A stretch of 64,000 nucleotides of DNA from Thermoplasmata archaeon. GTDB lineage: Archaea > Thermoplasmatota > Thermoplasmata > UBA10834. The notes beneath the pieces were generated by a model that had not been told where the DNA came from, made no database searches, and worked only from the letters and a program-made list of their open reading frames with translations. A program made the position numbers and the translations under genes. Positions 1 to 64,000 of the stretch are shown here, piece by piece. Positions within the stretch are counted from its first letter, which is position 1; the number at the start of each line of letters is the position of its first letter. The stretch covers positions 28,195 to 92,194 of the forward strand of contig JBFFML010000005.1 of the NCBI GenBank assembly GCA_041554135.1, read 5' to 3'.

Positions 1-429
1 CGGTTCGACAAAGCGATCCGTCTCGCGAGGGCCGCTGGAGCGGAGCTCGTGGTGGTCCACGGTGAGTCGCCCGTCGAGCCCGTCGAGCACGGGACGAACC
101 GGGTGGCCGCGTCGAACCCAGAGGTCGACATACTGGCGCATCCCGGCATGATATCTGAGGACGACTCGGAGCTGGCGGGCGGCAACGGCGTCTATCTCGA
201 GATAACGTGCAGGAAGGGGCACTCGCTCGCCAACGGCCACGTCGTCAGGACTGCGGAGGCTACGGGCGCGAAGCTGCTCGTCAACACGGACTTGCACTCG
301 CCCGAGGATTTCAGCACAATGGCCTCCGCGACATCGGTTGCCCGAGGGGCCGGCATGGATTCAGAGGCGGTCCGTGAAGCGCTCGTCGGCAATCCCGAGA
401 CACTGCTCCGCAAGTTGAAGCGGCTCTGA
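1..429 (+). CDS. PHP-domain (histidinol-phosphatase-like) metal hydrolase, C-terminal part; 5' end outside window
   Basis: Frame 1 is open from the window edge. Motifs HGESPVEP, ILAHPG and LVNTDLHSPEDF resemble PHP-family hydrolases. Confidence 0.45.
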   Translation, partial: RFDKAIRLARAAGAELVVVHGESPVEPVEHGTNRVAASNPEVDILAHPGMISEDDSELAGGNGVYLEITCRKGHSLANGHVVRTAEATGAKLLVNTDLHSPEDFSTMASATSVARGAGMDSEAVREALVGNPETLLRKLKRL

Positions 430-498
430 GGGAATTATTATCAGAAGGCCAAGAACTTAATAACTCTGAAATATCACCTGAGACGTTGGCCAGATGAC

Positions 499-891
499 AT
501 GATAGTCAGCCTGTCCCTTCCAGAGGAGCTGCTTGTGCGATTCGACGAGGTCCTGAAGTCGAAGGGCTTCAACTCCCGGTCGGACGGCATGAGAGAGGCC
601 ATCCGGTCGTTCGTCGACGAAGCCGAGTGGGAACGGTCCGACGGAGCCAACCAGCTGGTCATAACGGCTATCTACGACGAGCATGGCCCAAGAGGCGAGC
701 TCTCCGTGCTTCAGCACAGGTACGAAGAGATCCAGATGATGCTCCATCTCCATCTCGAACGCGGGCAATGCATGGAACTGATCATCGCGAGAGGGCCAAA
801 CCCTGTGCTCAGAGAGATACTGCGAAAGGTGCGGAAGATCAGAGGCGTACGCTCTATCCGCTTCATATCGACCTCTCGTCCAGTCGGGTGA
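499..891 (+). CDS. nikR: Nickel-responsive regulator NikR (ribbon-helix-helix + metal-binding domain)
   Basis: N-terminal RHH (MIVSLSLPEELLVRFDEV..GFNSRSDGMREAIRSF). C-terminal domain has an HLHLE..C motif. ATG start at 499. Confidence 0.8.
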   Translation: MIVSLSLPEELLVRFDEVLKSKGFNSRSDGMREAIRSFVDEAEWERSDGANQLVITAIYDEHGPRGELSVLQHRYEEIQMMLHLHLERGQCMELIIARGPNPVLREILRKVRKIRGVRSIRFISTSRPVG

Positions 892-915
892 CCGACCGAT
901 CGAGGTAGAGACGGT

Positions 916-2184
916 TCACTTCATCGGGAACCAGCCGCACGTGGCCGAGTTGTACTCGTAGAGGAACTCTCCCCAGACGGTCTCTGTCGCGAACGGGACG
1001 TTGTTCATGTAGTCCAGCCAGTAGTATCTCCATTCCCAGTTGTGATATGCCCAGTACATCGATACGCCGCCGCAGTCGGCCTTCTCCTCTGGGTTGTACA
1101 TGGCTATCACAGCGTTGGATACGCACTCCATCATGGCCTCGGTCGCCTCGATGAATTCCTGGTCACCCGCAATCGACGGGCTCGATATCAGATACCTTCC
1201 GAGGTCAACCATGTCGACCTGGTAGTGCGCTATGCAAGACACCCATTCGCAATCCCTCAGGGCCATCCGGTAATCGTAGGTGTACGAGTCTAGCCTATCC
1301 AGCATTACCTCCGTCCAGTCGCCGATCACACCCACGTTGTCGTGGATCGCGCCGGCATCGACGGCGCTGAGTGTCGCGTACCATCCCCAAGTGATCGCGG
1401 AGTAGTACGCCTCCCAACCGTCTATCATGTCTGATGCGACTTGGACTGGCGTTCTTCCCGCCTCCTCCACTAGCGGGGCGAACATGAGGTCATAGGGAAA
1501 GCCATTGCCGGCTACGAGCTCCTCTGACCCGACGACTATGTCGACGAGCCCAGTCGTGGCGGCTGAGTATATGGTCTCAACGCTGGCCATGGCGCAGGCG
1601 TCGAACCCGATTATGTCGATGTGGACCTGGGCCCCGACGATGGCTTCGTACAGCTCATCAAGGTACATCCAGTCGTCCGAAGTGTAGTCTCCACAGAAGC
1701 CGTTCCATGCGCTGCCGTGGTCCCAAGCGATCATCGCGAAGTAGTTCGATGGGAATCGGACAGCCACGTCTGAGAGAGCCCATTCGAGCGTCTCGGCGTC
1801 TGCAAAGTTCTTCTCCTCTAGGGTCTCGGCAACCTGCCATTCGTCACCCTCGATCTCGATAATCTGCGTCCCCTCCGTGCTCATGAGATCCACGTAGGCC
1901 ACGAAGTTCACTGCATCGGTGCTTGGCAGGTTGAGGAGCATCGCCAGGCTCGCTCCCTCCCAGTAACTCTCTAGGTCGTTGTCCGCAGCCACGTACATCA
2001 TCACGGTCCAAGTCTCCGGCGCGTCGTCGGAGGGACTCTGTTTCCCCTGGACCATGCTTGTCATCATAAGCGAGCAAATCGTCATCACGGACAAGAGACT
2101 GATAATCCTCTTCGTGTTCAATACACTCCCCCCTGAATCAGTATCAGCATTCGATACTGACCGCCCCTCGATGACCGAGGTCAT
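916..2184 (-). CDS. Secreted clostripain-like cysteine peptidase (family C11), paralogue 1
   Basis: YVAADNDLE, AWDHGSAW (His) and GFDACAMAS (Cys) motifs. Hydrophobic signal/anchor ISLLSVMTICSLMM. The start is placed at the internal ATG 2184 because the longer ORF (to 2412) overlaps the peroxiredoxin gene. Confidence 0.7.
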   Translation of the reverse strand: MTSVIEGRSVSNADTDSGGSVLNTKRIISLLSVMTICSLMMTSMVQGKQSPSDDAPETWTVMMYVAADNDLESYWEGASLAMLLNLPSTDAVNFVAYVDLMSTEGTQIIEIEGDEWQVAETLEEKNFADAETLEWALSDVAVRFPSNYFAMIAWDHGSAWNGFCGDYTSDDWMYLDELYEAIVGAQVHIDIIGFDACAMASVETIYSAATTGLVDIVVGSEELVAGNGFPYDLMFAPLVEEAGRTPVQVASDMIDGWEAYYSAITWGWYATLSAVDAGAIHDNVGVIGDWTEVMLDRLDSYTYDYRMALRDCEWVSCIAHYQVDMVDLGRYLISSPSIAGDQEFIEATEAMMECVSNAVIAMYNPEEKADCGGVSMYWAYHNWEWRYYWLDYMNNVPFATETVWGEFLYEYNSATCGWFPMK

Positions 2185-2366
2185 AGAAAAAGCTTCCTCA
2201 ATGGACGTTGCCTGGGGAGGGGCGTCGCCGCATGGCGTCACCCCTTGCGGTTGCGGGAAAAGGCATATGTTATCGGCATCTGATTTGGCGCCATTCGGAG
2301 GGATACTGTGACATGTGAACACGAAACTGGAAGAGGGATACCTCTGCTGGGGAGAAATTCCCTGAG

Positions 2367-2966
2367 ATGGAAGTGCAGACAACCCATGGCAGGATGAAGC
2401 TGCCAGAGGCATACGCCGGGAAGTGGCTCGTGCTGTTCAGCCACCCAGGGGACTTCACTCCTGTGTGCACCACGGAGTTCGTCGCCTTCGCGAAGATGCA
2501 CGAGGAATTCAGGAAACTGAACTGCGAACTGATAGGCCTGTCCATAGACCAGGTGTTCTCACACATCAAGTGGGTTGAGTGGATCAAGGATAAGCTGGAC
2601 GTGCAGGTCACGTTCCCTGTTATAGCGGACGGTTCTGGCGCAGTGGCGAACAGGCTTGGCATGGTCCACCCAGGCAAGGGCACGAACACCGTAAGGGCCG
2701 TGTTCTTCGTCGACCCGAACGGCCTGATCAGGCTCATGATGTACTACCCGCAAGAGGTGGGCAGGAACATGGACGAGGTGCTCAGAGCTGTGAAGGCGCT
2801 CAAGACATCCGATGAGAACAAGGTTGCGACGCCAGCCAACTGGCCGGAGAACGACTTCCTGGGAGACAAGGTCATCATCCCACCGGCGACGGATGAGAAG
2901 ACCGCCAAGGAGCGCGTGAAACAGTTCGAGTGCTACGATTGGTGGTTTTGCACCAAGAAACTCTGA
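2367..2966 (+). CDS. Peroxiredoxin (archaeal Prx6/1-Cys-like type)
   Basis: [16 protein letters not shown] peroxidatic-Cys motif and a full-length match to archaeal Prx architecture. Conserved GEKFPE residues lie upstream of the first canonical start (see findings). Confidence 0.9.
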
Positions 2967-2995
2967 GGGCGAAGCCCTCGCCTTCCTTTTCCTTC
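2965..2995 (+). terminator. Hairpin (GAGGGC-GAA-GCCCTC) followed by a T-rich tract after the peroxiredoxin stop
   Basis: 6-bp GC stem at 2965-2979, then TTCCTTTTCCTTC. Confidence 0.35.
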
Positions 2996-3270
2996 AAACC
3001 GGCCATGAGCGGGCCGTGCTTATGGGCGGTCACCATCTTGGCGCGCGTGTAACCTATCTGACGACGAGGTAGTGATAGATAATTTGTGAATCTCTACTGG
3101 CGTGGTCGGCGGAAGTTATTGACCCGCAGAAGCGATGGGCGAGGGTTAGACCCGTGCCTCTCCCTGTTCTCTAACAGATGGGCGCCGTGACGCTTGCGAC
3201 AATCATCATCGTGCTAATCACCCCGAGAGCCAGGAATCGTCGAGCGGATACGGCATGAGCCTGAGAAGAG

Positions 3271-3377
3271 GTGGTGCTCCCGCCGGGATTTGAACCCGGG
3301 TATCGAGCTTGCTCCGGAGCCGACTTCCAGGATATCCGCGAGAGGCTCGAATGATTGGCCGGACTACACTACGGGAG
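3271..3377 (-). tRNA. tRNA-Glu(CUC) with a ~29-nt intron at 37/38; CCA encoded
   Basis: Manual cloverleaf: acceptor GCTCCCG/CGGGAGC, D-arm GTGT..TCAT, anticodon stem CGAGC/GCTCG, loop CT-CTC-G, T-arm CCGGG-TTCAAAT-CCCGG, then ACCA. Confidence 0.85.
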
Positions 3378-3487
3378 CCTGGTCAAAGCATCGAAATCCA
3401 GGAGCATTACATAAACTTTGGGGGTCCACCGTCCAAGGCAAAAGTAGATTTGAGCGTCAGGCAGTTACTTCGGCTGATGGTAATTGC

Positions 3488-4363
3488 ATGAGAAGGCTTG
3501 GCAAGGACAAGGCGATATTCGAGTTCGCCTCGGACGGCGAGGCCGCTTACTCCGTGGACCAGGGAGAGCGAGTCCTCATAGAGACACGGGACGCTTTCTG
3601 CGGCCAGCTGCTATCTCCTGACCAGCTCTTCGACGATGTGGACATGTCGTCCGTCAACCCTGCCACTGGCCCCATCCGTGTGCTCGGCGTGTCGAAAGGA
3701 GACACATTATGCGTGAGCATAGAGGAGATCAGATGTGGATCCGTCGGGGTGATTGTGTGTTCCCCCAAGTTCGGGAACCTGGCTGAGCTGGTCAAGAAGT
3801 CCCGCACGAAGGTCGTAGACATATATGACGGCGTCGCGAGTTGGTCCGATAGTGTGGAGATAGCCATCGACCCGCACGTGGGCGTGATAGGCGTCTCCCC
3901 ACTGTCTGGGCGCGTGCCCACGTATCATCCCGGTGATTTCGGGGGCAATATGGACACCAAAGAGGCACGCAAGGGTGCTAGGGTCTATCTCCCGGTTTTC
4001 GTGGACGGCGCGATGGTCTCGCTAGGGGACGTCCATGCCGTGATGGGCGATGGCGAGGTGAGCGGCGCAGGAATCGAGGTCTCAGCTGAGATCGAAGCGA
4101 CGTTCCGCAAAGCAGGGCGCATGAGTGTGAGGCGCCCATTGATCGAGACACCTACACACTGGGTATGCTATGCGGCGGCGGAGACTCTGGACGACGCTGC
4201 GAGGCTTGCGACATTGGACGCCACTTCCTTGATAATGCGCGAATCGGGGGTCGACTTCGAGGAAGCGTATATGCTGGCCAGCGCGGCCTGCGATCTGGCG
4301 ATATCTCAGGTGGTCGACCCGCTCGTCGCCGCCAAGATGCTCGTGCCTAAAGCGTGCCTCTAA
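3488..4363 (+). CDS. Acetamidase/formamidase-family amidohydrolase
   Basis: GDFGGNMDTKE and GDVHAVMGDGEVSG motifs typical of the FmdA/AmdA family. The start is moved to ATG 3488 because the longer ORF overlaps tRNA-Glu. Confidence 0.7.
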   Translation: MRRLGKDKAIFEFASDGEAAYSVDQGERVLIETRDAFCGQLLSPDQLFDDVDMSSVNPATGPIRVLGVSKGDTLCVSIEEIRCGSVGVIVCSPKFGNLAELVKKSRTKVVDIYDGVASWSDSVEIAIDPHVGVIGVSPLSGRVPTYHPGDFGGNMDTKEARKGARVYLPVFVDGAMVSLGDVHAVMGDGEVSGAGIEVSAEIEATFRKAGRMSVRRPLIETPTHWVCYAAAETLDDAARLATLDATSLIMRESGVDFEEAYMLASAACDLAISQVVDPLVAAKMLVPKACL

Positions 4364-4398
4364 CCCCTCGTTTTGGCGGCGGTCGTTGAGCGCAGCGC

Positions 4399-5613
4399 TC
4401 AGTTGTAATCTTCGAGGAACAGCCACCAGCCCATGTCCTCAGCGAAGGCGACTTCCGCATACGCCTCTCCGTAGGTCAGCCAATCGCCTGCGAGGCCCCA
4501 GTAGAGTGTCAGACCAGTGGCGGTGGGTATCTCATCCGCGTTCCAGTATGCGATAACGGACGACTCGATGACGCCGGCGACAGCTGATGTCGCAGCTCTA
4601 AGCGCTTCGTCGGTTATACCTTCGTCGGCGAGCAGCTGAACGCAGAGGTCGCCCATGTCCACATGTTCGCAGGTCGCCCATGCGCTGTACGCAGCTTTGA
4701 GCGCGCTCTTGTAGTTCCATTTGTAAGCGTCCAGGTTGTCATGCATGGCGCCGCACCACTCTTCGAACGCAGAGCTCTGCATTCCCACGCTGAGTGCGTC
4801 CGTGGCGGACAGGGCGGTAGTCTTGGCCCACGTCTCCGGGCCGTAGAACTCTCCCCAGCCGTCGACCATGTCCGTCGCGACCTGCTCGGGGGTGCGTGCG
4901 GGATCCTCCGCCACCGGTGTGAGCATCAGGTCATATGGGAAGCCGCTCAAAGGGATGGACTCCTCCGAAGCGACCACGATTCCGACAAGCTCGGTGAGCG
5001 CCACCTGGTAGACGACCTCTATCGCAGCCATGTTGCACGCGTCGAACGCAAGGATGTCGATGAACACTCCCGCGCCCTCTATCGCGGCCTGCAACTCGGG
5101 CATTGTGATCCGGTCGCCCGAAGTCGTGTCGTCGCTGAAGTATCGCCAGGCATAGCCGTGATCCCACCCTATCACGGCGAGATGGTCGGAGGGATATAGC
5201 GTGCTAGTCTCCGTTATGAACCACTGGAACGTGGCTCCGTCGCCGAAGTTCATCTCCTCATAGGAAGCTACTTCCGTGGTCACCCCGCCGGAGATCTCGT
5301 ATAGGTAAGTGCCGTTCTCGGCAAGCCAATCCATTACGGCGACTATCTGGACACCGGAGCTCGTTGGAATCTCCTCCAACAACGGCCTACTGTTCTCTCC
5401 CCAGTACTTCTCCAGATTGTTGTCGCCGCTGACAAACAAGGCTATGGTCCACGAGCCACCGAGCGACGTATCCGGCTTTCTGTTCGGATCCAAAGGCGGC
5501 TCCTGCCACATCGCCTGTTCTCCCACAGCGATGCACGGCATGACCATGATCGTCGCCAAGAAACCGCAGACACACAAACCTGAGATTGGAACTCTCACGT
5601 ATTCTCCCCCCAA
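4399..5613 (-). CDS. Secreted clostripain-like cysteine peptidase (family C11), paralogue 2
   Basis: VSGDNNLE, GWDHGYAW and AFDACNMAA motifs with an N-terminal hydrophobic signal. TTG at 5613, or GTG at 5598 preceded by GGGGGGAG. Confidence 0.7.
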   Translation of the reverse strand: MGGEYVRVPISGLCVCGFLATIMVMPCIAVGEQAMWQEPPLDPNRKPDTSLGGSWTIALFVSGDNNLEKYWGENSRPLLEEIPTSSGVQIVAVMDWLAENGTYLYEISGGVTTEVASYEEMNFGDGATFQWFITETSTLYPSDHLAVIGWDHGYAWRYFSDDTTSGDRITMPELQAAIEGAGVFIDILAFDACNMAAIEVVYQVALTELVGIVVASEESIPLSGFPYDLMLTPVAEDPARTPEQVATDMVDGWGEFYGPETWAKTTALSATDALSVGMQSSAFEEWCGAMHDNLDAYKWNYKSALKAAYSAWATCEHVDMGDLCVQLLADEGITDEALRAATSAVAGVIESSVIAYWNADEIPTATGLTLYWGLAGDWLTYGEAYAEVAFAEDMGWWLFLEDYN

Positions 5614-5788
5614 GAACCTCTAAGGGCGGTCCCGTTACTAGAGGTCCGACTGAGGTGCCGTTAACGCATACTGACTATTAATATCTCTCTGAGGCTAAAT
5701 ATACATTTCAGCCGTGGCCTTATGTCCATCGCCACCATGGGGCGATCCACGATTTCGCGCCCGCAGTTGGCGGGAACACGCACAGACC

Positions 5789-6607
5789 TCAGAGGTCCTC
5801 GTCGCCCTCTCTCCAGTCGAGTCCAGGCGTTCTCAGGCCGATCTTGACCGCGGGTGGGGACTTGCGTTTGTGCGAGGAACGCCTCACAAGCTCGGATATC
5901 CTCCGCACTTCCTTCAGCGGGACTTTCGTCTGTTTGGCAATCGTGCGTTCGTCCAAGGCGAGTTCGATGCGCCGAAGTATCGCGTCAAGAATGTCATAGG
6001 ATAGGCCGATCTCTTTCTCGTCCGTCTGTCCCTTCCAGAGTCCGGCGGACGGTCGCCTGTCCATGATCTCCCGCGGGATCCCGAGCCGTTCGGCCAATCG
6101 ACGGACATCTGTCTTGTAAAGGTCTCCGATAGGCTCCAGGTCCGCCCCTCCGTCTCCATACTTCGTGAAATAGCCAATCAGCAGCTCACTCTTGTTGCTC
6201 GTGCCGAGGACAAGCCTCCCTTCCGCCCCGGCGTAATGGTACAGCAAGACCATCCTGGCCCTTGCCTTGATGTTCGCGAGGCCACCTCTGGTGATTTTCT
6301 TGTCGATCGCCTCTGTGAACGCATCGATTATGGGTGTGATGTCGATGACTTCGTATCGGACACGCTGAGCCTCGCAAATCTCCTCCGCTAGTCGCCTATC
6401 ATCCTCGGGGGAGTCGCGCTCCGGCAGGATCAAGGCGAGCATCTTGTCTCTGCCCACGGCCTCGGTCGCGAGCTTCAGCACGACGGCAGAATCGATGCCG
6501 CCGCTGACGCCTAGGACATAGCCCTTCGCCCCAGACTTCCTCAGCTTCTCAGCCAAGAAGTGTTGGATGATCTCCTCGGGATCCGGCTTCGTATGGCCAA
6601 CAGACAT
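5789..6607 (-). CDS. nadE: NAD+ synthetase (NadE, synthetase domain only)
   Basis: GVSGGIDSAVV PP-loop and a conserved C-terminal region. ATG at 6607 (the track start at 6610 is TTG). Confidence 0.85.
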   Translation of the reverse strand: MSVGHTKPDPEEIIQHFLAEKLRKSGAKGYVLGVSGGIDSAVVLKLATEAVGRDKMLALILPERDSPEDDRRLAEEICEAQRVRYEVIDITPIIDAFTEAIDKKITRGGLANIKARARMVLLYHYAGAEGRLVLGTSNKSELLIGYFTKYGDGGADLEPIGDLYKTDVRRLAERLGIPREIMDRRPSAGLWKGQTDEKEIGLSYDILDAILRRIELALDERTIAKQTKVPLKEVRRISELVRRSSHKRKSPPAVKIGLRTPGLDWREGDEDL

Positions 6608-6707
6608 CAACGCGTGGATGGTTTGGTCTGGATATATCCGTTATGGTCGGGCACCGCACGATCCCGAAGCCCAATCATAATCTACCGGGAACTCAGTTCG
6701 TCCATTG

Positions 6708-7544
6708 ATGACTAAGACCTTGGTCACTCTGGCTCAGATCAACTGTCAGCTGCACGACAAGGAGGCGAACCTCCGCAGGATGCGCAAGGTACTCACAGCC
6801 TCGAAAGGAAGCATCGTCATATTCCCGGAACTGAATCTCACGGGGTACATGCCGAGGGATGACCTGTTCAAGCTTGCGGAGACTGAGAAGGGACCCACCA
6901 TACGCAAGGTCGTCTCGATCGCGAAGGAGACGCGCAAGGACGTCCTGTTCGGCATTCCCATGAAGGACGAGAAGGTCCACGGCCATATCTACAACTCTTG
7001 CCTGCTCGCCACCGGAGATGGCGAACTGTTCAGATACGACAAGATGTATCTTCCCACGTTCGGCCCATTCGAGGAACGGGTCTTCTTCGCCAGTGGGCGC
7101 AAGCCGGTCGTCGCGGATGGCATGCATGCGAGGATCGGCATGACCGTATGCTACGACATGTTCTTTCCAGAGCTGGTGAAGCTCGAGGCCCTGCGCGGGG
7201 CACAGATCATCGTGAACCTCTCCGCAGCCCCGACGACATCGAGACAGAGCTTCGAGCATGTGCTGCCCGCTCGCGCCGTCGAGAACGGCGTGTTCGTGGC
7301 CTATGTGAACATGGTCGGCGTCCACGGTAGTCTGGTGTTCAGCGGCGGCAGTGTCATCTTCAACCCGAAGGGCGAAGTCGTGTGCAGGGCGAGGAACCTC
7401 AGAGAGGACATCGTCGAGGCGGAGATCGATCTCGGGGACATCGCCATATCCCGGAGGTTCCGTCCTCTCGGCCGGGACGTTCGCCCAGAGGTGCTCGACG
7501 AGCTCTGTTCCGAACTGAAGTCGAACGACAGGGGGCCGTCCTGA
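6708..7544 (+). CDS. Carbon-nitrogen hydrolase (nitrilase superfamily), divergent from nadE
   Basis: FPELNLTGY (Glu), KMYLP (Lys) and the CYDMFFPE (Cys) catalytic-triad context. Confidence 0.75.
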   Translation: MTKTLVTLAQINCQLHDKEANLRRMRKVLTASKGSIVIFPELNLTGYMPRDDLFKLAETEKGPTIRKVVSIAKETRKDVLFGIPMKDEKVHGHIYNSCLLATGDGELFRYDKMYLPTFGPFEERVFFASGRKPVVADGMHARIGMTVCYDMFFPELVKLEALRGAQIIVNLSAAPTTSRQSFEHVLPARAVENGVFVAYVNMVGVHGSLVFSGGSVIFNPKGEVVCRARNLREDIVEAEIDLGDIAISRRFRPLGRDVRPEVLDELCSELKSNDRGPS

Positions 7545-7624
7545 CTGGCCGCTCCTCCGCCGAGCATTCCCTGCGGGATTCGTCGGATATCCTTATATAT
7601 GGTCACTTTTGTGAAGGTATCCAA

Positions 7625-7730
7625 GCTGAGGTGGCCCAGCCCGGTAAGGCGCGAGCCTGGAGCCTTGAATTGTCAAGCCCGATAGCTCGTGGCGCTCTGC
7701 GCCTCGGGAGTTCGAATCTCCCCCTCAGCG
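7625..7730 (+). tRNA. tRNA-Ser(GGA), class II, with a ~21-nt intron at 37/38; no encoded CCA
   Basis: Acceptor GCTGAGG/CCTCAGC, anticodon stem CGAGC/GCTCG, loop CT-GGA-G, long variable arm GGCGC-TCT-GCGCC, T-arm GGGAG-TTCGAAT-CTCCC. Confidence 0.85.
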
Positions 7731-7877
7731 CTCGCCCCATCTTCATACGGTGAGCCGAAGCCGTGAAAACAATCATATAGAGACAGCACAAATCGACCCT
7801 GGGAGTTCGACGAGGCACCGAATGATGGCCAACTGTTGTTGGGTGTGCGTTGGCCCGAATGAGGAGGCGGCGCTCAG

Positions 7878-8546
7878 ATGGGGAAGCCAGATGAGAAGCA
7901 GGAGTGGTATGACTCGATCTCCCGACAGCGTATACTGGAGGCGCAGCTTTCCTGGATATCCAGCCTCGTGCTGTTCTTCTGCACAGTCTATGTGGTCGTC
8001 AAGGTCGACATTCTCTGGGCGATATTCGGCGTGACCGCCCTCTCGCTATACGTCCTCCCGATAATAACGACCAGAGATCTCTTCAAGGCGCTGCCGTGGG
8101 AGATGACGATACTCCTGTCTGCGCCAGTCATGCTGCATATCTCCTCGGGATCGCAGATGATGAGCGAGCAGTTCGCGTGGTGGGACGACCTCACCTCCCT
8201 GGCGTTCGCCTTCTCGCTGTCCACGATAGGTTTCCTGCTCACGATCGAGCTGAACCTGTACACAGGTGTGAGGATGAACCGGGCGTTCTCCGTGTTCTTC
8301 GTCTTCATGTTCACGCTCTCGTCCTCCGGATTCTGGATGATGGGCGAGTACATCAGCGACAAGTTGTTCGGAACTGCCCATCTGTTGTCGAACGAGGCGG
8401 TCATGCGGGACTTCGTGTGGATCCTGATAGGGGGGATCCTCATGGGATTCGTCTATGCCGCTTACATCAGGACGATGTCTGAGAAGCGCCTCGAGGTCTT
8501 CGGACTCATACATCTCTGGGAGGTGCAACCACGGACAGAGGCTTGA
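7878..8546 (+). CDS. Polytopic membrane protein (uncharacterised), tandem paralogue A
   Basis: Several hydrophobic helices. Shares LPxE..H..G / W(W/G)D.LT / W..(G/V)EY / D(F/L).. IGG blocks with the next gene. Confidence 0.4.
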   Translation: MGKPDEKQEWYDSISRQRILEAQLSWISSLVLFFCTVYVVVKVDILWAIFGVTALSLYVLPIITTRDLFKALPWEMTILLSAPVMLHISSGSQMMSEQFAWWDDLTSLAFAFSLSTIGFLLTIELNLYTGVRMNRAFSVFFVFMFTLSSSGFWMMGEYISDKLFGTAHLLSNEAVMRDFVWILIGGILMGFVYAAYIRTMSEKRLEVFGLIHLWEVQPRTEA

Positions 8547-9181
8547 CTCTCGCCTCGAGGGGCATGCAGATTGGCATCGTAGGACTGGCCATCTCGGGGA
8601 CGGTGACCGGCGATGTCACTTATGTGCCGGCAGCCATCGCCGCGCTCGTCATAAGCGAGCTGCCGGCCATCATCCGGAAGGACTTGAAGCTCGTGTTGCC
8701 AGTCGAGCTGAATTTCTGGATAGTTCTGGCACTCTTCCTCCACGTCCTAGGCAGCTTCTCGGGGTTCTATGACAACGTCCCGGGCTGGGACCACCTCACA
8801 CATGCGATGTCTGCTTCCCTGATCGCGGCCCTCGGTTTTGTCATAGTCGTGGCCATCGACAAGTACGCTTACAGCATCAATCTTCCAAGGGCCTTCCTCG
8901 CGCTGTTCATAATCATGTTCACCGTGGCGGTCGGGGTCATATGGGAGGTTGTGGAGTACGCCATCGATTCTCTCACCGCCAGCCGCCTCCAGTACTCTCT
9001 AGACGACACGATGAAGGACCTGATGTTCGACGCTATCGGAGGATTGCTTATTGCGTGGGCAGGTGCCTACTACCTTGACCATACTACGGTCGATCACTTC
9101 GTGGATGCGCTGCGGGTCCCCGAGGCGAGGGCGAAGTTCAGGGAGATCGCCAATAGGAGGAAGGACAACAACGGGTCATAG
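8543..9181 (+). CDS. Polytopic membrane protein (uncharacterised), tandem paralogue B
   Basis: ATGA overlap with the upstream gene. Motifs GWDHLTHA, WEVVEYAIDS and DLMFDAIGG. Paralogous to 7878-8546. Confidence 0.4.
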   Translation: MTLASRGMQIGIVGLAISGTVTGDVTYVPAAIAALVISELPAIIRKDLKLVLPVELNFWIVLALFLHVLGSFSGFYDNVPGWDHLTHAMSASLIAALGFVIVVAIDKYAYSINLPRAFLALFIIMFTVAVGVIWEVVEYAIDSLTASRLQYSLDDTMKDLMFDAIGGLLIAWAGAYYLDHTTVDHFVDALRVPEARAKFREIANRRKDNNGS

Positions 9182-9784
9182 CCCGCCAGACTGACGCCTT
9201 ACGGCGACGTCGAAGTCATCCGGCGAGTTCACGTTCAGAAAGCTGTCGAGGTTATCATCGACCTCCCTCAGCTCCTCCTCCTCTATCACAGCCAGGTCAA
9301 GGAGGTGATACGCGTCCTTTGGCTTCCCTCTGCCGCAGGCCAGAGTCTCTCTGAACGCCTCTAGGCACATGTCCCTTGCGTAGCATGCGTTTAGCGGTTC
9401 GAGGTACCCTCGCACCCTCGGCACCGCGCCATCCCTGCCATTTGCCCGCTCCAGTAACAGGCCGCACACTGTTCGTCTAAGCAAGGGCGTGTCACATGGG
9501 CTGACGAGCACCTGCTCTCCCCGAGAAGCCTCCAGCGCAGTTATGAGTCCTTGTAGTGGTCCTCGCCCCGAGAGTCTGTCTTCGACGATGCTGACTCCTT
9601 CGCCGAGTGCCCTCGAGTAAGTCTCCGCCATCCCAGGCGCGACTGCCACGAGCACCTCGTCAGCTACATCGCTCAGGGCTCTTGCCACATGCAGGGCCAT
9701 GGGCACGCCGTTCAGTGCAGCCAGACCTTTGTCCGACCCGAATCGTGCGCTGCTTCCACCTGCCAGCACGGCACCCGTGATCAT
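9176..9784 (-). CDS. mobA: Molybdenum cofactor guanylyltransferase (MobA-like)
   Basis: N-terminal GAVLAGGSSARFGSDKGL NTP-transferase motif; ~200 aa. Confidence 0.7.
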   Translation of the reverse strand: MITGAVLAGGSSARFGSDKGLAALNGVPMALHVARALSDVADEVLVAVAPGMAETYSRALGEGVSIVEDRLSGRGPLQGLITALEASRGEQVLVSPCDTPLLRRTVCGLLLERANGRDGAVPRVRGYLEPLNACYARDMCLEAFRETLACGRGKPKDAYHLLDLAVIEEEELREVDDNLDSFLNVNSPDDFDVAVRRQSGGL

Positions 9785-9911
9785 GATCGCTCGTAGGTAT
9801 TTTCTCGTTGCTCATCAATGTTTTCCAGGCGATGCTGACACCATTGGCTGGTCTCCATGGCCAAAAAGGTTATAACGACGGAGCATTCTGGAGCCAAAGC
9901 TGGAGCGAGTA

Positions 9912-10958
9912 ATGTCGAAGATGACGATGGCCCAGGGCGCCGGCGGAGAGCGGATGCAGGACTTCATCAAGAAGTTTGTCCTGAGTGAGTTCGAGCACGA
10001 GATCGGGGAGATACCTCTTTCGGCCCTGGACGACGCCGCAGTCGTTGACGGCATAGTTTTCACGACAGACACCTACACGGTGAAGCCGCTCTTCTTCCCT
10101 GGAGGCGACATAGGACTACTGGCCGTTGCCGGCACTGTCAATGACCTGTCCGTCATGGGCGCGTCCCCTATGGCACTCTCGTGCGCGATGATAATCGAAG
10201 AGGGATTCGAGGAGGAGAGCCTTCTCAGGATAATTAGGACCATGAGCGACGCGGCAAAGGGTGCTGACGTTAGCTTTGTCACGGGCGACACGAAGGTCGT
10301 CGAGAAAGGTGCTTGCGACGGGCTGTTCATCAACACGAGTGGAATAGGCAGGCGGTCTAGCCACTTGGACGGCAATTTGGACGCGGTTCGTTCGTCGCGG
10401 AGTTTCAAGTGGAACTGGCCAAATGATTCCGCGGTGGCTGATGGAGATGTGCTGATCACCTCCGGATCGATCGGCAACCATGGCGTCGCCTTGCTGTCGT
10501 TCAGAGAGGGCTATGGCTTCGAGACCTCTGTCCGAACGGACGCCGCCCCAATGAACCACCTGATCGAGGCAGCACTGAAGGTCGGGGGAGTTGTCGCCAT
10601 GAAGGACCCCACGAGGGGCGGCGTGGCTAACCTGCTGAACGAATGGGCTGAGAAGTCAGGCGTCGGCCTCGTCGTGAGGGAGGAGGACCTCCCTATCGAC
10701 ACGCCCGTTATGTCCGCGTGCGAGATGTTAGGGATCGACCCGTTGGAGGTGGGCAACGAAGGTAAGGTCATCCTGGCAGTTGTCCCGGAATTCGCAGATC
10801 AGGTTCTCGAAGCGATTCGATCTACACGGGAGGGCAACAACGCCAGAATCATTGGCGTGGCCTCAGGAGACATCGAAGGCGTCGTCCTGGAGACCCATAC
10901 CGGTGGGCGTCGGTTGATAGAACCGCCGATTGGCGATCCTGTGCCGAGGATCTGCTGA
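9912..10958 (+). CDS. hypE: Hydrogenase maturation carbamoyl dehydratase HypE
   Basis: AIR-synthase-like repeats and the diagnostic C-terminal PRIC motif. Confidence 0.9.
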   Translation: MSKMTMAQGAGGERMQDFIKKFVLSEFEHEIGEIPLSALDDAAVVDGIVFTTDTYTVKPLFFPGGDIGLLAVAGTVNDLSVMGASPMALSCAMIIEEGFEEESLLRIIRTMSDAAKGADVSFVTGDTKVVEKGACDGLFINTSGIGRRSSHLDGNLDAVRSSRSFKWNWPNDSAVADGDVLITSGSIGNHGVALLSFREGYGFETSVRTDAAPMNHLIEAALKVGGVVAMKDPTRGGVANLLNEWAEKSGVGLVVREEDLPIDTPVMSACEMLGIDPLEVGNEGKVILAVVPEFADQVLEAIRSTREGNNARIIGVASGDIEGVVLETHTGGRRLIEPPIGDPVPRIC

Positions 10959-10966
10959 ACCCACCT

Positions 10967-11458
10967 CTACGCGCCAGCTTCGCCTATCATTCTCAGAATG
11001 CAGTCCACGATTGTAGGCACGGCTGCTGCGACGGGAGCCGTGAGCTCCTCGCTCACGTTCACGACGTCATCCGCCTCGACAGCTACGAAGTGGATCGTAT
11101 CTGGCATTTGGCCGGGTACGACGCGTCTCCCCATTGCGAGCGCCGTGGCAATGTTGATGCCGTGAGGGGAGGAGCCGTGTATCGTCCGTTCGAAGTCTCC
11201 TTCCTCGAGAACATACAACTCACCCGGCAGTCCATTGCCTGTGACGATGGCATCGATGATCACGACGGTGTCGTATCCGAGCACCATATCGAGCAGCTCT
11301 AGCCCGCTGGCTGGCAGTTCCTCCACGTCGACACCTGGCAAGCACAGTCCCCTCATCTTCCTCGCCACGTGTATGCCGACACCGTCGTCCGACAGGATCG
11401 GGTTTCCGACGCCAACAATGAGCGTCCGTTTCGCCCCGGCCACTTCGTCTCCTGTCAT
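10967..11458 (-). CDS. [NiFe]-hydrogenase maturation endopeptidase (HycI/HybD type)
   Basis: LIVGVGNPILSDDGVG motif. ATG at 11458 is preferred over the TTG at 11476. Confidence 0.8.
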   Translation of the reverse strand: MTGDEVAGAKRTLIVGVGNPILSDDGVGIHVARKMRGLCLPGVDVEELPASGLELLDMVLGYDTVVIIDAIVTGNGLPGELYVLEEGDFERTIHGSSPHGINIATALAMGRRVVPGQMPDTIHFVAVEADDVVNVSEELTAPVAAAVPTIVDCILRMIGEAGA

Positions 11459-11489
11459 GTAGGACAACCTCTGCAACGCGGTGGAACAT

Positions 11490-11523
11490 TGAAAAACATT
11501 GGCGCGAGGGGCTTCGCCCCTCG
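11490..11523 (-). terminator. Hairpin plus U-tract immediately downstream of mvhA
   Basis: Minus strand reads CGAGGGG-CGAAG-CCCCTCG (11523-11505), followed by GTTTTTC (11497-11491). Confidence 0.3.
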
Positions 11524-11536
11524 TGCTCTCCTGTCT

Positions 11537-13051
11537 TCAGAAGTTTCTCAGCGTCTCCAGTCTCGAACCGTCCGCACGCCTTACGTTGACCTCCAACGCT
11601 GGAGAACCATTCAGGGCGTGCGTGCCGCAGGAGTTGCACGGGTCGTAGCACCGGAACGCCATTTCGACCTTGTTGAGAAGACCCGGAGAGACCTCCCAAT
11701 TCTTGATCAAGGCCTTCGCAGCCTGGACGACGCTCGTGTTTATGGCCGCGTAGTTGTTGGTCGTGGCCACGATCATGTTGATCTTCGTGCACAGCCCGTC
11801 CTTGTCGGAGGCGTAGTGATGTATGAGCGTACCTCTTGGCGCCTCGCAAATGCCAACACCCTCTGTGGGCTCGCCCACCTCTCCACGGATGTCATCGCTC
11901 GTGATGCTCTTGTCGCTCGCCAGTTCGAGCATCCTCTCGGTGGCGTACTGTAGCTCGATCACCCTTGCCCAGTGGAAAGCCAGGGTGTGATGTACAGGCC
12001 CTGTCACTCCGAGGTCCTTCACCGTCTTCGCCAGTACCTCGTATTCCGCCTGAGCGAGTGGGGTGGTGTATCCCTCACAGACGTTGATTCTACCCAGCGG
12101 CCCTACTCTGTAGATGCCGCTCGATGGGCCGTCGGTGAAGCCGTTCCATCCAACCTGCTTCAAGAAGGGCATCTTCATGTATGTCCATGGTTCGACATGC
12201 TCTGCGATAACATCGAGATACTCGTCCGGCTTGTACTTGACGACCTCCTTGCCCGTCTGGTCGACAACACGGATGTCCCCGTCATAGAAGTTCGATTTGT
12301 TGTCCTTGTCCACCATGCCCATGTAGTACGTCTCGAGGTAGTATGCGTCCTGGTTCAGCACAAGGGCCATGTAGTCCTGGTTCGCCAGCACCACGTCGTG
12401 CAGGAGCTTCACGGTGAACTTGGCGAACTCGACGCATGACTTCGCCATCTCCTCCATCTGAGCGCGCTCCTCCTCGCTGATCTGCTTGGATACGCCTCCA
12501 GGAAGGCCGAAACAAGGATGCGTCGCTCTTCCTCCGACGATCTCTTGCACCTTCTGGCCGAATGATCGGTGCTTGATCACCTCTGCTCCTATCTCCACGC
12601 CCACGGCGTCGACTACACCGAGGACATTCCTCTTGTTGGACGGTGCGGACGGGCCCAGCACAAAGTCAGGCGCTGCCAGCGCGTAGAAGTGCGCTATGTG
12701 GCTGTGGGTGTACTGCCCCATGTAGAACAGCTCCCTGAGCTTCTTCGCCGTCTCGGTCGGCTCAGCGTCGAACACCGCGTCGAGAGCCTTTGTTGACGCT
12801 ATGTGGTGCGCGGCCGGACACACTCCGCACAGTCTGTTGGTCAGCACCGGCAACTCCTGCACATGCCTTCCGATGCAGAAGCGTTCGAACCCCCTCAATT
12901 CCGGTACCTGGAGATATGCGTTTGCGACGTTGCCCTGGTCGTTCAGGAATATCTCTATCTTGCCGTGCCCCTCGAGCCTCGTGATCGGGTCGATGGTTAT
13001 CTTCGTCTCCGTCGTCTTCGTCGTCTCGTCGTTTATGATAGGTCCTGACAT
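11537..13051 (-). CDS. mvhA: F420-non-reducing [NiFe] hydrogenase large subunit MvhA
   Basis: RLEGHGKIEI, RLCGVCPAAHH (N-terminal Ni-Fe cysteines), DPCNSCGTH (C-terminal cysteines) and a cleavable tail. Confidence 0.9.
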   Translation of the reverse strand: MSGPIINDETTKTTETKITIDPITRLEGHGKIEIFLNDQGNVANAYLQVPELRGFERFCIGRHVQELPVLTNRLCGVCPAAHHIASTKALDAVFDAEPTETAKKLRELFYMGQYTHSHIAHFYALAAPDFVLGPSAPSNKRNVLGVVDAVGVEIGAEVIKHRSFGQKVQEIVGGRATHPCFGLPGGVSKQISEEERAQMEEMAKSCVEFAKFTVKLLHDVVLANQDYMALVLNQDAYYLETYYMGMVDKDNKSNFYDGDIRVVDQTGKEVVKYKPDEYLDVIAEHVEPWTYMKMPFLKQVGWNGFTDGPSSGIYRVGPLGRINVCEGYTTPLAQAEYEVLAKTVKDLGVTGPVHHTLAFHWARVIELQYATERMLELASDKSITSDDIRGEVGEPTEGVGICEAPRGTLIHHYASDKDGLCTKINMIVATTNNYAAINTSVVQAAKALIKNWEVSPGLLNKVEMAFRCYDPCNSCGTHALNGSPALEVNVRRADGSRLETLRNF

Positions 13052-13057
13052 CTTGGC

Positions 13058-14074
13058 TCACTCCTTCTTCTTGCGCTTCTCGGTCACCGTGCGTCTCAGC
13101 AGCGACTTCGGCAGCGTGAAGGCGTAGAAGGTCCCGAGCGGGTCCTTCACCTGCATCATCAATTCCATTATCTGCTCCTCACTTAACTTTGACTCCGAAT
13201 CCGTGATGTTCAGGAGCGAGGACAGGGCGCTCAGCATGCTCCCGCCGTGGTCCATGACGGCCTTGGTCGGGCCCATGCAGCCTCTGCACGGCATGTTCGC
13301 GTTAGGGCACATCGCGCCGCAGCCCGCCCTCGTCGCGGGCCCGATGCAGATGATCCCCTGGTCGAGCAGGCACTTCTTGGGGTCGGCCTTGATCTCATAC
13401 GACTGGTATATCTTGTCTATCCGCCGTCCCTTCTCCACGCGCTCGCGGGGACACTCGTCGCAGAGCGTCTTGTCGGACGCGATGACCGTGCCCTTGGGCG
13501 GCAGGTCGGCGCCCTCCGTGACGTGCTTGGCCACGGCGTCCACCGCCATGGCTATCAGGTTGACCGTCGGCGGGCAGCCAGGCATGAAGTAATCGACGTC
13601 CACGACCTCGTCCAGCGTCTTGACGCTGTCGTAGAACACCGGTAGCTCGAGCTCGCCCTCCGGCACCGTCGAGATCGGCTGCGGCGTGACGAAGTCGGGG
13701 TTGTCCGTGGAGGCGGTGTTCTTGTAGACGGTCTCGAAGACCTCCTTCCTGTTGGTCACGTTCGCCAGCCCAGGCGTCCCGCCGAAGCAGGCGCACGAGC
13801 CGAAGGCGATCATGATGACCGACTTCTCCCTCAGCACCTTCGCCACATGCTCGTTCTCGCTGTTCCTGATAGCGCCGTTGTAGAACGAGACGGTTATCGA
13901 CTTGTCCGGCATCGCCTCGATCTCATGGAGCTTGCCGTCGAAGCCTATGGGCCAGAACACGACCTCCGCTATGGCGTGCACGTCCAGTATCTTTGCGTCT
14001 ATGTCCAGCAGCGCGACGTCGCAGCCTCCGCAGCCCGCGCCCCAGTACTGTGCGATTTTGATCTTGTCTGCCAT
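13058..14074 (-). CDS. mvhG: F420-non-reducing hydrogenase small subunit MvhG
   Basis: Starts MADKIKIAQYWGAGCGGCDVA, preceded by GGAGGTGAG. No Tat signal. Distal FeS cysteines CPNANMPCRGC. The track ORF's N-terminal 133 aa are out-of-frame overlap with the upstream gene. Confidence 0.85.
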   Translation of the reverse strand: MADKIKIAQYWGAGCGGCDVALLDIDAKILDVHAIAEVVFWPIGFDGKLHEIEAMPDKSITVSFYNGAIRNSENEHVAKVLREKSVIMIAFGSCACFGGTPGLANVTNRKEVFETVYKNTASTDNPDFVTPQPISTVPEGELELPVFYDSVKTLDEVVDVDYFMPGCPPTVNLIAMAVDAVAKHVTEGADLPPKGTVIASDKTLCDECPRERVEKGRRIDKIYQSYEIKADPKKCLLDQGIICIGPATRAGCGAMCPNANMPCRGCMGPTKAVMDHGGSMLSALSSLLNITDSESKLSEEQIMELMMQVKDPLGTFYAFTLPKSLLRRTVTEKRKKKE

Positions 14075-14076
14075 GG

Positions 14077-14469
14077 TCAGCTCACCTCCTCTCCTGAAGA
14101 CTCGGCCCTCATCGGGACCGCCGAGTATTGCGGCGACAGGCCTTTCATGCCGACCTGCTCGATCATCCGCCACCGCTTCAGGGCTATTATGTGCCTCACT
14201 ATCTCCGGCTTCGGTATGCCCGTCAGGTCGTGGAGCTCGTGCACCGTCTTGGGCCCATCCTCCATCTGCAGTATGAGCGCGTTTCTCTCGAGCTCGACCG
14301 AGGCAGCCTTCTGCAGTATGAAGCTGTATCTCGCCTCCGTGATGACCTCTCCGAACACGTTCTCGCCCGTGGTGAGGGCGCCCTTCTTGCCGAGCAGCCA
14401 CCTCACCCTCTCGCCCTCGAGCGTCCTTAGGGCGGCCCTTATCTTGGCGTCCCTGGGAGACATGCTCAC
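14077..14469 (-). CDS. Small winged-helix-like protein coupled to mvhD/mvhG (uncharacterised)
   Basis: GPKTVHELHDLTGIPKPEIVRHIIALKRWRMIEQ resembles a wHTH. Homologous to the C-terminal half of 17965-18786. GTGA overlap with the mvhD stop (or ATG at 14463). Confidence 0.5.
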   Translation of the reverse strand: MSMSPRDAKIRAALRTLEGERVRWLLGKKGALTTGENVFGEVITEARYSFILQKAASVELERNALILQMEDGPKTVHELHDLTGIPKPEIVRHIIALKRWRMIEQVGMKGLSPQYSAVPMRAESSGEEVS

Positions 14470-14930
14470 TCACCCTCCCTCGCTATGGGCGACGGCCCCA
14501 GCTCCTCGATCGTGTCCGTGAACTCGACCATCGTCTTCTGGAACTTCTCCCCCTCGCCCGCGGATATCCACTCGAGCCTCAGCCTGCCAGGGTCGAACCC
14601 GAACTGCTGCAGCAGTATCTTCAGGAGGGCGATCCTCCTCCGCGTCCTGTAGTTGCCCCCTATGTAGTGGCAGTCCGCGGGATGGCATCCCGCCACGAGT
14701 ATGCCGTCGGCGCCCTTCTGGAAAGCCCTCAGGACGAACTCGGGGTCGACCCTCGCGGAGCACATCACCCGGATCACCCTGAAGTGCGGCGGCATCTGCA
14801 ACCGGCTGACGCCCGCGAGGTCCGCGCCTGCGTACGAGCACCAGTTGCAGCAGAACACGATTATCTTCGGCTCGAAGTCCCCGGCGTCAGTCTTCGCCTG
14901 CCCCTCCGCGTTGGGTGCCGCGCTGCTCAC
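14466..14930 (-). CDS. mvhD: MvhD ([2Fe-2S] hydrogenase-Hdr connector), copy 4
   Basis: [22 protein letters not shown] and GCHPADCHY motifs. GTG start in a GTGA overlap with the upstream stop. Confidence 0.9.
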   Translation of the reverse strand: MSSAAPNAEGQAKTDAGDFEPKIIVFCCNWCSYAGADLAGVSRLQMPPHFRVIRVMCSARVDPEFVLRAFQKGADGILVAGCHPADCHYIGGNYRTRRRIALLKILLQQFGFDPGRLRLEWISAGEGEKFQKTMVEFTDTIEELGPSPIAREGE

Positions 14931-17900
14931 TGCCTCACCTCCTGCTTCTCGGCGTCGTCCTCAAGCGCCGCGTCGATCATCGCGACTATCTGCTCGTCCC
15001 TGAAGCCCTTCTGCGTGAGCGCGCCGGACGGGCACGCCCCGACACACGCCCCGCAACCCTTGCACAGGCCCACGTTGACGTCGACGAGCTTCTTCGTCTC
15101 GTCCTTCTGGTCGACTATGATCTCGAGCGCCTTGTACTCGCATGTCGGCACGCATATGCCGCAGCCGTCGCAGAGCGTCTCGTCTAGGCTCGCGACGATG
15201 CCCTCCGCCTCGAGGGTCTTCTTCGAGAGGATGGTCATCGCCCGCGACACCGACGCCAGGCCCTGGCCGATGCACTCGTCCAGGAACTTCGGCCCGTGCG
15301 CCAGCCCGGCGAGGTATACGCCCTCCGTGGCGAAGTCCACCGGCCTCAGCTTCATGTGTGCCTCGAGGAAGAAGCCCTCCTTCGTCAGTGGCACCTTGAG
15401 CATGGGCGCGAGCGCGTCCGCGCCCTCGTACGGCCTCGTGCCGCTCGCGAGGACGAGGTAGTCGGGGGTGATCTCGATGTCCTTGCCCGTGTCCTCGTCC
15501 GTGACGGAGACCACGAGCCTGTCACCCTTCGCCTCGACCTTCGGCTTCACGTCGTCCTCGAACCTGACGAAGGTGACGCCCTTCTCGGCCGCGGTCTTGT
15601 AGTACTCCTCCCTGAAGCCGTAGGTCCTGATGTCCCTGTACAGGATGAAGACCTTCGCGTCCGGGTCCTTCTCCTTGATCTTTATCGCCGCCGTCATCGT
15701 ACCCGTGCAGCATACGCGGGAGCAGTTAGGATGCCCCTCCTCGCGCGAGCCGACGCACTGGATGAACACGTACGAATCGCCCTTGACCTCGCCTTTCTTG
15801 AGCTTCTCCTTGAACTCCAGCAAAGTCAGCACGTTCGGGTTCTCGCCGTAGAGATACTCTCCTTTCGGCTTGTACTCCTGGCCCCCTACCGCGACTATGA
15901 CCGTCCCGTGCTCGAACTTCTCGTCGTTCTCCAGCGTCGTGACGAAGTTGCCCACGTAACCCTCGATGTTCTTCACGCCCACGCCGGCGTGCACCGTGAT
16001 GTTCTCGTTCGACGCGACCTCCTTCGCCAACGATTCCGCGAACTCGAGCGGGTCCTCGCCGGACGGCAGGTAGTGCAGCCTCCTCAGGTTGCCTCCGAGC
16101 TCCTTCTCCTTCTCGACGAGGTGGACCTTGACGCCCTGCTTCGCCAGCTCGAGCGCGGCGACCATCCCGGTCGCCCCGCCGCCGACGACGAGCCCGGCCT
16201 GGTTCACGTCGATCATGAGGTTCTCCAGCGGCTCCAGCAACCTGGACTTCGCGACGGCCATGCGTACGAGGTCCTTCGCCTTCTTCGTCGCGGCGTCGGC
16301 CTCGTGCATGTGTATCCACGAGCACTGGTCGCGTATGTTCGCCATCTCGAACAGGTACGGGTTGAGCCCCGCCTCCTTGATAGTGTTCTGGAACAGCGGC
16401 TCGTGCGTCCTCGGCGTGCAGCTCGCGACGACCACGCGGTTCAGGTCGTGCTCCTTGATCATCTCCTTGATCTTCTCCTGCGTGTCCTGTGAGCAGGTGT
16501 AGAGGTTCTCCTCGGCGTAGACCACGTTCGGCAGCGTCCTCGCGTACTCGGCGACGGACGGCACCTTCACGACGCCGCCGATGTTGATGCCGCAGTGGCA
16601 CACGAACACGCCTATGCGCGGCTCCTGACCGGTGATGTCCATCTCGGCGGGGTACTCCTTCTTCGTCACGAGAGTGTCCCTCGCGGAAGCTATCTGCGTC
16701 GCCGCCTTCGCCGCGGCGCCGCTCGCCTCAGCCACAGTCATCGGTATGTCCTTGGGCGACGAGAACGCGCCGCTGACGAACACGCCAGGCCTCGAGGAGC
16801 TGACTGGGTTCAGCACGTCTGTCTTGCAGAAACCGTCCTTGTTCAGCTGGAACTTCATCACGCGGCTCAACGTCTCGGCGTCCTCCGGGGGCCTGAAACC
16901 CACGGCGAGGACGACCAGGCCGAACTCCTCCTCCTTGGGCTCGCCCTTCTCGACGTACTTCACCACGAGGTTCTTCGTCTCGGGGTCCTCGAACACGGAC
17001 GCGACCCTGGAACGGACGAACTCTATGCCGTACTCGTCCTGTGCCCTGTTGTAGTACTCGTCGAACTCCTTCCCGAACGCCCTCATGTCCATGAAGAATA
17101 TCTTGGGCTGTATGTCCCCGCCATGCTCCTTGGCGATGATCGCCTCCTTGATGGAGTACATGCAGCAGACGCCCGAGCAGTACTCGTTGCCCACCTGCTC
17201 GTCCCTCGAGCCCACGCACTGTATGAACGCTATCTTCGCGGGTATGTCGCCGTCCGACGGGCGCATGACGGTGCCGAAGTACGGCCCCGTCGCGCTCAGC
17301 ATCCTCTCGAACTCGATGCTCGTGACGACGTTCTTGTACACCCCGTATCCGTACTCCCCCTTCAGGCGAGCGTTGAACTCGTCGAAGCCGGGCGACAGGA
17401 TTATCGACCCGACCTTGATCTCGAGGACCTTCTCCTTCTGGTCGTAGTCCACCGCGTTCGCCTTGCACTCCTCCGAGCATATGCCGCAGCCTATGCACTT
17501 CTCCGGGTCTATGGAGTAGACGAGCGGCACGGCCTGCGGGTACCTGACGTATATCGCCTTCCTGACCTTGGTGCCCTCGTTGTACTCGTCGGTCACCTCG
17601 ATCGGGCACTTCTGTGCGCATGACCCGCAACCTGTGCACTTGGTCGGGTCCACCCTGAACGCCCTCTGCTTCACGGTCACTGTGAAGTTGCCCTCCTGCC
17701 CGTCGACTATCGCTATGTCCGCGTTGGTGATCAGGTCTATGTTGTGATGCCTGCCCGTGGCCACGAGCTTGGGCGCCATGATGCACATCGCACAATCGTT
17801 CGTCGGGAAGGTCTTGTCCAGCTGGGCCATCGTGCCGCCTATGCTGGGCTGCTTCTCCACCAGGTATACCTTGAATCCGGAATCGGCCAGGTCAAGGGCG

Positions 17901-17968
17901 GACTGGAGGCCCGATATGCCGCCACCCACGACCATGACCGCGCCGATCTTCTCGCCTGCCGCCATCAC
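14927..17968 (-). CDS. Double HdrA-like flavoprotein (1013 aa; two thioredoxin-reductase-like FAD modules in one chain)
   Basis: N-half: [28 protein letters not shown], inserted 2x CxxCxxCxxxC(P), CVGSRD. C-half: [13 protein letters not shown]-domain, VVGGGATGMVAALELA, CVGSRE, and a C-terminal 2x Cys4 ferredoxin. Confidence 0.85.
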   Translation of the reverse strand: MMAAGEKIGAVMVVGGGISGLQSALDLADSGFKVYLVEKQPSIGGTMAQLDKTFPTNDCAMCIMAPKLVATGRHHNIDLITNADIAIVDGQEGNFTVTVKQRAFRVDPTKCTGCGSCAQKCPIEVTDEYNEGTKVRKAIYVRYPQAVPLVYSIDPEKCIGCGICSEECKANAVDYDQKEKVLEIKVGSIILSPGFDEFNARLKGEYGYGVYKNVVTSIEFERMLSATGPYFGTVMRPSDGDIPAKIAFIQCVGSRDEQVGNEYCSGVCCMYSIKEAIIAKEHGGDIQPKIFFMDMRAFGKEFDEYYNRAQDEYGIEFVRSRVASVFEDPETKNLVVKYVEKGEPKEEEFGLVVLAVGFRPPEDAETLSRVMKFQLNKDGFCKTDVLNPVSSSRPGVFVSGAFSSPKDIPMTVAEASGAAAKAATQIASARDTLVTKKEYPAEMDITGQEPRIGVFVCHCGINIGGVVKVPSVAEYARTLPNVVYAEENLYTCSQDTQEKIKEMIKEHDLNRVVVASCTPRTHEPLFQNTIKEAGLNPYLFEMANIRDQCSWIHMHEADAATKKAKDLVRMAVAKSRLLEPLENLMIDVNQAGLVVGGGATGMVAALELAKQGVKVHLVEKEKELGGNLRRLHYLPSGEDPLEFAESLAKEVASNENITVHAGVGVKNIEGYVGNFVTTLENDEKFEHGTVIVAVGGQEYKPKGEYLYGENPNVLTLLEFKEKLKKGEVKGDSYVFIQCVGSREEGHPNCSRVCCTGTMTAAIKIKEKDPDAKVFILYRDIRTYGFREEYYKTAAEKGVTFVRFEDDVKPKVEAKGDRLVVSVTDEDTGKDIEITPDYLVLASGTRPYEGADALAPMLKVPLTKEGFFLEAHMKLRPVDFATEGVYLAGLAHGPKFLDECIGQGLASVSRAMTILSKKTLEAEGIVASLDETLCDGCGICVPTCEYKALEIIVDQKDETKKLVDVNVGLCKGCGACVGACPSGALTQKGFRDEQIVAMIDAALEDDAEKQEVRQ

Positions 17969-18786
17969 TGCTCACCTCCGATCTCGATCGTCCTGTAAAG
18001 GGGCGTGTACCCCTCCGGGTGCTCCATGGCTATCTTGCTGTTCTGCCTCAGGAGGACGATGTGCCTCAGGATCCTGTCCGTCGGCGTCTCCATGAGCATC
18101 CCGAGCTGCTTCACCGACATCGGCCTTATCCTGGCGAGCTCCAGGATCATGGCCCTCTCGAACTCCTCCTCCGTGGCCTCGTCGATGACGCCCTTGAGCT
18201 CCTCGGGGTCCAGCTTGTTGCCGTACGCGTTGCCCTTCTCGACGAGGTTCAGCTCCTTGCCGACGAGCGCCTTGAGCCTGAAGGACTGCGAGGCGTCCTC
18301 CGCGGACGCGAGCCTCGTCCTGACCATGTCGTCCTCGCGGGCCTTGCACGGCCCGAGCGCCTTGATCTGCTCGGTGAACTCCGTGACGACCTTGGAGAAC
18401 TTCTCACCCTCGGACGCGGAGACCCACTCCAGCCTCAGCCTCGCTGGGTCCACTCCCGCCTCCTCGAGGAGTTTCTTCATCAGGCCGACCCTCTTCTCGG
18501 TGTAGAAGTTGCCCGATATGTAGTGGCAGTCGCCTATGTGGCAGCCCCCGAGCAGCACGCCGTCGGCCCCGGCCTTGAACAGGTCGAGCACGAGGTGCGG
18601 GCTCACCCTGGTCGAGCACATCACCCTGACCGCGCGTATGTTCGTCGGGTACTGGTACCTGCTGACGCCGCACAGGTCCGCGCCTGCGTACGAGCACCAG
18701 TTGCAGAGGAAGCCGATTATCTTCGGCTCCCACGGGCCTTCGTGCTTCTTCTCGTGGTGTCCGCCATGGTGGTGCTTGTCCGTCAT
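17965..18786 (-). CDS. MvhD domain fused to a C-terminal winged-helix-like domain
   Basis: N-terminal [24 protein letters not shown] (MvhD). The C-terminal ~120 aa (..ILELARIRPMSVKQLGMLMETPTDRILRHIVLLRQ..) are homologous to 14077-14469. Confidence 0.75.
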   Translation of the reverse strand: MTDKHHHGGHHEKKHEGPWEPKIIGFLCNWCSYAGADLCGVSRYQYPTNIRAVRVMCSTRVSPHLVLDLFKAGADGVLLGGCHIGDCHYISGNFYTEKRVGLMKKLLEEAGVDPARLRLEWVSASEGEKFSKVVTEFTEQIKALGPCKAREDDMVRTRLASAEDASQSFRLKALVGKELNLVEKGNAYGNKLDPEELKGVIDEATEEEFERAMILELARIRPMSVKQLGMLMETPTDRILRHIVLLRQNSKIAMEHPEGYTPLYRTIEIGGEQ

Positions 18787-18789
18787 GGT

Positions 18790-20658
18790 TCACACCTCCT
18801 CGTCAAGCGCGGCCTTCGCCTCCGCGAGCAGCTGCGCGTCGGTGTAGTTCGTCATGGTTATCGCTCCCTCGGGGCATGTGGCGCCGCAGCAGCCGCAGCC
18901 CTTGCAGGCGGCGACGATCACCTCGGCGATGCCCTCGTCGTTCTTCCTCAGGGCGCCGTACGGGCAGACCGTCACGCAGGTGCCGCAGCCAGTGCACTTC
19001 GTCTCGTCGATCACGGACGTGAGCGCCTCCGACTGGACGAACCCCTTGGCCATGGGTATGGCGGCTCGCGACGCCGCTGCGCCCCCTTGGATCGCGCAGT
19101 CCGTTATGTCCGCGGGTCCCCTGCAGGTGCCGGCGACGTACACGCCGTCGGTGGCGAAGTCCACCGGCCTGAGCTTGACGTGCGCCTCGAGGAAGAAGCC
19201 CTCCTGCCCCAGCGGGACCTTCAGCATCTTGGACAGGTCGCCCGCGTCCTGCTGCGCCACCAGCGGCGTGGACAGTATCACCATGTCCACCTGCATGGTC
19301 CTCTCCATCTTCAGCGTCTCGTGGAAGTACGTGATCATCAGCTGGTCGTCCTTCATGAACACCTTCGGGGCGTTGTCGGGCACGTACCGCACGAACTTGA
19401 CCCTCTTCTCCCTGGCCTTGTTGTAGGTCAGCTCGTGCTCGATGCCGTAGGCCATGACGTCCCTGTTGAAGACCGTGACCTCGATCTTGTCCGAAGGTCC
19501 GAGGCGCACCTCCTCCGCGCCCGCGTCCCCGCGGTCCCTGCCGCGCCGTCTCCGCCTCCGCTCCATGATCTCGTCAGGTGCCTTCTGCTCCACGGGCACG
19601 GTCTCGACCACCTCGCCCTCCTTCTCCGCGATACCGAGCATGTTCTCGTAGTTGTCCACGATGTTGATCGCGTTCTTGATGGCCACGTTGCAGCAGATCC
19701 TGGAGCAGTACGACAGCTGCTGCCCCCTCGAGCCCACGCACTGTATGAAAGCCACGTTCTTCAGCTTGGGCAGGGTCTTCTTCTTGCACAGTATCTCGAA
19801 CTCGGTCAGCGTCACGACGTTCGGGTACTGGTTGTATCCGTACAGCCCTTCAGGCACGAACTCGAGCGCCCCCGTCGCCACGATGATGGTCCCGACCTTG
19901 ACCTTCTGGGCCTCCTTGTCCTTCTCCGCGATCTCCACCTCGTAGTTGCCTATGAACCCCTCTGCGGACTTGACCGTCGAGTTGAGGTGGACGGTTATCT
20001 TGTCATTCGCCTGGACCTTGTCTATCATGGGTTTGATGGTCTCGATGGCGCTCTTCTGGGTGACGAACAGGTTGTTCAGGTTCCTGACGAACCCGCCGAG
20101 CTCGGACTCCCTCTCCACGAGGTGGACCGGGAAGCCCATGTCCGCTATCGACGCCGCGGCCGTCATCCCTGACACGCCGCCGCCGATGACCAGCGCCGTC
20201 GACTCCACGTCGACCTTGGCCTCCTCCTGAGGCTCCAGCAGCCGCGCCCGCGCGACGCCCATGCGCACGAGGTCCTTCGCCTTCTTCGTCGCCGCCTCCT
20301 TCTCCTTCATATGGACCCATGAGCAGTGTTCTCTGAGGTTCACGAAGGTGAAGAGGTATTTGTTAAGTCCAGCAGCCGCGCATGTGTTCTGGAACAGCGG
20401 GGCGTGCGTCCTCGGTGTGCAGCTCGCGACGATCACCCTGTTCAGCTTGTGCTCCTTTATCGCGTCCTTGATAGCCGTCAGCCCGTCGTCCGCGCACGTG
20501 TAGAGGTTGTCAGTCGCGTAGGCGACGTCCTTCAAGGTCTTAGCATAATCCGCAACGGACGGCACGTCCACGAACCCGCCTATGTTGCTGCCGCAGTGGC
20601 ACACGAACACGCCGATCCTCGTCTCCTCGTCCTTCCTCTCGTTCTCGCTCATCCGCAA
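18790..20658 (-). CDS. HdrA-like flavoprotein, 'C-half' type (N-terminal CHCG domain + FAD + C-terminal ferredoxin)
   Basis: [36 protein letters not shown] and C-terminal CTGCGTCVTVCP / CKGCGCCGATCP. The track start is TTG; ATG at 20652 is also possible. Confidence 0.85.
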   Translation of the reverse strand: MRMSENERKDEETRIGVFVCHCGSNIGGFVDVPSVADYAKTLKDVAYATDNLYTCADDGLTAIKDAIKEHKLNRVIVASCTPRTHAPLFQNTCAAAGLNKYLFTFVNLREHCSWVHMKEKEAATKKAKDLVRMGVARARLLEPQEEAKVDVESTALVIGGGVSGMTAAASIADMGFPVHLVERESELGGFVRNLNNLFVTQKSAIETIKPMIDKVQANDKITVHLNSTVKSAEGFIGNYEVEIAEKDKEAQKVKVGTIIVATGALEFVPEGLYGYNQYPNVVTLTEFEILCKKKTLPKLKNVAFIQCVGSRGQQLSYCSRICCNVAIKNAINIVDNYENMLGIAEKEGEVVETVPVEQKAPDEIMERRRRRRGRDRGDAGAEEVRLGPSDKIEVTVFNRDVMAYGIEHELTYNKAREKRVKFVRYVPDNAPKVFMKDDQLMITYFHETLKMERTMQVDMVILSTPLVAQQDAGDLSKMLKVPLGQEGFFLEAHVKLRPVDFATDGVYVAGTCRGPADITDCAIQGGAAASRAAIPMAKGFVQSEALTSVIDETKCTGCGTCVTVCPYGALRKNDEGIAEVIVAACKGCGCCGATCPEGAITMTNYTDAQLLAEAKAALDEEV

Positions 20659-21957
20659 TCACGCCCCTCCTGACTGGACGAGCGCCTCGACGGCCTTCGC
20701 CGCCGCGCTCGATCCCTGCGCGACCGATTCCGGTATGTCCGCGGGGCCTGCCGCGTAGCCCGCGAGATATATGCCTGGGACGACTGTCCTGCACGGGTCC
20801 AGCACACGGTCCGCCGCCTCGAGGAAGCCGAACTCGTCGGCCTTGATGCCGAGCATCTTGGCGACCTCCAAGGTCTCCTTCCTCGGCACGAGGGTCGTCG
20901 CCAGGACGACCATGTCGAACTCCTCGGACTGCTGCTTGCCCCCAACGTCGTACACTACGACGGGGTTCTGGTTGTCCGGGTTCTGCTGCACCGTCGCGTC
21001 GGAGTTGACGTACCTCACGCCGTAGTCGCGCTTGGCCCGTTCGACGTACTCGAAGAAGCCCTTCGCGCAGGCGCGCATGTCCTTGTAGAATATGACCGAC
21101 TCGATGTCATCGTAGTGCTCCCTGGCCAGCATGGCCTCCTTGGTCGAGTGCATGCAGCACACGGCGCAGCAGTACGGGTGCCCGACCTGCGGGTTCCTCG
21201 AGCCGACGCACTGGATGAACGCCATCTTCTTCGGACGCTCCTCGTCCGACCTCCTCTTTATGTGCCCATGGGTCGGCCCCGCGGCGTTTATCATCCGCTC
21301 GTACTCCATCGCGGTGAAGACGTTCGGATACTTGCCGTAGCCGTACTCGCTCGCGGATGTGGGGTCCCAGACATCGTAGCCCGTCGCGACGACTATCGCC
21401 CCGACCTCTATCTCGAGCATCTGGTCCTTCATCTCGTAGTCGATCGCCTCGCGGGCGCACACCTTCTTGCAGTTCCCGCACTTGTCCTTCGTGAGCTTGA
21501 TGCAGTTCTCCTTGTCGATCGTCATGACCCTGGGGACCGCCTGCATGAACGGCACGTAGATGGCCTTCCTGTTCTTCAGCCCCATCTCGAACTCGTCAGG
21601 GACCTTCACGGGGCACTTCTCGAGGCACTCGCCGCAGCCAGTGCACTTGTTCTCATCGACGTACCGCGCCTTCTTGAGAACCTTCACCTTGAACTCGCCA
21701 GCCTTCCCCTCGATTCCAACGACCTCCGAATACGTGATGACGTTCGTGTTCGGATGGCCGAAGCAATCCGCCATCTTGGGCGCGAGAATACATATCGAAC
21801 AGTCGTTCGTCGGGAAGGTCTTGTCCAGCTGTGCCATCCTGCCTCCTATGCTCGGAGACTTCTCGACCAGATGGACAATGATCCCCTTGTCCGCGAGGTC
21901 CAGAGCGGCCTGTATGCCCGCGACCCCGCCTCCAATCACCATTACTGACTTCTCCAT
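20659..21957 (-). CDS. HdrA-like flavoprotein, 'N-half' type (FAD + inserted ferredoxin; no CHCG domain, no C-terminal ferredoxin)
   Basis: [48 protein letters not shown] and CVGSRN. Its stop abuts the next gene. Confidence 0.85.
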   Translation of the reverse strand: MEKSVMVIGGGVAGIQAALDLADKGIIVHLVEKSPSIGGRMAQLDKTFPTNDCSICILAPKMADCFGHPNTNVITYSEVVGIEGKAGEFKVKVLKKARYVDENKCTGCGECLEKCPVKVPDEFEMGLKNRKAIYVPFMQAVPRVMTIDKENCIKLTKDKCGNCKKVCAREAIDYEMKDQMLEIEVGAIVVATGYDVWDPTSASEYGYGKYPNVFTAMEYERMINAAGPTHGHIKRRSDEERPKKMAFIQCVGSRNPQVGHPYCCAVCCMHSTKEAMLAREHYDDIESVIFYKDMRACAKGFFEYVERAKRDYGVRYVNSDATVQQNPDNQNPVVVYDVGGKQQSEEFDMVVLATTLVPRKETLEVAKMLGIKADEFGFLEAADRVLDPCRTVVPGIYLAGYAAGPADIPESVAQGSSAAAKAVEALVQSGGA

Positions 21958-22104
21958 TCACAACCCCTCCAAAGAGTGTCTTTGTGGTATCGCTCCTCTA
22001 CATTCACGCAGACGCGGTCCTCACCCGTCCGTGAGTCCTCGCCCCCTGTCGAACTGCCCTTTTCCGTAACTCCTACTCTCTATTATCTGTTTCGTTGACC
22101 GGCC

Positions 22105-22154
22105 GCGGGGCCCCCGGGGGTCGAAATCCGTCCATCGCGCCCCCCGGGGCCGTC
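22105..22154 (-). terminator. GC-rich hairpin directly after the stop of the Cys4 mini-protein gene (terminator or processing structure)
   Basis: GGCCCCCGGGGG (22109-22120) pairs with CCCCCCGGGGCC (22140-22151) at 11 of 12 positions, with a 19-nt loop. Confidence 0.35.
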
Positions 22155-22165
22155 CCGTTTCGTCC

Positions 22166-22588
22166 TCAGGTCACGGCCTTGCCCTTCTTCAGCACCTGCT
22201 TGACGTCCTTGTCCTTCTTGATCTCGGTCACCTTGACCTTGAACGGCACCTTCTTCCTGGCCTGCAGCACCTCGCTCGAGAACCTCTGGCAGTTGGGGTA
22301 TGTGCACGGCGAGCACTTCTTGTCCTTGCACGCCAGCTCGATCAGCACGAGCCTGTCGCGTGTGTCGTCGGGCTTAACCACCGGCTTCTTGACCTCGAAC
22401 ATCTTGGTCATCTTGGTCTCGAAGGGCACCTTCTTGGGCTTCATCTCCCTGACGAACCTCTGGCAGTTAGGGTACGTGCACGGCGAGCACTTCTGGTCCT
22501 TGCATGACAGCTCGATCAGCAGGAACCTCTGGTCGGCGTCGTCCTTCTTCTTCTTTTTCTCCTCGCTATCCACTTTCTTCGGTGACAT
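22166..22588 (-). CDS. Lys-rich mini-protein with two tandem Cys4 repeats (uncharacterised)
   Basis: Two ~58-aa repeats, each (F/L)(L/V)LIEL(S/A)CKD(Q/K)KCSPCTYPNCQRF...KKVPF. It lies 21 nt downstream of the MvhD-HdrCB fusion on the same strand. ATG start. Confidence 0.55.
   Translation of the reverse strand: MSPKKVDSEEKKKKKDDADQRFLLIELSCKDQKCSPCTYPNCQRFVREMKPKKVPFETKMTKMFEVKKPVVKPDDTRDRLVLIELACKDKKCSPCTYPNCQRFSSEVLQARKKVPFKVKVTEIKKDKDVKQVLKKGKAVT
22280..22521. repeat. Intragenic direct repeat: two 68-nt copies (22280-22347 and 22454-22521), period 174 nt
   Basis: By-eye alignment shows roughly 90 percent identity between the copies, while the flanking codons have diverged. Confidence 0.8.
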
Positions 22589-22609
22589 CTTAACATTCCT
22601 TCGTTCGCT

Positions 22610-24208
22610 CTACTCCAATGACTCTGCAATCGCCACGCTGATGTCCTTTATGGGTATGTCTACCTGCTCCTTCGGCACGCCCTCAGTCTTGTTGTCCCTG
22701 GCGCAAGCGAGGTGTATCAGGCATTTGTAGCAGCCGGTGACCAGGCACTCCGCCCCCGTCCTCTTCGCCTCTCTCAGCCTGTCGAGCTGCAGCCTCCGCG
22801 AGATCTCGTCGCATGTCGCCCAGGCGCTCACGCCGCAGCAGAGCGCCTTGTCCCTCGTGTTCTCCATCTCGACGATCTCCGTGCCGTCAGCCGCCTTGAG
22901 CGCGTCCCTGGGCTGGTCGTATATTCCGAGGTGCCTGCCCAGCCGGCAGGAATCCTGGAACGTCAGCTTCCTCGCGTTCGGCTTGAACTTGACCTTGCCC
23001 TCCTTTATCAGGTCGTCGACGTACTCCGATATGTGCACCATCTCGAAGTCCAGGTCGCCCATGAGGTCCTGGTAGTCCATGTCGAAGGTCCTCAGGCACT
23101 CGGGGCATGAGAAGACCACCTTCTTCGCGCCGGAGTCCTTGATCATGTCGATGTTCTTCTTCATGAGCTTCTGGAGGCCGAGCTCGTCCCCCGTCCAGTT
23201 GAGGTCGTGTCCGCAGCAGACCTCGTCGTTCCTGACGACGGGCGTGACGCCGGCCTTGTTCATTATCCTCACGACCGACCTCGGGATCTCCGTCAGTTCA
23301 AGGTCCCTGTCGCTGAGCATGTTGTCGAAGTACGATACGCACCCCGTGAAGTACAGCACCTCGCCCTTCTCGGCCACCTTCAGGTCCGGGGTGACCCAGC
23401 CGAGCCTGTCCTGCTTGAAATCCCCGTGCGCCTGTATCCTCATGAGGGCGTGCATCTGGCCCCCTTGGCTGCAAACGGCCTCGTTGTCCATCTTCGACGC
23501 CTCGACGCGCAGGCCCCTGATGAAGCCCGAGTAGTCCACCTTGTAAGGGCACATCGAGTTGCACTGCTCGCACGTGATGCATGTCCAGATGTCCCTGTTC
23601 GTGGCGAACGTTTCCGCCTGGCCCTCCGTAGCCTTGAGGACGATGGTCCTCGGGGCGAAGTCGGTGTTGTACTTAGCCACCGGGCACACCGTCGTGCACT
23701 TGCCGCACTCGACGCAGTCGAACGCGCCGGTGTCCTCTATGAGCTGGTCTACCTTGTCCTTCAGCTTCGATCGGTCGTACGGCAGCCTCGGTATCTTGGG
23801 CATGGGGTTCGGCCCGAGCCCGCGTATCTGCTCGGTGAACTCCTTCATCGTGGCCGCGAACTTCTGGCCTTCCGAGGCGGATATCCATTCGAGGCGCATC
23901 CTCTCCTGGCCTATGCCCACGATGTCGAGGAGCTCCTTCGTCATGTTCATCCGCTTCTCCGCCTCGACGTTGCCTGATATGTAGTGGCAGTCGCCTATGT
24001 GGCACCCAGCGACGAGGACGCCGTCGGCTCCGAGCTCGAACGCTCGGAGCACGAAGGTGGGCTCGATCCTCCCCGAGCACATCACCCGTATCACCCTCGC
24101 GTTGGGCGGATACTGCATGCGCCCCACGCCCGCGAGGTCCGCGCCCGCGTACGAGCACCAGTTGCAGCAGAACGCGACTATGTGTGGTTCGAATCTCGGC
24201 TCGGTCAT
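22610..24208 (-). CDS. Triple fusion MvhD + HdrC-like (2x[4Fe-4S]) + HdrB-like (2x CCG domain)
   Basis: [24 protein letters not shown], then [12 protein letters not shown] / [12 protein letters not shown], then FTGC..VCCGH..SCPEC and DSC..LCCGV..TGCYKC. ATG at 24208 sits in an ATGA overlap with the upstream stop. The track's N-terminal 125 aa are an out-of-frame artefact. Confidence 0.85.
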
Positions 24209-27200
24209 GTCCCCGCCTCCTGCTTCTCCTCGTCCCTCGCGAGCGCCGCCTCGATCATCGTCATTATCTGGTCTGTCCTGAAGTGCTTCGGGCGGATCGC
24301 CCTTGTGCAGCACTCGACCGCGCACGAGCCGCATCCCTTGCAGAGCGCCTCGTAGATGCGCGACTTGAATACGCCAGGGGAAACCTCCTCGAGTCTCGGG
24401 GCGCCGTACTCGCACAGCTCCTCGCACCTGCCGCAGCCGACGCACTTGTCCTCGTCGACCACGCTGACGACGCCCTCGGCCTCTATGGACGGCTTGGACA
24501 GGACGGTGTTGACCCTGGCCGCCGCGGCGAGCGCCTGGGATATGCTCTCGTCGATCAGTCTCGGCGAGTGCGCCAACCCGCATAGGAACACGCCATCCGT
24601 GGCGAAGTCCACTGGCCTGAGCTTCATGTGCGCCTCGAGGAAGTACCCCTCCTTGTTCTGCGGCACCTTCAGCAGCTGCGCCAGCTCCTTGTTGTCAGGG
24701 TTCGGGTGCACCGCGGCGTTGAGCACGACATATGTGGGCCTGATCGTGATGGTCTCCTCGATGAACTGCTCGTCGACTTCGACCACGAGGTCGTCGCCGT
24801 CGGCCCGCACGCTCGGCGGCGATGATGGGTCGTATCGCAGGAAGATAACTCCCTGCTTCGCCGCCTCGTTGTAGTTGTCCTCCGCGAAACCGTATGTGCG
24901 TATGTCTCTGAACAGGATGTAGACGCTCGTCCCGGGATGCTCCTTCTTGATCCTCAAGGCGTTGGCCATCGCCGTCGAGCAGCATATCCTCGAGCAGTTC
25001 GGGTGCTCATCGTCCCTCGAGCCCACGCACTGTATGATCACCACGCTCTTCGCGTCCAGCTTACCGGTCGCGATCATTTCGCCGAGGTCGGTCTGCCTGA
25101 TCACGCGCGGGTGCTCCCCGTAAAGGTACTCCTTTGGCTCGTACTCGATCCCGCCGGAGGCGACGACGATTGCTCCGTGCCTTATCTCCTCGCCGCTCCT
25201 CAGCCTGGTCTCGAAGTTGCCGATGTAGCCCTTTATCTCCTCGACGGAGTCCTCGAGGTGCACCTTGATCTTATCGTGATCGTGGATGTCTTTCTTCAGC
25301 GCGGCCAGGGTCTCCTGCGGGTCGATCCCCGCGAGGGTGTGGTATATCCTGCGCAGATGCCCACCGAGCTCCCTCTCCTTCTCGACGATATGTACCTCGA
25401 ACCCGGCCTTCGCGATCTCCAGCGCCGCCGTCATGCCGCTCAGGCCCCCGCCTATCACGAGCGCGACCGGCGTGACGGGTATCTTCGGCTGGGGCAGCGC
25501 CTCCAGCCGGGCGGCCTTCGCAACGGCCATGCGCACGAGGTCCTTGGCCTTCTCCGTGGCCGCCTCGGGCTCGTTGCGGTGGACCCACGAGCACTGGTCG
25601 CGTATGTTCGCCATGTCGAAGAGGTACTTGTTCAGGCCGGCCTCCCGGACGGTGTTCTGGAACAGCGGCTCGTGCGTCCTCGGCGTGCAGCTCGCGACGA
25701 CCACGCGGTTAAGGTCGTGTTCCTTGATCATGTCCCTTATCTTCTTCTGCGTGTCCTGGGAGCAAGTGTACAGGTTCTGCTCGGCGTATACGACGCCTGG
25801 AAGCTTGGACGCGTACTCCATGACCTCGGGTACGTCCACGACCGAGCCGATGTTGATGCCGCAGTGGCACACGAACACGCCTATGCGCGGCTCCTGGCCC
25901 GTGGCGTCCCTCTCCTCGGGGTACTCCTTCGCGGTCACGAGCGTCCCCCTCTCATCGGAGAGCAACGCGGCCGCCTTGCCCGCGGCCCCGCTCGCCTGGG
26001 CGACCGAGTCCGGGATGTCCTTCGGGCCAGAGAACGCCCCGCAGACGTAGATCCCTGGCACCGAAGTATCCACAGGAGCGAGCTCGTCGGTCTCGCAGAA
26101 GCCGTAGGCGTTGGCTTTCACGCCCAGCGTCTTCGCGAGCGCGCGGGCTGACTCGGGCGGCGTCGCGCCCGCCGACAGGACGACTATGTCGAACTGCTCC
26201 TCCTTTATGTCCGCCCCGTCTATGAAGCCCAGGATGAGCGAGCCCGTGTCCTCGTCCTGCTGGACCTTTGATATGCGGTTGTTCCTGAACACCCTGACGC
26301 CGTACTCCGTCTCCGCGCGGTGGAGGTACTCCTCGAACTCCTTGCCGAACGCGCGCGTGTCCATGAAGAATATCGTCGTCTTCAACCCGGGCACGTGCTC
26401 CTGCGCTATGACCGCCTGCTTGAGGGCGGCCATGCAACAGTACGACGAGCAATAGGTGTTGGGCGTCTGGGCGTCCCTGGAGCCGACGCATTGTATGAAC
26501 GCCACCTTCTGGGGCACGTCCCCGTCGGAAGGCCTGATGACATGTCCCTCCGTGGGGCCGGACGCGCTCAGCATCCTCTCGAACTCGATGTTGCTTACGA
26601 CGTTGGGGAACACCCCGTGGCCGTACATGGCCTTCCTCGAGACGTCGTAGACGTCGTATCCAGGCGCGAGTATGATCGCGCCCACCTCGATAGTCTCCTC
26701 TATGTCGGGCTCCATCGAGTACTTTATCGCGTCCGCTTCGCAGAACTTCTCACAAATGCCGCAGCCTATGCACAGTCCCCTGTCGATCGTGTACACGAGC
26801 GGGACCGCCTGCGGGAACGGGACGTATATCGCCTTCGCGGGCGCGAGGTCTCGGTCGAAGGCGCTCGTCCCCTCGATCGGGCAATGCTCGGCGCAGACGC
26901 CGCAGCCCGTGCACCTGTCCTCCAAGATGTACCTCGAGTGCCTGGTTATCGTGACATTGAACCGTCCGGCCTGTCCCTCGACCTTCTTCAGCTCGGCGTT
27001 CGTGAGCATATTGATGTTCTCGTGCCTGCCGGTGGCGACTAGCTTGGGCGAGAGGATGCACATCGAGCAGTCGTTCGTCGGGAAGGTCTTGTCCAGCTGG
27101 GCCATCGTGCCGCCGATGCTGGGCGTGCCCTCCAGGAGATATACCTTGTATCCGGAATCGGCGAGGTCCAATGCGGCCTGCATGCCCGCGGGCCCCCCGC

Positions 27201-27240
27201 CGACGATTAGCACCGCGCCCACTTTGCCGTTCTCAGCCAT
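24205..27240 (-). CDS. Double HdrA-like flavoprotein (1011 aa), paralogue of 14927-17968
   Basis: Same half-domain order: [16 protein letters not shown] + [12 protein letters not shown] + inserted ferredoxin, then [12 protein letters not shown] + [16 protein letters not shown] + C-terminal [11 protein letters not shown] / [11 protein letters not shown]. Confidence 0.85.
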
Positions 27241-27241
27241 G

Positions 27242-27691
27242 CTACGCGCCCCCTTCGGAGATCGGCCCGAGCTTCTCCAACTCGGAGACCATTTGCCTGA
27301 TCACTTCCGCGAACTTCTGTCCCTCGGACCCCGCGATCCACTCCACCCTGAACCGCTGCGGCTCTATGCCGGCCTCCTCTAGGAACTCGGAGAGGAACTC
27401 CCCTCTCAACGCCGTCTTCTCGTTCCCGTTGATGTAGTGGCAGTCGGATGGGTGGCATCCGGCGATGATCACGCCGTCGGCGCCCAGGGCGAACGCCTTC
27501 AGGACGAAGGCTGGGTCGACCCTCCCCGAGCACATGACCCTGACTATCTTCACGTTCGTGGGGTACTGCAGCCTGGTCGTGCCCGCGAGGTCCGCGCCTG
27601 CGTACGAGCACCAGTTGCAGCAGAACGCCACGATCCTTGGCTCATATGTCTCCTCTGTCTCCTGAGCGACCGCTTCCCCCTGCAGGCTCAC
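27242..27691 (-). CDS. mvhD: MvhD, copy 1 (follows hdrB)
   Basis: [22 protein letters not shown] and GCHPSDCHY. GTG at 27691 in a GTGA overlap with the hdrB stop, with AAGGGGGG upstream. The long track ORF extension is rejected. Confidence 0.85.
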   Translation of the reverse strand: MSLQGEAVAQETEETYEPRIVAFCCNWCSYAGADLAGTTRLQYPTNVKIVRVMCSGRVDPAFVLKAFALGADGVIIAGCHPSDCHYINGNEKTALRGEFLSEFLEEAGIEPQRFRVEWIAGSEGQKFAEVIRQMVSELEKLGPISEGGA

Positions 27692-28605
27692 ACCCCCCTT
27701 AGCTTCCTGAGGAAGGAGTGCGCCGACACGTGATGCGTGTCGAACCCGAGCGAGATGGGGTCGATGCCCATCGACAGCGCCTGGAACTGGGATATGTGCA
27801 TCACCGGGATGCCGTCCTTCGTGAACGACTTCTGGGCGTTGTCGAACTGCAGGAGACAGAATGGGCAGCCGGTGACTATGCAGTCCGCCTCGGCCGCAGC
27901 GATGTTCCTGCATTTGTCCTCGGTGAGCGAGTTGGCGAGCTCGACCACGTGCGACCTCACGCCACCTCCCGCGCCGCAGCAGTCCAGCTTGTCCTCGTAA
28001 TCGACGCTCGTCGCGCCGCAGGCCTCTATGATCTCGTCGATGTGGACGGGGTCGTTGGGGTCGTCGATGGTCTGGTTCTCCGTCGGCCTGAGGTAATGGC
28101 AACCATAGTGGACGGCCGCGCGTATGTTCTTTAGCGGCCTCTTCGTGCGCTCCCGTATCGCGTCGAGGCCTATGTCGCTCGTCATCATCTCGACGTAGTG
28201 ACGGACCTTCACGGGCCCCATTATGCGCCTTCTGCCCTCCGTCCTGCGCGGTATCCCCGTGTACTTCTTCCCTATCTGGGACAGCATACGGTTCACCTTC
28301 CCCAGGCTCTTGGGGTCCTCCAGGTACTCCGTCGCCTTGAGCAGGGATGTGAGGCATCCGTTGCACACGGTCAGTATCTCCCGCCGCTCGGGCTGGGCCA
28401 GCGTGAGGTTCCTGGCGGCGAGCACGAGCCACGTGTTCTTGTCCGATGAGTAGAATATGCCTGGTACCGGGCAGCAGGAAAATTCCGGGATGTCGATGAC
28501 GTCGAGGTCGAACCCGTCCTTCCCGCATACCCAACGCACGGCGTACTCGACGCCCGGGTATCTGTTTGGTATTATGCAACCGAAGAAGTAGGCGTAGCTG
28601 GTCAA
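27688..28605 (-). CDS. hdrB: Heterodisulfide reductase subunit B
   Basis: Two C..CC(P/G)..CxxC repeats (FGC..SCCPVPG..CNGC and YGC..DCCGAGGG..GCPFC). TTG start in a TTGA overlap with hdrC. Confidence 0.9.
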   Translation of the reverse strand: MTSYAYFFGCIIPNRYPGVEYAVRWVCGKDGFDLDVIDIPEFSCCPVPGIFYSSDKNTWLVLAARNLTLAQPERREILTVCNGCLTSLLKATEYLEDPKSLGKVNRMLSQIGKKYTGIPRRTEGRRRIMGPVKVRHYVEMMTSDIGLDAIRERTKRPLKNIRAAVHYGCHYLRPTENQTIDDPNDPVHIDEIIEACGATSVDYEDKLDCCGAGGGVRSHVVELANSLTEDKCRNIAAAEADCIVTGCPFCLLQFDNAQKSFTKDGIPVMHISQFQALSMGIDPISLGFDTHHVSAHSFLRKLRGV

Positions 28606-29186
28606 GCCTTCACCTCCTCCTCTATGCCTATGAGCTTGTCGTAGCCTACCGCGTGAACGAGGACGTTTATCTCCCTTATCACGCGCGCGTAGTCCTTTCC
28701 CCGAGACGGGACGTCATCGAGCTCCAGCTCCTTCCGTATCTTCTCGATCTCGGGATCGGGCTTGACGCTCTGGCCGTACTTCACCAGGTTGGTCGCGGCG
28801 ACCTTGATGAACGGCGGTATCACGCCCTCCCTGATGGCGATGTGCCTCAGGGCGATCATCACCTCGGCCGGGTTGATGTCAGCGGGGCAGTGCTCGTAGC
28901 ACCTGTAGCATGTCGCGCAGACCCAGCGCGTGCCCAGCGTGAACTTCTTCAGCCCGAACTGGCAGAACTTGATTATGCTCCTGGTCTTGTAGTCGATCTT
29001 CAGGCTTATGGGACAGACGCCCGTGCAGTTGCCGCATTGCAGGCACGTCATGACGTCCTTCCCGCCGTACTTGACTATCTCCTTCGCGAAACCGGGCTCC
29101 AGCTGCGACTCGTCTATGACCTTGTCCTCCACGAGTTTCTCGCTCAGGCCGCTGAGGAATGTCTTCTCGACCTCTCCCATCGTCAC
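28602..29186 (-). CDS. hdrC: Heterodisulfide reductase subunit C
   Basis: CLQCGNCTGVCP and CATCYRCYEHCP ferredoxin motifs. GTG 29186 (GTGA overlap) or ATG 29180 after GGAGGTG. Confidence 0.9.
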   Translation of the reverse strand: MTMGEVEKTFLSGLSEKLVEDKVIDESQLEPGFAKEIVKYGGKDVMTCLQCGNCTGVCPISLKIDYKTRSIIKFCQFGLKKFTLGTRWVCATCYRCYEHCPADINPAEVMIALRHIAIREGVIPPFIKVAATNLVKYGQSVKPDPEIEKIRKELELDDVPSRGKDYARVIREINVLVHAVGYDKLIGIEEEVKA

Positions 29187-31285
29187 ACCTCCTCTCCGGC
29201 CTTCCCGGCCTTCGCCTTGTCACCCTTGCTCGCGCCGCCCCCGTTCTCCGACAGGGCGGTGACTATCTCGCTGGTTATCTGGTCATCCGTGAACTGTTTC
29301 GCCGTGATCGCCTTCTGCGGACATGCGGCGACGCATGTACCGCACCCGTGGCAGAGCGCCTCAGTGACCCTCGCCTTGGTACCCTTCTCCGTCTCCACGA
29401 TCTCGGGGGCGCCGTACGGGCACATCTCCACGCACAGACCGCAACCCACGCACAGGTCCTCGTCGACCGACGCCGTCAGCGGTTCGATCCTGACCTTCTT
29501 GCCCGCCATGACGGCCGCCGCAGACGCGGCTGCGCCCTTGGCCTGCGCCACGGAGTCTGGTATGTCCTTCGGTGACTGTGCGCACCCCGCGAGGAATATG
29601 CCGTCCATGGCGGTGTCGACCGGCCTCAGCTTCGGGTGCGCCTCCATGAAGAAACCGTCCGGGCTGAGGGACAGCGACAGTATCTTGCCGATCCTCTTGC
29701 TGCCTTCCGAGGGCAGGAGCCCCGTCGAGAGCACTACGAGGTCGAACTCCCTCTCGGTGATCTTGTTCAGCAATGTCTCCTCCGCCCGTATGGTGACCGC
29801 CTTGGTCTCAGGGTTCTCGGTCAGCTTCGCCGGGCGCCCTCGGATGAACTCGACTGCGTATTCCTCCCTGACGCGGTGATACAGCTCTTCGAAGCCCTTC
29901 CCGAAGGCCCTGATGTCGTTGTAGTAGACCGCTATGTCGGTGTCCGGCTCGTGCTCCTTGATGATCTGCGTGTTCTTGATCGCGTACATGCAACACACGC
30001 GTGAGCAGTAGTCGTTCCCTAGCTTCTTGTTCCTCGAGCCGACGCATTGTATGAACGCGATCCTCTTCGGCGTCTCGCCGTCAGAAGGTCGTATCAGGTG
30101 GCCTCCTGTCGGCCCCGAGGCGTTGAGGAGGCGTTCCAGCTCCAGCCCTGTTATGACGTTCTCGTATTCCCAGTACTTGTACACGCCACGCTTCTTGGGC
30201 ACGTATATGTCGTACCCCGTGGCGACGATTATCGTCCCCACCTTGATGTCCACGACCTCGTCCTTCATCTCGTGGTCTATCGCTTCGTTCGCGCACGCCT
30301 TCACGCAGGCCTTGCACTTCCCGGTCTTGAAGTACAGACAGTGCTCCTTGTCGATAGTGTACTTGAGCGGGACCGCCTGTGGGAACGGGACGTAGATCGC
30401 CTTCCTCTTGCCGAAACCCATGTCGAAGGCGTTGTCCACCTTCACCGGGCAGGCGTCGGCGCACACGCCGCAGCCGACGCACTTGTCCTCGATGACGAAG
30501 CGCGCCTTCCTCCTGACCTTCACGTCGAAGTTGCCTATGAAGCCCTTGACCTCCTCGACCTCGGAGTAAGACAGGAGCGTTATGTTCGGATGCCTGGCCA
30601 GCTCGACCATCTTCGGCGCGAGGATGCATATCGCGCAGTCGCCCGTCGGGAAGGTCTTGTCCAGCTGGGCCATCCGCCCGCCGATGCTGGGCTCCGACTC
30701 GACGACGTACACCTTGAACCCCATCTGTGCCATGTCCAGGGCCGCCTGGATCCCAGATACGCCTCCGCCTATGACCAGAGAGGTCTGCTCCACTGGCACC
30801 TCGCGTGCCTCCAGCGGCTCGAGCCTCGACGCCTTGGCTATCCCCATCTTGACGAGCCCGATCGCCTTCTCCGTCGCCGCCTCCTTCTGCTGGGCGTGGA
30901 CCCACGAGCACTGCTCCCTCAGGTTCACCATCTGCAGAAGATACGGGTTCAGCCCCGCCTCCTTTATGCAGTTCCTGAATGTCGGCTCGTGCATCCTCGG
31001 GGAGCACGCGGCCACGACGACCCTCTCGACGCCGTTCTCCTTTATGGCTTTGATTATCTCGTCCTGGCCCAGGTCGGAGCACGTGTACTTGTTCTCCTTG
31101 GCCACGACCACGCCCGGCACCTTCTCCGCGGCCTCCCTCACCTTGGCCGTGTCGACGGTCCCCGCGATGTTGCTCCCGCAATGACAGATGAAAACGCCTA
31201 TCTTCGGAGCAGAAGTCGGACTGTCCACGGGTCTCTCCGGCGCCTCCTTCGCGAGGTTCTCTTCGAGTGGTTCGGACGAATTCAT
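29183..31285 (-). CDS. hdrA: Heterodisulfide reductase subunit A (complete, canonical domain set)
   Basis: IGVFICHCGSNIAG N-domain, VIGGGVSGIQAALDMA, DKTFPTGDCAIC, inserted CVGCGVCADACP / CKACVKAC, CVGSRN, and C-terminal CVGCGLCVEMCP / CHGCGTCVAACP. GGAGGGGAA precedes the ATG. Confidence 0.9.
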   Translation of the reverse strand: MNSSEPLEENLAKEAPERPVDSPTSAPKIGVFICHCGSNIAGTVDTAKVREAAEKVPGVVVAKENKYTCSDLGQDEIIKAIKENGVERVVVAACSPRMHEPTFRNCIKEAGLNPYLLQMVNLREQCSWVHAQQKEAATEKAIGLVKMGIAKASRLEPLEAREVPVEQTSLVIGGGVSGIQAALDMAQMGFKVYVVESEPSIGGRMAQLDKTFPTGDCAICILAPKMVELARHPNITLLSYSEVEEVKGFIGNFDVKVRRKARFVIEDKCVGCGVCADACPVKVDNAFDMGFGKRKAIYVPFPQAVPLKYTIDKEHCLYFKTGKCKACVKACANEAIDHEMKDEVVDIKVGTIIVATGYDIYVPKKRGVYKYWEYENVITGLELERLLNASGPTGGHLIRPSDGETPKRIAFIQCVGSRNKKLGNDYCSRVCCMYAIKNTQIIKEHEPDTDIAVYYNDIRAFGKGFEELYHRVREEYAVEFIRGRPAKLTENPETKAVTIRAEETLLNKITEREFDLVVLSTGLLPSEGSKRIGKILSLSLSPDGFFMEAHPKLRPVDTAMDGIFLAGCAQSPKDIPDSVAQAKGAAASAAAVMAGKKVRIEPLTASVDEDLCVGCGLCVEMCPYGAPEIVETEKGTKARVTEALCHGCGTCVAACPQKAITAKQFTDDQITSEIVTALSENGGGASKGDKAKAGKAGEEV

Positions 31286-31417
31286 TGTTCCCCTCCGGAC
31301 TCAGGCCAAGCTGAGTTGATCGCAGCCCGAGTGACCCCGCAGAGGTCGCCAGCAGCGCAAGTCTGGCGCATCCACTCGGCCCTGGCAATCTGACGTTTTG
31401 GTGTAACAAAGGCCCCC

Positions 31418-31426
31418 TTAATATAG
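31418..31426 (-). promoter_or_regulatory. TATA-like element (minus strand CTATATTAA) upstream of hdrA
   Basis: The only AT-rich TATA-like element in the 31286-31692 spacer. About 135 nt upstream of the hdrA ATG, preceded by the purine-rich GAAAG. Confidence 0.25.
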
Positions 31427-31430
31427 CTTT

Positions 31431-31566
31431 CGTTAACCACCTTTCGAAAACCGCTGCGTTTCCAGCGATAATCGTTAAATTGTCCGTTAATGAGGACCAG
31501 TTAGTTGTCCGGCAATCGGCGATGAGTTTCGAATTTCGTAAAACAGGGGTCACCAATTGTCCGTTG
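31431..31566. promoter_or_regulatory. Cluster of repeated short motifs upstream of the hdr/mvh super-operon
   Basis: The exact 11-mer AATTGTCCGTT occurs at 31478-31488 and 31555-31565. The TTGTCCG core occurs a third time at 31505-31511. CGTTAA occurs 3 times (31431, 31473, 31485). TTTCGAAA/TTTCGAAT palindromes are at 31442 and 31527. Confidence 0.3.
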
Positions 31567-31692
31567 TCGTCATCGTTCGGTTATGCGGGGTTGACGCCGT
31601 CTCAGGCGTTGTGAGGGCTGGACGCGCCCAAACACTGACTGGAAGACACCGATTACGAATGTAAGCGCTAGTAATGGGCCATCCCTGGACGC

Positions 31693-32775
31693 TCAACCCT
31701 TTCTTCGCCTGTATCTGTACGATATGTAGCAACTACCTTCGCGGGACACCATGCAAGGACCGATGGGGGCGTCTGGCGTGCAGCTCACGCCGAACAGCGG
31801 GCACTCCTCACTCGTTATTATGCCTCTCAGCATCTCCCCGCATCTGCAGCCTTCGGGCTCCTCATACTCCGTGTCAAGGACCTCTTCGAGATGGTCGCCA
31901 TGCCTCCTCCTCGCGTCGAAGGCAGAGAGCTCGTCCTTCAGCTCAAGACCGCTGCCGGGTATCACGGGGAATCCCCTCCAGCCGACGTCCGATGCGACGA
32001 ACGCCTCGTGCATCGCCCGGATCGCGCTTGGGTTGCCGTCCCTGCGGACCACCCGCGTGTACTCGTTCTGAACCTCCGCCCTCCCCTCGGATACCTGCTT
32101 CGCCAGCATGTAGACCGCCATCAGGAGATCGAGCGGCTCGAACCCCGCGACCACCTGTGGTATGCGGTGCTCGATGGACAAGAACTCGTACGGCGCCGTG
32201 CCTATGATCGTGCTGACGTGCCCTGGCTGTATCATGCCGTCCAGCTTCACCTCGCCCATCGAGACGATGGCCTTCAACGCGGGAGGCACGGTCCTGTGAA
32301 GGCTCAGCACGGAGAAGTTGCCGGGTGGTGCGGAGAGCAACGCCGTCGCCGTCGTGGGCGCGGTCGTCTCGAACCCTATGCCCACGAACACGACGTCTTC
32401 ACTTGTCCGTCTGGCCATCTGGACGGCGTCGTCGACGCCGAAGACTATCCTGACATCGGCCCCCTCGGTCCTGACGTCGTTCAGGGAGCCGCTCCTGCCA
32501 GGGACCTTCATCAGGTCGCCGAACGCTGCCAGCGTCACACCGGCCCTGGCGAGCGCGAGCGCCTCCTCGATCTCCTTCGGGGGCGTCACGCACACCGGAC
32601 AGCCAGGGCCTTGCCGGATGTCCACGCCGACGTCCCTGAACTCCTGGTCGAGCCCGAACCTGATGAGAGTGTCCTGGTGCGTCCCGCACACGTGCATCAG
32701 CGTGATGTCCAGCCGCATGGCGCGAAGCTCGTCCATGATCCTGCGGGACATCTCCTTGTCTCTAAGCCTGTACAT
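31693..32775 (-). CDS. hypD: Hydrogenase maturation factor HypD
   Basis: MHVCGTHQD, GPGCPVCVTP and the C-terminal CxxC..C motifs. Confidence 0.9.
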   Translation of the reverse strand: MYRLRDKEMSRRIMDELRAMRLDITLMHVCGTHQDTLIRFGLDQEFRDVGVDIRQGPGCPVCVTPPKEIEEALALARAGVTLAAFGDLMKVPGRSGSLNDVRTEGADVRIVFGVDDAVQMARRTSEDVVFVGIGFETTAPTTATALLSAPPGNFSVLSLHRTVPPALKAIVSMGEVKLDGMIQPGHVSTIIGTAPYEFLSIEHRIPQVVAGFEPLDLLMAVYMLAKQVSEGRAEVQNEYTRVVRRDGNPSAIRAMHEAFVASDVGWRGFPVIPGSGLELKDELSAFDARRRHGDHLEEVLDTEYEEPEGCRCGEMLRGIITSEECPLFGVSCTPDAPIGPCMVSREGSCYISYRYRRRKG

Positions 32776-33142
32776 CTGGAACGACCATCCTTATGTCCCT
32801 GATCACGCACTCCCGCCCGTCGACGATCTTGGCGCCACCTCCACACTTGGGACACTCCAGTATCGGGACGGCCCCGTGTGGCGCGTCGCTCTCGGGTGAC
32901 ACCTGTCCCTCGAAACCGCACGGGCATTCGATCCTCCCGGGTCTTGTGCGCAGGTCCAGCTTCGCATTCTCCAGCAACGTGTCCTTCGACAGTATGCCGA
33001 AGGCGAACTGCAGCTGCTCCTTGCCGAGCATCGTGAACTCCCCGATCTCCACGGTCACGCCGTCGATGCGGAGAGCGTCCCTCTTACGCGCCTCGTCGAT
33101 TATGCTCTTGACTATCTCGCTCATGACTGAGAATTCGTGCAT
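32762..33142 (-). CDS. hypA: Hydrogenase nickel-insertion protein HypA
   Basis: MHEFS N-terminus and a Zn site C.C..CPKCG. Confidence 0.85.
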   Translation of the reverse strand: MHEFSVMSEIVKSIIDEARKRDALRIDGVTVEIGEFTMLGKEQLQFAFGILSKDTLLENAKLDLRTRPGRIECPCGFEGQVSPESDAPHGAVPILECPKCGGGAKIVDGRECVIRDIRMVVPDVQA

Positions 33143-33145
33143 GCT

Positions 33146-33373
33146 CTACGCCCCAGCGTCTCCTTGAGAAAGCATCTCCCTGAAGAGTTCGAGCGTCTTC
33201 TCGGCCTCGTCCTTGTCCAGGATCTCTATCGCGTAGCCCGCATGCACTATCACATAGTCGCCCACGCGCGCATCCACGAGCGATAGGTTGACCGACCTCT
33301 TGACGCCTCCGAAGTCAGCTTCTCCCATGACGCCTTCGATGGATTTTATCTCGGCTGGAACGGCTAGACACAT
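33146..33373 (-). CDS. hypC: Hydrogenase assembly chaperone HypC
   Basis: MCLAVPA N-terminus; 75 aa. Confidence 0.85.
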   Translation of the reverse strand: MCLAVPAEIKSIEGVMGEADFGGVKRSVNLSLVDARVGDYVIVHAGYAIEILDKDEAEKTLELFREMLSQGDAGA

Positions 33374-33408
33374 CGAGCCGGTGTTATGAGCGGTCCGTTC
33401 ATAAAGTT

Positions 33409-35622
33409 TTAGCCGAGGAGGTTTCCCGCGATGGCGTTCTGTCCCACTGATATCCCACCGTCACCGTTCGGTACGCGCACGTGTCCGGCGAACCCCAGGC
33501 CGCGGCTCGTGACGACCGCCTCGACCCACGAGGCGATCGGGCTGCTGTACGACACCCCCCCTGACAGGCCCACCGTCTTCGCGCCTTCATCGTCTGCGAC
33601 GTCGCACGCCCTCTCCGTCAGCGCCGTCACCAGCGCCTTCACGAAAGACACCGCCGCGTCTGCCCTCTGCGCGTCGGACCCGATGCGAGTGCCCAGCAGC
33701 CGCTCGAACATGGGCGCGGTCTTCGCGAACTCAAGGGCGCCCCTTCGGCCGAACTCTACATCGTAGCTCTGCGTCGCCTCGCCGGCTTCAAGCCACCTCT
33801 CCAGCTTGATCGCCGGCTCGCCCTCGTAGGTTCGTTTGCAGCATATGCCGAGTATGCAGGAGACGGCGTCGAGCACCCTGCCCATGCTCGAGGTGGTCGT
33901 GCTCGTCTTCATCATCTTGGACAACACGTCGACTTCGCCCTCGTCTGCATATGACGGCTCCGACCCCAGCTTCAATTGTATCGCGGTCACCACTCGCCTC
34001 GGGTTCACCACTGCCCTGTCGCCTCCGAGGAGAGGGATGCCTTCGAGGGTGCAGTGTCTCGTGTATGATGAGTAGTCGCCGAACAGCGTCTCCCCGCCCC
34101 AGGACGTGCCGTCGTCCCCGTAGCCGGTCCCGTCCCATGTGAGGCACGCCATGGCGTCCTTCAGGCCGCGATCTATCATCAGAGACGCGAGGTGGGCATG
34201 GTAGTGCTGTGTCTCGATCATTTGACAGCCGTGTTCCTTCGCTAGCCTCTTCGCCATTATCCTCGTCGAGTATCTCGGGTGCCTGTCGAGCGCCACCGCC
34301 TCGACATCCTTCGTCCCGAGCAGTCCCGAGAGGTGATGGATCGCCTCACCCAGATACTGCAGCGTCGGGTGCTGCTGAGCCTCGCCTATGTACTGGGTGA
34401 GGAAAATCTCGCCGTTCCTGGTGATCGAACCGGTGACGTCCCACTGCGCGCCCACGCCGATGACCGTCCTTCGGTGGTTCGCTTCGAGGGGGACGGGCAC
34501 GAACCCCCGCGACTTCCGAAGGAAGACCGCCCTGCCGGACATCGTCTTCATCACGCTGTCGTCGCATCTGTGTATTATTCTCCTGTCGTGCATCAGATAG
34601 CAGTCGAGGCCCAGGTCGAACGCCTTCGAACTCTCTATCGCCATGGGCTCTCCCGGAGGATTCGCGGAGGTCATGACGACTGCGTCGGCCTCGAGATGCG
34701 TGAACAGGAGCAGATGCGCAGCCGAGTACGGTAGCATCACGCCGACGTTGCCCAGGCGCGGGGAGACTTCACTCAGGTCGTCGGCCGCCTCTTCCCGCTT
34801 CCTCAGGAGGACTATGGGCCTCTGAGGGGATGTCAGGAGCTCCTCTTCCTTCTCGCCAACGATAGCGTATCTTCGCACGGTCGCGAGGTCCCTCGCCATG
34901 ATCGCGTATGGTTTGTCCCCTCTCCGGTACAGTCCCCGCAGCCTCGAGGTGTGGGCGAGCGCACAGACGATGTGCATCCCACCCCAACCTTTGATGGCAC
35001 CGACCTCCCCGGAGTCTATCCTGGAGGCGAACGACCTGAACGGGTCTCCAGACACCGTCCTGCGGTCGCGGTCATACAGAGTATATCTAGGCCCGCACTC
35101 GGGGCATGAGATGGTCTGCGCGTGGAACCTCCTATCCGATGGCGAGGCGTACTCGCTCTCGCAGGAGTCACACATGGGGAAATCATACATGGCAGTGCGG
35201 GCGCGGTCGAAAGGTACGTCCGATATGATCGTGAACCTAGCCCCGCACTCCGTGCAGTTCGTGAAAGGGAACATGCTCCTCTTGTTGCCTGGCTCGGAGA
35301 AGTCGCGCGCGCAAGCGTCGCAGATAGCCGTGTCCGTGGGTATCAGCGAGACCCTCTTCCCCTCTCTGCTCTGTACGATGGTGAAGTCCTCATAGGCGCC
35401 CTTCGATTCCTCTATCTGCACAAGGTCGATCCTGGCCAGCGCCGGGAGGGCCTCTCGCAGCCTTCTGAGGAACTCCTCCGGGTCGCGGTCTATCACGATC
35501 TCCACATTGGAACCGTTGTTGAGGACGTATCCTCTGAGCCCCATCTCCTTGGCTACCCTGTACACAGTCGGCCTGAAGCCTACGCCCTGCACAATTCCGA
35601 ATATGGTTATCTTCATCATCAT
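33409..35622 (-). CDS. hypF: Carbamoyltransferase HypF
   Basis: Acylphosphatase domain (GIVQGVGFRP), two CxxC..CxxC zinc fingers, and YrdC/Kae1-like regions. Confidence 0.9.
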   Translation of the reverse strand: MMMKITIFGIVQGVGFRPTVYRVAKEMGLRGYVLNNGSNVEIVIDRDPEEFLRRLREALPALARIDLVQIEESKGAYEDFTIVQSREGKRVSLIPTDTAICDACARDFSEPGNKRSMFPFTNCTECGARFTIISDVPFDRARTAMYDFPMCDSCESEYASPSDRRFHAQTISCPECGPRYTLYDRDRRTVSGDPFRSFASRIDSGEVGAIKGWGGMHIVCALAHTSRLRGLYRRGDKPYAIMARDLATVRRYAIVGEKEEELLTSPQRPIVLLRKREEAADDLSEVSPRLGNVGVMLPYSAAHLLLFTHLEADAVVMTSANPPGEPMAIESSKAFDLGLDCYLMHDRRIIHRCDDSVMKTMSGRAVFLRKSRGFVPVPLEANHRRTVIGVGAQWDVTGSITRNGEIFLTQYIGEAQQHPTLQYLGEAIHHLSGLLGTKDVEAVALDRHPRYSTRIMAKRLAKEHGCQMIETQHYHAHLASLMIDRGLKDAMACLTWDGTGYGDDGTSWGGETLFGDYSSYTRHCTLEGIPLLGGDRAVVNPRRVVTAIQLKLGSEPSYADEGEVDVLSKMMKTSTTTSSMGRVLDAVSCILGICCKRTYEGEPAIKLERWLEAGEATQSYDVEFGRRGALEFAKTAPMFERLLGTRIGSDAQRADAAVSFVKALVTALTERACDVADDEGAKTVGLSGGVSYSSPIASWVEAVVTSRGLGFAGHVRVPNGDGGISVGQNAIAGNLLG

Positions 35623-35627
35623 GTCCT

Positions 35628-36326
35628 CTAGAGGTCGAGCGCGGCCAACAGTTCGTCGAATCCTTTGTCGTGCCGCGCGTCCATCTTGACGATCCTCGCC
35701 GCCGGGTTGGTCTTGTTGGCGTCCCTCTCGAGCACCTCCGGGTCCACCTCCATGGCGTCAGCCAGGTCCATCTTGTTGATGACGATGACATCGGAGAACG
35801 CGAATATCGCGGGGTGCTTTCTGACCATGTCGTCCCCCTCTGTCACGCTCACGACGACGACTCTGACGTGCGAGCCCAGCGGGAAGTCGACCGGGCAGAC
35901 GAGGTTGCCGACGTTCTCAACGAAGAGATAGTCGATATCGTCCAGGGGAAGTCTCTCCAGGGCGTGGTCGACCAGATGGGCGTCCAGGTGACATTCCTTG
36001 CCCGTGCTTATGTTCGCCGCGGGTATTCCGTGCGCCTCGAACCGCCTGTAATCGTCATCTCCCGACACATCGCCGGCGATGGCTGCGCACCGCTTGCCCC
36101 TCGCCTTCAACCGGTCGACCAGTCGCTCTATGATGAGCGTCTTGCCAGAGCCGATCGCACCGAGGAAATCGAAGGAGCGTATGCCGTGTTCGTCGAGGAG
36201 CGCCTGGTTCTGCTCGGCGAGCTTCCTGTTCGTGGAGAGGATGTCTTTCTCCATGTCGACCGTGACGACCTTGTGCATGATGCTGGGAAGCCGCCATCGC
36301 TGAATAATCTTTTCGCCCGAAACCAA
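35628..36326 (-). CDS. hypB: Hydrogenase nickel-incorporation GTPase HypB
   Basis: GAIGSGKT P-loop and ENVGNLVCP. The internal ATG at 36278 is an alternative start. Confidence 0.85.
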   Translation of the reverse strand: MVSGEKIIQRWRLPSIMHKVVTVDMEKDILSTNRKLAEQNQALLDEHGIRSFDFLGAIGSGKTLIIERLVDRLKARGKRCAAIAGDVSGDDDYRRFEAHGIPAANISTGKECHLDAHLVDHALERLPLDDIDYLFVENVGNLVCPVDFPLGSHVRVVVVSVTEGDDMVRKHPAIFAFSDVIVINKMDLADAMEVDPEVLERDANKTNPAARIVKMDARHDKGFDELLAALDL

Positions 36327-36386
36327 CCGATATTCTCATCGAGGGGGACAGCATGCGCGCTCGGTTCGATAGCCTTATGACGTTCG

Positions 36387-36977
36387 TTGGCTATGCCTAG
36401 AATCGGCATGGCTGAGGACGTGACTCCGGCTGTGAGTAGCGCCCCTTCGGGCTGGCTCAGCAAGGCCGCCAAGGAAGAGGCTCGCAAGGACCGCCTCCAG
36501 GGCCCAAACCTCCTCGGGGAGATCATCGCGGCCGTGTTTCTCTCCGTGCTGCTGTGGTTCTTCGTCGCACACAAACTGCAGGATACGGGGTTCTACACCG
36601 ACGACTTCGGAACCCTTGAGATGTTCATGCTCTACTCCGCCGGCGTGTTCGCGGTGTTCGTCGTGGCAGTCCGGCTGATACTGCGCAGGCGCAACATCGT
36701 CCGACCTCTGGACGTGGTGAGCCTTCTGATGCTGTCGGCCGCTCATGCGGTCCTGTTGGCATCGTTCCCGTTCGATTTCGAGCATGTCGAGGACGTGCTC
36801 CCGGACGCGCTCCAATGGACGGTCGGCTGGATGAGCGACTCGATTGGGACCATCTTACTGATTCTCGGGCTCATCGGAGGATTCATCGGTGCGGCGTTCA
36901 CTTCGGCTATCTATATTGGCGTGAAGAGAGAACTCGCCTCGTCCGAGCAACGAGAGTCGTCAGAAGCGGACGGTTAG
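36387..36977 (+). CDS. Membrane protein, uncharacterised (about 4 TM helices)
   Basis: Hydrophobic segments only; no recognisable motif. Confidence 0.35.
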   Translation: MAMPRIGMAEDVTPAVSSAPSGWLSKAAKEEARKDRLQGPNLLGEIIAAVFLSVLLWFFVAHKLQDTGFYTDDFGTLEMFMLYSAGVFAVFVVAVRLILRRRNIVRPLDVVSLLMLSAAHAVLLASFPFDFEHVEDVLPDALQWTVGWMSDSIGTILLILGLIGGFIGAAFTSAIYIGVKRELASSEQRESSEADG

Positions 36978-38152
36978 AGGCGCGTAAGCTCTTCGTTCAC
37001 CTGCAGCCCCTTCTCCTTGAGTCGCCTGACGAACTCACCCGCGGGCAACTGGTCCGGTACCAGAAGGCCCTTGTCTCGTATTAGCCCCTCGACGAGCATC
37101 TCCGTCGGCACTGCCCCGCCGATACCCACCAGATAACCGGTCGCGTTGGTGTGATACTCCTCATACGCCTTTTCGTGAGAGGCGAACGCCCACATCTTCG
37201 CCATCATCTTATGGCCGTCCTTCTCGCCGATCACCTCGACTACCGTCCCACCGTGGCCATTGATCCTGCCAGCCGTCTCGACGGGTCTGGGCATCAGAGC
37301 CGCCAACAGGTCCAGCGGACGTATCTCCACGCCCTTCACGTCGACTGGCTTCTTGCTGTGCAGCCCTAGCTTCCTGATGGTCTTCGCCATGCTCGCGAAG
37401 TTGTCGTCGATGGCTATCCTGAAATCCGCGTTCCTGACGCCTTTCATGTGTTTTGGGATGAGGAACGTCTCGTCATGCAGCGTCTTGTACACGGGCAGTG
37501 GGCCAATCGGTTCCGGGAAGTCGTAGACTTCCCTTTCGTTCAGCGGTGGCACATATCCTATCCTGCCGTCTCTGAAGACCGCGGCGGGGACACACACTTC
37601 GTCGATCCAATCCACGGGAGACCAGGTCGACGCGAAGTCGCGTCCTTCGATCACCCCGTTGTCCCCGTCTATCACATGCACTTCGCTCACGCTGTCGAGC
37701 TTTCCAGCGGCGTATCCCGCCAAGGCGTTGGATATGCCAGGCTCAAGTCCGACGGCGGTGATGGCGGTGATGCCGGCGTCGCGGCACATCGCATCGACCT
37801 TGTCGAAGTCGTCCATCGCCTCTTTGGTCAGGCAGAAATCGACATAGTCTATCCCCTCCGCCGCGGCCGTCTCCATGACCCTGCCGTTCAGGTCCCACGG
37901 GAGGGAGCACACAACGACATCCGAGCTGCGAAGCGCCTCCGTCAGCGCTTTCCGATCGCTGCCGTCCATTTCTTCGACGGTGACCTTGTCGCTCCCGAGC
38001 TTGTCCGCGAGCCCGCGTGCGCCATCAGTGACGGAGTCCGCGAGCACGAGCTCGTCTATCCTGGGATTCGCTGCCAGGACCTCGGCGCAGACAAGACCAG
38101 TTACTCCACAGCCCAGTTGGATGACCTTCACAGTACACACCCACGTGCGCAT
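36974..38152 (-). CDS. Saccharopine-dehydrogenase-family NAD(P) oxidoreductase
   Basis: N-terminal Rossmann motif VIQLGCGVTG, GLEPGISN, ~390 aa typical of the family. Substrate unknown. Confidence 0.65.
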   Translation of the reverse strand: MRTWVCTVKVIQLGCGVTGLVCAEVLAANPRIDELVLADSVTDGARGLADKLGSDKVTVEEMDGSDRKALTEALRSSDVVVCSLPWDLNGRVMETAAAEGIDYVDFCLTKEAMDDFDKVDAMCRDAGITAITAVGLEPGISNALAGYAAGKLDSVSEVHVIDGDNGVIEGRDFASTWSPVDWIDEVCVPAAVFRDGRIGYVPPLNEREVYDFPEPIGPLPVYKTLHDETFLIPKHMKGVRNADFRIAIDDNFASMAKTIRKLGLHSKKPVDVKGVEIRPLDLLAALMPRPVETAGRINGHGGTVVEVIGEKDGHKMMAKMWAFASHEKAYEEYHTNATGYLVGIGGAVPTEMLVEGLIRDKGLLVPDQLPAGEFVRRLKEKGLQVNEELTRL

Positions 38153-38221
38153 GGCGTCCGCTCGTTATGTGACTTCCGTTCGTACGTCTAGGTGCCCGGG
38201 CACACGACGGTCAACGCGCGT

Positions 38222-39835
38222 CTACGCCTGCTTCTCCCCGACCTCACCCGACCTGAGTCCTTCTCCGGAGGATGTCTCGTCGTACTCTCCGTTGACCCAG
38301 GATCCGAGGTCGAGCATCAGCACTATCGCTTCGAGCGCTCTTGCGCAATCGTTGTCGGTCAGATACGCGGCCGCCTCCCCGGCGTTGCCAGCGTCGATCA
38401 GGCCGATGGCGTACGCCTCGTCCGACTCAGCCTCCGTCCTTGCCTCTTCCTCCCACTCCTCGAACGTCGGCACCATGCATCCCCAATCGTTCTCGTTCAC
38501 GCTTCGGAGTCTCATGGAGACGAGCCAAGCCGTGCCGTCCCTGTACGGCATGAGCAGTTCGCCGGCGAGGTCGGCCTCGCTGACTAGGCCGTTGTGGAGG
38601 GGGACGTACGGGCACCAGCATGGATTGTAGATGGCGGTCCACATGCGGGACAACATCTCAGGGTGCTCCGCACTCATCTCGAAGACACCAGAGGACACGG
38701 TCCTCGCGTTGCATATGGAGAACCCAGGCCATCCGTCCTCCCAGCATTCCCACGGTATCTCTGGATGCTGGTCCTTTATCCAGTTCGGATGGGAGTTGCC
38801 GAAATCCTCCAGATCCCTGCAGAAGCTGATGACGAGTTCTGCGGATACGACATAATCTGCCTCCGCCATGAGTCGCAACCCGTTGTCATATCTGGCTATC
38901 GAAGGAGTCCACATCGTCCCGAAGCTCTCGTTGATGACCATCGAATAGTACGGCTCATAGATGTAGTGGTTCGTGTGGCACGACACGTTGTCCGTCACCT
39001 TCTTCGCCACTATGTCGGGTATCTCGGGGTTCTTCCAGTAGCCGTTTCCATCTGACGGCACGGTCTCGATGAACGCCGCCTCTTGCCGATCCGCTACCAT
39101 CAAGGTCGACCCGCCATATTTCGGAAGGTCGTCCATGAGCTGTATCGCCTCATCGACGGTTCCACACCGTTCAAGGACTATGCGGTTCGACGTTAGTTCC
39201 GTGTATCCTCCTTCCCAGAATGCGTCGCTCGGTATGGGCATCCAGTTGTTGCCATCGCACAGGCTCATCTCGTTCAGCCCGAAGGACACGCCCCAGTATC
39301 CCGCTTCCGTGACCGCGATGAATCCATAGCTCTCGTCGGTAGATTCCATGATCATCAGTATGTTCACTCCGCTTTCGTCTCTGTTCTTGGACGCGACAAC
39401 GTTCCCGTCCACGGTGCCTGAGCCCGCCGCGACGAACTGCGTGCAACCCCCCATGCCGCCGACGTCGCCCCCGTAGAGGTTCATGGCAAGCAGATCGATG
39501 TAATTGACACCGGCTCCCGAGGCCATCCCTCTGATCTCATCCCTCATGTCGTCAGGAAGCACGTTCTCCCTGGCTTCGGCCTTTGTCAACAGGCTGGAAG
39601 GACTGAGGTCGGAACCATCGACATCCTCCCAGAACAACGCGAGGTTCCCCTTTATCTGGTCACTGGCTAGGCGACCGTACTCGAAACCTCTCTCCTCAGG
39701 GCTCCCGCTCAACACGACCACGAGCATGGAATCCTGGTCGCTGCCTGCGCCAGCGACCTGCATTGCTATGCCAGGCACCGCGGCGATCAAGATAGCTATC
39801 GACGCCCAAACTGCGACAGACTTGAATCTCGTCAA
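38222..39835 (-). CDS. Secreted Ntn-hydrolase, C45/choloylglycine-like (tentative)
   Basis: Signal peptide AVWASIAILIAAVPGIAMQVAGA. GSPEERGFEYG, and GGCTQFVA with a candidate Cys nucleophile. TTG start. Confidence 0.5.
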   Translation of the reverse strand: MTRFKSVAVWASIAILIAAVPGIAMQVAGAGSDQDSMLVVVLSGSPEERGFEYGRLASDQIKGNLALFWEDVDGSDLSPSSLLTKAEARENVLPDDMRDEIRGMASGAGVNYIDLLAMNLYGGDVGGMGGCTQFVAAGSGTVDGNVVASKNRDESGVNILMIMESTDESYGFIAVTEAGYWGVSFGLNEMSLCDGNNWMPIPSDAFWEGGYTELTSNRIVLERCGTVDEAIQLMDDLPKYGGSTLMVADRQEAAFIETVPSDGNGYWKNPEIPDIVAKKVTDNVSCHTNHYIYEPYYSMVINESFGTMWTPSIARYDNGLRLMAEADYVVSAELVISFCRDLEDFGNSHPNWIKDQHPEIPWECWEDGWPGFSICNARTVSSGVFEMSAEHPEMLSRMWTAIYNPCWCPYVPLHNGLVSEADLAGELLMPYRDGTAWLVSMRLRSVNENDWGCMVPTFEEWEEEARTEAESDEAYAIGLIDAGNAGEAAAYLTDNDCARALEAIVLMLDLGSWVNGEYDETSSGEGLRSGEVGEKQA

Positions 39836-40207
39836 TGTAGACTCCCCCGCTCGATATCGCGGTCATCTGATTTCATGATATCTGCGTAGTCAGTATGCGG
39901 GAAATGCGGGCCCCTCCGCGGTCTATCGTCCCGTACCCTTCCATTGTGCCGAGCGTCCTCAAGACACTTGACGAATGGCAACATCATAGTGATGTAGAGG
40001 GGACGTCCCGCCTTAGGCTCGATATGCGTTCGGTTGAAAGTCCGACGACGAAGTCACCCTCGTTCTTGACGCGTTTCAAAGGCTGCATCACGGTTCGTCT
40101 CAATGGATCAGGCGGTCACAGCTGCCGGAAAGGCTTAGTTATCTCGTGGACGTTCGGCCTTGCGGGCGGAGCCTCACCTGCAAACATGATCCGAGGATGC
40201 GTGGACA

Positions 40208-41629
40208 ATGGCCAGGGCGAAGATTGAGTTCCTTTCGAGGGACGAGGAGGACCTCATCCACGAGAAGACCATCGAACTACTGGAGACCACGGGCGTGCTC
40301 ATTCGCAGCGATGCCGTCCTGAAGCTGATGGATGATTCCGGGGCGCATGTCGACGAGAAGGGCGTGGCGCGGATGCCCGAGTCCATGGTGGACGAGGCGA
40401 TCGCGAAAGCCCCAAAGGAGTTCGTGCTCTGTGGCCGCGACGAGGGCACGGACGTTGGCCTTCCATCCAACGGCCCGCCTCACCTGACGACGGACGGTCT
40501 GACACTATACGTCAGGGATTCTGAGACCGGCGAGAACAGGAACGCATCCCGGGCGGACTTCGCGAAGTTCGCGAAGTTGGCGGACGCCCTCGACCCGGTC
40601 AGTTTCTTCTGGCCGATAGTGACGATATCCGACGTCCCTGCGCATGTTCACAACCTTTACGAGCTCTGGGAGTCGCTCAGGAGCTGCGGGTTACACGTCC
40701 AATGCGATTGCGTGAGTGGCGAAGACGCCCGACGGCAGATGGCGCTCGCCTCGCTTGTAGTGGGTGGCGAGGAAGAGCTCAGGCGTCGTCCCATCTTCTC
40801 CTGCGCGATCGACCCTATCGCTCCGTTGTCGTTCGACGGAGGTCCTGCAGAGGCACAGGTCGCATTCGCGAAGGCCGGGGTTCCAGTGCTATGCCATTCG
40901 ATGAGCTTGAGCGGGCTTTCGAGCCTCGTCACAGTCGCGGGGACGCTCGTCAATGTGCACGCCGAGAATCTCGCGAGCCTCGTCATATCTCAATTCGCAT
41001 GCCCGGGCGCACCTCACATATATGGCTCGTCATCAACCCCGATCGACATGGTGACCGGTGCCATCGACTACACGGCACCCGAGGGGCTACTGATATCTGC
41101 GGGAGCCGGCCAGATGGCAAGGAGGTGTGGAAGGCCTTGCATGGTCTCCGATTGGGGCGCCGGCGTCAGAGGCCTTGGAATCAAGGCGAGCTTCACTGAG
41201 CTGGCCGCTCATGTCTGCACCGTGTTCGCCGGCAGCGACCTCGTACCTGGCATTGGGGGGATAGACGACGCCAAGGGGTGTTCCCTCGCTCAGATGGTCA
41301 TCGATTCGTCCCTATGGGACTGCTTCAGAGCCTTCCTGCGGGATTTCACGGTATCGGATACGACGGTCGCGCTGGACGTCGTCAAGGACGTGGGACACGG
41401 CAACTGCTTCCTGACACACAAGCACACTGCGGACAACTTCAGGGACGCATTGTTCATGTACGACAGAGATGCGCTGGACATGCAAGCCACGTTGTCTGGT
41501 TCGATGATATCAGCCGCATCGGAGGCAGCGGAGAAGTTGTTGGACTCGCATGAGCCTACACCGTTGGATTCGGACATAGCACGGGAGGGCGAGGCCCTCT
41601 TGCTGGACTTCTCGAAGGGCGAGCGGTGA
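40208..41629 (+). CDS. MttB-superfamily methyltransferase homologue, non-pyrrolysine type (1)
   Basis: N-terminal LSRDEEDLIHEKTIELLETTGV and family-length TIM-barrel protein (473 aa). The ORF is uninterrupted, with no in-frame TAG. Confidence 0.85.
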   Translation: MARAKIEFLSRDEEDLIHEKTIELLETTGVLIRSDAVLKLMDDSGAHVDEKGVARMPESMVDEAIAKAPKEFVLCGRDEGTDVGLPSNGPPHLTTDGLTLYVRDSETGENRNASRADFAKFAKLADALDPVSFFWPIVTISDVPAHVHNLYELWESLRSCGLHVQCDCVSGEDARRQMALASLVVGGEEELRRRPIFSCAIDPIAPLSFDGGPAEAQVAFAKAGVPVLCHSMSLSGLSSLVTVAGTLVNVHAENLASLVISQFACPGAPHIYGSSSTPIDMVTGAIDYTAPEGLLISAGAGQMARRCGRPCMVSDWGAGVRGLGIKASFTELAAHVCTVFAGSDLVPGIGGIDDAKGCSLAQMVIDSSLWDCFRAFLRDFTVSDTTVALDVVKDVGHGNCFLTHKHTADNFRDALFMYDRDALDMQATLSGSMISAASEAAEKLLDSHEPTPLDSDIAREGEALLLDFSKGER

Positions 41630-41715
41630 GCGCCGTTCCCCGAAGACGGCGGAGTCGAATCGATGGGAGCCTTTATCGCCTTCATCAGCTGATATTCGTC
41701 AGACGGGGGCCAGAG

Positions 41716-42387
41716 ATGGTGGACGCGAAGCCGTTGACAGAGTACGACCCGGTGATACGGCCATACGAGGATTCAGACAGGGGCGCGTGTGTGGCGATGT
41801 CCATCGAGGCCTGGCCTCGGATGAGTTCCGGCCTGCCGGGAGGCGTCGCCTCGGATTTCTGGGGGATGCTTCTCGACCTGGCAAGAGACTACTCCGACTC
41901 GCACGAGGTGGCTTGCGTGTCGGGTTCCGTGGCTGGCGTCCTATTCGGACGGAGACGCGGCGCGCTTTCGACGCCTGAGGCGATTGGTCAAGCAAGGATC
42001 TTCCTCTCAGCTATGCGTGGCATAGGAAGGAAGTGCTCGTTTCGCGAGAGGGTCTCACTGTTCAGCACCCTGATGCTGACCGAGATCAAGGTGTTTTTCA
42101 ACACACCCGACTGCGACGGCGAGATCGCGTTTTTCGTTGTTGGCCCCGGGTATCAAGGCAGTGGCATAGGCAACCTCCTCCTAGAGAGTTACCTGGCGCA
42201 CGCAAGGTCTGGGGGCCTGCGTCGAGTATCCTTATACACGACCGATCCCGCGTGCAACTGGGGATTCTACGAGCGGCGAGGGTTCCGCCGAGTGGCGCGA
42301 TTCGGTGATGATTTCGGCGCGCGTATCGAGGGGGAGGAAAGCTACGGGTTGATGTACGTTCTGGAGCTCGATGGCCCAGGACCTTGA
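41716..42387 (+). CDS. GNAT-family N-acetyltransferase
   Basis: GYQGSGIGNLLLESYL and WGFYERRGF motifs. ATG 41716 is preferred over the GTG at 41626. Confidence 0.65.
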   Translation: MVDAKPLTEYDPVIRPYEDSDRGACVAMSIEAWPRMSSGLPGGVASDFWGMLLDLARDYSDSHEVACVSGSVAGVLFGRRRGALSTPEAIGQARIFLSAMRGIGRKCSFRERVSLFSTLMLTEIKVFFNTPDCDGEIAFFVVGPGYQGSGIGNLLLESYLAHARSGGLRRVSLYTTDPACNWGFYERRGFRRVARFGDDFGARIEGEESYGLMYVLELDGPGP

Positions 42388-42450
42388 AGTGTTGCCCACC
42401 TCAGGTCATCGGCAAAAACCTATTATCTCAAGATTCGTCTAGCTCTCTCG

Positions 42451-43098
42451 ATGGAGCAGACTATCGAGTGCCCCAACTGTGGAACGACGAACCCAGCGGA
42501 TGCTCAGAACTGCAGGATATGCGGACAGCATCTCGCGCACTCCTACGAGGTCGTGGACGGCGCGTATGTCTGCAAGTCCTGTGGCGCAAGGAACGTGGAA
42601 GGGGCCCGTCTGTGCAACTCCTGCAAGACGCCTTTGAGGGAGCTGGTTGAGAGCAACATCCCAGGAGAGGTCAACGCTCAGGAGTGCGTCCATTGGTCCG
42701 AGAAGCCGCCGTCATCGGGCAGGGCTGCCCGAGTCATGATGGCAGGGGTGCTGATACTGATAGCGGGAGTGCTTGGCATCGCCCAGGCGGCGTTGGCGCT
42801 CAGCCCGGAGATAGGTGAGAACTTCATTGATGCATACGAGGACCTCGTACCAGGAGCGTCGGCCACGGACGATTTCCTGGGAGACTACATCCTGTTGCAG
42901 ATCGGCGTGTTCGTGTTCGGCGTCGTTGCGGTATTCGGAAGCATGTTCGCGTTGAGACAGTCCAGATTCGATGTCTCGCTGATCGGAGGCGTATTCGGCA
43001 TCTTGGCCATAGGCTTCCTCATCGGGGCGTTCCTGAGCCTGGTCGGCCTGCTGTTGATCGCCGTCTCGCGCAAGCAGTTCCTAGCTGCGTGTGCGTAG
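42451..43098 (+). CDS. Double zinc-ribbon protein with C-terminal TM helices (uncharacterised)
   Basis: CPNCG..CRICG and CKSCG..CNSC, followed by 3-4 hydrophobic helices. Confidence 0.5.
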   Translation: MEQTIECPNCGTTNPADAQNCRICGQHLAHSYEVVDGAYVCKSCGARNVEGARLCNSCKTPLRELVESNIPGEVNAQECVHWSEKPPSSGRAARVMMAGVLILIAGVLGIAQAALALSPEIGENFIDAYEDLVPGASATDDFLGDYILLQIGVFVFGVVAVFGSMFALRQSRFDVSLIGGVFGILAIGFLIGAFLSLVGLLLIAVSRKQFLAACA

Positions 43099-43121
43099 GC
43101 AGCGCGGTTCGGACGGTCCGG

Positions 43122-43460
43122 TCAGAGGTCCAGGAACTTCTGTATCTCGAGCCTTCTGCCTTCCGGGTCCCGGAAGAAGAAGTGGTATATCCTGTATCGC
43201 GCGTTCTCGGTCGGAGGCCCCTCCGCCAGGCCTCCGAGTCTCCGGTACATTTCATCCACCTCGCCCTTCGTTTCGAACCAGAAACAGATGATGCCTCCGG
43301 TGTCCGCGGATTCTCTCTGGCAGAACCCAAGGACGAGGTTGTCGCGCTTGAGTATCGTGCAATCCTCCTGTTCGATCCAGACGGTCATCCCCAATTCGGA
43401 CGTGTAGAATTCGACCAGCTCGTCTCGCATGCGGGTCGACAAGAACACGATTCCTGGCAT
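43122..43460 (-). CDS. VOC/glyoxalase-family protein
   Basis: A betaalphabetabetabeta-like pattern and an H/E-containing C-terminal YHFFFRDPEGRRLEI. ATG at 43460 (the track start is TTG at 43487). Confidence 0.6.
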   Translation of the reverse strand: MPGIVFLSTRMRDELVEFYTSELGMTVWIEQEDCTILKRDNLVLGFCQRESADTGGIICFWFETKGEVDEMYRRLGGLAEGPPTENARYRIYHFFFRDPEGRRLEIQKFLDL

Positions 43461-43500
43461 GTCACAGGGAAGGTGTGCCGAGGACAAAAAGGGTTCGTCT

Positions 43501-43516
43501 GATGTCGGCCGACATC
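43501..43516. promoter_or_regulatory. Perfect 16-bp palindrome GATGTCGGCCGACATC in a divergent promoter region
   Basis: Self-complementary by inspection. About 41 nt upstream of the VOC ATG and 96 nt upstream of the aguB ATG. Confidence 0.3.
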
Positions 43517-43611
43517 GCTGGGCATGTCAATCCTCGCCATGGCTCCCGTTAAGAAAAGGCTAAATCACCCGTAGCCCGCTTCATGGTCGAGCTCACGTTG
43601 CGTGGTCAGAC

Positions 43612-44523
43612 ATGGCGGAAGTAGTCGTCGCGGCGATGCAGATGGCTTGTGTCCAGGATTCCGAGAGGAACATCGAGAAAGCCGAGAGGCTCATACGCGA
43701 AGCCGCTGAGAAGGGCGCGCAGGTGATACTGCCACAGGAACTTTTCGCGACTCTGTACTTCTGTCAGAATCAGAAGGTGAGACATCTGTCTCTCGCCGAA
43801 GAGGCCTCCGACAATCCCTTGCTGAAGAGGATGTCCCGTCTGGCCGAGGAGCTTTCCGTCGTGCTTCCCATAAGCTTCTTCGAGAAGGCGAACAAGGCGT
43901 ATTTCAACTCCGTGATGATGATCGACGCTGACGGCACGCACCTCGGCGTCTACAGGAAGAGCCATATCCCGAACGACCCTGGTTACTGGGAGAAGTTCTG
44001 CTTCTCGCCGGGCGATACTGGGTTCAAGGTCTGGGCGACGAGGTACTGCAGGGTAGGCGTTGGCATATGCTGGGACCAATGGTTCCCCGAAGCCGCGAGG
44101 ATAATGGCACTCATGGGAGCCGATGTGATCATGTACCCGACCGCGATCGGCTCCGAACCCGTGTACGAGATGGACACCGCTGACCATTGGAGGATGGTGA
44201 TGAGGGGCCACGCCGCCGCCAACATGGTCCCCGTCTGCGCTTCCAACAGGGTCGGCTCTGAGAAGGGCGAGTCCACTGAGCTCACGTTCTACGGAAGTTC
44301 CTTCATCGCCGGACCCGACGGATCCATAGTCGCGGAGGCGGGCCGGGAAGAGGAGACGACCATCACGGCTAAGTTCGATCTCGACCGAATCGTCGAGATG
44401 CGTGACTCCTTTCACGTGTTCAGGGATAGGAGGCCAGATCTCTACTGGCCTTTGCTGACGATGGATGGCAGCACAGGCGTCCACAGGCAGGAGATGCCAG
44501 GCCGGGATGTCGGCACGGACTGA
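43612..44523 (+). CDS. aguB: N-carbamoylputrescine amidase (CN-hydrolase family)
   Basis: VILPQELF, YRKSHIP and GVGICWDQWFPEAAR (catalytic Cys), with size typical of AguB. Confidence 0.8.
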   Translation: MAEVVVAAMQMACVQDSERNIEKAERLIREAAEKGAQVILPQELFATLYFCQNQKVRHLSLAEEASDNPLLKRMSRLAEELSVVLPISFFEKANKAYFNSVMMIDADGTHLGVYRKSHIPNDPGYWEKFCFSPGDTGFKVWATRYCRVGVGICWDQWFPEAARIMALMGADVIMYPTAIGSEPVYEMDTADHWRMVMRGHAAANMVPVCASNRVGSEKGESTELTFYGSSFIAGPDGSIVAEAGREEETTITAKFDLDRIVEMRDSFHVFRDRRPDLYWPLLTMDGSTGVHRQEMPGRDVGTD

Positions 44524-44754
44524 TGCGCCTGGCAACCACGTCGATATGGCGAAAAGTGTACAGCGCGGTCATCGGGTTCGTCAGCCCTTTATGAAGGGGA
44601 CTGAGCAAGTGTTATCTATTGCGCTGATATTTCGGGGTTCTGGAAAGGGGTGCCCTAGTCTCTGGCATTGGCCGTGTGGGTCAACATCCGTTGACTTTGC
44701 CAGTAGTGCTGGGCTCGCCTGGGGTCCTTTTTCTTCGACAGTGAGGTATCGCAG

Positions 44755-46104
44755 ATGGCGAATGCATCCAAACCTGAGAGGAAGTACAAGCAGAAGACGC
44801 AGAAGTCCAAGAAGCACATAGAGTGGTCGAGGGGTCTGATGCCGGGCGGCGTTGAGAGCAACATACGCCTGTTCAAACCCTATCCGTTCGTGTCTAGGCG
44901 GGCGCAAGGCCCGTACATCTACGACATCGACGGTAACAAGATGACCGACTACACGCTTGGCTACGGGCCGCTCATCCTCGGCCACAGACACCCCAAGGTC
45001 GTGAAAGCAGTGAAGGAGCAGGTCGACCGGGGTAGCATGTTCGGCTCCCCGACGGAGCTCCCGGCGAAGTATGTGGAGCTGGTCAAGAAGGCGATGCCGT
45101 CGATCGAGATGTTCAGGTTCACGAACTCTGGATGCGAGGCCACCATGACATCGCTGAGGGTCGCCAGGGCATACACGGGGAAGGAGAAGATAGCCAAGGC
45201 GGAAGGTTCGTACCATGGCGGCTATGACTACATGATGCAGAGTGTGGACATACCGGAGGACAAGCTCAAGAAGGGGGTCAAGTGTCAGCCCCCCGTGCCG
45301 TGGGGCAAAGGCCTTCCCAAGTGCGTGTCCGACCTTGCGGTCATATATCCGTTCAACGAATGGGCGGAGACCGAGGAGATCATCAGGAGGAACGCCGATG
45401 ACCTCGCGGCCGTCATCGCGGAGCCCATCCACGCGGGCGGTGGCTGCGTCACTCCGAGAGACGGATATCTCAAGAAGCTGAGGAAGCTCACGAAGGAACT
45501 CGGCATACTCCTGATATTCGATGAGGTCCTGACCGGTTTCCGCATAGCGCGGGGCGGGGCTCAGGAGCGATACGGGGTCAAGCCGGACATCACGTGCATT
45601 GCCAAGGTCGCGGGCGGGGGTTATCAGCTGGGCGGCTTCGGCGGAAGGAAGGATATCATGCGGGAGATACTCCCGTGCGACGACGGCAACGTCTATCATG
45701 GAGGCACGTACAACGCTCACGCGGTTTCCGTCGCGGCTGGTTACGCGACCCTGAAGGAACTCTCGAAGGCGGGAACGTACGAGAAGCTGGAGCGCACGGG
45801 GGACTTGTTGTTCGACGGTCTGAGAGACCTTGCGGCCGACCGAGGCGTTGACGCTTGGGTAGAGAGCGCTGGATCCCTCGGCGAAGTCTTCTTCATCGAC
45901 AGGGAGATCAAGACATGGAGGGACGAACTCGACGTGGACGGGGAGAAATGGGAGCGTTGGTACCTGTCGGCCATCGCGAACGGCGTATTCTTCGGCGTAC
46001 CGCATCCCGACGGACACGCGTTCATCTCGACGGCCCACACAGACGACGTCATACAGAGCTCGCTCGAAGTGCTCGATGGCGCCTTCAAGAGCGTCGCGAA
46101 GTAG
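44755..46104 (+). CDS. Class-III PLP aminotransferase, glutamate-1-semialdehyde-aminomutase-like
   Basis: GGVESNIR, GYGPLILGH, FDEVLTGFR and the GGYQLGG region. Substrate not assignable. Confidence 0.75.
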   Translation: MANASKPERKYKQKTQKSKKHIEWSRGLMPGGVESNIRLFKPYPFVSRRAQGPYIYDIDGNKMTDYTLGYGPLILGHRHPKVVKAVKEQVDRGSMFGSPTELPAKYVELVKKAMPSIEMFRFTNSGCEATMTSLRVARAYTGKEKIAKAEGSYHGGYDYMMQSVDIPEDKLKKGVKCQPPVPWGKGLPKCVSDLAVIYPFNEWAETEEIIRRNADDLAAVIAEPIHAGGGCVTPRDGYLKKLRKLTKELGILLIFDEVLTGFRIARGGAQERYGVKPDITCIAKVAGGGYQLGGFGGRKDIMREILPCDDGNVYHGGTYNAHAVSVAAGYATLKELSKAGTYEKLERTGDLLFDGLRDLAADRGVDAWVESAGSLGEVFFIDREIKTWRDELDVDGEKWERWYLSAIANGVFFGVPHPDGHAFISTAHTDDVIQSSLEVLDGAFKSVAK

Positions 46105-46300
46105 ACCGCGCGTATCGAAGCTCAGCGGGCGAAGTCGCGAGACGCGGGACTCGGAGAACTAACAGCGTACGCCATGAATCGATCAGCCATATCGACCCAG
46201 TCTTCCTCAGACATCCTGTGAATTCGCCTTTCGAATCGTGCACAAACCCTTATGTATTTCGGACGGATGCCCTCTCACCGGAAGGTAAAGGGGTGAGCAG

Positions 46301-47767
46301 GTGGAGGCGTTTTCAGACAGATTCAAGGTAAGGAAGCCAGCATCGATAATGTCCAGGGAAGACAAGGAGGCGATACACGAGGCCGCGCTGGACGTGATGG
46401 CAACCGTGGGCGTGAGGGTTCACAGCACGGTCGCTCGAGAGTCTTTGAAGAAGGCGGGCGCGACTGTGGACGACAAGACAGGCGTGGTCAAGCTCCCGAC
46501 CGACCTGACCAAGTCGCTCATCTCCAAGGCGCCCAACACCGTGGTACTCGCGGGGCGTGAGAAGGAATACGACCTTCCCATGGACAAGAGCCACTGCTAC
46601 TACACGACCGACGGCTGCGGCGTCAGCGTCTGGGATCAGAAGTCAAAGACCCGCAGGCTTTCGGTGCTCCAGGATGTGAAGGACAGCGCCGTCATCGGCG
46701 ATTATCTCCCACACTGCAGCATATACGAACCGATGGTTGTCGCGTCGGACATGCCCGAGGAGATCCACGTTGCGGCTGGGATGTGCGAAGCCTTCAAGAC
46801 AACCCCCAAGCACCTCGAGAGCGAGTCGACGTCTACGCCCGAGGAAGCGCGCCTTCAGGTCAAGATGGCCTCTGAGATCGTAGGGGGGTTCGAGGAACTC
46901 AAGAAGAGACATATAATGTCGGCCATGGTCTGCACGATGTCGCCTCTGACATTGGACGAGGGCGCCACGGACGCCGCGATGGTATGGGCGGAGGCGCATG
47001 TTCCAGTGTACATCTGTGGAATGGCGATGATGGGCGTCAGTGGACCGGCGACTATCGCTGGCGACCTGGTCGTCAACCACGCCGAGACGATGGCGTTGGT
47101 TGCGGCGATGCAGGCCCACACCCCAGGCTCACCTGCCATCTATGGCTCCGTCCTGTCGAACATGAACCCCAGGACCGGCGCTATACAGCTGGCTTCGCCA
47201 GAGGCCCTGCTGCTTTGCGTCGCCGCGAACGAGATCGCCAGACATCTCGGCCTACCTTCGTCGGCAGGCGGGCTGGGCTCGAACGCGAAGATACCTGGCA
47301 TCCAGAGTTGCATGGAGAACAGCATGCTGGCTTTCGGAAGCACGTGTTTCTGTCAAGAGGTCAGCAACGGGATCGGGATGCTGGACTGCTCCACCGTCCT
47401 CTCCTACGAGCAGATGGTGATTGACGACGAGATCATCGGTCGGGCGCTCTCATGCGGAAGGGAGATCCGCGTCGCAGCTGACAGCCTGTGCGTCGATGTA
47501 ATCAAGGATGTCGGTATCCTCGGGATGGGGAAGAAGAAAGGAAGCTACCTCGCCGAGAGGAGCACGATGCTTGGCGCCCGGGAGTTCTTCCAGTCCGAGC
47601 TGTTCACCGGTGAGACTTACGACCAGTGGGTGGCGAAGGGCAAGAAGGACGAGCTCACCCTGGCCAAGGAGAAGGCCGACTGGATATTGAAGAACCACGA
47701 GCCTCAGCGGCTCGACAGGGACATCGCTGCAAGGCTCGACCAGATGGTCAAGGAGTCCGCGGAGTGA
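46301..47767 (+). CDS. MttB-superfamily methyltransferase homologue, non-pyrrolysine type (2)
   Basis: MSREDKEAIHEAALDVMATVGV and family length. No in-frame TAG. GTG start preceded by AAGGGGTGA. Confidence 0.85.
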   Translation: MEAFSDRFKVRKPASIMSREDKEAIHEAALDVMATVGVRVHSTVARESLKKAGATVDDKTGVVKLPTDLTKSLISKAPNTVVLAGREKEYDLPMDKSHCYYTTDGCGVSVWDQKSKTRRLSVLQDVKDSAVIGDYLPHCSIYEPMVVASDMPEEIHVAAGMCEAFKTTPKHLESESTSTPEEARLQVKMASEIVGGFEELKKRHIMSAMVCTMSPLTLDEGATDAAMVWAEAHVPVYICGMAMMGVSGPATIAGDLVVNHAETMALVAAMQAHTPGSPAIYGSVLSNMNPRTGAIQLASPEALLLCVAANEIARHLGLPSSAGGLGSNAKIPGIQSCMENSMLAFGSTCFCQEVSNGIGMLDCSTVLSYEQMVIDDEIIGRALSCGREIRVAADSLCVDVIKDVGILGMGKKKGSYLAERSTMLGAREFFQSELFTGETYDQWVAKGKKDELTLAKEKADWILKNHEPQRLDRDIAARLDQMVKESAE

Positions 47768-47799
47768 TCTCGGGGAGACGCCATGGAAGTGCGGAGCCA

Positions 47800-49146
47800 T
47801 CACGCGATCACGTGGTTCGCGCACTTCTGGTTCCCCGGTGCCGAGAAGTAGTACTCCATCAGGCACTCGACCCATGATGATTCATCGACGAGGTCCAGGC
47901 CTATGTCGTGATACACGAACTGCATCGCCCATTTCCACGACTCCCCGTTGTATAGTGCTAGATTCGGCGGGAAGTTGATGTTCAGGCCACTCGGGACGTC
48001 ATCGAACCTCGGGCTGCATCCGCTGTTCACCAGAGCCGCATCGAAAGCGTCCAGAAACGCGTCGATGGCGACATCTAGTTCGCTATCGATACCCTTCAGG
48101 TCGTTGAAGAGGGTGCAGGCGTCGGGGAGGTATTCCCACCCTCCCACGTTGGCCCACATGCCTATCAACGCATGGTCCCAGGCCTCTCTCACGACATCGG
48201 CGTTATCCGCGACGAGAGGTTCGAGCACATCTGTCATGTCCATGAACGCTGCACCAAGCTCCTCAACAAGCGACATGTCAAAAGCTGAGAAGCTCACGAA
48301 GTCCTGATCATACGGGTAGATGTGCTCGTAGAGCGTCCTGGAGCTGTAGTATTCCATGTACATGTCGACCATGTCATGTGACAACTCGCCAGGAGTCATC
48401 TCCGGTTCTTCGACGAGCGCTTGTACGATCATATCGTAGGGCAGGCCGTCGTACGGCACCACCAGTTGCGAGGCCGCGAACCAGTCGACGGTATCTCGAA
48501 GTTCGTATGCTATCTCCACTGTTGCGACGCTACAGGCATCGAGAGCGAGTATGTCGACTTTGGCGCCGTCACAAGTCTCGCCTGCATCCCTGATTGCCTG
48601 GGCCATGCCGTCAATCAGCATGATGTCGCCGCCGTCGGTGTCGTCCAGACATAACCCACGCCACGAGTATCCGTGGTTCTGAATCACGAGCATCGTCTTA
48701 TCCGCAGGATAGTTCTGCAGACCATATTCCAGGAATCTCTGCAGAGTAGCTGGTCTGGACGAGTCCAGCTCCTCCCACGTCTCCACTGTATGACACTCGC
48801 CGTCGTGAACGTCGTAGATCCAAGTGCCGTTCTCCGAAAGTATGTCTACATAGGCCACCAGGTTGACGTTCGTATTGGATGTGAGCGCATTCACCCATGT
48901 CTCCATCGCGAACTCTGTGCAGAACTCCAGGTTGTTGTCTGCGTCCCAGTATATCAGGAGCGTCCACTCCTTGCCTTCCTGGGTCTCGGCGACCGACTCC
49001 GAAGCAGCAATCGATGCAGTAGGAAGCGCGAAGGCAACGGCCAGAATCGCGCAGAACAGGGCTCTCAGGTGTCTCTGAATCACTCTCCAAACCCCCCGAT
49101 ATCTCGACTGATTAGATGCCTCATCTCGTCTATAACACTTGCCCAC
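47800..49146 (-). CDS. Secreted clostripain-like cysteine peptidase (family C11), paralogue 3
   Basis: YWDADNNLE, QNHGYSW and ALDACSVAT, with signal LRALFCAILAVAFALPTASIAA. The start (GTG 49146) is uncertain. Confidence 0.7.
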   Translation of the reverse strand: MGKCYRRDEASNQSRYRGVWRVIQRHLRALFCAILAVAFALPTASIAASESVAETQEGKEWTLLIYWDADNNLEFCTEFAMETWVNALTSNTNVNLVAYVDILSENGTWIYDVHDGECHTVETWEELDSSRPATLQRFLEYGLQNYPADKTMLVIQNHGYSWRGLCLDDTDGGDIMLIDGMAQAIRDAGETCDGAKVDILALDACSVATVEIAYELRDTVDWFAASQLVVPYDGLPYDMIVQALVEEPEMTPGELSHDMVDMYMEYYSSRTLYEHIYPYDQDFVSFSAFDMSLVEELGAAFMDMTDVLEPLVADNADVVREAWDHALIGMWANVGGWEYLPDACTLFNDLKGIDSELDVAIDAFLDAFDAALVNSGCSPRFDDVPSGLNINFPPNLALYNGESWKWAMQFVYHDIGLDLVDESSWVECLMEYYFSAPGNQKCANHVIA

Positions 49147-49233
49147 CGCAGGGAGGATGAGTATTTAAAGTCAGTATCTGTCCACGAATCGCTCTAAGGG
49201 CTTCAGGGTACGAGCCCGAGCAGTCCATAGAAT

Positions 49234-49806
49234 TCAGCCCATGACCTGCTTCGTATTCTGCTCGGCTCTCTTCACGACCTCTCGGATCCTTTTCTTCCTC
49301 GTCTCTGGTCGCTTGGCCGAAGTCACCCACCCGATATATGCATGACGGTAAGACCTTGCGAACGCCTGGAAGTTCCTCCAGGCCGAGTCATTCTCCATAA
49401 GCGCGTCCTTGAGGTCCTTTGGAATGCGGGGGACTTTGCTCGGTCGGACTGTCCGATTCCACGCACCACTCCTCTTTGCAGCTTTGATCTTGGCCATGCC
49501 ATGAGAGGTCATCTTGCCCTCCTCGATCAGCCTCTCAGCTATCGATCGGTTCCTTGTGGACCATATGCTCTTCTGCCTTCTGGGCGTGAACCTCAACTTG
49601 TAACGTTCGTCGTCTATGCGTTTCAGTCCGCAATCGATCCAGCCGTAGCAGAGAGCCTCCTCTAACGCTTCCGTATAACTGAGGCACCCTACTCCGACAT
49701 GTCTCTTGAATGCGAGGATCCAGATTTCCGATCGTTTATCGTGATTCTTGCGAAGCCACTTTCGCCATGATTCTCTATTCTTGAAGAACTGAGGTTCTGT
49801 CGCCAT
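49234..49806 (-). CDS. YdeI/OmpD-associated-family protein
   Basis: FKNRESWRKWLRKNH...EALCYGWID...RFTPRR pattern typical of this family. Confidence 0.55.
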   Translation of the reverse strand: MATEPQFFKNRESWRKWLRKNHDKRSEIWILAFKRHVGVGCLSYTEALEEALCYGWIDCGLKRIDDERYKLRFTPRRQKSIWSTRNRSIAERLIEEGKMTSHGMAKIKAAKRSGAWNRTVRPSKVPRIPKDLKDALMENDSAWRNFQAFARSYRHAYIGWVTSAKRPETRKKRIREVVKRAEQNTKQVMG

Positions 49807-49812
49807 GCGCGT

Positions 49813-50802
49813 CTAGCGCCTCCGCAGTTTCGGATTGAAGATGTCGTCGAGGGCATGGCCTACGAAAGTGAAACCAAGAACCACAAGCACGATAAATATC
49901 CCCGGCATGATGATCCACCAGTACAATCCGTTCAGCATTGCACCTTCCTGTATCGCGTCATCGAGCATGTTGCCCCAGGTCACTACTTCGTTGGATTGCG
50001 GTCCGAGGCGTATGAAACTCAGTGTGCTCTCGGACAGAATCGAGAGCGCGATCGTGAGAACTGCATTGGCGAACACCAATGGGAAGACGTTGGGAAACAC
50101 ATGCTTCCTGACTATGTGCATGTCGCCTGCCCCGATCGCTTGGGCGCGCTCGACGAATGCTCGTTCCTTGACGGAGAACACCTGGGCACGGACAATTCTC
50201 GCTGTGCTCGACCATCCGGTTATGCCAATGACGACAATGACCTTCCATACGCTAGGCCCTCCAGGGAGGACAGTCGCGAGGACTATCATCAAGACGAGCC
50301 ATGGAATCACGAGGAAGACATCGGTGACCCGCATCAGGACCGCGTCCTTCCAACCTCCCCAATAGCCGCTCAGTATTCCCACACCCGCTCCGAGCACCAT
50401 TGAGACCAGCGCAGCCACGAATCCTATGATGAGCGACACGCGTGCGCCGTGGATCAGCCTTGCGAACAGATCCCAACCCCTTCCGTCCGTCCCCATCCAA
50501 TGCTCATCTGAAGGCGGGTGCGCGTATCCGTCGAAGTCAGGCATGACCTCAAACGGATCCCAAGGCGATTCCCATCCTCCGATGAGATAGCAGAGGTACA
50601 CTATCTGGTTGGCGAAGAGTGCCATCGCGACGAAACCGATGAGTATGGCCAGACCGACCATGCCAAATCGATTCCTGTAGAAAACCTTCCAGCTCGCTGT
50701 GGCGCGGTTCATCAGGATTCTAAGCTTCTCGCCCCTCGTCTCTGAGATGATCCTCGTCTTCCAGGAGGGGCGCCCGTCCTGCGGTTTGTCGATCGAAGTC
50801 AT
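49813..50802 (-). CDS. ABC transporter permease, DppC/OppC type
   Basis: N-terminal OppC-like segment and an EAA-type loop (ERAQAIGAG..IVRKHVFPN). Confidence 0.85.
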   Translation of the reverse strand: MTSIDKPQDGRPSWKTRIISETRGEKLRILMNRATASWKVFYRNRFGMVGLAILIGFVAMALFANQIVYLCYLIGGWESPWDPFEVMPDFDGYAHPPSDEHWMGTDGRGWDLFARLIHGARVSLIIGFVAALVSMVLGAGVGILSGYWGGWKDAVLMRVTDVFLVIPWLVLMIVLATVLPGGPSVWKVIVVIGITGWSSTARIVRAQVFSVKERAFVERAQAIGAGDMHIVRKHVFPNVFPLVFANAVLTIALSILSESTLSFIRLGPQSNEVVTWGNMLDDAIQEGAMLNGLYWWIIMPGIFIVLVVLGFTFVGHALDDIFNPKLRRR

Positions 50803-51728
50803 CCCGTCGCCTCCGACTTGATTCGTGGGTCAAGATACATCAGCAATATATCCGCAATGAAGTTCGCAACTATTACCGTCAGAGTAATGATGAAGAAAGC
50901 TGCCTGTAGCACAGGGTAGTCCATTTCGTATGTGGCCAAGATGGTCCTCCATCCGATGCCTGGATAACTGAATACATACTCCGTCTGGAACGCCCCACCC
51001 ACTATGAAGGCGAGGCTTATTGCGATCAGAGACACCATCGGCAGCATGGCGTTGGGGACGGCATGGTTCCTCAAGACCTTCATCTTCGACAAGCCTTTCG
51101 CCCTCGCCGTTATGATGTATTCCTCTGTCATGACATCAGTGAGGGCTCCCCGCATGATGATCGAGAATGCGGCGATGCTCACTAAGGTCAAGCTTGCAGC
51201 TGGGAGAGCAAGATGCCACAGGAGGTCGTAGATAGACTCCCAGGACCAATCCAGTGTGCCTCCAATGCTCAAAGCTCTGGATGAAGGGAACCATTCTAGA
51301 TTCACTGAGAACAGTGCGACGAACATCATGGAGAGCCAGAACGTCGGCATTGCGTAGAAGAACAAAGAGAAGACGAGGCTGAAGGTGTCGAACCTGCCTC
51401 CTCTGTTGGCGGCGCCAAGGATGCCGATCGCCATCCCTATGACAATCATGAGGATAGATGACGTACCTGTTAAGATTAGAGTCCATTTCATATGATCCAT
51501 GACGATTTCCATTGCGGGCGTATTCCGTTCGATGAACGAATTCCCGAAGTTGAGTGTAAGGCAGCTCTTTATGTAAGTCACGAACTGAACATGCATGGGG
51601 TCGTCAAGGTCGAACTCGTCGATCAATCTCTCCTTCAGCTCGTCGCCGAATTTGGGATTGTTCGATATCATGAAATTGATCGGGTCCCCCGGCATCATTC
51701 GGAAGAGGATGAAGTTCAGTAGAATCAC
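50799..51728 (-). CDS. ABC transporter permease, DppB/OppB type (true N-terminus probably extends to about 51782-51791 without a canonical start codon)
   Basis: PGDP motif and EAA loop (ARAKGLS). The in-frame upstream codons encode TTKFILKSATNSLITVIL, which completes TM1. Confidence 0.8.
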   Translation of the reverse strand: MILLNFILFRMMPGDPINFMISNNPKFGDELKERLIDEFDLDDPMHVQFVTYIKSCLTLNFGNSFIERNTPAMEIVMDHMKWTLILTGTSSILMIVIGMAIGILGAANRGGRFDTFSLVFSLFFYAMPTFWLSMMFVALFSVNLEWFPSSRALSIGGTLDWSWESIYDLLWHLALPAASLTLVSIAAFSIIMRGALTDVMTEEYIITARAKGLSKMKVLRNHAVPNAMLPMVSLIAISLAFIVGGAFQTEYVFSYPGIGWRTILATYEMDYPVLQAAFFIITLTVIVANFIADILLMYLDPRIKSEATG

Positions 51729-51915
51729 TAGTATAACTGTGATGAGAGAGTTCGTGGCACTCTTTAGAATGAACTTGGTCGTGCGATTCGTATCTCTCCC
51801 CCCTTTGTCTCTCTGTTATAACCGATGTCAGCCTTTCAGATGTCTATTCTGCCTCCGTAGTCCTTATAGTGAAATGACGGAAAGGGTTTCAGATGTCACT
51901 AGCCTCGGCCAGCGC

Positions 51916-54621
51916 CTACTCCGGAGGCGGAGGATTGAACCGCTCTTCAGATGACGTAGGCGTTTCACCCTTCTTTCTACGCTTGAGCAGGACCATCGCA
52001 ACGACAGCTAAGGCTATGAGAGCGACAGCTCCTATGGCAACCAATGCGGCCGTAGACAATCCACCAGCCGGCTTCTCATCGAGGCGGATATCGACCGTGA
52101 CCGTCTCGCCGACAACGACCTCAACGGTGGTGCTGTTCTCCTTGTATCCCGCCTTTGTAGCCGTCACAGTGTACGTTCCCTCAGGGACAACATTGAACTC
52201 GAAGTATCCCGTGTCGGTTGTGGTGAACGAATCCGCCACGCCTCCTCCCGCGATCTTGACGACGGAGTTCTCGATGCCCTCTCCAGTCTCGCTGTCAATC
52301 ACATGGCCTATGACATTACCTGCAGTGGCAGTCAAGGTGAAGTTCTGCCAGGTCGTGGCGTTCGCCACCACGGTCACCTCTTTCGAATCGTTTGAGTATC
52401 CAGCCTTGGTGACGTTCACCACGTACGAGCCCTCCGCAACGATGAAGCTATACAGCCCCGTCGAATCAGACTGATGCGTGTTTCCTCCGACCGTGACGCT
52501 GGCCCCCACTATCGGCTCGCTCGAGCTCGTGTTCACATATCCTTTGATGAAGCCAGCATTCTCAGGAATATCTGTCACGGTGATCGTGATCAGATCGCTC
52601 GCGCTCAGGCCGTCAGGATCGGTGACCGTCAGCGTTATGCCAACCTCGCCCAAATTGTCGAATGTGTAGTCGATGGTTCGACCGCTGAGCGAAGTCACAT
52701 CTCCGCCGTCATCGATATCCCAGTCCCAGGTCAGGGAGTCTATTGGGTCGTTCACATCCTTGGCTTCCCCGGTAAAGCTTAGGGTCTCTCCCACTACGCA
52801 AGTCGTGTCCACTCCTGCGTCTACCATGCTGGGCGCAACTGGCGAGCCGATTTTGTATATCTCATAGTAGAACCAGAAACTGTCAGGGCTGATTCCAGCA
52901 TTGACCACCATGTCCGGGAAGTTGGTGAACTCGTCAGTTCTGTATGCGTCCAATCCGGAAGGATACCACAGGATCTCGTAAGGGCAGTCTCTGTATGCAA
53001 TTCTCTGCATCTCGAATACGATTTCCTGCCTCTCTGACATGTTCAGTGCTTGCTGCTGTTTGATGAAAAGCTCGTCATATTCTGGGTTCGAATAGTAGCA
53101 GTCGGACCACGCGGTCTTGTCCTTAGAATTCGCCGGAATCTCCTCCGTAGTCAGGACAGACAGCAGGAAGCTCGGGTCGACATCGGGCTGCCAGTTCCAT
53201 ATGAACAGATCATACTCCATGCCGAACCACATGGTGTATAGAATGCCCTCCATGACGCCTTGCGGCTCTGCTCTTATACCAATATCCGCAAGCCAGAGGC
53301 TTATCTGGTCTGCGGTTTCCACATCCTGCGGGTTGGTGCTGATGTAGAAGAAGTCGAAGTCGAGAAGCACGCCGCTCGTCTCGTTCTCCCTCACCTCTGT
53401 GCTGTTGATGTACTTGTATCCGGCGTCCTCGAGAAGCTGTCTGGCCTCATCCAGGTCGTTCGACCATTTCTCCTCTTCGGGCACCTCCCAATGCCAGTAC
53501 GGAGTGGCTGGAGGTATCAACGAACTTCCCACGGTGGATAGGTTGTGCATGATATACTGATTGATCCACACCTCATCAATGGCTATTGACATGGCCTGTC
53601 TCACCGCAATGTTGCAGGTCTCATAGTTGTCGCTAGCCTGAGGGAAGTTGGGCTGTCCTTTATCGTTGACACTCTCCCGGACTTCTTGCGGGGCACAATT
53701 ACTGCCGAATTCTGTAAGGTCCAGAGCAGGCGCCACCTGCCCTTCGATATCATCTAGAGCAATCGTCGCATCCCATTGACTGGGCGGAACGCCCATCGCG
53801 AGGTCGATCTCTCCCGTGTCGAGTGCAGTTATCATGGCATTAGCTTGGGTGTAGATCACCAACTGGAGTACGTCTATGTTCACCTTCCCCCAGTGATACT
53901 GGTCCCATGCCTGCAATGTGACAAGCCCTTCCGTCCGTCTGTACTCCTTCAAGATGAACGGACCGGAGCCAATCGGGCCATCTGGAAATACTGCCGTGTC
54001 GAACATGTCAACGTTTGCCAGCTCCGTGGTTGGTATCTGGCTCCAGAGATGCTCAGGGAGAATCGGCACCGTAAGACACTCCATGTCCGCCCTTGAACAG
54101 TTGAGCTCGAACACAACAGTGTAGTCATCTGTCGCAGTCACACTTGTGATATTCTTCACATATGCCGCGAACATCCCGCATTCGATCGGGTTATCGACTA
54201 TCAGGTCGAAGGTGAACTCCACATCGTGTGCCGTCACAGGCGTGCCGTCATGGAAGACGGAATCTCTCACCAAGTGATACGTCCAGACAGTGGCTTCTTC
54301 AGTCGCCTCCCATGAGCTAGCAAGCTGCTCGTGCGGTTCCATCTTCTCAGGACCCGGTGTTATCAGGAATTCATATGTCATCCAGAGGACGGAATACGAG
54401 ATGCCTGTCGTCATCTCAAACGGGTTGAAATCGTCTGGCACAAGCGTTGTCCCTATCGAGTAGACTATCGGGTCTGCAGCTGCTACGTTGCTCACTTCAG
54501 GCACTGCAAGAGCTGCAAAGGTAGTCGTAGCCATCAAGAGGGCTGCAAACCACGAGAGGCACACAAACCGACGCCCCCTACAGATGCCCCCTCTACTCGC
54601 CCAAGGTCGAATCTCTGTCAT
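51916..54621 (-). CDS. Family-5 (peptide/nickel) ABC substrate-binding protein with C-terminal PKD-like and beta-sandwich repeats and a TM anchor
   Basis: SBP_bac_5-like core. DWDIDDGGD..ITLTVTDPDG (PKD-like). Two G.V.D..(T/S)G..I....V repeats (CarboxypepD_reg-like). C-terminal LVAIGAVALIALAVVAMVLLKRRKK. Start at ATG 54621 before the signal sequence. Confidence 0.8.
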   Translation of the reverse strand: MTEIRPWASRGGICRGRRFVCLSWFAALLMATTTFAALAVPEVSNVAAADPIVYSIGTTLVPDDFNPFEMTTGISYSVLWMTYEFLITPGPEKMEPHEQLASSWEATEEATVWTYHLVRDSVFHDGTPVTAHDVEFTFDLIVDNPIECGMFAAYVKNITSVTATDDYTVVFELNCSRADMECLTVPILPEHLWSQIPTTELANVDMFDTAVFPDGPIGSGPFILKEYRRTEGLVTLQAWDQYHWGKVNIDVLQLVIYTQANAMITALDTGEIDLAMGVPPSQWDATIALDDIEGQVAPALDLTEFGSNCAPQEVRESVNDKGQPNFPQASDNYETCNIAVRQAMSIAIDEVWINQYIMHNLSTVGSSLIPPATPYWHWEVPEEEKWSNDLDEARQLLEDAGYKYINSTEVRENETSGVLLDFDFFYISTNPQDVETADQISLWLADIGIRAEPQGVMEGILYTMWFGMEYDLFIWNWQPDVDPSFLLSVLTTEEIPANSKDKTAWSDCYYSNPEYDELFIKQQQALNMSERQEIVFEMQRIAYRDCPYEILWYPSGLDAYRTDEFTNFPDMVVNAGISPDSFWFYYEIYKIGSPVAPSMVDAGVDTTCVVGETLSFTGEAKDVNDPIDSLTWDWDIDDGGDVTSLSGRTIDYTFDNLGEVGITLTVTDPDGLSASDLITITVTDIPENAGFIKGYVNTSSSEPIVGASVTVGGNTHQSDSTGLYSFIVAEGSYVVNVTKAGYSNDSKEVTVVANATTWQNFTLTATAGNVIGHVIDSETGEGIENSVVKIAGGGVADSFTTTDTGYFEFNVVPEGTYTVTATKAGYKENSTTVEVVVGETVTVDIRLDEKPAGGLSTAALVAIGAVALIALAVVAMVLLKRRKKGETPTSSEERFNPPPPE

Positions 54622-55074
54622 CAACTGACAATCCCCCTGCCGCTTCTGACATCTCATACGGAAGCGAAGCGGTTGAGCCCGTAATGGCAATAATCCGCTA
54701 AAATGGTACGGATGATTGCTGAGGAGTCTGGCAAGGGCATAACTACGATATTCGACATCGCAGTACGATATCAGTGGAACGAGGAGCGCGGGTTTCTGCC
54801 TCAGCCGGGCTAGCATCTCTGTGATTCAGGAAGATAAATGGAATCTCATCCCATGCTGGGACGGGCGCTTTCTTGTCACTCGTCGGTCATTCTGCCATTG
54901 GCGCGTACAGAAATGGCATCTCTTTGTCTTTGGATATCCAGGAGATCAGCGATCCCGCGTTTGGAGAAGTGGTATCTTAGGAATATGGATATCCGTCTTC
55001 CACTTCTTCGCGAACGACTACTCACAAGAGATGATCGGTCGAATGGTCTGCTTTGAACGGTCTTCGGTGTTTGC

Positions 55075-56388
55075 ATGAAGGATGCCAATCGAAGAAACGG
55101 CGGATCCAAGTGGTTAAGGGAGACATTTGCCCTTTCGCGGGACTTCACGGTCATAGTCATAGCACTCATTGTGGTTAGCCTGGGCTTCGGTCTTCTTGGT
55201 CCGCTCATGCCAACATTTCGCGAAATCCTTGGCATGTCTGAGGCCGAACTCGGAGCGGCGTACTCTCTCTTCGCCTTCGCCTTCGTCTTCACTCTCCCGC
55301 CGGCAGGCCTACTCGCTGACAAAGTGGGCAGGAAACGCATGATATCTTCCGGTGTACTACTGTTTGGAATCACGACCTACGCCTTGGTGCTGATAACAGA
55401 GCCCTATCAGTTCGCGCTCTTGAGGATTCTGGAAGGCGTTGGATCTGCGATGGTCACCCCCGCTGCTTTCGCTCTGACGCTCGACATTGTGCCGGAGGGC
55501 AAGCGCGGAGTGGCAATGGGCGCGGAGGGCACAGCTCAGCTTCTTGGCGGTTTGGCTGGCCCTGCTCTTGGAGGCATAATTGCGGGCCAAATGGGATTCT
55601 ATGTCCCGTTCTACTTCGCAGCGATACTTGCCATCGCCTGTGCTATCATCGTTCTGTTCATCAGAGAGCCGAAAACTGTTCGCTCTGAGGATGAGAAAGT
55701 CTCGCTGGTAACCATGTTCAGTGCCTGGAGCAGGAATGCTGCTGAGAACCGCGCTCTGCTCCCACTCACAGTCAGAGCTCTTGTCATGGGCATTGTACAG
55801 GGCCTCTGGGCCCTCGGTCTTATCATGTTCTGGGAGGACAGGCTCGACATGACTCACACGGAGGTCGGACTTGCCATGTCAATAGGCATGGCAACGATGG
55901 CAATTGGCACGATCCCTTTTGGAGTGATGTCCGACAAGTATGGAAGAAAACGGTTCATAATCATCGGCGGCTCGTTTATGGCGGGTGGACTGGCAGCAAT
56001 GGCGTTTGTGACCGATACCTGGCAAGTGTACGCCCTGGTTGCGATCTCCGAGCTCGGCGCGGCTGTGTCTAATCCCTCTGTCGGAGCTCTGCTCGGAGAC
56101 GTCATGAATCAGAAAGAAAGGGGGCGGGTCATGGGCGCATATCAGACGGTTCAGGGGATCGGCAACATAGCTGGCTTCTCCGCCCTCGGCCTTATGTACG
56201 AGAAGATGGGTCCGAGAGCCCCGATTCTCGCGTGTGCTGGCGCGCTCGCGTCAGCCACCACAATCATCGCCCTGTTCGTGGATGAGACTCACAAAGCACA
56301 GAGGAAGGACTTCTCCTTGGAACCTTCGAAAGAGAGAACGCAGCTTCGAGAAGGAAGCACAGGAGCATCCGACGACATAGTCTCCTGA
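55075..56388 (+). CDS. MFS transporter
   Basis: 12-TM pattern and the LADKVGRKR loop motif. Confidence 0.8.
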   Translation: MKDANRRNGGSKWLRETFALSRDFTVIVIALIVVSLGFGLLGPLMPTFREILGMSEAELGAAYSLFAFAFVFTLPPAGLLADKVGRKRMISSGVLLFGITTYALVLITEPYQFALLRILEGVGSAMVTPAAFALTLDIVPEGKRGVAMGAEGTAQLLGGLAGPALGGIIAGQMGFYVPFYFAAILAIACAIIVLFIREPKTVRSEDEKVSLVTMFSAWSRNAAENRALLPLTVRALVMGIVQGLWALGLIMFWEDRLDMTHTEVGLAMSIGMATMAIGTIPFGVMSDKYGRKRFIIIGGSFMAGGLAAMAFVTDTWQVYALVAISELGAAVSNPSVGALLGDVMNQKERGRVMGAYQTVQGIGNIAGFSALGLMYEKMGPRAPILACAGALASATTIIALFVDETHKAQRKDFSLEPSKERTQLREGSTGASDDIVS

Positions 56389-56477
56389 GGTTCAGAATGG
56401 AGATCCGGCCACTGCAATCGGGCATTCCTTCCCTAATTTTATAAGCCGTGAGGCCGTGAAGGGGCGAGAGGCCGGGA

Positions 56478-57413
56478 TTGACAGTGAACGACCCCACCGC
56501 AGTTATCGAGACAGTCGATATCACTAAGCGTTTCAAAGACGTCCTCGCAGTGGACTCACTGAGCTTGAAGGTGCAGAAGGGGGAGATATTCGGCTTCCTG
56601 GGGCCGAACGGGGCGGGCAAGAGCACGACAATCAAGATGGTGATGGGCCTCTTCCATCCGACCTCAGGTTCAGCATTCATAAACGGCAAGCCCGCTGGCC
56701 CTGATTCCGTCGAGCTCCGCCGGGACATCGGGTTCCTGCCGGAGCGCATATCGTTCTACGACAACCTGACACCGACTCAGACGCTGGACTTCTACTGCGA
56801 GCTCCGCGGAGCAGATAAGTCCGTTGTACCCTCGCTTATAAGAGAGGTGGGCTTGAATCATGCAGCGAACCGCAAGGTCGGCACGTTCTCCAAGGGGATG
56901 GTTCAACTCCTGGGCGTGGCCCAGGCGATGATAGGTACGCCATCCATCTACATCATGGATGAGCCGACGGGAGGGTTGGACGCGAGATGGGTGAAGGTTG
57001 TCAGGGACAAGATCCGGGCACTGAACGAGCAAGGGGCCACGATAATATTCTCCTCGCACATCCTCTCAGAAGTGCAGGCCCTGTGTCACAGGATTGCCAT
57101 CATAGACAAGGGCCGGCTCGTGGTCGAAGGCACAGTCGAGGACATCAGCGACCGCCTCCGCATAATGCCTCGATTGTGGGTCCAGGCATCGGGCGTTGAT
57201 GAAGGAACGATCACAGCGATTCGCTCGATCGCCGGAGTCGACGAGGTTGCCGTGGACGATGAGGCTCTGCTGGTCACTTGCGAGACGGAGGCTCGGATGG
57301 AAGTCATGGCAGCCCTGCGGGAGAGCGGCGTCGTAGTGAGCGATTTCAAGACGATTGAACCGTCGCTTGAGGAGGCCTTCGTCAGGCTCCTCACCGAGAA
57401 GGAGGGGTTCTAG
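56478..57413 (+). CDS. ABC transporter ATP-binding protein (ABC-2 subfamily)
   Basis: GPNGAGKSTT Walker A, the signature FSKGMVQLLG, and IMDEPTGGLD Walker B. TTG start. Confidence 0.85.
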   Translation: MTVNDPTAVIETVDITKRFKDVLAVDSLSLKVQKGEIFGFLGPNGAGKSTTIKMVMGLFHPTSGSAFINGKPAGPDSVELRRDIGFLPERISFYDNLTPTQTLDFYCELRGADKSVVPSLIREVGLNHAANRKVGTFSKGMVQLLGVAQAMIGTPSIYIMDEPTGGLDARWVKVVRDKIRALNEQGATIIFSSHILSEVQALCHRIAIIDKGRLVVEGTVEDISDRLRIMPRLWVQASGVDEGTITAIRSIAGVDEVAVDDEALLVTCETEARMEVMAALRESGVVVSDFKTIEPSLEEAFVRLLTEKEGF

Positions 57414-58253
57414 ATGCCAATCACTCTGAGATCGATCTACACGATAGCGAAGAAGGAGTTCGCGGACAATGCTAGGAACAAGTGGATTATCTCTCTCATC
57501 TCCATCTTCCTGGTCCTGACGATCGCAGCTTCCTTCATGGCTGGTCAGGGCAGGGTAGGCGAGATGGATGTCACAGTTGGCGTGCTGATAAGCATCTCCA
57601 GCATGCTGGTGCCTATAATATCCATCATGCTAGGATACGCCACGATTTCAGGCGAAGCTGAGAGCGGTGCTCTGTCCGTCGTCCTCGCATGCCCGGTCAG
57701 ACGCATTGAGGTCCTCCTCGGCAAATTCATCGGCCTGGGTTCTGTCATATGCCTGTCGATCCTCGCCGGCTTTGGAATCTCAGGCATCCTGATTTCCGCG
57801 TCGACAGGGAAGGCGGAGTGGAGCGGGTACATCGGCTTCATACTGCTCACTATGCTCCTCGGTATGCTATATCTCAGCGTATCAGTGTGCATCTCATCAG
57901 TCTTGAAGAGACGTGTCACCTCCCTCGGGGCGGGGGTAATTGTGTTCTTCTGGGGGATGATCTGCGGAATGATATGGATAGGCGCGTACATGGCGACTGG
58001 CGGCGATGCCATGGCATTCCTTAGTGGGGACACTTCCGGAGTCCCTGATTGGTTCTGGTTCGAGGTATTCCTCAGTCCTCAGGACGGGAGCGGTACGGCA
58101 GCGATGCTCGCGTTCGGAGAGACAGAGCTCATGGGATACAGCGTAGACTTACCGTCATGGGTCAACCTCGGAACGCTTCTCCTCGCCCATCTGATCTGGA
58201 CCTTGGTACCTATCGCGCTAGCTGGTTGGTGGTTCCAGAAGAGGGACGTTTGA
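57414..58253 (+). CDS. ABC-2-type permease
   Basis: Adjacent to the ATPase (TAG ATG junction). Six hydrophobic helices with a NosY-like N-terminus. Confidence 0.7.
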   Translation: MPITLRSIYTIAKKEFADNARNKWIISLISIFLVLTIAASFMAGQGRVGEMDVTVGVLISISSMLVPIISIMLGYATISGEAESGALSVVLACPVRRIEVLLGKFIGLGSVICLSILAGFGISGILISASTGKAEWSGYIGFILLTMLLGMLYLSVSVCISSVLKRRVTSLGAGVIVFFWGMICGMIWIGAYMATGGDAMAFLSGDTSGVPDWFWFEVFLSPQDGSGTAAMLAFGETELMGYSVDLPSWVNLGTLLLAHLIWTLVPIALAGWWFQKRDV

Positions 58254-58607
58254 AGATTCACAGTAGCTCGCCTAACGGCTGGGCTATCGTGCGTCCCATG
58301 CGAGGATAGGTAATGTGGGGCAGAAGGCTTTGAACCCCTGCCTATCCAGTGTGTCGGAAGCCTAAAAGAATCAACAGGAATCTCGCACCGGGGACAAACT
58401 TCGTTCTTTGTCCTCGTTCACTTTGTTAACCAAGGCAATTCCCGGCCTTCTCTGCGGCAACAAACACTATCTTCACGTGCATCACCCTCTTTTCCATCGG
58501 CGACAGGGCCGGCGGTCCCAGATTGTGAGTGGCCGCCATTCAGATGGATCCCCTGTGGGGCTCTCTCTGATGTGAACGGTTCATCGAGGACAGGTCCCGT
58601 CGAACGG

Positions 58608-59114
58608 CTACTGGACCTGAGCAAACACGATTGCGTAGTTGTGTCCGTAGATCTTCGCGCACCTGGGGCATGTGGTGAAGTAGAAGAAGTACTTCATCGG
58701 CTTCTCACCCATCAACTCGACGAACTCTGCCATCTCCTTGACCCAGATGGGTGGGGAGCTGTACGGTCCATCGAACACCTTGGTTACGTACCTGCCCGAC
58801 AGCTTGACATTCTCCGCTCCGGGGACGTCCTTCGTGACCGCCATGTACAGCTCCGACTTCCACGGTGACGGGTCGTACGCTAGCAGCAGGAAATCCTCTA
58901 TCTTCGGATCGGCGCCTGAATCCTTCGCCAACTTCCACATGCGCCCGATGGTCTTCCCCATGCTTCGCGGCAGGGGCCTATGGAGTATCTGTCCTACGGA
59001 ATCCTTGATGAACGGCTTGCCGTCCCATTCGTGCGTCTTTCCATCCCATGGCTCTGGATCGAACTTTGGGCAGCATGGCTCTGCCGAATCCTTGCAGTTC
59101 TTGCTCATCGCCAT
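58608..59114 (-). CDS. Conserved hypothetical Cys-containing protein
   Basis: CCPKFDPEPWDGK N-terminus and a C-terminal TTCPRCAKIYGHNY. ATG 59114 is chosen because the longer ORF runs into tRNA-Trp. Confidence 0.45.
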   Translation of the reverse strand: MAMSKNCKDSAEPCCPKFDPEPWDGKTHEWDGKPFIKDSVGQILHRPLPRSMGKTIGRMWKLAKDSGADPKIEDFLLLAYDPSPWKSELYMAVTKDVPGAENVKLSGRYVTKVFDGPYSSPPIWVKEMAEFVELMGEKPMKYFFYFTTCPRCAKIYGHNYAIVFAQVQ

Positions 59115-59254
59115 CTCAGCAGCCAAGCACGTATTTAACTGCTGTCGACGGTTGTGTGAATGTGCAGGCCTTGGATGATGCCATGCCAGGCACCCCCGGT
59201 ACAAGAAACCCCTTGATTTCTCGGCCTGACGATTATACTGGCTATGCGTAGGAG

Positions 59255-59425
59255 TGGGGGCAGAGGGATTTGAACCCCCATCGACGGGTTTCCACCACGT
59301 GGAGAGCGACTCCACGCGTTCAGACATGGGTCATCGCTCCAGTTACTCATCACTGGTCAGCAAACCCAACGGAAATCATTCCCATAACTGGAGCCCGTTA
59401 GGATACCAGACTACCCCATACCCCC
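59255..59425 (-). tRNA. tRNA-Trp(CCA) with a ~98-nt intron at 37/38
   Basis: Acceptor GGGGGTA/TGCCCCC, anticodon stem ACGGG/CCCGT, loop CT-CCA-G, T-arm GGGGG-TTCAAAT-CCCTC, discriminator A. No encoded CCA. Confidence 0.85.
59290..59387 (-). ncRNA. Intron-encoded box C/D guide RNA within pre-tRNA-Trp
   Basis: GUGAUGA at 59353-59347, CUGA boxes, and two antisense elements complementary to the anticodon loop and to the exon-2 junction (details in findings). Confidence 0.6.
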
Positions 59426-59451
59426 GGTTGTGCACAGTCGCGGAGAAGCCT

Positions 59452-59559
59452 CTACTTCTTCCGGAGCTTCTGAGCTCTCTTGCGCCTTCTCATCTTCTTC
59501 TTGCGCCACTTCCAGCGCTGCTTTCCGCGCTTCTTCCACGCTCGAGAACTCCTCTTCAT
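59452..59559 (-). CDS. rpl41e: Ribosomal protein L41e (35 aa; below the ORF-track cutoff)
   Basis: Manual translation gives MKRSSRAWKKRGKQRWKWRKKKMRRRKRAQKLRKK with ATG and TAG. This is the extreme Arg/Lys/Trp pattern of archaeal L41e. Confidence 0.55.
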   Translation of the reverse strand: MKRSSRAWKKRGKQRWKWRKKKMRRRKRAQKLRKK

Positions 59560-59619
59560 GCGTCAAACTCCTCTTGCGACTGTTGGCCGTACATCGCTTC
59601 CTTTTTATATTCCTTTTGA

Positions 59620-59840
59620 TGGGGCGCAGCGGGCCGGTCGGGAATTTCGGGCGCTTCGGCGCCTTTCGAACCCGAGACCACTGGCTGTCTTCGGCTCGTT
59701 GGGAGAGCCGTAGAAGGCCAGTGCTATATCCTGACTAAGCCACCGGCCCATCTGGCCGGATGACACATGAGCCCCCTCCGTATAAAACCTTGGTCTGGAC
59801 TTCGTCGGCGTCCCATACACCTCCGGCCCGCTGTGATTCT
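59620..59840 (+). ncRNA. Unassigned structured RNA candidate (~210 nt); strand tentative
   Basis: An 11-bp closing helix (59627-59637 with 59823-59833) and several internal hairpins, including two C(UUCG)G tetraloops on the plus strand. TTTTTATAT lies at 59602-59610 just upstream. Confidence 0.4.
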
Positions 59841-59886
59841 GCGAACGCTTTAAGGGGGGTATTCATCATACCATCTCCTGTTCTCG

Positions 59887-60660
59887 ATGGATGAAGTTGA
59901 GATAGTCGAGCTGAGGAAGATAGACCTCAGGGGCGCCGTGATCATAGATGGGTTCCCCAGCGTTGGACTTGTGAGTTCGATCGTGGCAAACTATCTGATA
60001 GCCCTGCTCAAGCTCGAGTACGTAGCAGTGATGGATTCCGGACTCTTCCCAACGGTATCGTTGGTGCGGAACTCCGAGCCGTTGGGACCCGCAAGGGTGT
60101 ATGCCCGGCCGAACCTCCGGCCAGGCGAGCAGCAAGTCGTGGTCTTCTCCACGGAGCTGCAGCCATCGGCCAATCTCCTTCGCCCTATCGGCAGGGCGAT
60201 AATGGACTTCGCACAGGAGCAGAAGTGCGATCTCATAATCTCCGCGGGAGGCCTCATCGTGGAGGGCGACGAGACGAGCGTTGAGGATGAGGAGAGAGGT
60301 GAGGTGTCCGTGTACGGAATAGGAAGCACTGAGAACGCGGAGAGGCTCCTCGTCGCGGCAGACGCCACACCCTTCACCGACGGCGTCATATCCGGAACGG
60401 CCGGCGTACTGCTCAACGAAGGACGGCGAAGAGGCATGGACGTGATCACGCTCCTCGCGGAGGCGCGGCCCGACATGGCCGACGCGCGGGCCGCGGCCCT
60501 TATCCTCACCTCGATCGATCAGATGGTCATGCATCTCAGGCTCGACGTCGAACCCTTGTGTAAGGAGGCCGAGAGGCTCGAGGCCCAGCTCAAGATCCTG
60601 CACAAGGACGCGGAGAAGAAGAGCAGGGAATCGTTGGAGCCCGTCGCTGGTTACCACTGA
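59887..60660 (+). CDS. PAC2-family proteasome assembly chaperone
   Basis: IIDGFPSVGLVSSIVANYLI and the GGL..E region typical of archaeal PAC2 proteins. Confidence 0.7.
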   Translation: MDEVEIVELRKIDLRGAVIIDGFPSVGLVSSIVANYLIALLKLEYVAVMDSGLFPTVSLVRNSEPLGPARVYARPNLRPGEQQVVVFSTELQPSANLLRPIGRAIMDFAQEQKCDLIISAGGLIVEGDETSVEDEERGEVSVYGIGSTENAERLLVAADATPFTDGVISGTAGVLLNEGRRRGMDVITLLAEARPDMADARAAALILTSIDQMVMHLRLDVEPLCKEAERLEAQLKILHKDAEKKSRESLEPVAGYH

Positions 60661-60797
60661 TCCAGCCAGCGAGCCTGTGTCAGGAACCTTATTATAGCCG
60701 TCCCCGGTTGTGTTCACGTGTCGGGAGTCAAGGCGGTCTGGCGCGTGGAAACCCGACAGGTTTGAGGATGCGATAGGCATCGGGGGAGGAGCCTGGC

Positions 60798-61958
60798 TTG
60801 ATCGACGTGTTTTTCACCGTTATCCTCGCCACGATTGTCGTGATGTGGGTGCTGGGCGTGCGCGGGATCCTTTTGGGACGGATCGCGGTCGCCATCAAAC
60901 GGCACCTCCTGGTCGCCTCGTCGCTCTTCTGGCTGGCCTTCTTCTTGTTCGCGGCAGTATTCGTCGTCAATTTCGACTACTTCGACAGGATCCACGACAT
61001 CGACGAGGCAGTGGACGCCGCAGTCGCTAGTCTGGAGGCTGGCATAAACCCCTACGAGGAGTACGTGATCCCTCGGTTCGAGGGCAGGTGGAGCCCCGAC
61101 GTCAATTGGACGGATGGGCCGTACAACTACCTGCCCCTGGACTTGTTTGTGTATTATGGACTCCATGGCGTCTTGGCAGGCCTCGATTCCCCCATGTGGT
61201 TCGTCGTGGCCAACCTCCTGTTCTCGTATGCTGCGTTCCTGGTATTGAGGGACATGATCACCTCGGACTGGATCGTGTACGCTCCCCTAGCCGGGATCGT
61301 CATGCTGTTCTACTCATTCGACAACGCGTCGCTCACCTTGTTCTTGATAGTACTGTCAGCCTGGGTGTACAAGAAGGCCAGCTGGCACCCCGCCGCCCTG
61401 GCAGTCATCGTGATGGCGCTCGCGACCATGACCAAGGTCTTCGCCGTGATACCTCTTGCTGTGATGGTCATCTACGAACTCGAATCGGGCGCGAAGGCCA
61501 AGGACTGGAGGAGGATCGCCGAGACGCTCGCCGCGGTCGCGGTCGGCGCGGTCGCCGCGCTGCTCATGATGCTGCCATTCGGCGTCGGCTCGGTCCTTGA
61601 CGCAGCCGTGTTCTTCCACGCAAGCGAAGACCTGAGGGTGGGCACGTCCACTGGTGGCACGCTCTTGAGCGAACTGATGGCCAGCAGCGGATACTACTCG
61701 ATGGTCAGCGTCGCGGTGGTGCTCGCCTCGCTCGTGGTCGGGATGCGCTTCAGGAGCCTGAACGACCGGGTGTTGCTGACAACGGTCGCCTTCATGCTCG
61801 TTGCGGTCAAGAGCAGCCTCGCCTTGCCCATGGTTGCGGGCGTGTTCCTCATGCTGCGTCTCAGGGAACTGCATGACGAGCGGCACGAGCCGGAGGGCGC
61901 AGCCCGGGAAGCCGTCCGTGCCATATCTGACGCGGAACCGAACGACGACATCCGCTGA
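60798..61958 (+). CDS. Polytopic membrane protein, possibly a GT-C/DUF2029-like glycosyltransferase
   Basis: About 10 TM helices and a PYNYLPLDLF loop motif. TTG start. The call is weak. Confidence 0.35.
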   Translation: MIDVFFTVILATIVVMWVLGVRGILLGRIAVAIKRHLLVASSLFWLAFFLFAAVFVVNFDYFDRIHDIDEAVDAAVASLEAGINPYEEYVIPRFEGRWSPDVNWTDGPYNYLPLDLFVYYGLHGVLAGLDSPMWFVVANLLFSYAAFLVLRDMITSDWIVYAPLAGIVMLFYSFDNASLTLFLIVLSAWVYKKASWHPAALAVIVMALATMTKVFAVIPLAVMVIYELESGAKAKDWRRIAETLAAVAVGAVAALLMMLPFGVGSVLDAAVFFHASEDLRVGTSTGGTLLSELMASSGYYSMVSVAVVLASLVVGMRFRSLNDRVLLTTVAFMLVAVKSSLALPMVAGVFLMLRLRELHDERHEPEGAAREAVRAISDAEPNDDIR

Positions 61959-62069
61959 GCGGATCGGAGACGCCTCTCCCGCGCCGTCATTTCTACTAAA
62001 GAAATATCTATTATTTCAACCATGACCGGAATGACGCGAAGTATGTAGCAAGAACTTCGAGGTGTAGGT

Positions 62070-63407
62070 ATGTCTTCGAAATATGCTTCAATAACGACCG
62101 CAGAAGTGCCTGGTCCCAAGTCCGCCCAGCTCGGAAAGATGAGGGAGCAGCTGATCGCAAAGGGCGTTGGGATAGTCGCTCCGGTTTTCATAGACAAGGC
62201 CGCCGGGTCCATCCTGACGGATGTCGACGGGAACTCCTACATAGACATGGGGAGCGGCATTGGCGTGACGAACATCGGCCACAGGCCAGCCGAGGTGGAG
62301 GCAGCCATCAAGGCCCAGGCGGGGAAGTTCATCCACACGTGCTTCCAGGTCACGCCCTACGAGAGCTATCTCAGGGTGGCCGAGAAGATAGCGAAGTCCG
62401 CCCCGGGCTCCGGCCTGACGAAGAGCGTCCTGTTCAACGCAGGTGCCGAGGCGGTGGAGAACTCCGTGAAGATATCGAGGCATTACAACAAGAAGGCGGC
62501 CTCGTTCTCCTTCAACCACAGCTTCCACGGAAGGACCATGATGGCGCTCGCCTTGACCGCGAAGGAGATGCCCTACAAGGCGGGGTTCGGCCCATTACCT
62601 GAGACATACAAGGTCGAGTTCGCCTACTGCTACAGATGCCCGTTCAACATGACATATCCATCCTGCGGTGTCGCGTGCGCGGACAAGATAGACGAGCTGT
62701 GGTCGACCCCACAGTTCGATGGGAAGGTGTCCTCCCTCATCGGGGAGCCGATCGCCGGCGAGGGCGGCTTCATCGTGCCTCCCAAGGAGTTCTACCCCAA
62801 GGTCTCCAAGATATGCAACAAGCACGGCGTCGTCTATATAGACGACGAGATACAGACCGGGGCGGGGCGTACGGGCAAGATGTGGTGTGTCGAGCACTGG
62901 CCTGGGACCGAACCTGACATACTGGTATGCGGCAAGGGCATCGGCGGGGGATTCCCAGTGTCCGCCACCACAGGGAGGCCGGAGATAATGGATGCCCCTC
63001 AGGTCGGCGGCCTTGGAGGTACTTTCGGCGGGAACCCCGTGGCGTGCGCCGCGGCGTTGGCCCAGATGGACATCATCGAGAAGAGCCTAGGGAACGTCGG
63101 GACCATAAACTCCTACATGGTCAAGCGTCTGGAGGAGATGAAGCAGAAGTTCCCGGTGATAGGCGATGTCAGGGGCATCGGCGCCATGATGGCGCTGGAA
63201 CTGGTCAGCGACCCGAAGACGAAGGAGCCCGCTGCGAAGGAGACCGGCGCGGTCAAGAACGCGGCGCTGAAGAAGGGACTCCTGATACTGACATGTGGCA
63301 CTTACAACAACGTCATCCGCATGCATCCGTCGATACTGATGCCGCAGGACATGCTTGAGGAGTCGATGGACATCCTCGAGGAGTCCTTCAAAGAAGTTGT
63401 CTCGTAG
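62070..63407 (+). CDS. Class-III aminotransferase, 4-aminobutyrate-aminotransferase-like
   Basis: SFHGRT, DDEIQTGAGRTGKMW and GGTFGGNP motifs; 445 aa. Confidence 0.85.
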   Translation: MSSKYASITTAEVPGPKSAQLGKMREQLIAKGVGIVAPVFIDKAAGSILTDVDGNSYIDMGSGIGVTNIGHRPAEVEAAIKAQAGKFIHTCFQVTPYESYLRVAEKIAKSAPGSGLTKSVLFNAGAEAVENSVKISRHYNKKAASFSFNHSFHGRTMMALALTAKEMPYKAGFGPLPETYKVEFAYCYRCPFNMTYPSCGVACADKIDELWSTPQFDGKVSSLIGEPIAGEGGFIVPPKEFYPKVSKICNKHGVVYIDDEIQTGAGRTGKMWCVEHWPGTEPDILVCGKGIGGGFPVSATTGRPEIMDAPQVGGLGGTFGGNPVACAAALAQMDIIEKSLGNVGTINSYMVKRLEEMKQKFPVIGDVRGIGAMMALELVSDPKTKEPAAKETGAVKNAALKKGLLILTCGTYNNVIRMHPSILMPQDMLEESMDILEESFKEVVS

Positions 63408-63444
63408 GAGCTGCGAGCGTCCACAGAGCATGAATGAAGTCCGG

Positions 63445-64000
63445 TCAGATGCCTCGCTGGACGGCGATGTCATTCGCCCGTTCCAGGTCTTCCTCGTCGT
63501 TGACGTTCACCGCGAGAAGCGGGTCCGCGAATCTGGCGGTCGCCGTCACTGGCTCCGGCGTGACGATGTTCAACCCGATCCATACGAGCCGTGGTCCTGA
63601 GCCGTCTTCCGCTACCGAGCCATGATCTGACGCGAGACGCGTCATCGTCTCAGGTACGACCCCCGCAAGGCTGCCCCCGTCGAACTTGTCTAGCAGCTCG
63701 GTCACATGCTCCTTTCGCACGAACGGCACATCAACGTTGAGCGTGAGGAAGCAGTCCCGTTCCTTGAGGAGCGCGATAACGTCCTCATGATATCCCACGC
63801 CGTCAGTCTCGACGACTAGTATGCCGAGCCTCTGGGCCTCGGCCTTCGTCTTCGGGGTATGGGGCGACACCGCGACCACGATATCCTCGAGCCCGTCGAC
63901 GTCAAGGGCATCCACCGACCGTCTTAGGAGGCTTCTGTCCCCAACGACGAGGAGGCCCTTCTCGACCGGGCTCTTGAACCTGGTCGCTCTCCCACCAGCC
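63445..64000 (-). CDS. MobA/CobY-like nucleotidyltransferase, N-terminus just beyond the window edge
   Basis: The frame stays open to position 64000. The N-terminal region reads AGGRATRFKSPVEKGLL (NTP-transferase glycine-rich loop). Confidence 0.5.
   Translation of the reverse strand, partial: AGGRATRFKSPVEKGLLVVGDRSLLRRSVDALDVDGLEDIVVAVSPHTPKTKAEAQRLGILVVETDGVGYHEDVIALLKERDCFLTLNVDVPFVRKEHVTELLDKFDGGSLAGVVPETMTRLASDHGSVAEDGSGPRLVWIGLNIVTPEPVTATARFADPLLAVNVNDEEDLERANDIAVQRGI

Follow-up and report, generated by a model that had tools for sequence, protein, structure and literature searches.

An undescribed twin Cys4-knuckle protein encoded inside a Thermoplasmata Hdr/Mvh supercluster is a candidate metal-binding accessory subunit

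Flavin-based electron bifurcation of the Hdr/Mvh type is well understood in methanogens, and homologous clusters are also widespread in non-methanogens. Which partner or substrate serves the enzyme there? This gap has been stated explicitly for the Thermoplasmata orders that are basal to Methanomassiliicoccales. An as yet unknown acceptor, either a disulfide or sulfur, has been suggested for these basal lineages, and the order UBA10834 has been described as non-methanogenic yet hdr-retaining (bioRxiv 10.1101/2020.03.09.984617). The 64,000 nucleotides of Thermoplasmata DNA analyzed here (the window) raise the same question. The minus strand carries a supercluster in the order HdrA (700 aa)-HdrC-HdrB-MvhD-E-F-T-G-H-I-J-MvhD-(HTH)-MvhG-MvhA, flanked by hypE on one side and by hypD, hypF, and hypB on the other. 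Gene T, at the junction of two Hdr modules, is strongly conserved and lineage-specific. It is a concrete candidate for the missing partner and offers a small, easily expressed handle on non-methanogenic Hdr biology.

T (22166-22588, minus strand) encodes a Lys-rich twin Cys4-knuckle protein of 140 aa (31 Lys, pI 9.7, net charge +18), as supported by the open reading frame, its homologues, and dN/dS. The gene lies where it was originally predicted, on the same strand as the MvhD-HdrC-HdrB fusion gene F, with its ATG 21 nt past the F stop codon (22610-22612) and an SD-like AGGA about 10 nt 5′ of the ATG. The two repeats of about 58 aa described earlier were recovered with a single-repeat profile, which scored 79 bits for repeat 1 (aa 20-77; 22358-22531, minus strand) and 78 bits for repeat 2 (aa 78-135; 22184-22357, minus strand), both with E of about 1e-25. 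Each repeat is built on the core (L/V)IEL(S/A)CKDxKCSPCTYPNCQRF. The knuckle of repeat 1 is C29-x4-C34-x2-C37-x4-C42 (aa 29-42, 22463-22504), followed by KKxPFETKMTKMFEVKKP, and that of repeat 2 is formed by C87, C92, C95, and C100 (aa 87-100, 22289-22330), followed by KKxPFKVKVTEI. The spacing in T is C-x4-C-x2-C-x4-C; the last interval had been miscounted as x5. The C-terminus (...KKGKAVT) has no Cys, and no T-like sequence was found inside the neighbouring proteins.

T belongs to a sizeable family. Searching 5.8e9 proteins gave 213 relatives, of which the top 120 are 119-157 aa long and 62-91% identical, and a profile search added 114 small proteins, for a total of more than 300 homologue clusters. 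Scanning 1.84e9 representatives exhaustively with HMMER yielded no more than 25 clusters at 50% identity; the match to P0141 (2076 aa) in the representative search was discarded as a spurious hit to a repeat protein. All relatives are annotated as hypothetical, and every named one comes from Thermoplasmata/Thermoplasmatota MAGs, the closest including UBA10834, RBG_19FT_COMBO_56_21, RBG_13_57_23, and UBA9653, that is, GTDB order UBA10834. Our scan of 185,579 GTDB species genomes identified 71 loci, all in Thermoplasmata-type MAGs; the one exception, a contig assigned to Paceibacterota, is probably a binning error. No fusion of T to a larger protein was found among the 5.8e9 sequences, and T thus always occurs as a small protein of its own.

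Three forms make up the family: two-repeat proteins of 125-150 aa, single-repeat proteins of 64-82 aa, and mini-proteins of 48-50 aa (MPxxVxKWNxxYExIETSC...) in which the first spacing is x5. They share the signature E-x2-C-x4/5-C-x-P-C-T-Y-P-N-C-Q-R, a new Cys4 motif that neither Pfam, NCBIfam, nor the PDB contains. Each module has about 55 residues, down to 48 aa in the mini-proteins. The family is uniformly basic, with a pI of about 9.5, a net charge of about +14, and 19-23% K+R. This basicity is unlike that of the classical acidic ferredoxins and typical of Zn proteins that bind nucleic acids or polyanions, and it speaks against an Fe-S reading. A literature search with the motif string gave a single match, in an unrelated plant paper. 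The family is undescribed and restricted to the Thermoplasmata lineage.

In a GC-rich window with many long antisense open reading frames, such as 22095-22730 on the plus strand, it has to be asked whether T is a gene at all, or a spurious reading frame or non-coding repeat of a high-GC genome. The aligned homologues show no variation at the eight Cys, the two Pro, or the Tyr, and little or none at the Gln-Arg that follows the last Cys. In a codon analysis of 46 distinct orthologues, overall dN/dS was 0.29, with 0.14 in both Cys cores and 0.43-0.50 in the rest of the repeats; the Lys/Glu-rich N- and C-terminal tails are of low complexity and unconstrained. T is a genuine conserved gene under purifying selection, which is strongest in the Cys cores, and its motif is conserved far more than chance would allow. 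The spurious-frame explanation is effectively refuted by hundreds of homologues in which the motif residues do not vary and by a dN/dS well under 1 in the T frame; the conserved position and the SD-like AGGA also argue against it, and its probability is close to nil.

At the DNA level, the two cores (22280-22347 and 22454-22521) match at 63 of 68 positions (93%), in agreement with the roughly 90% first reported, and this identity had been attributed to purifying selection or gene conversion. The first explanation holds, given the core dN/dS; the second does not. When 47 distinct loci are compared, the share of codons that are the same in both cores rises with GC3, reaching 0.8-0.9 at GC3 > 0.9 and lying mostly between 0.2 and 0.6 at GC3 <= 0.7, though the peptides are near-identical. 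Core codon identity within a genome (0.625) is also barely above that between repeat 1 and repeat 2 of different genomes (0.566). We therefore rejected gene conversion: the identity of the core DNA results from protein constraint together with GC3 codon bias. Orthologues conserve both the flank of repeat 1, PFETRMTKMFEVKKP, and that of repeat 2, PFKVKVTEI, so the duplication must be old.

The setting of T is as well conserved as its motif. Gene E, which lies 5′ of F in the same operon (24205-27240, minus strand), encodes a 1011-aa double HdrA-like flavoprotein. Gene F (22610-24208, minus strand) is identified as the MvhD-HdrC-HdrB fusion by Pfam (FlpD, Fer4_8, and two CCG domains) and NCBIfam; counted from the Met that matches its orthologues (531 aa), it has 532 aa, and both its CCG motifs are complete. 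Gene G (20659-21957, minus strand; 432 aa) resembles the N-terminal half of HdrA, with a FAD domain and an inserted Fer4. Gene H (18790-20658, minus strand; 622 aa) is HdrA-like, with a CHCGxNIGG N-domain, a FAD domain, and a C-terminal 2x[4Fe-4S]. Gene I is an MvhD with a C-terminal extension, and gene J encodes 1013 aa. About 50 GTDB species loci and many metagenome contigs have the order F-T-G-H-I-J, and G is always the next gene after T. Whether it has two repeats or one, T stands between an HdrB-like CCG gene and a split HdrA-like pair. The synteny persists down to about 42-43% T identity; it holds for single-repeat T and where MvhD and HdrCB are separate genes. In several other lineages, T overlaps the F stop codon by 4-17 nt, and this overlap, like the 21-nt spacing in the window, suggests coupled synthesis.

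On its 3′ side, T is separated from G by a spacer that is almost always 110-230 nt long among the orthologous loci. In 15 aligned T-G spacers, the sole conserved parts are the block TCAACGAAAC-AGATAATA-N14-TTACGGAA (22062-22098, minus strand; TATA at 22081-22088) and a GGAGG before the G start codon. The block is presumed to be the BRE/TATA promoter of the downstream G-H-I-J-K operon. With this putative promoter ahead of G, T is the last gene of the hdrA-hdrC-hdrB-mvhD-hdrA′-mvhD::hdrCB transcription unit, which bears out its placement at the end of the MvhD-HdrCB sub-operon. The GC-rich hairpin reported after the gene is real: it spans 22109-22151 on the minus strand, with arms at 22109-22120 and 22140-22151, a stem of about 11 bp, and a 19-nt loop, and begins 15 nt past the T stop codon. 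It has no T-run and was not terminator-like in a consensus scan, and the whole spacer folds no better than shuffled sequences (z = -1.4). Stable hairpins directly after the T stop codon recur in many orthologous loci.

What kind of protein is T? It had been described as belonging to no recognizable family, and this stands: no Pfam or NCBIfam family matched above threshold, sequence and profile searches of the PDB gave no meaningful match, and a Foldseek search of the PDB returned 0 matches. The more than 300 homologue clusters retain every Cys, Pro, and Tyr of the motif, and no known Zn-ribbon family was matched significantly. AlphaFold2 gave an all-beta model for full-length T (26-sequence MSA, pLDDT 49) and a contradictory helical one for a single repeat (72-sequence MSA, pLDDT 67). 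The structure prediction suggested for T alone could thus be run without yielding a consistent fold, and both low-confidence models were set aside.

The only recurring database resemblance, found in two independent libraries, is to the RnfB/CFeSP-type loop C-x2-C-x-[YF]-P-x-C, through sub-threshold Fe-S matches to PF04060 (E = 0.0015, 18.7 bits against a gathering threshold of 23) and NCBIfam PRK07118 (E = 0.003). T shares with the N-terminal [4Fe-4S] domain of RnfB and the CFeSP large subunit the loop and an aromatic residue three positions on (CSPCTYPNCQRF in T, CGQCGYPGCRPY in RsxB). However, PF04060 has the pattern C-x2-C-x4-C-x16-C, whereas no T repeat has a Cys downstream of the third loop Cys; the fourth Cys of T lies 4 residues upstream instead of 16 downstream. 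T also lacks the LP..NC..CG signature and is free-standing, duplicated, and very basic. PF04060 is precomputed for 4 T homologues, and among 55 repeat units it reached E < 0.1 in only 4. Aligned by hhalign to an RnfB Fe-S-domain alignment (RsxB of E. coli plus three RnfB chains from the PDB), T gave 14% probability over 18 columns, and a regex for PF04060-type motifs across all retrieved loci found none. With a score below the gathering threshold, this hhalign result, and a different Cys pattern, membership in PF04060 was rejected.

Other Cys-rich proteins are likewise partial matches. The compact [2Fe-2S] loops of PyrK, SdhB, and plant-type ferredoxins have the form C-x4-C-x2-C-xn-C, and the first three Cys of T (x4, x2) are identically spaced; the mini-paralogue (x5, x2) neighbours pyrK, whose own motif at locus L064 is C-x4-C-x2-C-x7-C. 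The likeness ends at the spacing; those loops are Gly-rich and that of T is Pro-rich, with its fourth Cys only 4 residues away. Like the MvhB polyferredoxin (present in PDB 9sw6) and other operon-encoded ferredoxins of Hdr/Mvh systems, T is small, Cys-rich, and encoded inside an mvh/hdr cluster, and a role parallel to that of MvhB, wiring electrons from HdrA to a partner, would be plausible; unlike MvhB, it has no CxxCxxCxxxCP motifs or Fer4 match and is basic rather than acidic. A 2x[4Fe-4S] bacterial-type ferredoxin was dismissed for lack of any Fer4-family match, though the neighbours of T match strongly. A thioredoxin-like CxPC oxidoreductase was dismissed too, since no Trx-family match was found in Pfam or NCBIfam and the module has only about 45-55 aa. 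The haloarchaeal C(P)XCG proteins are small archaeal zinc-finger micro-proteins, which T resembles in size (48-140 aa), Cys4 sites, basicity, and free-standing genes; it differs in lacking CPXCG pairs and in its strict linkage to a redox enzyme cluster. A zinc ribbon, Zn knuckle, or rubredoxin was rejected, as the only matches were sub-threshold (IBR 0.009, Zn_Tnp_IS91 0.07, DUF3268, and L37ae).

Taken on its own, the knuckle suggests a metal site, Fe-S or Zn, because its four Cys, all equally invariant, are packed into 14 residues and the whole module may measure no more than 48 aa. Without a metal, a domain of such size would probably not be stable in the reducing cytoplasm of an archaeon. 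The possibility of Zn or Fe-S binding, which the original prediction held as its alternative, is in our judgement the better of its two readings. The four Cys of each knuckle would most likely ligate one metal center, for which we favor an Fe-S cluster, with structural Zn or Fe(Cys)4 as the alternative. Because of its operon position, translational coupling, synteny, and co-inheritance with an insertion in H (see below), T would be a dedicated subunit or adaptor of Hdr/Mvh; a conserved neighbourhood and co-inheritance, as expected of an Hdr/Mvh subunit, were both found. Our preferred reading is thus that T binds a metal, with Fe-S favored and Zn possible, and serves Hdr/Mvh as an accessory or electron-transfer subunit. 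We hold it tentatively, at a probability of about 0.45: that T binds a metal and which one, that it is physically part of the complex, and that it transfers electrons are all points that we infer.

The reading first put forward was a different one, by analogy with DsrC. DsrC carries two redox Cys on a flexible C-terminal arm, and DsrC/TusE is the protein substrate of the HdrD-like DsrK. In such a scheme, T would be a redox substrate whose disulfides or sulfane sulfur are reduced at the two non-cubane CCG clusters of F, replacing CoM-S-S-CoB as a high-potential acceptor. T is indeed small, highly conserved, Cys-containing, and genetically linked to a CCG-domain (HdrB/D-like) protein; it is co-transcribed right after, and sometimes overlaps, a gene for such a protein with both motifs intact. 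Its closest named relatives are MAGs of the order concerned, UBA10834, and its C-x-P-C element resembles redox-active dithiols. However, no DsrC/TusE match was found in Pfam or NCBIfam at E <= 1, nor any thioredoxin-fold match. In place of a C-terminal Cys arm, there are two sets of four Cys in rigid internal knuckles, and the tails are unconserved; with a Cys-free, unconstrained C-terminus, T was rejected as a member of DsrC/TusE. Four equally invariant Cys in a rigid, Pro-rich knuckle of 14 residues also look more like a metal site. The genomic context points the same way: at one locus (L049), T directly follows E and F is missing, the CCG proteins of F-G-H modules that lack T are just as intact, and neither the mini-paralogues nor the two-repeat paralogue at L051 has a CCG neighbour.

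A further argument comes from the neighbours themselves. Some genomes (loci L059 and L082) contain a second F-G-H set without T, and alignment of T-linked with T-less sets revealed no T-specific feature in F or G. The only neighbour feature that co-varies with T is in H, an insertion of about 50 aa in T-linked H proteins. In the window it comprises about 59 aa right after the CSRICC motif (aa 335-393; 19480-19656, minus strand) and reads VPVEQKAPDEIMERRRRRRGRD followed by an acidic tail, with an R6 tract at 19543-19560; the consensus of T-linked insertions, after CSRxCC, is (I/V)PVExKAxDEIxERRRRRRG and then an acidic stretch. T lies upstream in 43 of 43 distinct H proteins with the R6 insertion and in 0 of the 4 distinct insertion-less sequences that could be counted (6 more had too little upstream sequence), without exceptions. 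The tally includes 80 metagenome loci seeded with T-less H, and the association (Fisher p = 5.6e-6) is not corrected for phylogeny; a single ancestral event may lie behind the pattern. With the co-variation confined to H and absent from F, where a DsrC-like substrate would be reduced, the DsrC analogy is not supported as stated, and we consider it quite unlikely.

The R6 tract also bears on another explanation, in which T is a basic Zn(Cys)4 knuckle that binds nucleic acid or another polyanion and acts as a regulator, tether, or recruiter rather than as an electron carrier; its target could be DNA, RNA, membranes, or an acidic ferredoxin. The pI of about 9.5, the 19-23% K+R, and the low-complexity Lys-rich tails would fit such a protein, as would the weak Pfam matches to IBR, Zn_Tnp_IS91, and DUF3268 and the existence of the mini-paralogue as an independent conserved gene of 48 aa. 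HTH domains are also found nearby: an ArsR-type HTH_5 gene lies within the orthologous cluster, and the long MvhD, which extends at its C-terminus past FlpD, has a homologue at L082/L083 with a precomputed HTH_20 match. However, no Zn-finger or DNA-binding family was matched significantly, the Cys spacing is neither that of a zinc ribbon nor CCHC, and the Lys-rich tails are not conserved. A coupled last gene of an operon, strictly co-inherited with enzyme subunits, moreover fits a subunit better than a regulator. A polyanion-binding Zn protein is in our view unlikely.

Some members of the family are found elsewhere in the genome. The 48-aa mini-paralogue is located downstream of iscS-iscU-pyrD-pyrK in 16 of 16 loci, convergent with a leuA-like gene, and the L051 paralogue is surrounded by unrelated genes. 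That L051 and all mini-paralogues lie outside Hdr contexts is an observation against an Hdr-subunit reading. The position just past iscS-iscU, together with the HypE, HypD, HypF, and HypB genes that flank the cluster in the window, would be consistent with T as a maturation or assembly factor that transiently delivers Fe-S (or Fe/S) to the unusual Hdr-like clusters. However, the mini-paralogue is about 150-220 nt from pyrK and may be its own transcription unit, T has no similarity to Nfu, A-type, or Mrp/NBP35 carriers in Pfam or NCBIfam, and the same cluster types occur in Hdr modules that have no T. Such a delivery role is very unlikely.

To return to T as a metal-binding subunit, the comparative data suggest how it might operate. 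T, encoded by the final gene of the operon, would be synthesized along with the MvhD-HdrCB fusion and would belong to the multi-HdrA/MvhD/HdrCB/[NiFe]-hydrogenase assembly as a subunit dedicated to accessory or electron-transfer functions. Its probable docking partner is the split HdrA-like flavoprotein G/H, in which H bears the R6/acidic insertion restricted to T-containing loci. One could go further and regard T as the missing partner for HdrA-type bifurcation without CoM-S-S-CoB in a non-methanogen, either as a dithiol/disulfide (or sulfane-sulfur) acceptor at the CCG clusters of F or as a basic two-center Fe-S adaptor of new fold. As an adaptor, it would act in trans for the inserted ferredoxin domain that is absent from H, docking on the same R6/acidic insertion. 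This wider proposal is a long shot. As a minor observation on the window, ARAGORN reports no tRNAs and Rfam two, of about 105 nt and probably intron-containing.

The HdrA-like subunit H contains a conserved insertion behind its CSRICC motif (19480-19656, minus strand), which carries an invariant ERRRRRRG tract, with the hexa-arginine run (R6 tract) encoded at 19543-19560, and an acidic tail. This insertion is confined to loci that encode T, the basic 140-aa protein with two four-cysteine knuckles (43/43 versus 0/4). In some genomes, a second, tightly packed set of genes for F (the MvhD-HdrC-HdrB fusion), G (similar to the N-terminal half of HdrA), and H was also observed (L059:4323-8627, L082:2471-6694); it lacks T, the H insertion, and the promoter-like intergenic spacer.

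The MvhD homolog encoded behind H (17965-18786, minus strand) exceeds a normal MvhD by ~130 aa, and its counterparts in L082 (11809-12597) and L083 have a precomputed HTH_20 match. In orthologous loci, mvhG is preceded by a gene coding for an ArsR-type HTH_5 protein. Together with the basic T and the R6 tract, these matches place several nucleic-acid-binding-like elements within a redox cluster. In the window, a single 471-aa ORF (13058-14473, minus strand) spans a region that the orthologs divide between two genes, one for an HTH_5 protein of 125 aa and one for MvhG of 337 aa. The two genes may be fused here; alternatively, an in-frame extension may account for the upstream part of the ORF. 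The sole Pfam domain matching this ORF is Oxidored_q6 (aa 148-311).

Among 15 divergent loci, conservation of the spacer between T and G is limited to two elements. The first is a BRE/TATA-like block (22062-22098, minus strand; TCAACGAAAC AGATAATA ... TTACGGAA) located ~125 nt upstream of the start of G, and the second is a GGAGG that follows a leader of ~100 nt. In some lineages, G is N-terminally fused to a domain resembling GltD or NADPH-dependent oxidoreductases, giving proteins of 918 or 680 aa (L004:10628-13384, L105:10-2052), which suggests that the G/H module receives pyridine-nucleotide input.

A mini-paralog of T, 48-50 aa long and with the same knuckle (MPxxVxKWNxxYExIETSCxxxxxCTPCTYPNCQR...FGK), was found in L060-L081 (e.g., L064:9977-10126), frequently starting with GTG or TTG. 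In 16 of 16 loci it occupies the spacer behind the genes for cysteine desulfurase, IscS, IscU, PyrD, and PyrK and faces a 2-isopropylmalate-synthase-like gene in convergent orientation. Many MAGs harbor both T and the mini-paralog. One contig binned as “Candidatus Paceibacterota bacterium” (L069, DATEYD010000314.1) has the Thermoplasmata mini-paralog between flanks near-identical to those of L065, and its label is probably a binning error.

The Hdr/Mvh supercluster is bracketed by hydrogenase maturation genes (9912-10958, plus strand, and 31693-36326, minus strand) coding for a HypE-like AIRS protein, HypD, HypF, and HypB. Rfam identified two tRNA genes in the window (3275-3378, minus strand, and 7625-7730, plus strand), neither of which was found there by ARAGORN. 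Their length of ~105 nt suggests that both contain introns, and they are consistent with an archaeal origin of the window.

Follow-up and report, generated by a model that had tools for sequence, protein, structure and literature searches.

The gene described here lies on the minus strand of a 64,000-nucleotide stretch of DNA (the window) and encodes a single chain in which an MvhD domain is followed by an HdrD-like protein. It belongs to a 20-kb cluster with four copies each of the HdrA module and the MvhD domain, two CCG units and a single hydrogenase, in which it directly follows a double HdrA and precedes a small cysteine-rich protein. The relevant genes and features are:

22610..24208, minus strand: MvhD::HdrD-like fusion gene, 533 codons (532 aa plus stop)
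23813..24181, minus strand: MvhD/FlpD domain, putative [2Fe-2S] adaptor, aa 10-132 (Pfam PF02662)
23720..23812, minus strand: linker, aa 133-163 (from the alignment and the AlphaFold2 model)
23534..23719, minus strand: HdrC-like 2x[4Fe-4S] ferredoxin domain, aa 164-225 (Pfam Fer4_17/Fer4_8)
23096..23350, minus strand: first CCG motif, aa ~287-371 (Pfam CCG; C290, C331-C332, C368, C371)
22709..22963, minus strand: second CCG motif, aa 416-500 (best Pfam CCG stretch; C421, C457-C458, C493, C496)
24205..27240, minus strand: double (“type II”, BamE-like) HdrA, 1011 aa, its stop overlapping the start codon of the fusion
22166..22588, minus strand: basic two-repeat protein of 140 aa, pI 9.7, with an invariant C-x4-C-x2-C-x4-C in each repeat
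11537-14473: MvhAG [NiFe]-hydrogenase, in the same gene cluster
14466-14930: mvhD adjoining the hydrogenase genes

Although a mechanical listing of open reading frames runs this one up to an ATG farther upstream (24583; 657 aa), we place the start at 24208 because all homologues begin at the position of MTEPRFEP. This ATG (24208-24206), with a GGAGG 8 nt 5' of it, shares bases with the TGA (24207-24205) of the 1011-aa ORF at 24205..27240. These coordinates confirm the ATGA overlap with the double HdrA reported in a preliminary description of the locus, and the order of HdrA followed by the fusion is conserved in relatives; start/stop overlap and conserved adjacency together provide the association with HdrA expected of an MvhD/FlpD adaptor. 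That description had also read three parts in one protein, and every motif it quoted is present in the translation of a single real ORF.

The fusion protein is predicted to be soluble, with a pI of 5.5, 28 cysteines and no predicted transmembrane segment or other hydrophobic segment (maximum 19-residue Kyte-Doolittle mean of 1.27). Its N-terminal domain matches the whole of the Pfam FlpD profile (positions 1-123 of 123; 188.7 bits, E 4e-56, cutoff 22.3) and the solved chain 5odc_D (E 6e-56), and Foldseek superposes it on solved MvhD/ElpC chains with target-normalized TM scores of 0.86-0.91, including the MvhD of M. thermolithotrophicus (64% identity, TM 0.86). The MvhD motifs lie at aa 13-27 and, as GCHIGDCHY, at aa 68-76, and none of C15, C18, C44, C69 and C74 varies across 72 sequences. 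The linker that follows varies in sequence and length over aa ~134-150 and is conserved over aa 151-164 (LIEDTGAFD), where it runs into the ferredoxin fold; AlphaFold2 predicts it to be ordered (pLDDT 79-91), with a helix at 146-160. The Fer4_17/Fer4_8 matches (E about 1e-9) cover two CxxCxxCxxxCP motifs at aa 165-176 and 210-221, whose cysteines (C165/168/171/175 and C210/213/216/220) are all invariant. The two CCG motifs (Pfam CCG x2, 87.8 bits, E 5e-25) read FTGC / VCCGH / SCPEC (287-371) and DSC / LCCGV / TGCYKC (419-496); both are complete, keep all ten cysteines and have ligand cysteines that are invariant or nearly so across homologues.

Two CxxCxxCxxxCP motifs followed by two complete CCG motifs constitute the HdrD-type arrangement, and the preliminary label of HdrC plus HdrB for this part of the chain holds for the motifs and fails for the families. 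The C-terminal 380 aa fall far short of both equivalog cutoffs: the HdrB model TIGR03288 gives 27 bits where 345 are required, and the HdrC model TIGR03290 gives 47 where 160 are required. Judged by sequence they are thus not a canonical HdrC+HdrB pair and are correctly called an HdrD-like CCG protein. The window also encodes a separate hdrB, 3.5 kb upstream of the fusion, that reaches 320 bits on TIGR03288, near but below the cutoff, and a separate HdrC with 118 bits on TIGR03290 (cutoff 160). The best profile matches of the C-terminal part are the TfrB and LdhH models, and its best solved match is Mycobacterium smegmatis EtfD (9ojn; E 1e-28, query 206-508 to chain 408-724), which Foldseek also recovers (E 5e-15, query-normalized TM 0.56).

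Like EtfD and the HdrD of HdrDE, the fusion carries on one chain a 2x[4Fe-4S] ferredoxin domain and then two CCG motifs; it differs from both (9OJN for EtfD) in having no membrane anchor or cytochrome b partner and in its N-terminal MvhD domain. Membership of an HdrDE membrane heterodisulfide reductase is ruled out, as no hdrE lies among the neighbors of the fusion gene, all of which encode soluble Hdr/Mvh proteins, and the chain has no membrane segment. An EtfD or ETF:quinone oxidoreductase was likewise rejected, since only the HdrD-like part matches, the membrane segment is missing and a scan of the window's ORFs (all but a few short ones) turned up no etfAB.

In the double HdrA encoded upstream, aa 10-424 align to the thioredoxin-reductase (TrxR) core and inserted ferredoxin domain of solved HdrA, aa 442-602 to the HdrA N-terminal domain and aa 862-1002 to the C-terminal ferredoxin domain. 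The first TrxR domain, which bears the inserted ferredoxin domain, retains the Lys/Glu of bifurcating HdrA (CCMAALKQA); the second lacks both that Lys/Glu (CCSTAMANA) and the insert. The 140-aa protein encoded on the other side of the fusion has eight invariant cysteines and is possibly a small 2x Fe-S carrier; 19 of 20 members of its family give sub-threshold matches to PF04060 (“FeS”), the window's copy scoring 18.7 bits against a cutoff of 23. It is often found downstream of the fusion or of a split pair (L001, L003, L004, L005, L011, L013 and L014, where L numbers denote individual related loci) and is absent from L002, L059 and L006-L010.

Over 120 sequence clusters (56-91% identity) share this full-length architecture, with every motif cysteine invariant, and at the 50% identity level about 20 clusters from Thermoplasmata, Alkanophagales, Planctomycetota and Desulfobacteraceae carry the fusion. 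Among the Thermoplasmata loci examined (L001-L011 and L059), the fusion always comes immediately after HdrA, the ATGA start/stop overlap being repeated in L002. The same order is seen in a bacterial, Desulfobacteraceae-type locus (L083), where the HdrA has 1136 aa and a Fer4_20 domain, and in Alkanophagales (L084), where the fusion overlaps the gene before it by 4 nt. A double HdrA is not the partner everywhere: the gene upstream in L006-L010 and L026 corresponds to its second half alone. Elsewhere the same parts are arranged differently. A big HdrA, mvhD and hdrD occur as separate ORFs in the same order in WOR-3 (L016), L012, Chloroflexota (L017) and Methanomicrobia (L042), and in the Anaerolineales loci L022 and L023 the MvhD motif stands at the C-terminus of a 1149-1166-aa HdrA, with hdrD next. 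In the Thermoplasmata loci L013, L014, L015 and L035 the MvhD and HdrD-like parts lie in different frames; the linker of L014 contains a real stop and then an overlapping GTG start, a frame change separating the split from the fused state.

In a neighbor-joining tree, fused and unfused HdrD-like representatives (scored from the query-coverage columns of the exhaustive search) interleave and form several close fused/unfused sister pairs, the tree being a crude one built from BLOSUM distances with no support values, of which we rely on the close sister pairs and not on the deep branching. Because syntenic relatives show split, HdrA-fused and HdrD-fused states that interleave, the fusion looks like a merger of adjacent mvhD and hdrD genes that has arisen or been undone many times.

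The closest described analogue of the fusion and double HdrA together is BamE/BamF/BamD of class II benzoyl-CoA reductase. In the cryo-EM structure of Geobacter metallireducens BamDEF, too, two HdrA units are fused into a chain of ~1000 aa, in which one TrxR domain is bifurcating and the other is not; the [2Fe-2S] adaptor is of the MvhD type, and the high-potential electron is taken up by the two cubanes and the CCG clusters of an HdrD-like subunit. In BamE the bifurcating FAD lies at Lys280 and the non-bifurcating FAD at Gln768 (preprint 10.64898/2026.04.10.717634), and in the window's HdrA the Lys is similarly present in the first half and replaced in the second. The differences are that BamF and BamD are separate proteins whereas the window has both as one chain, that the distal cluster of BamD is degenerate whereas both CCG motifs of the fusion are intact, and that the donor for the window's module, unlike that of BamDEF, is probably a [NiFe]-hydrogenase. 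Although the composition is that of BamDEF, membership of a complete BamBCDEFGHI complex is ruled out: genes for BamBC (tungsten AOR-type) and BamGHI (NuoEFG-like) are missing from the ORFs scanned across the window, again all but a few short ones.

The MvhAGD-HdrABC, FdhAB-MvhD-HdrABC and ElpABC-HdrABC complexes of methanogens (5ODC, 7BKB, 8RVU) resemble the window's proteins in their MvhD/ElpC chains (57-64% identity), in the HdrA partner and in an exit branch with ferredoxin-type and CCG-type clusters. In the window, however, a single HdrD-like unit replaces HdrC and HdrB, HdrA is a tandem pseudo-dimer, and MvhD, which in the solved complexes is part of a mobile input arm, is covalently joined to the subunit of the exit branch. 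Covalent fusion of MvhD to a neighboring Hdr subunit is also seen in Methanosarcina HdrA2 (“type Ia”, with a C-terminal MvhD; PMC5296606, PMC12054007), and against the HdrA2 model the MvhD domain of the fusion reaches 206 bits over positions 647-773. There the fusion partner is the flavin subunit and here it is the CCG subunit, and both variants occur among relatives of the window's locus.

We infer the cofactors, electron path, donor and acceptor of the fusion complex by analogy with these systems. The chain would unite two subunits that belong to a single soluble module for flavin-based electron bifurcation of the HdrA type, with the translationally coupled double HdrA upstream as its partner; taken as a whole, we consider this explanation probable, with real room for doubt. 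As in Mvh/Fdh/Elp-Hdr and BamDEF, electrons from a donor module would enter the double HdrA by way of its C-terminal ferredoxin domain. The likeliest donor encoded in the cluster is the MvhAG hydrogenase, an assignment that is a guess because a single hydrogenase stands against four HdrA modules and as many MvhD domains in the window. The MvhD [2Fe-2S] cluster would receive the electrons next and hand them to the bifurcating FAD of the first TrxR domain, from which the high-potential electron would travel through the TrxR cluster into the two cubanes of the HdrC-like domain. Two putative non-cubane clusters on the complete CCG motifs would be the end point and would reduce the acceptor, which may be a protein partner or, should the organism be one of the non-methanogenic Thermoplasmata, some disulfide different from CoM-S-S-CoB.

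The exit chemistry admits a second possibility, which we regard as unlikely but worth serious attention: that a protein carrier, conceivably the downstream 140-aa protein, docks at the CCG end for electron transfer and that this end does not act as a disulfide reductase. In its favor, nothing matches the C-terminal part better in sequence and fold than EtfD, which takes electrons from ETF, and BamD offers a precedent by handing electrons to ETF. The organism, moreover, is probably non-methanogenic, a Thermoplasmata relative lacking CoM-S-S-CoB, as a locus 82-86% identical comes from isolate UBA10834, and the UBA10834 order has been reported to be non-methanogenic (preprint 10.1101/2020.03.09.984617). 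The 140-aa protein could be the carrier in view of its eight invariant cysteines, its family's sub-threshold PF04060 matches and its recurrence downstream in seven loci. However, the fusion keeps all ten CCG cysteines whereas BamD homologues mostly lose the distal cluster, no etfAB was found among the scanned ORFs, the 140-aa protein is missing from several loci that carry the fusion (L002, L059 and L006-L010), and the PF04060 match of the window's own copy is under threshold.

The path into the exit subunit can be questioned as well. The preliminary description took the attachment of MvhD to the CCG unit to imply a wiring different from that of the textbook complex, and this implication is unsupported: relatives have the genes unfused or have MvhD fused to HdrA instead. 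In published structures (PMC12350162; preprint 10.64898/2026.04.10.717634) the MvhD-type [2Fe-2S] cluster lies ~25-28 Å from the bifurcating FAD, whose TrxR cluster has the HdrC/BamD entry cluster beside it. As these clusters surround the same FAD, the MvhD and HdrD-like parts would be neighbors in the complex and a tether between them needs no rewiring. We argue further that the usual contacts of MvhD are retained, given its 64% identity to the M. thermolithotrophicus protein. Joining the two parts most likely steadies stoichiometry and assembly and would create no new path, and the best reading of the fusion is that of an uncharacterized variant of an already known module for flavin-based electron bifurcation and not that of a novel wiring.

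A direct wire would instead run from the MvhD [2Fe-2S] cluster to the HdrC-like cubanes of the same chain, making the protein an adaptor and reductase in one, without bifurcation (electrons might run, for instance, from MvhAG through MvhD::HdrD to the acceptor), that bypasses HdrA or serves it in parallel. The MvhAG hydrogenase is encoded in the same cluster, and the AlphaFold2 single-chain model reaches, with an ordered linker, a pTM of 0.88, a value that would be hard to obtain without confident placement of MvhD on the HdrD-like body, although pTM carries no information on cluster distances. The model thus suggests that the MvhD domain is docked and not loosely tethered, which fits awkwardly with the mobile-arm MvhD of solved complexes and leaves room for direct transfer from MvhD to HdrD. 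Nevertheless, we judge the direct wire improbable: translational coupling and conserved synteny link the fusion to HdrA and not to MvhAG, the hydrogenase genes have their own adjacent mvhD (14466-14930), MvhD is free or fused to HdrA in orthologous systems, and a short circuit past the flavin would waste a co-translated bifurcation module. The same hint of docking in the pTM of the single chain underlies a further reading, to which we attach little probability, that a rigidly docked MvhD [2Fe-2S] cluster might act as a fixed relay from the exit branch of one HdrA module to the entry of another, in which case the gene cluster would specify a serially coupled multi-bifurcation assembly and the fusion would be its inter-module connector. 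That mvhD and hdrD are really two genes here, run together by an assembly or sequencing error that dropped a base of the linker, is scarcely credible: a small linker indel would interconvert the two states, since the split relatives in related MAGs (L013, L014, L015 and L035, with overlapping stop and start) differ by frame there, but the fused frame is present in the more than 120 independent clusters, including one 91% identical and the closed genomes CP070732 and CP070767, and the linker translates to a conserved 12-residue segment common to all fused homologues. The breadth of the fused form thus speaks for the single-chain gene originally proposed and against an artefact.

Energy conservation in anaerobes depends centrally on electron bifurcation by HdrA, the gating of which is currently explained via a mobile arm that carries MvhD. 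The fusion provides a natural family in which MvhD is tied to a static exit subunit, and together with its split and HdrA-fused relatives it forms a comparative set for asking to what extent the mechanism depends on movement of the arm. It also helps to place MvhD relative to the HdrC-type subunit in tandem-HdrA complexes, and the family marks a clade of HdrD-like proteins that would work with HdrA and MvhD in non-methanogens.

The preliminary description had raised the prospect that the architecture is common and functionally assigned; it is common, recurring across many uncultured archaea and bacteria, but databases assign it no function. As a database entry the fusion is frequent in metagenome-assembled genomes and generically annotated. 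Phrase searches of the literature on MvhD+HdrD fusions returned no paper, and broader ones returned a single passing mention; a Methanoperedens genome note among the hits concerned hdrA-mvhD fusions instead. The passing mention is of a “fused hdrD/mvhD” in Ca. Methanoglobus hypatiae, an Archaeoglobi methanogen, which is noted once, with low expression and no proposed function (ISME J 2024, PMC10945360), and which by its description joins the same two components in a different lineage.

The gene at 22610-24208 was read in the preliminary description as a single 532-aa ORF in three parts (an MvhD domain, two ferredoxin motifs and two CCG-type repeats) whose ATG overlaps the stop of a double HdrA, and every detail of this reading was borne out by the ORF, the Pfam matches and the coordinates, with all of the motifs found in the translation. 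The start codon of the fusion, ATG at 24208, shares bases with the TGA that ends the 1011-aa tandem HdrA ORF (24205-27240, minus strand), and a GGAGG motif precedes it by 8 nt. The fusion comprises:

22610-24208, minus strand: MvhD::HdrD-like fusion ORF, 532 aa
Residues 10-132: full-length FlpD/MvhD domain (Pfam, E 4e-56)
Residues 164-225: two-cluster ferredoxin domain (Pfam)
Two CCG domains (Pfam)

The MvhD domain is canonical, matching 5odc_D at E 6e-56, with 64% identity to solved MvhD and a TM of 0.86-0.91 normalised to the target (Foldseek); with the window's other three MvhD paralogues it shares 58-63% identity. Neither CCG motif lacks any part, and the protein is predicted to be soluble, without a hydrophobic segment. 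The earlier label of HdrC plus HdrB for the C-terminal 380 aa holds for the ferredoxin and CCG domains but not for a bona fide HdrC+HdrB pair, which is ruled out by scores far below the equivalog cutoffs: 27 bits for the HdrB model TIGR03288 (cutoff 345) and 47 bits for the HdrC model TIGR03290 (cutoff 160). The separate hdrB and hdrC genes of the window (27688-29186) score 320 and 118 bits, near yet below the same cutoffs. TfrB, at 127 bits, and LdhH, at 123 bits, are the models that the C-terminal part matches best, each falling short of its own cutoff; among solved proteins M. smegmatis EtfD comes closest (9OJN; E 1e-28 by sequence, E 5e-15 by Foldseek). The accurate label is "HdrD-like CCG protein".

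The fusion is a real, correctly observed member of a widespread, generically annotated family that falls within the known HdrA/MvhD/HdrD-type bifurcating modules, as in BamDEF of class II benzoyl-CoA reductase, and its novelty is low to moderate. Among 5.8 billion proteins searched, it is matched by more than 120 cluster representatives (identity 56-91%, coverage 98-100%), each with PF02662, Fer4 and PF02754 on one chain; sources of fused homologues include the closed genomes CP070732 and CP070767. In two alignments, one with 20 members and one with 72, the ligand cysteines of the MvhD, both ferredoxin and both CCG motifs are invariant or nearly so, and a conserved 10-residue segment closes the linker. 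On such sequence evidence, an artefact of sequencing at the fusion in the window is very unlikely. At a clustering level of 50% identity, an exhaustive HMMER scan of 1.84 billion representatives found about 20 that span the whole fusion, MvhD through CCG, with identities as low as 33%; the source names for ten of these include Methanobacteriota/Thermoplasmata, Candidatus Alkanophagales, Planctomycetota and Desulfobacteraceae/Deltaproteobacteria, one cluster of the last kind having 96 members. The preliminary description had asked whether the architecture is common and functionally assigned: it is common but not assigned, the full-span homologues bearing generic names (e.g., "hydrogenase iron-sulfur subunit", "heterodisulfide reductase subunit D"). 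"A fused hdrD/mvhD" is mentioned once, without discussion, in Ca. Methanoglobus hypatiae (PMC10945360), and our literature search found no paper treating the MvhD-HdrD-like architecture as such.

GTDB species genomes were scanned for related loci (given L numbers here, as are two further contigs), which were then checked at the level of ORFs and by tblastn. The same gene string occurs in three states: all separate, MvhD fused to HdrA, and MvhD fused to the HdrD-like protein. A big hdrA, mvhD and hdrD-like are separate ORFs in WOR-3 L016, L012, Chloroflexota L017 and Methanomicrobia L042. Four Thermoplasmata loci (L013, L014, L015 and L035) are also split, with mvhD and hdrD-like in different frames; these are Thermoplasmata- or Methanomassiliicoccales-labelled MAGs in which the mvhD stop overlaps the hdrD-like start, and the DNA of L014 plainly shows the TGA at 6418 overlapping a GTG start at 6404. 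Fused and split forms of the syntenic genes are set apart by a frame change inside the linker. In Anaerolineales L022 and L023 it is the big HdrA that carries MvhD, at its C-terminus, and hdrD-like comes next. The MvhD-HdrD-like fusion is found in the window, L001-L011, L026 and L059, as well as downstream of a large HdrA in the Desulfobacteraceae-type contig L083 and in Alkanophagales L084, where it overlaps the upstream gene by 4 nt. Fused and unfused forms interleave in a crude neighbour-joining tree that takes in the HdrD-like parts from 86 representatives, with several close fused/unfused sister pairs, and the simplest reading is repeated fusion or fission. Proteins made separately in some genomes and as a single chain in others tend to work as partners (the Rosetta-stone principle); the fused/split pattern seen here is of this type and points to MvhD, this HdrD-like clade and HdrA as members of one complex. 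A further indication from it is that joining the MvhD C-terminus to the HdrD-like N-terminus is possible without harm.

The partner tandem HdrA aligns to solved HdrA over residues 10-424 (TrxR core and inserted ferredoxin domain), 442-602 (N-terminal domain) and 862-1002 (C-terminal ferredoxin domain). By manual and pairwise alignment, its first TrxR domain still has the Lys by which HdrA stabilises its bifurcating flavin (CCMAALKQA) and the upstream Glu, and its second, which is without the inserted ferredoxin domain, has Ala and Gly at these positions (CCSTAMANA). This layout matches the description of BamE, a fused HdrA dimer with a bifurcating FAD at Lys280 and a non-bifurcating FAD at Gln768, the latter site being paralleled by the second half without Lys/Glu; BamF is the MvhD-type adaptor and BamD the HdrD-like exit subunit (preprint 10.64898/2026.04.10.717634). 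Tandem ("type II") HdrA has already been catalogued in methane-metabolising archaea and ANME, with a remark among these sources that HdrD-like genes sometimes occur in its clusters (PMC12054007, PMC9012536), and in a recent survey both halves retain the Lys/Glu residues. The window also encodes a second tandem HdrA (14927-17968, minus strand, 1013 aa) and a split one in two abutting genes: a 432-aa N half with inserted ferredoxin (20659-21957, minus strand) and a 622-aa half with a TTG start (18790-20658, minus strand), which comprises the N-terminal domain, TrxR and C-terminal ferredoxin and retains the Lys (CCNVAIKNA). At L002 and L059 the gene for the N half codes for 901 aa and includes an inserted Fer4_20 (GltD-type) region.

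Attachment of MvhD to the CCG unit had been taken to imply a different wiring. In an AlphaFold2 model of the fusion (72-sequence alignment; mean pLDDT 85) the linker is ordered, and a pTM of 0.88 over 532 residues implies that the MvhD domain is confidently placed; its position could be fixed, which would conflict with mobile-arm gating or could let electrons pass directly from MvhD to HdrD. The comparative data, with their split and alternatively fused states, lend the different wiring no support, though it may yet apply. In the Elp-Hdr and Hdr-Vhu-Fwd structures, the MvhD-type [2Fe-2S] cluster lies on a mobile arm, which brings it to ~25 Å from the bifurcating FAD (PMC12350162), and the way from that FAD to the HdrC entry cluster leads via the TrxR-domain cluster (PMC12350162; for BamDEF, 10.64898/2026.04.10.717634). 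On this known plan the two halves of the fusion are neighbours around one flavin, where a chain of ~20-30 residues can plausibly join them, and we therefore favour a canonical path. [quoted passage not shown] Electrons probably come from the MvhAG hydrogenase (11537-14473), which is a guess since MvhAG has its own adjacent mvhD. CoM-S-S-CoB is a doubtful acceptor: among named relatives, a UBA10834 MAG comes closest to the locus (82-86% identity), and the order UBA10834 is reported to be non-methanogenic (preprint 10.1101/2020.03.09.984617). The HdrD-like domains of EtfD and BamD can also serve protein partners. The fusion family is of value mainly as a tether experiment done by nature, one that bears on the mobile-arm model of MvhD.

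The fusion lies within a ~20-kb minus-strand cluster, conserved in relatives, in this order:

hypFCAD-type maturation genes
hdrA(700)-hdrC-hdrB-mvhD
double hdrA(1011) and the fusion
140-aa Cys protein gene
split double hdrA (432 + 622 aa) and extended mvhD (273 aa)
double hdrA(1013)-mvhD-mvhG-mvhA

"Compact two-gene Hdr", as first proposed, is a fair description of the translational unit, but double hdrA and the fusion may be one module of a larger assembly. The 140-aa basic protein (pI 9.7; 22166-22588, minus strand) directly downstream of the fusion consists of two ~58-aa repeats, each with an invariant C-x4-C-x2-C-x4-C (8 invariant Cys). Its homologues number only ~212, those named being "hypothetical protein" and those with organism names Thermoplasmata or Thermoplasmatota; 19 of 20 family members give sub-threshold matches to PF04060 ("putative Fe-S cluster"). 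The gene lies downstream of fused or split mvhD-hdrD in L001, L003, L004, L005, L011, L013 and L014, and was not found at L002, L059 or L006-L010. It may encode a dedicated small Fe-S carrier for the fusion module.

The extended MvhD (17965-18786, minus strand) includes a ~130-aa C-terminal extension and follows the split HdrA in relatives too. Another, in L001 (5886-6890, 334 aa), has a weak HTH_20 match; this is reminiscent of BamF, in which an MvhD adaptor bears an additional winged-helix part. The MvhG-like small subunit (13058-14473, minus strand) is unusually long at 471 aa, its Oxidored_q6 domain beginning at residue 148; at L002 a 127-aa gene of its own encodes the N-terminal part. The MvhG-like subunit is followed by the 504-aa [NiFe] large subunit (11537-13051, minus strand). 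Elsewhere in the window, two MttB-superfamily methyltransferase genes (40208-41629 and 46301-47767, plus strand), three clostripain-type (C11) peptidases near them (916-2412, 4399-5613 and 47800-49146) and an oligopeptide ABC transporter (49813-54816) with a 966-aa PKD/CarboxypepD_reg-decorated binding protein hint at a peptide- and methylated-amine-using lifestyle.
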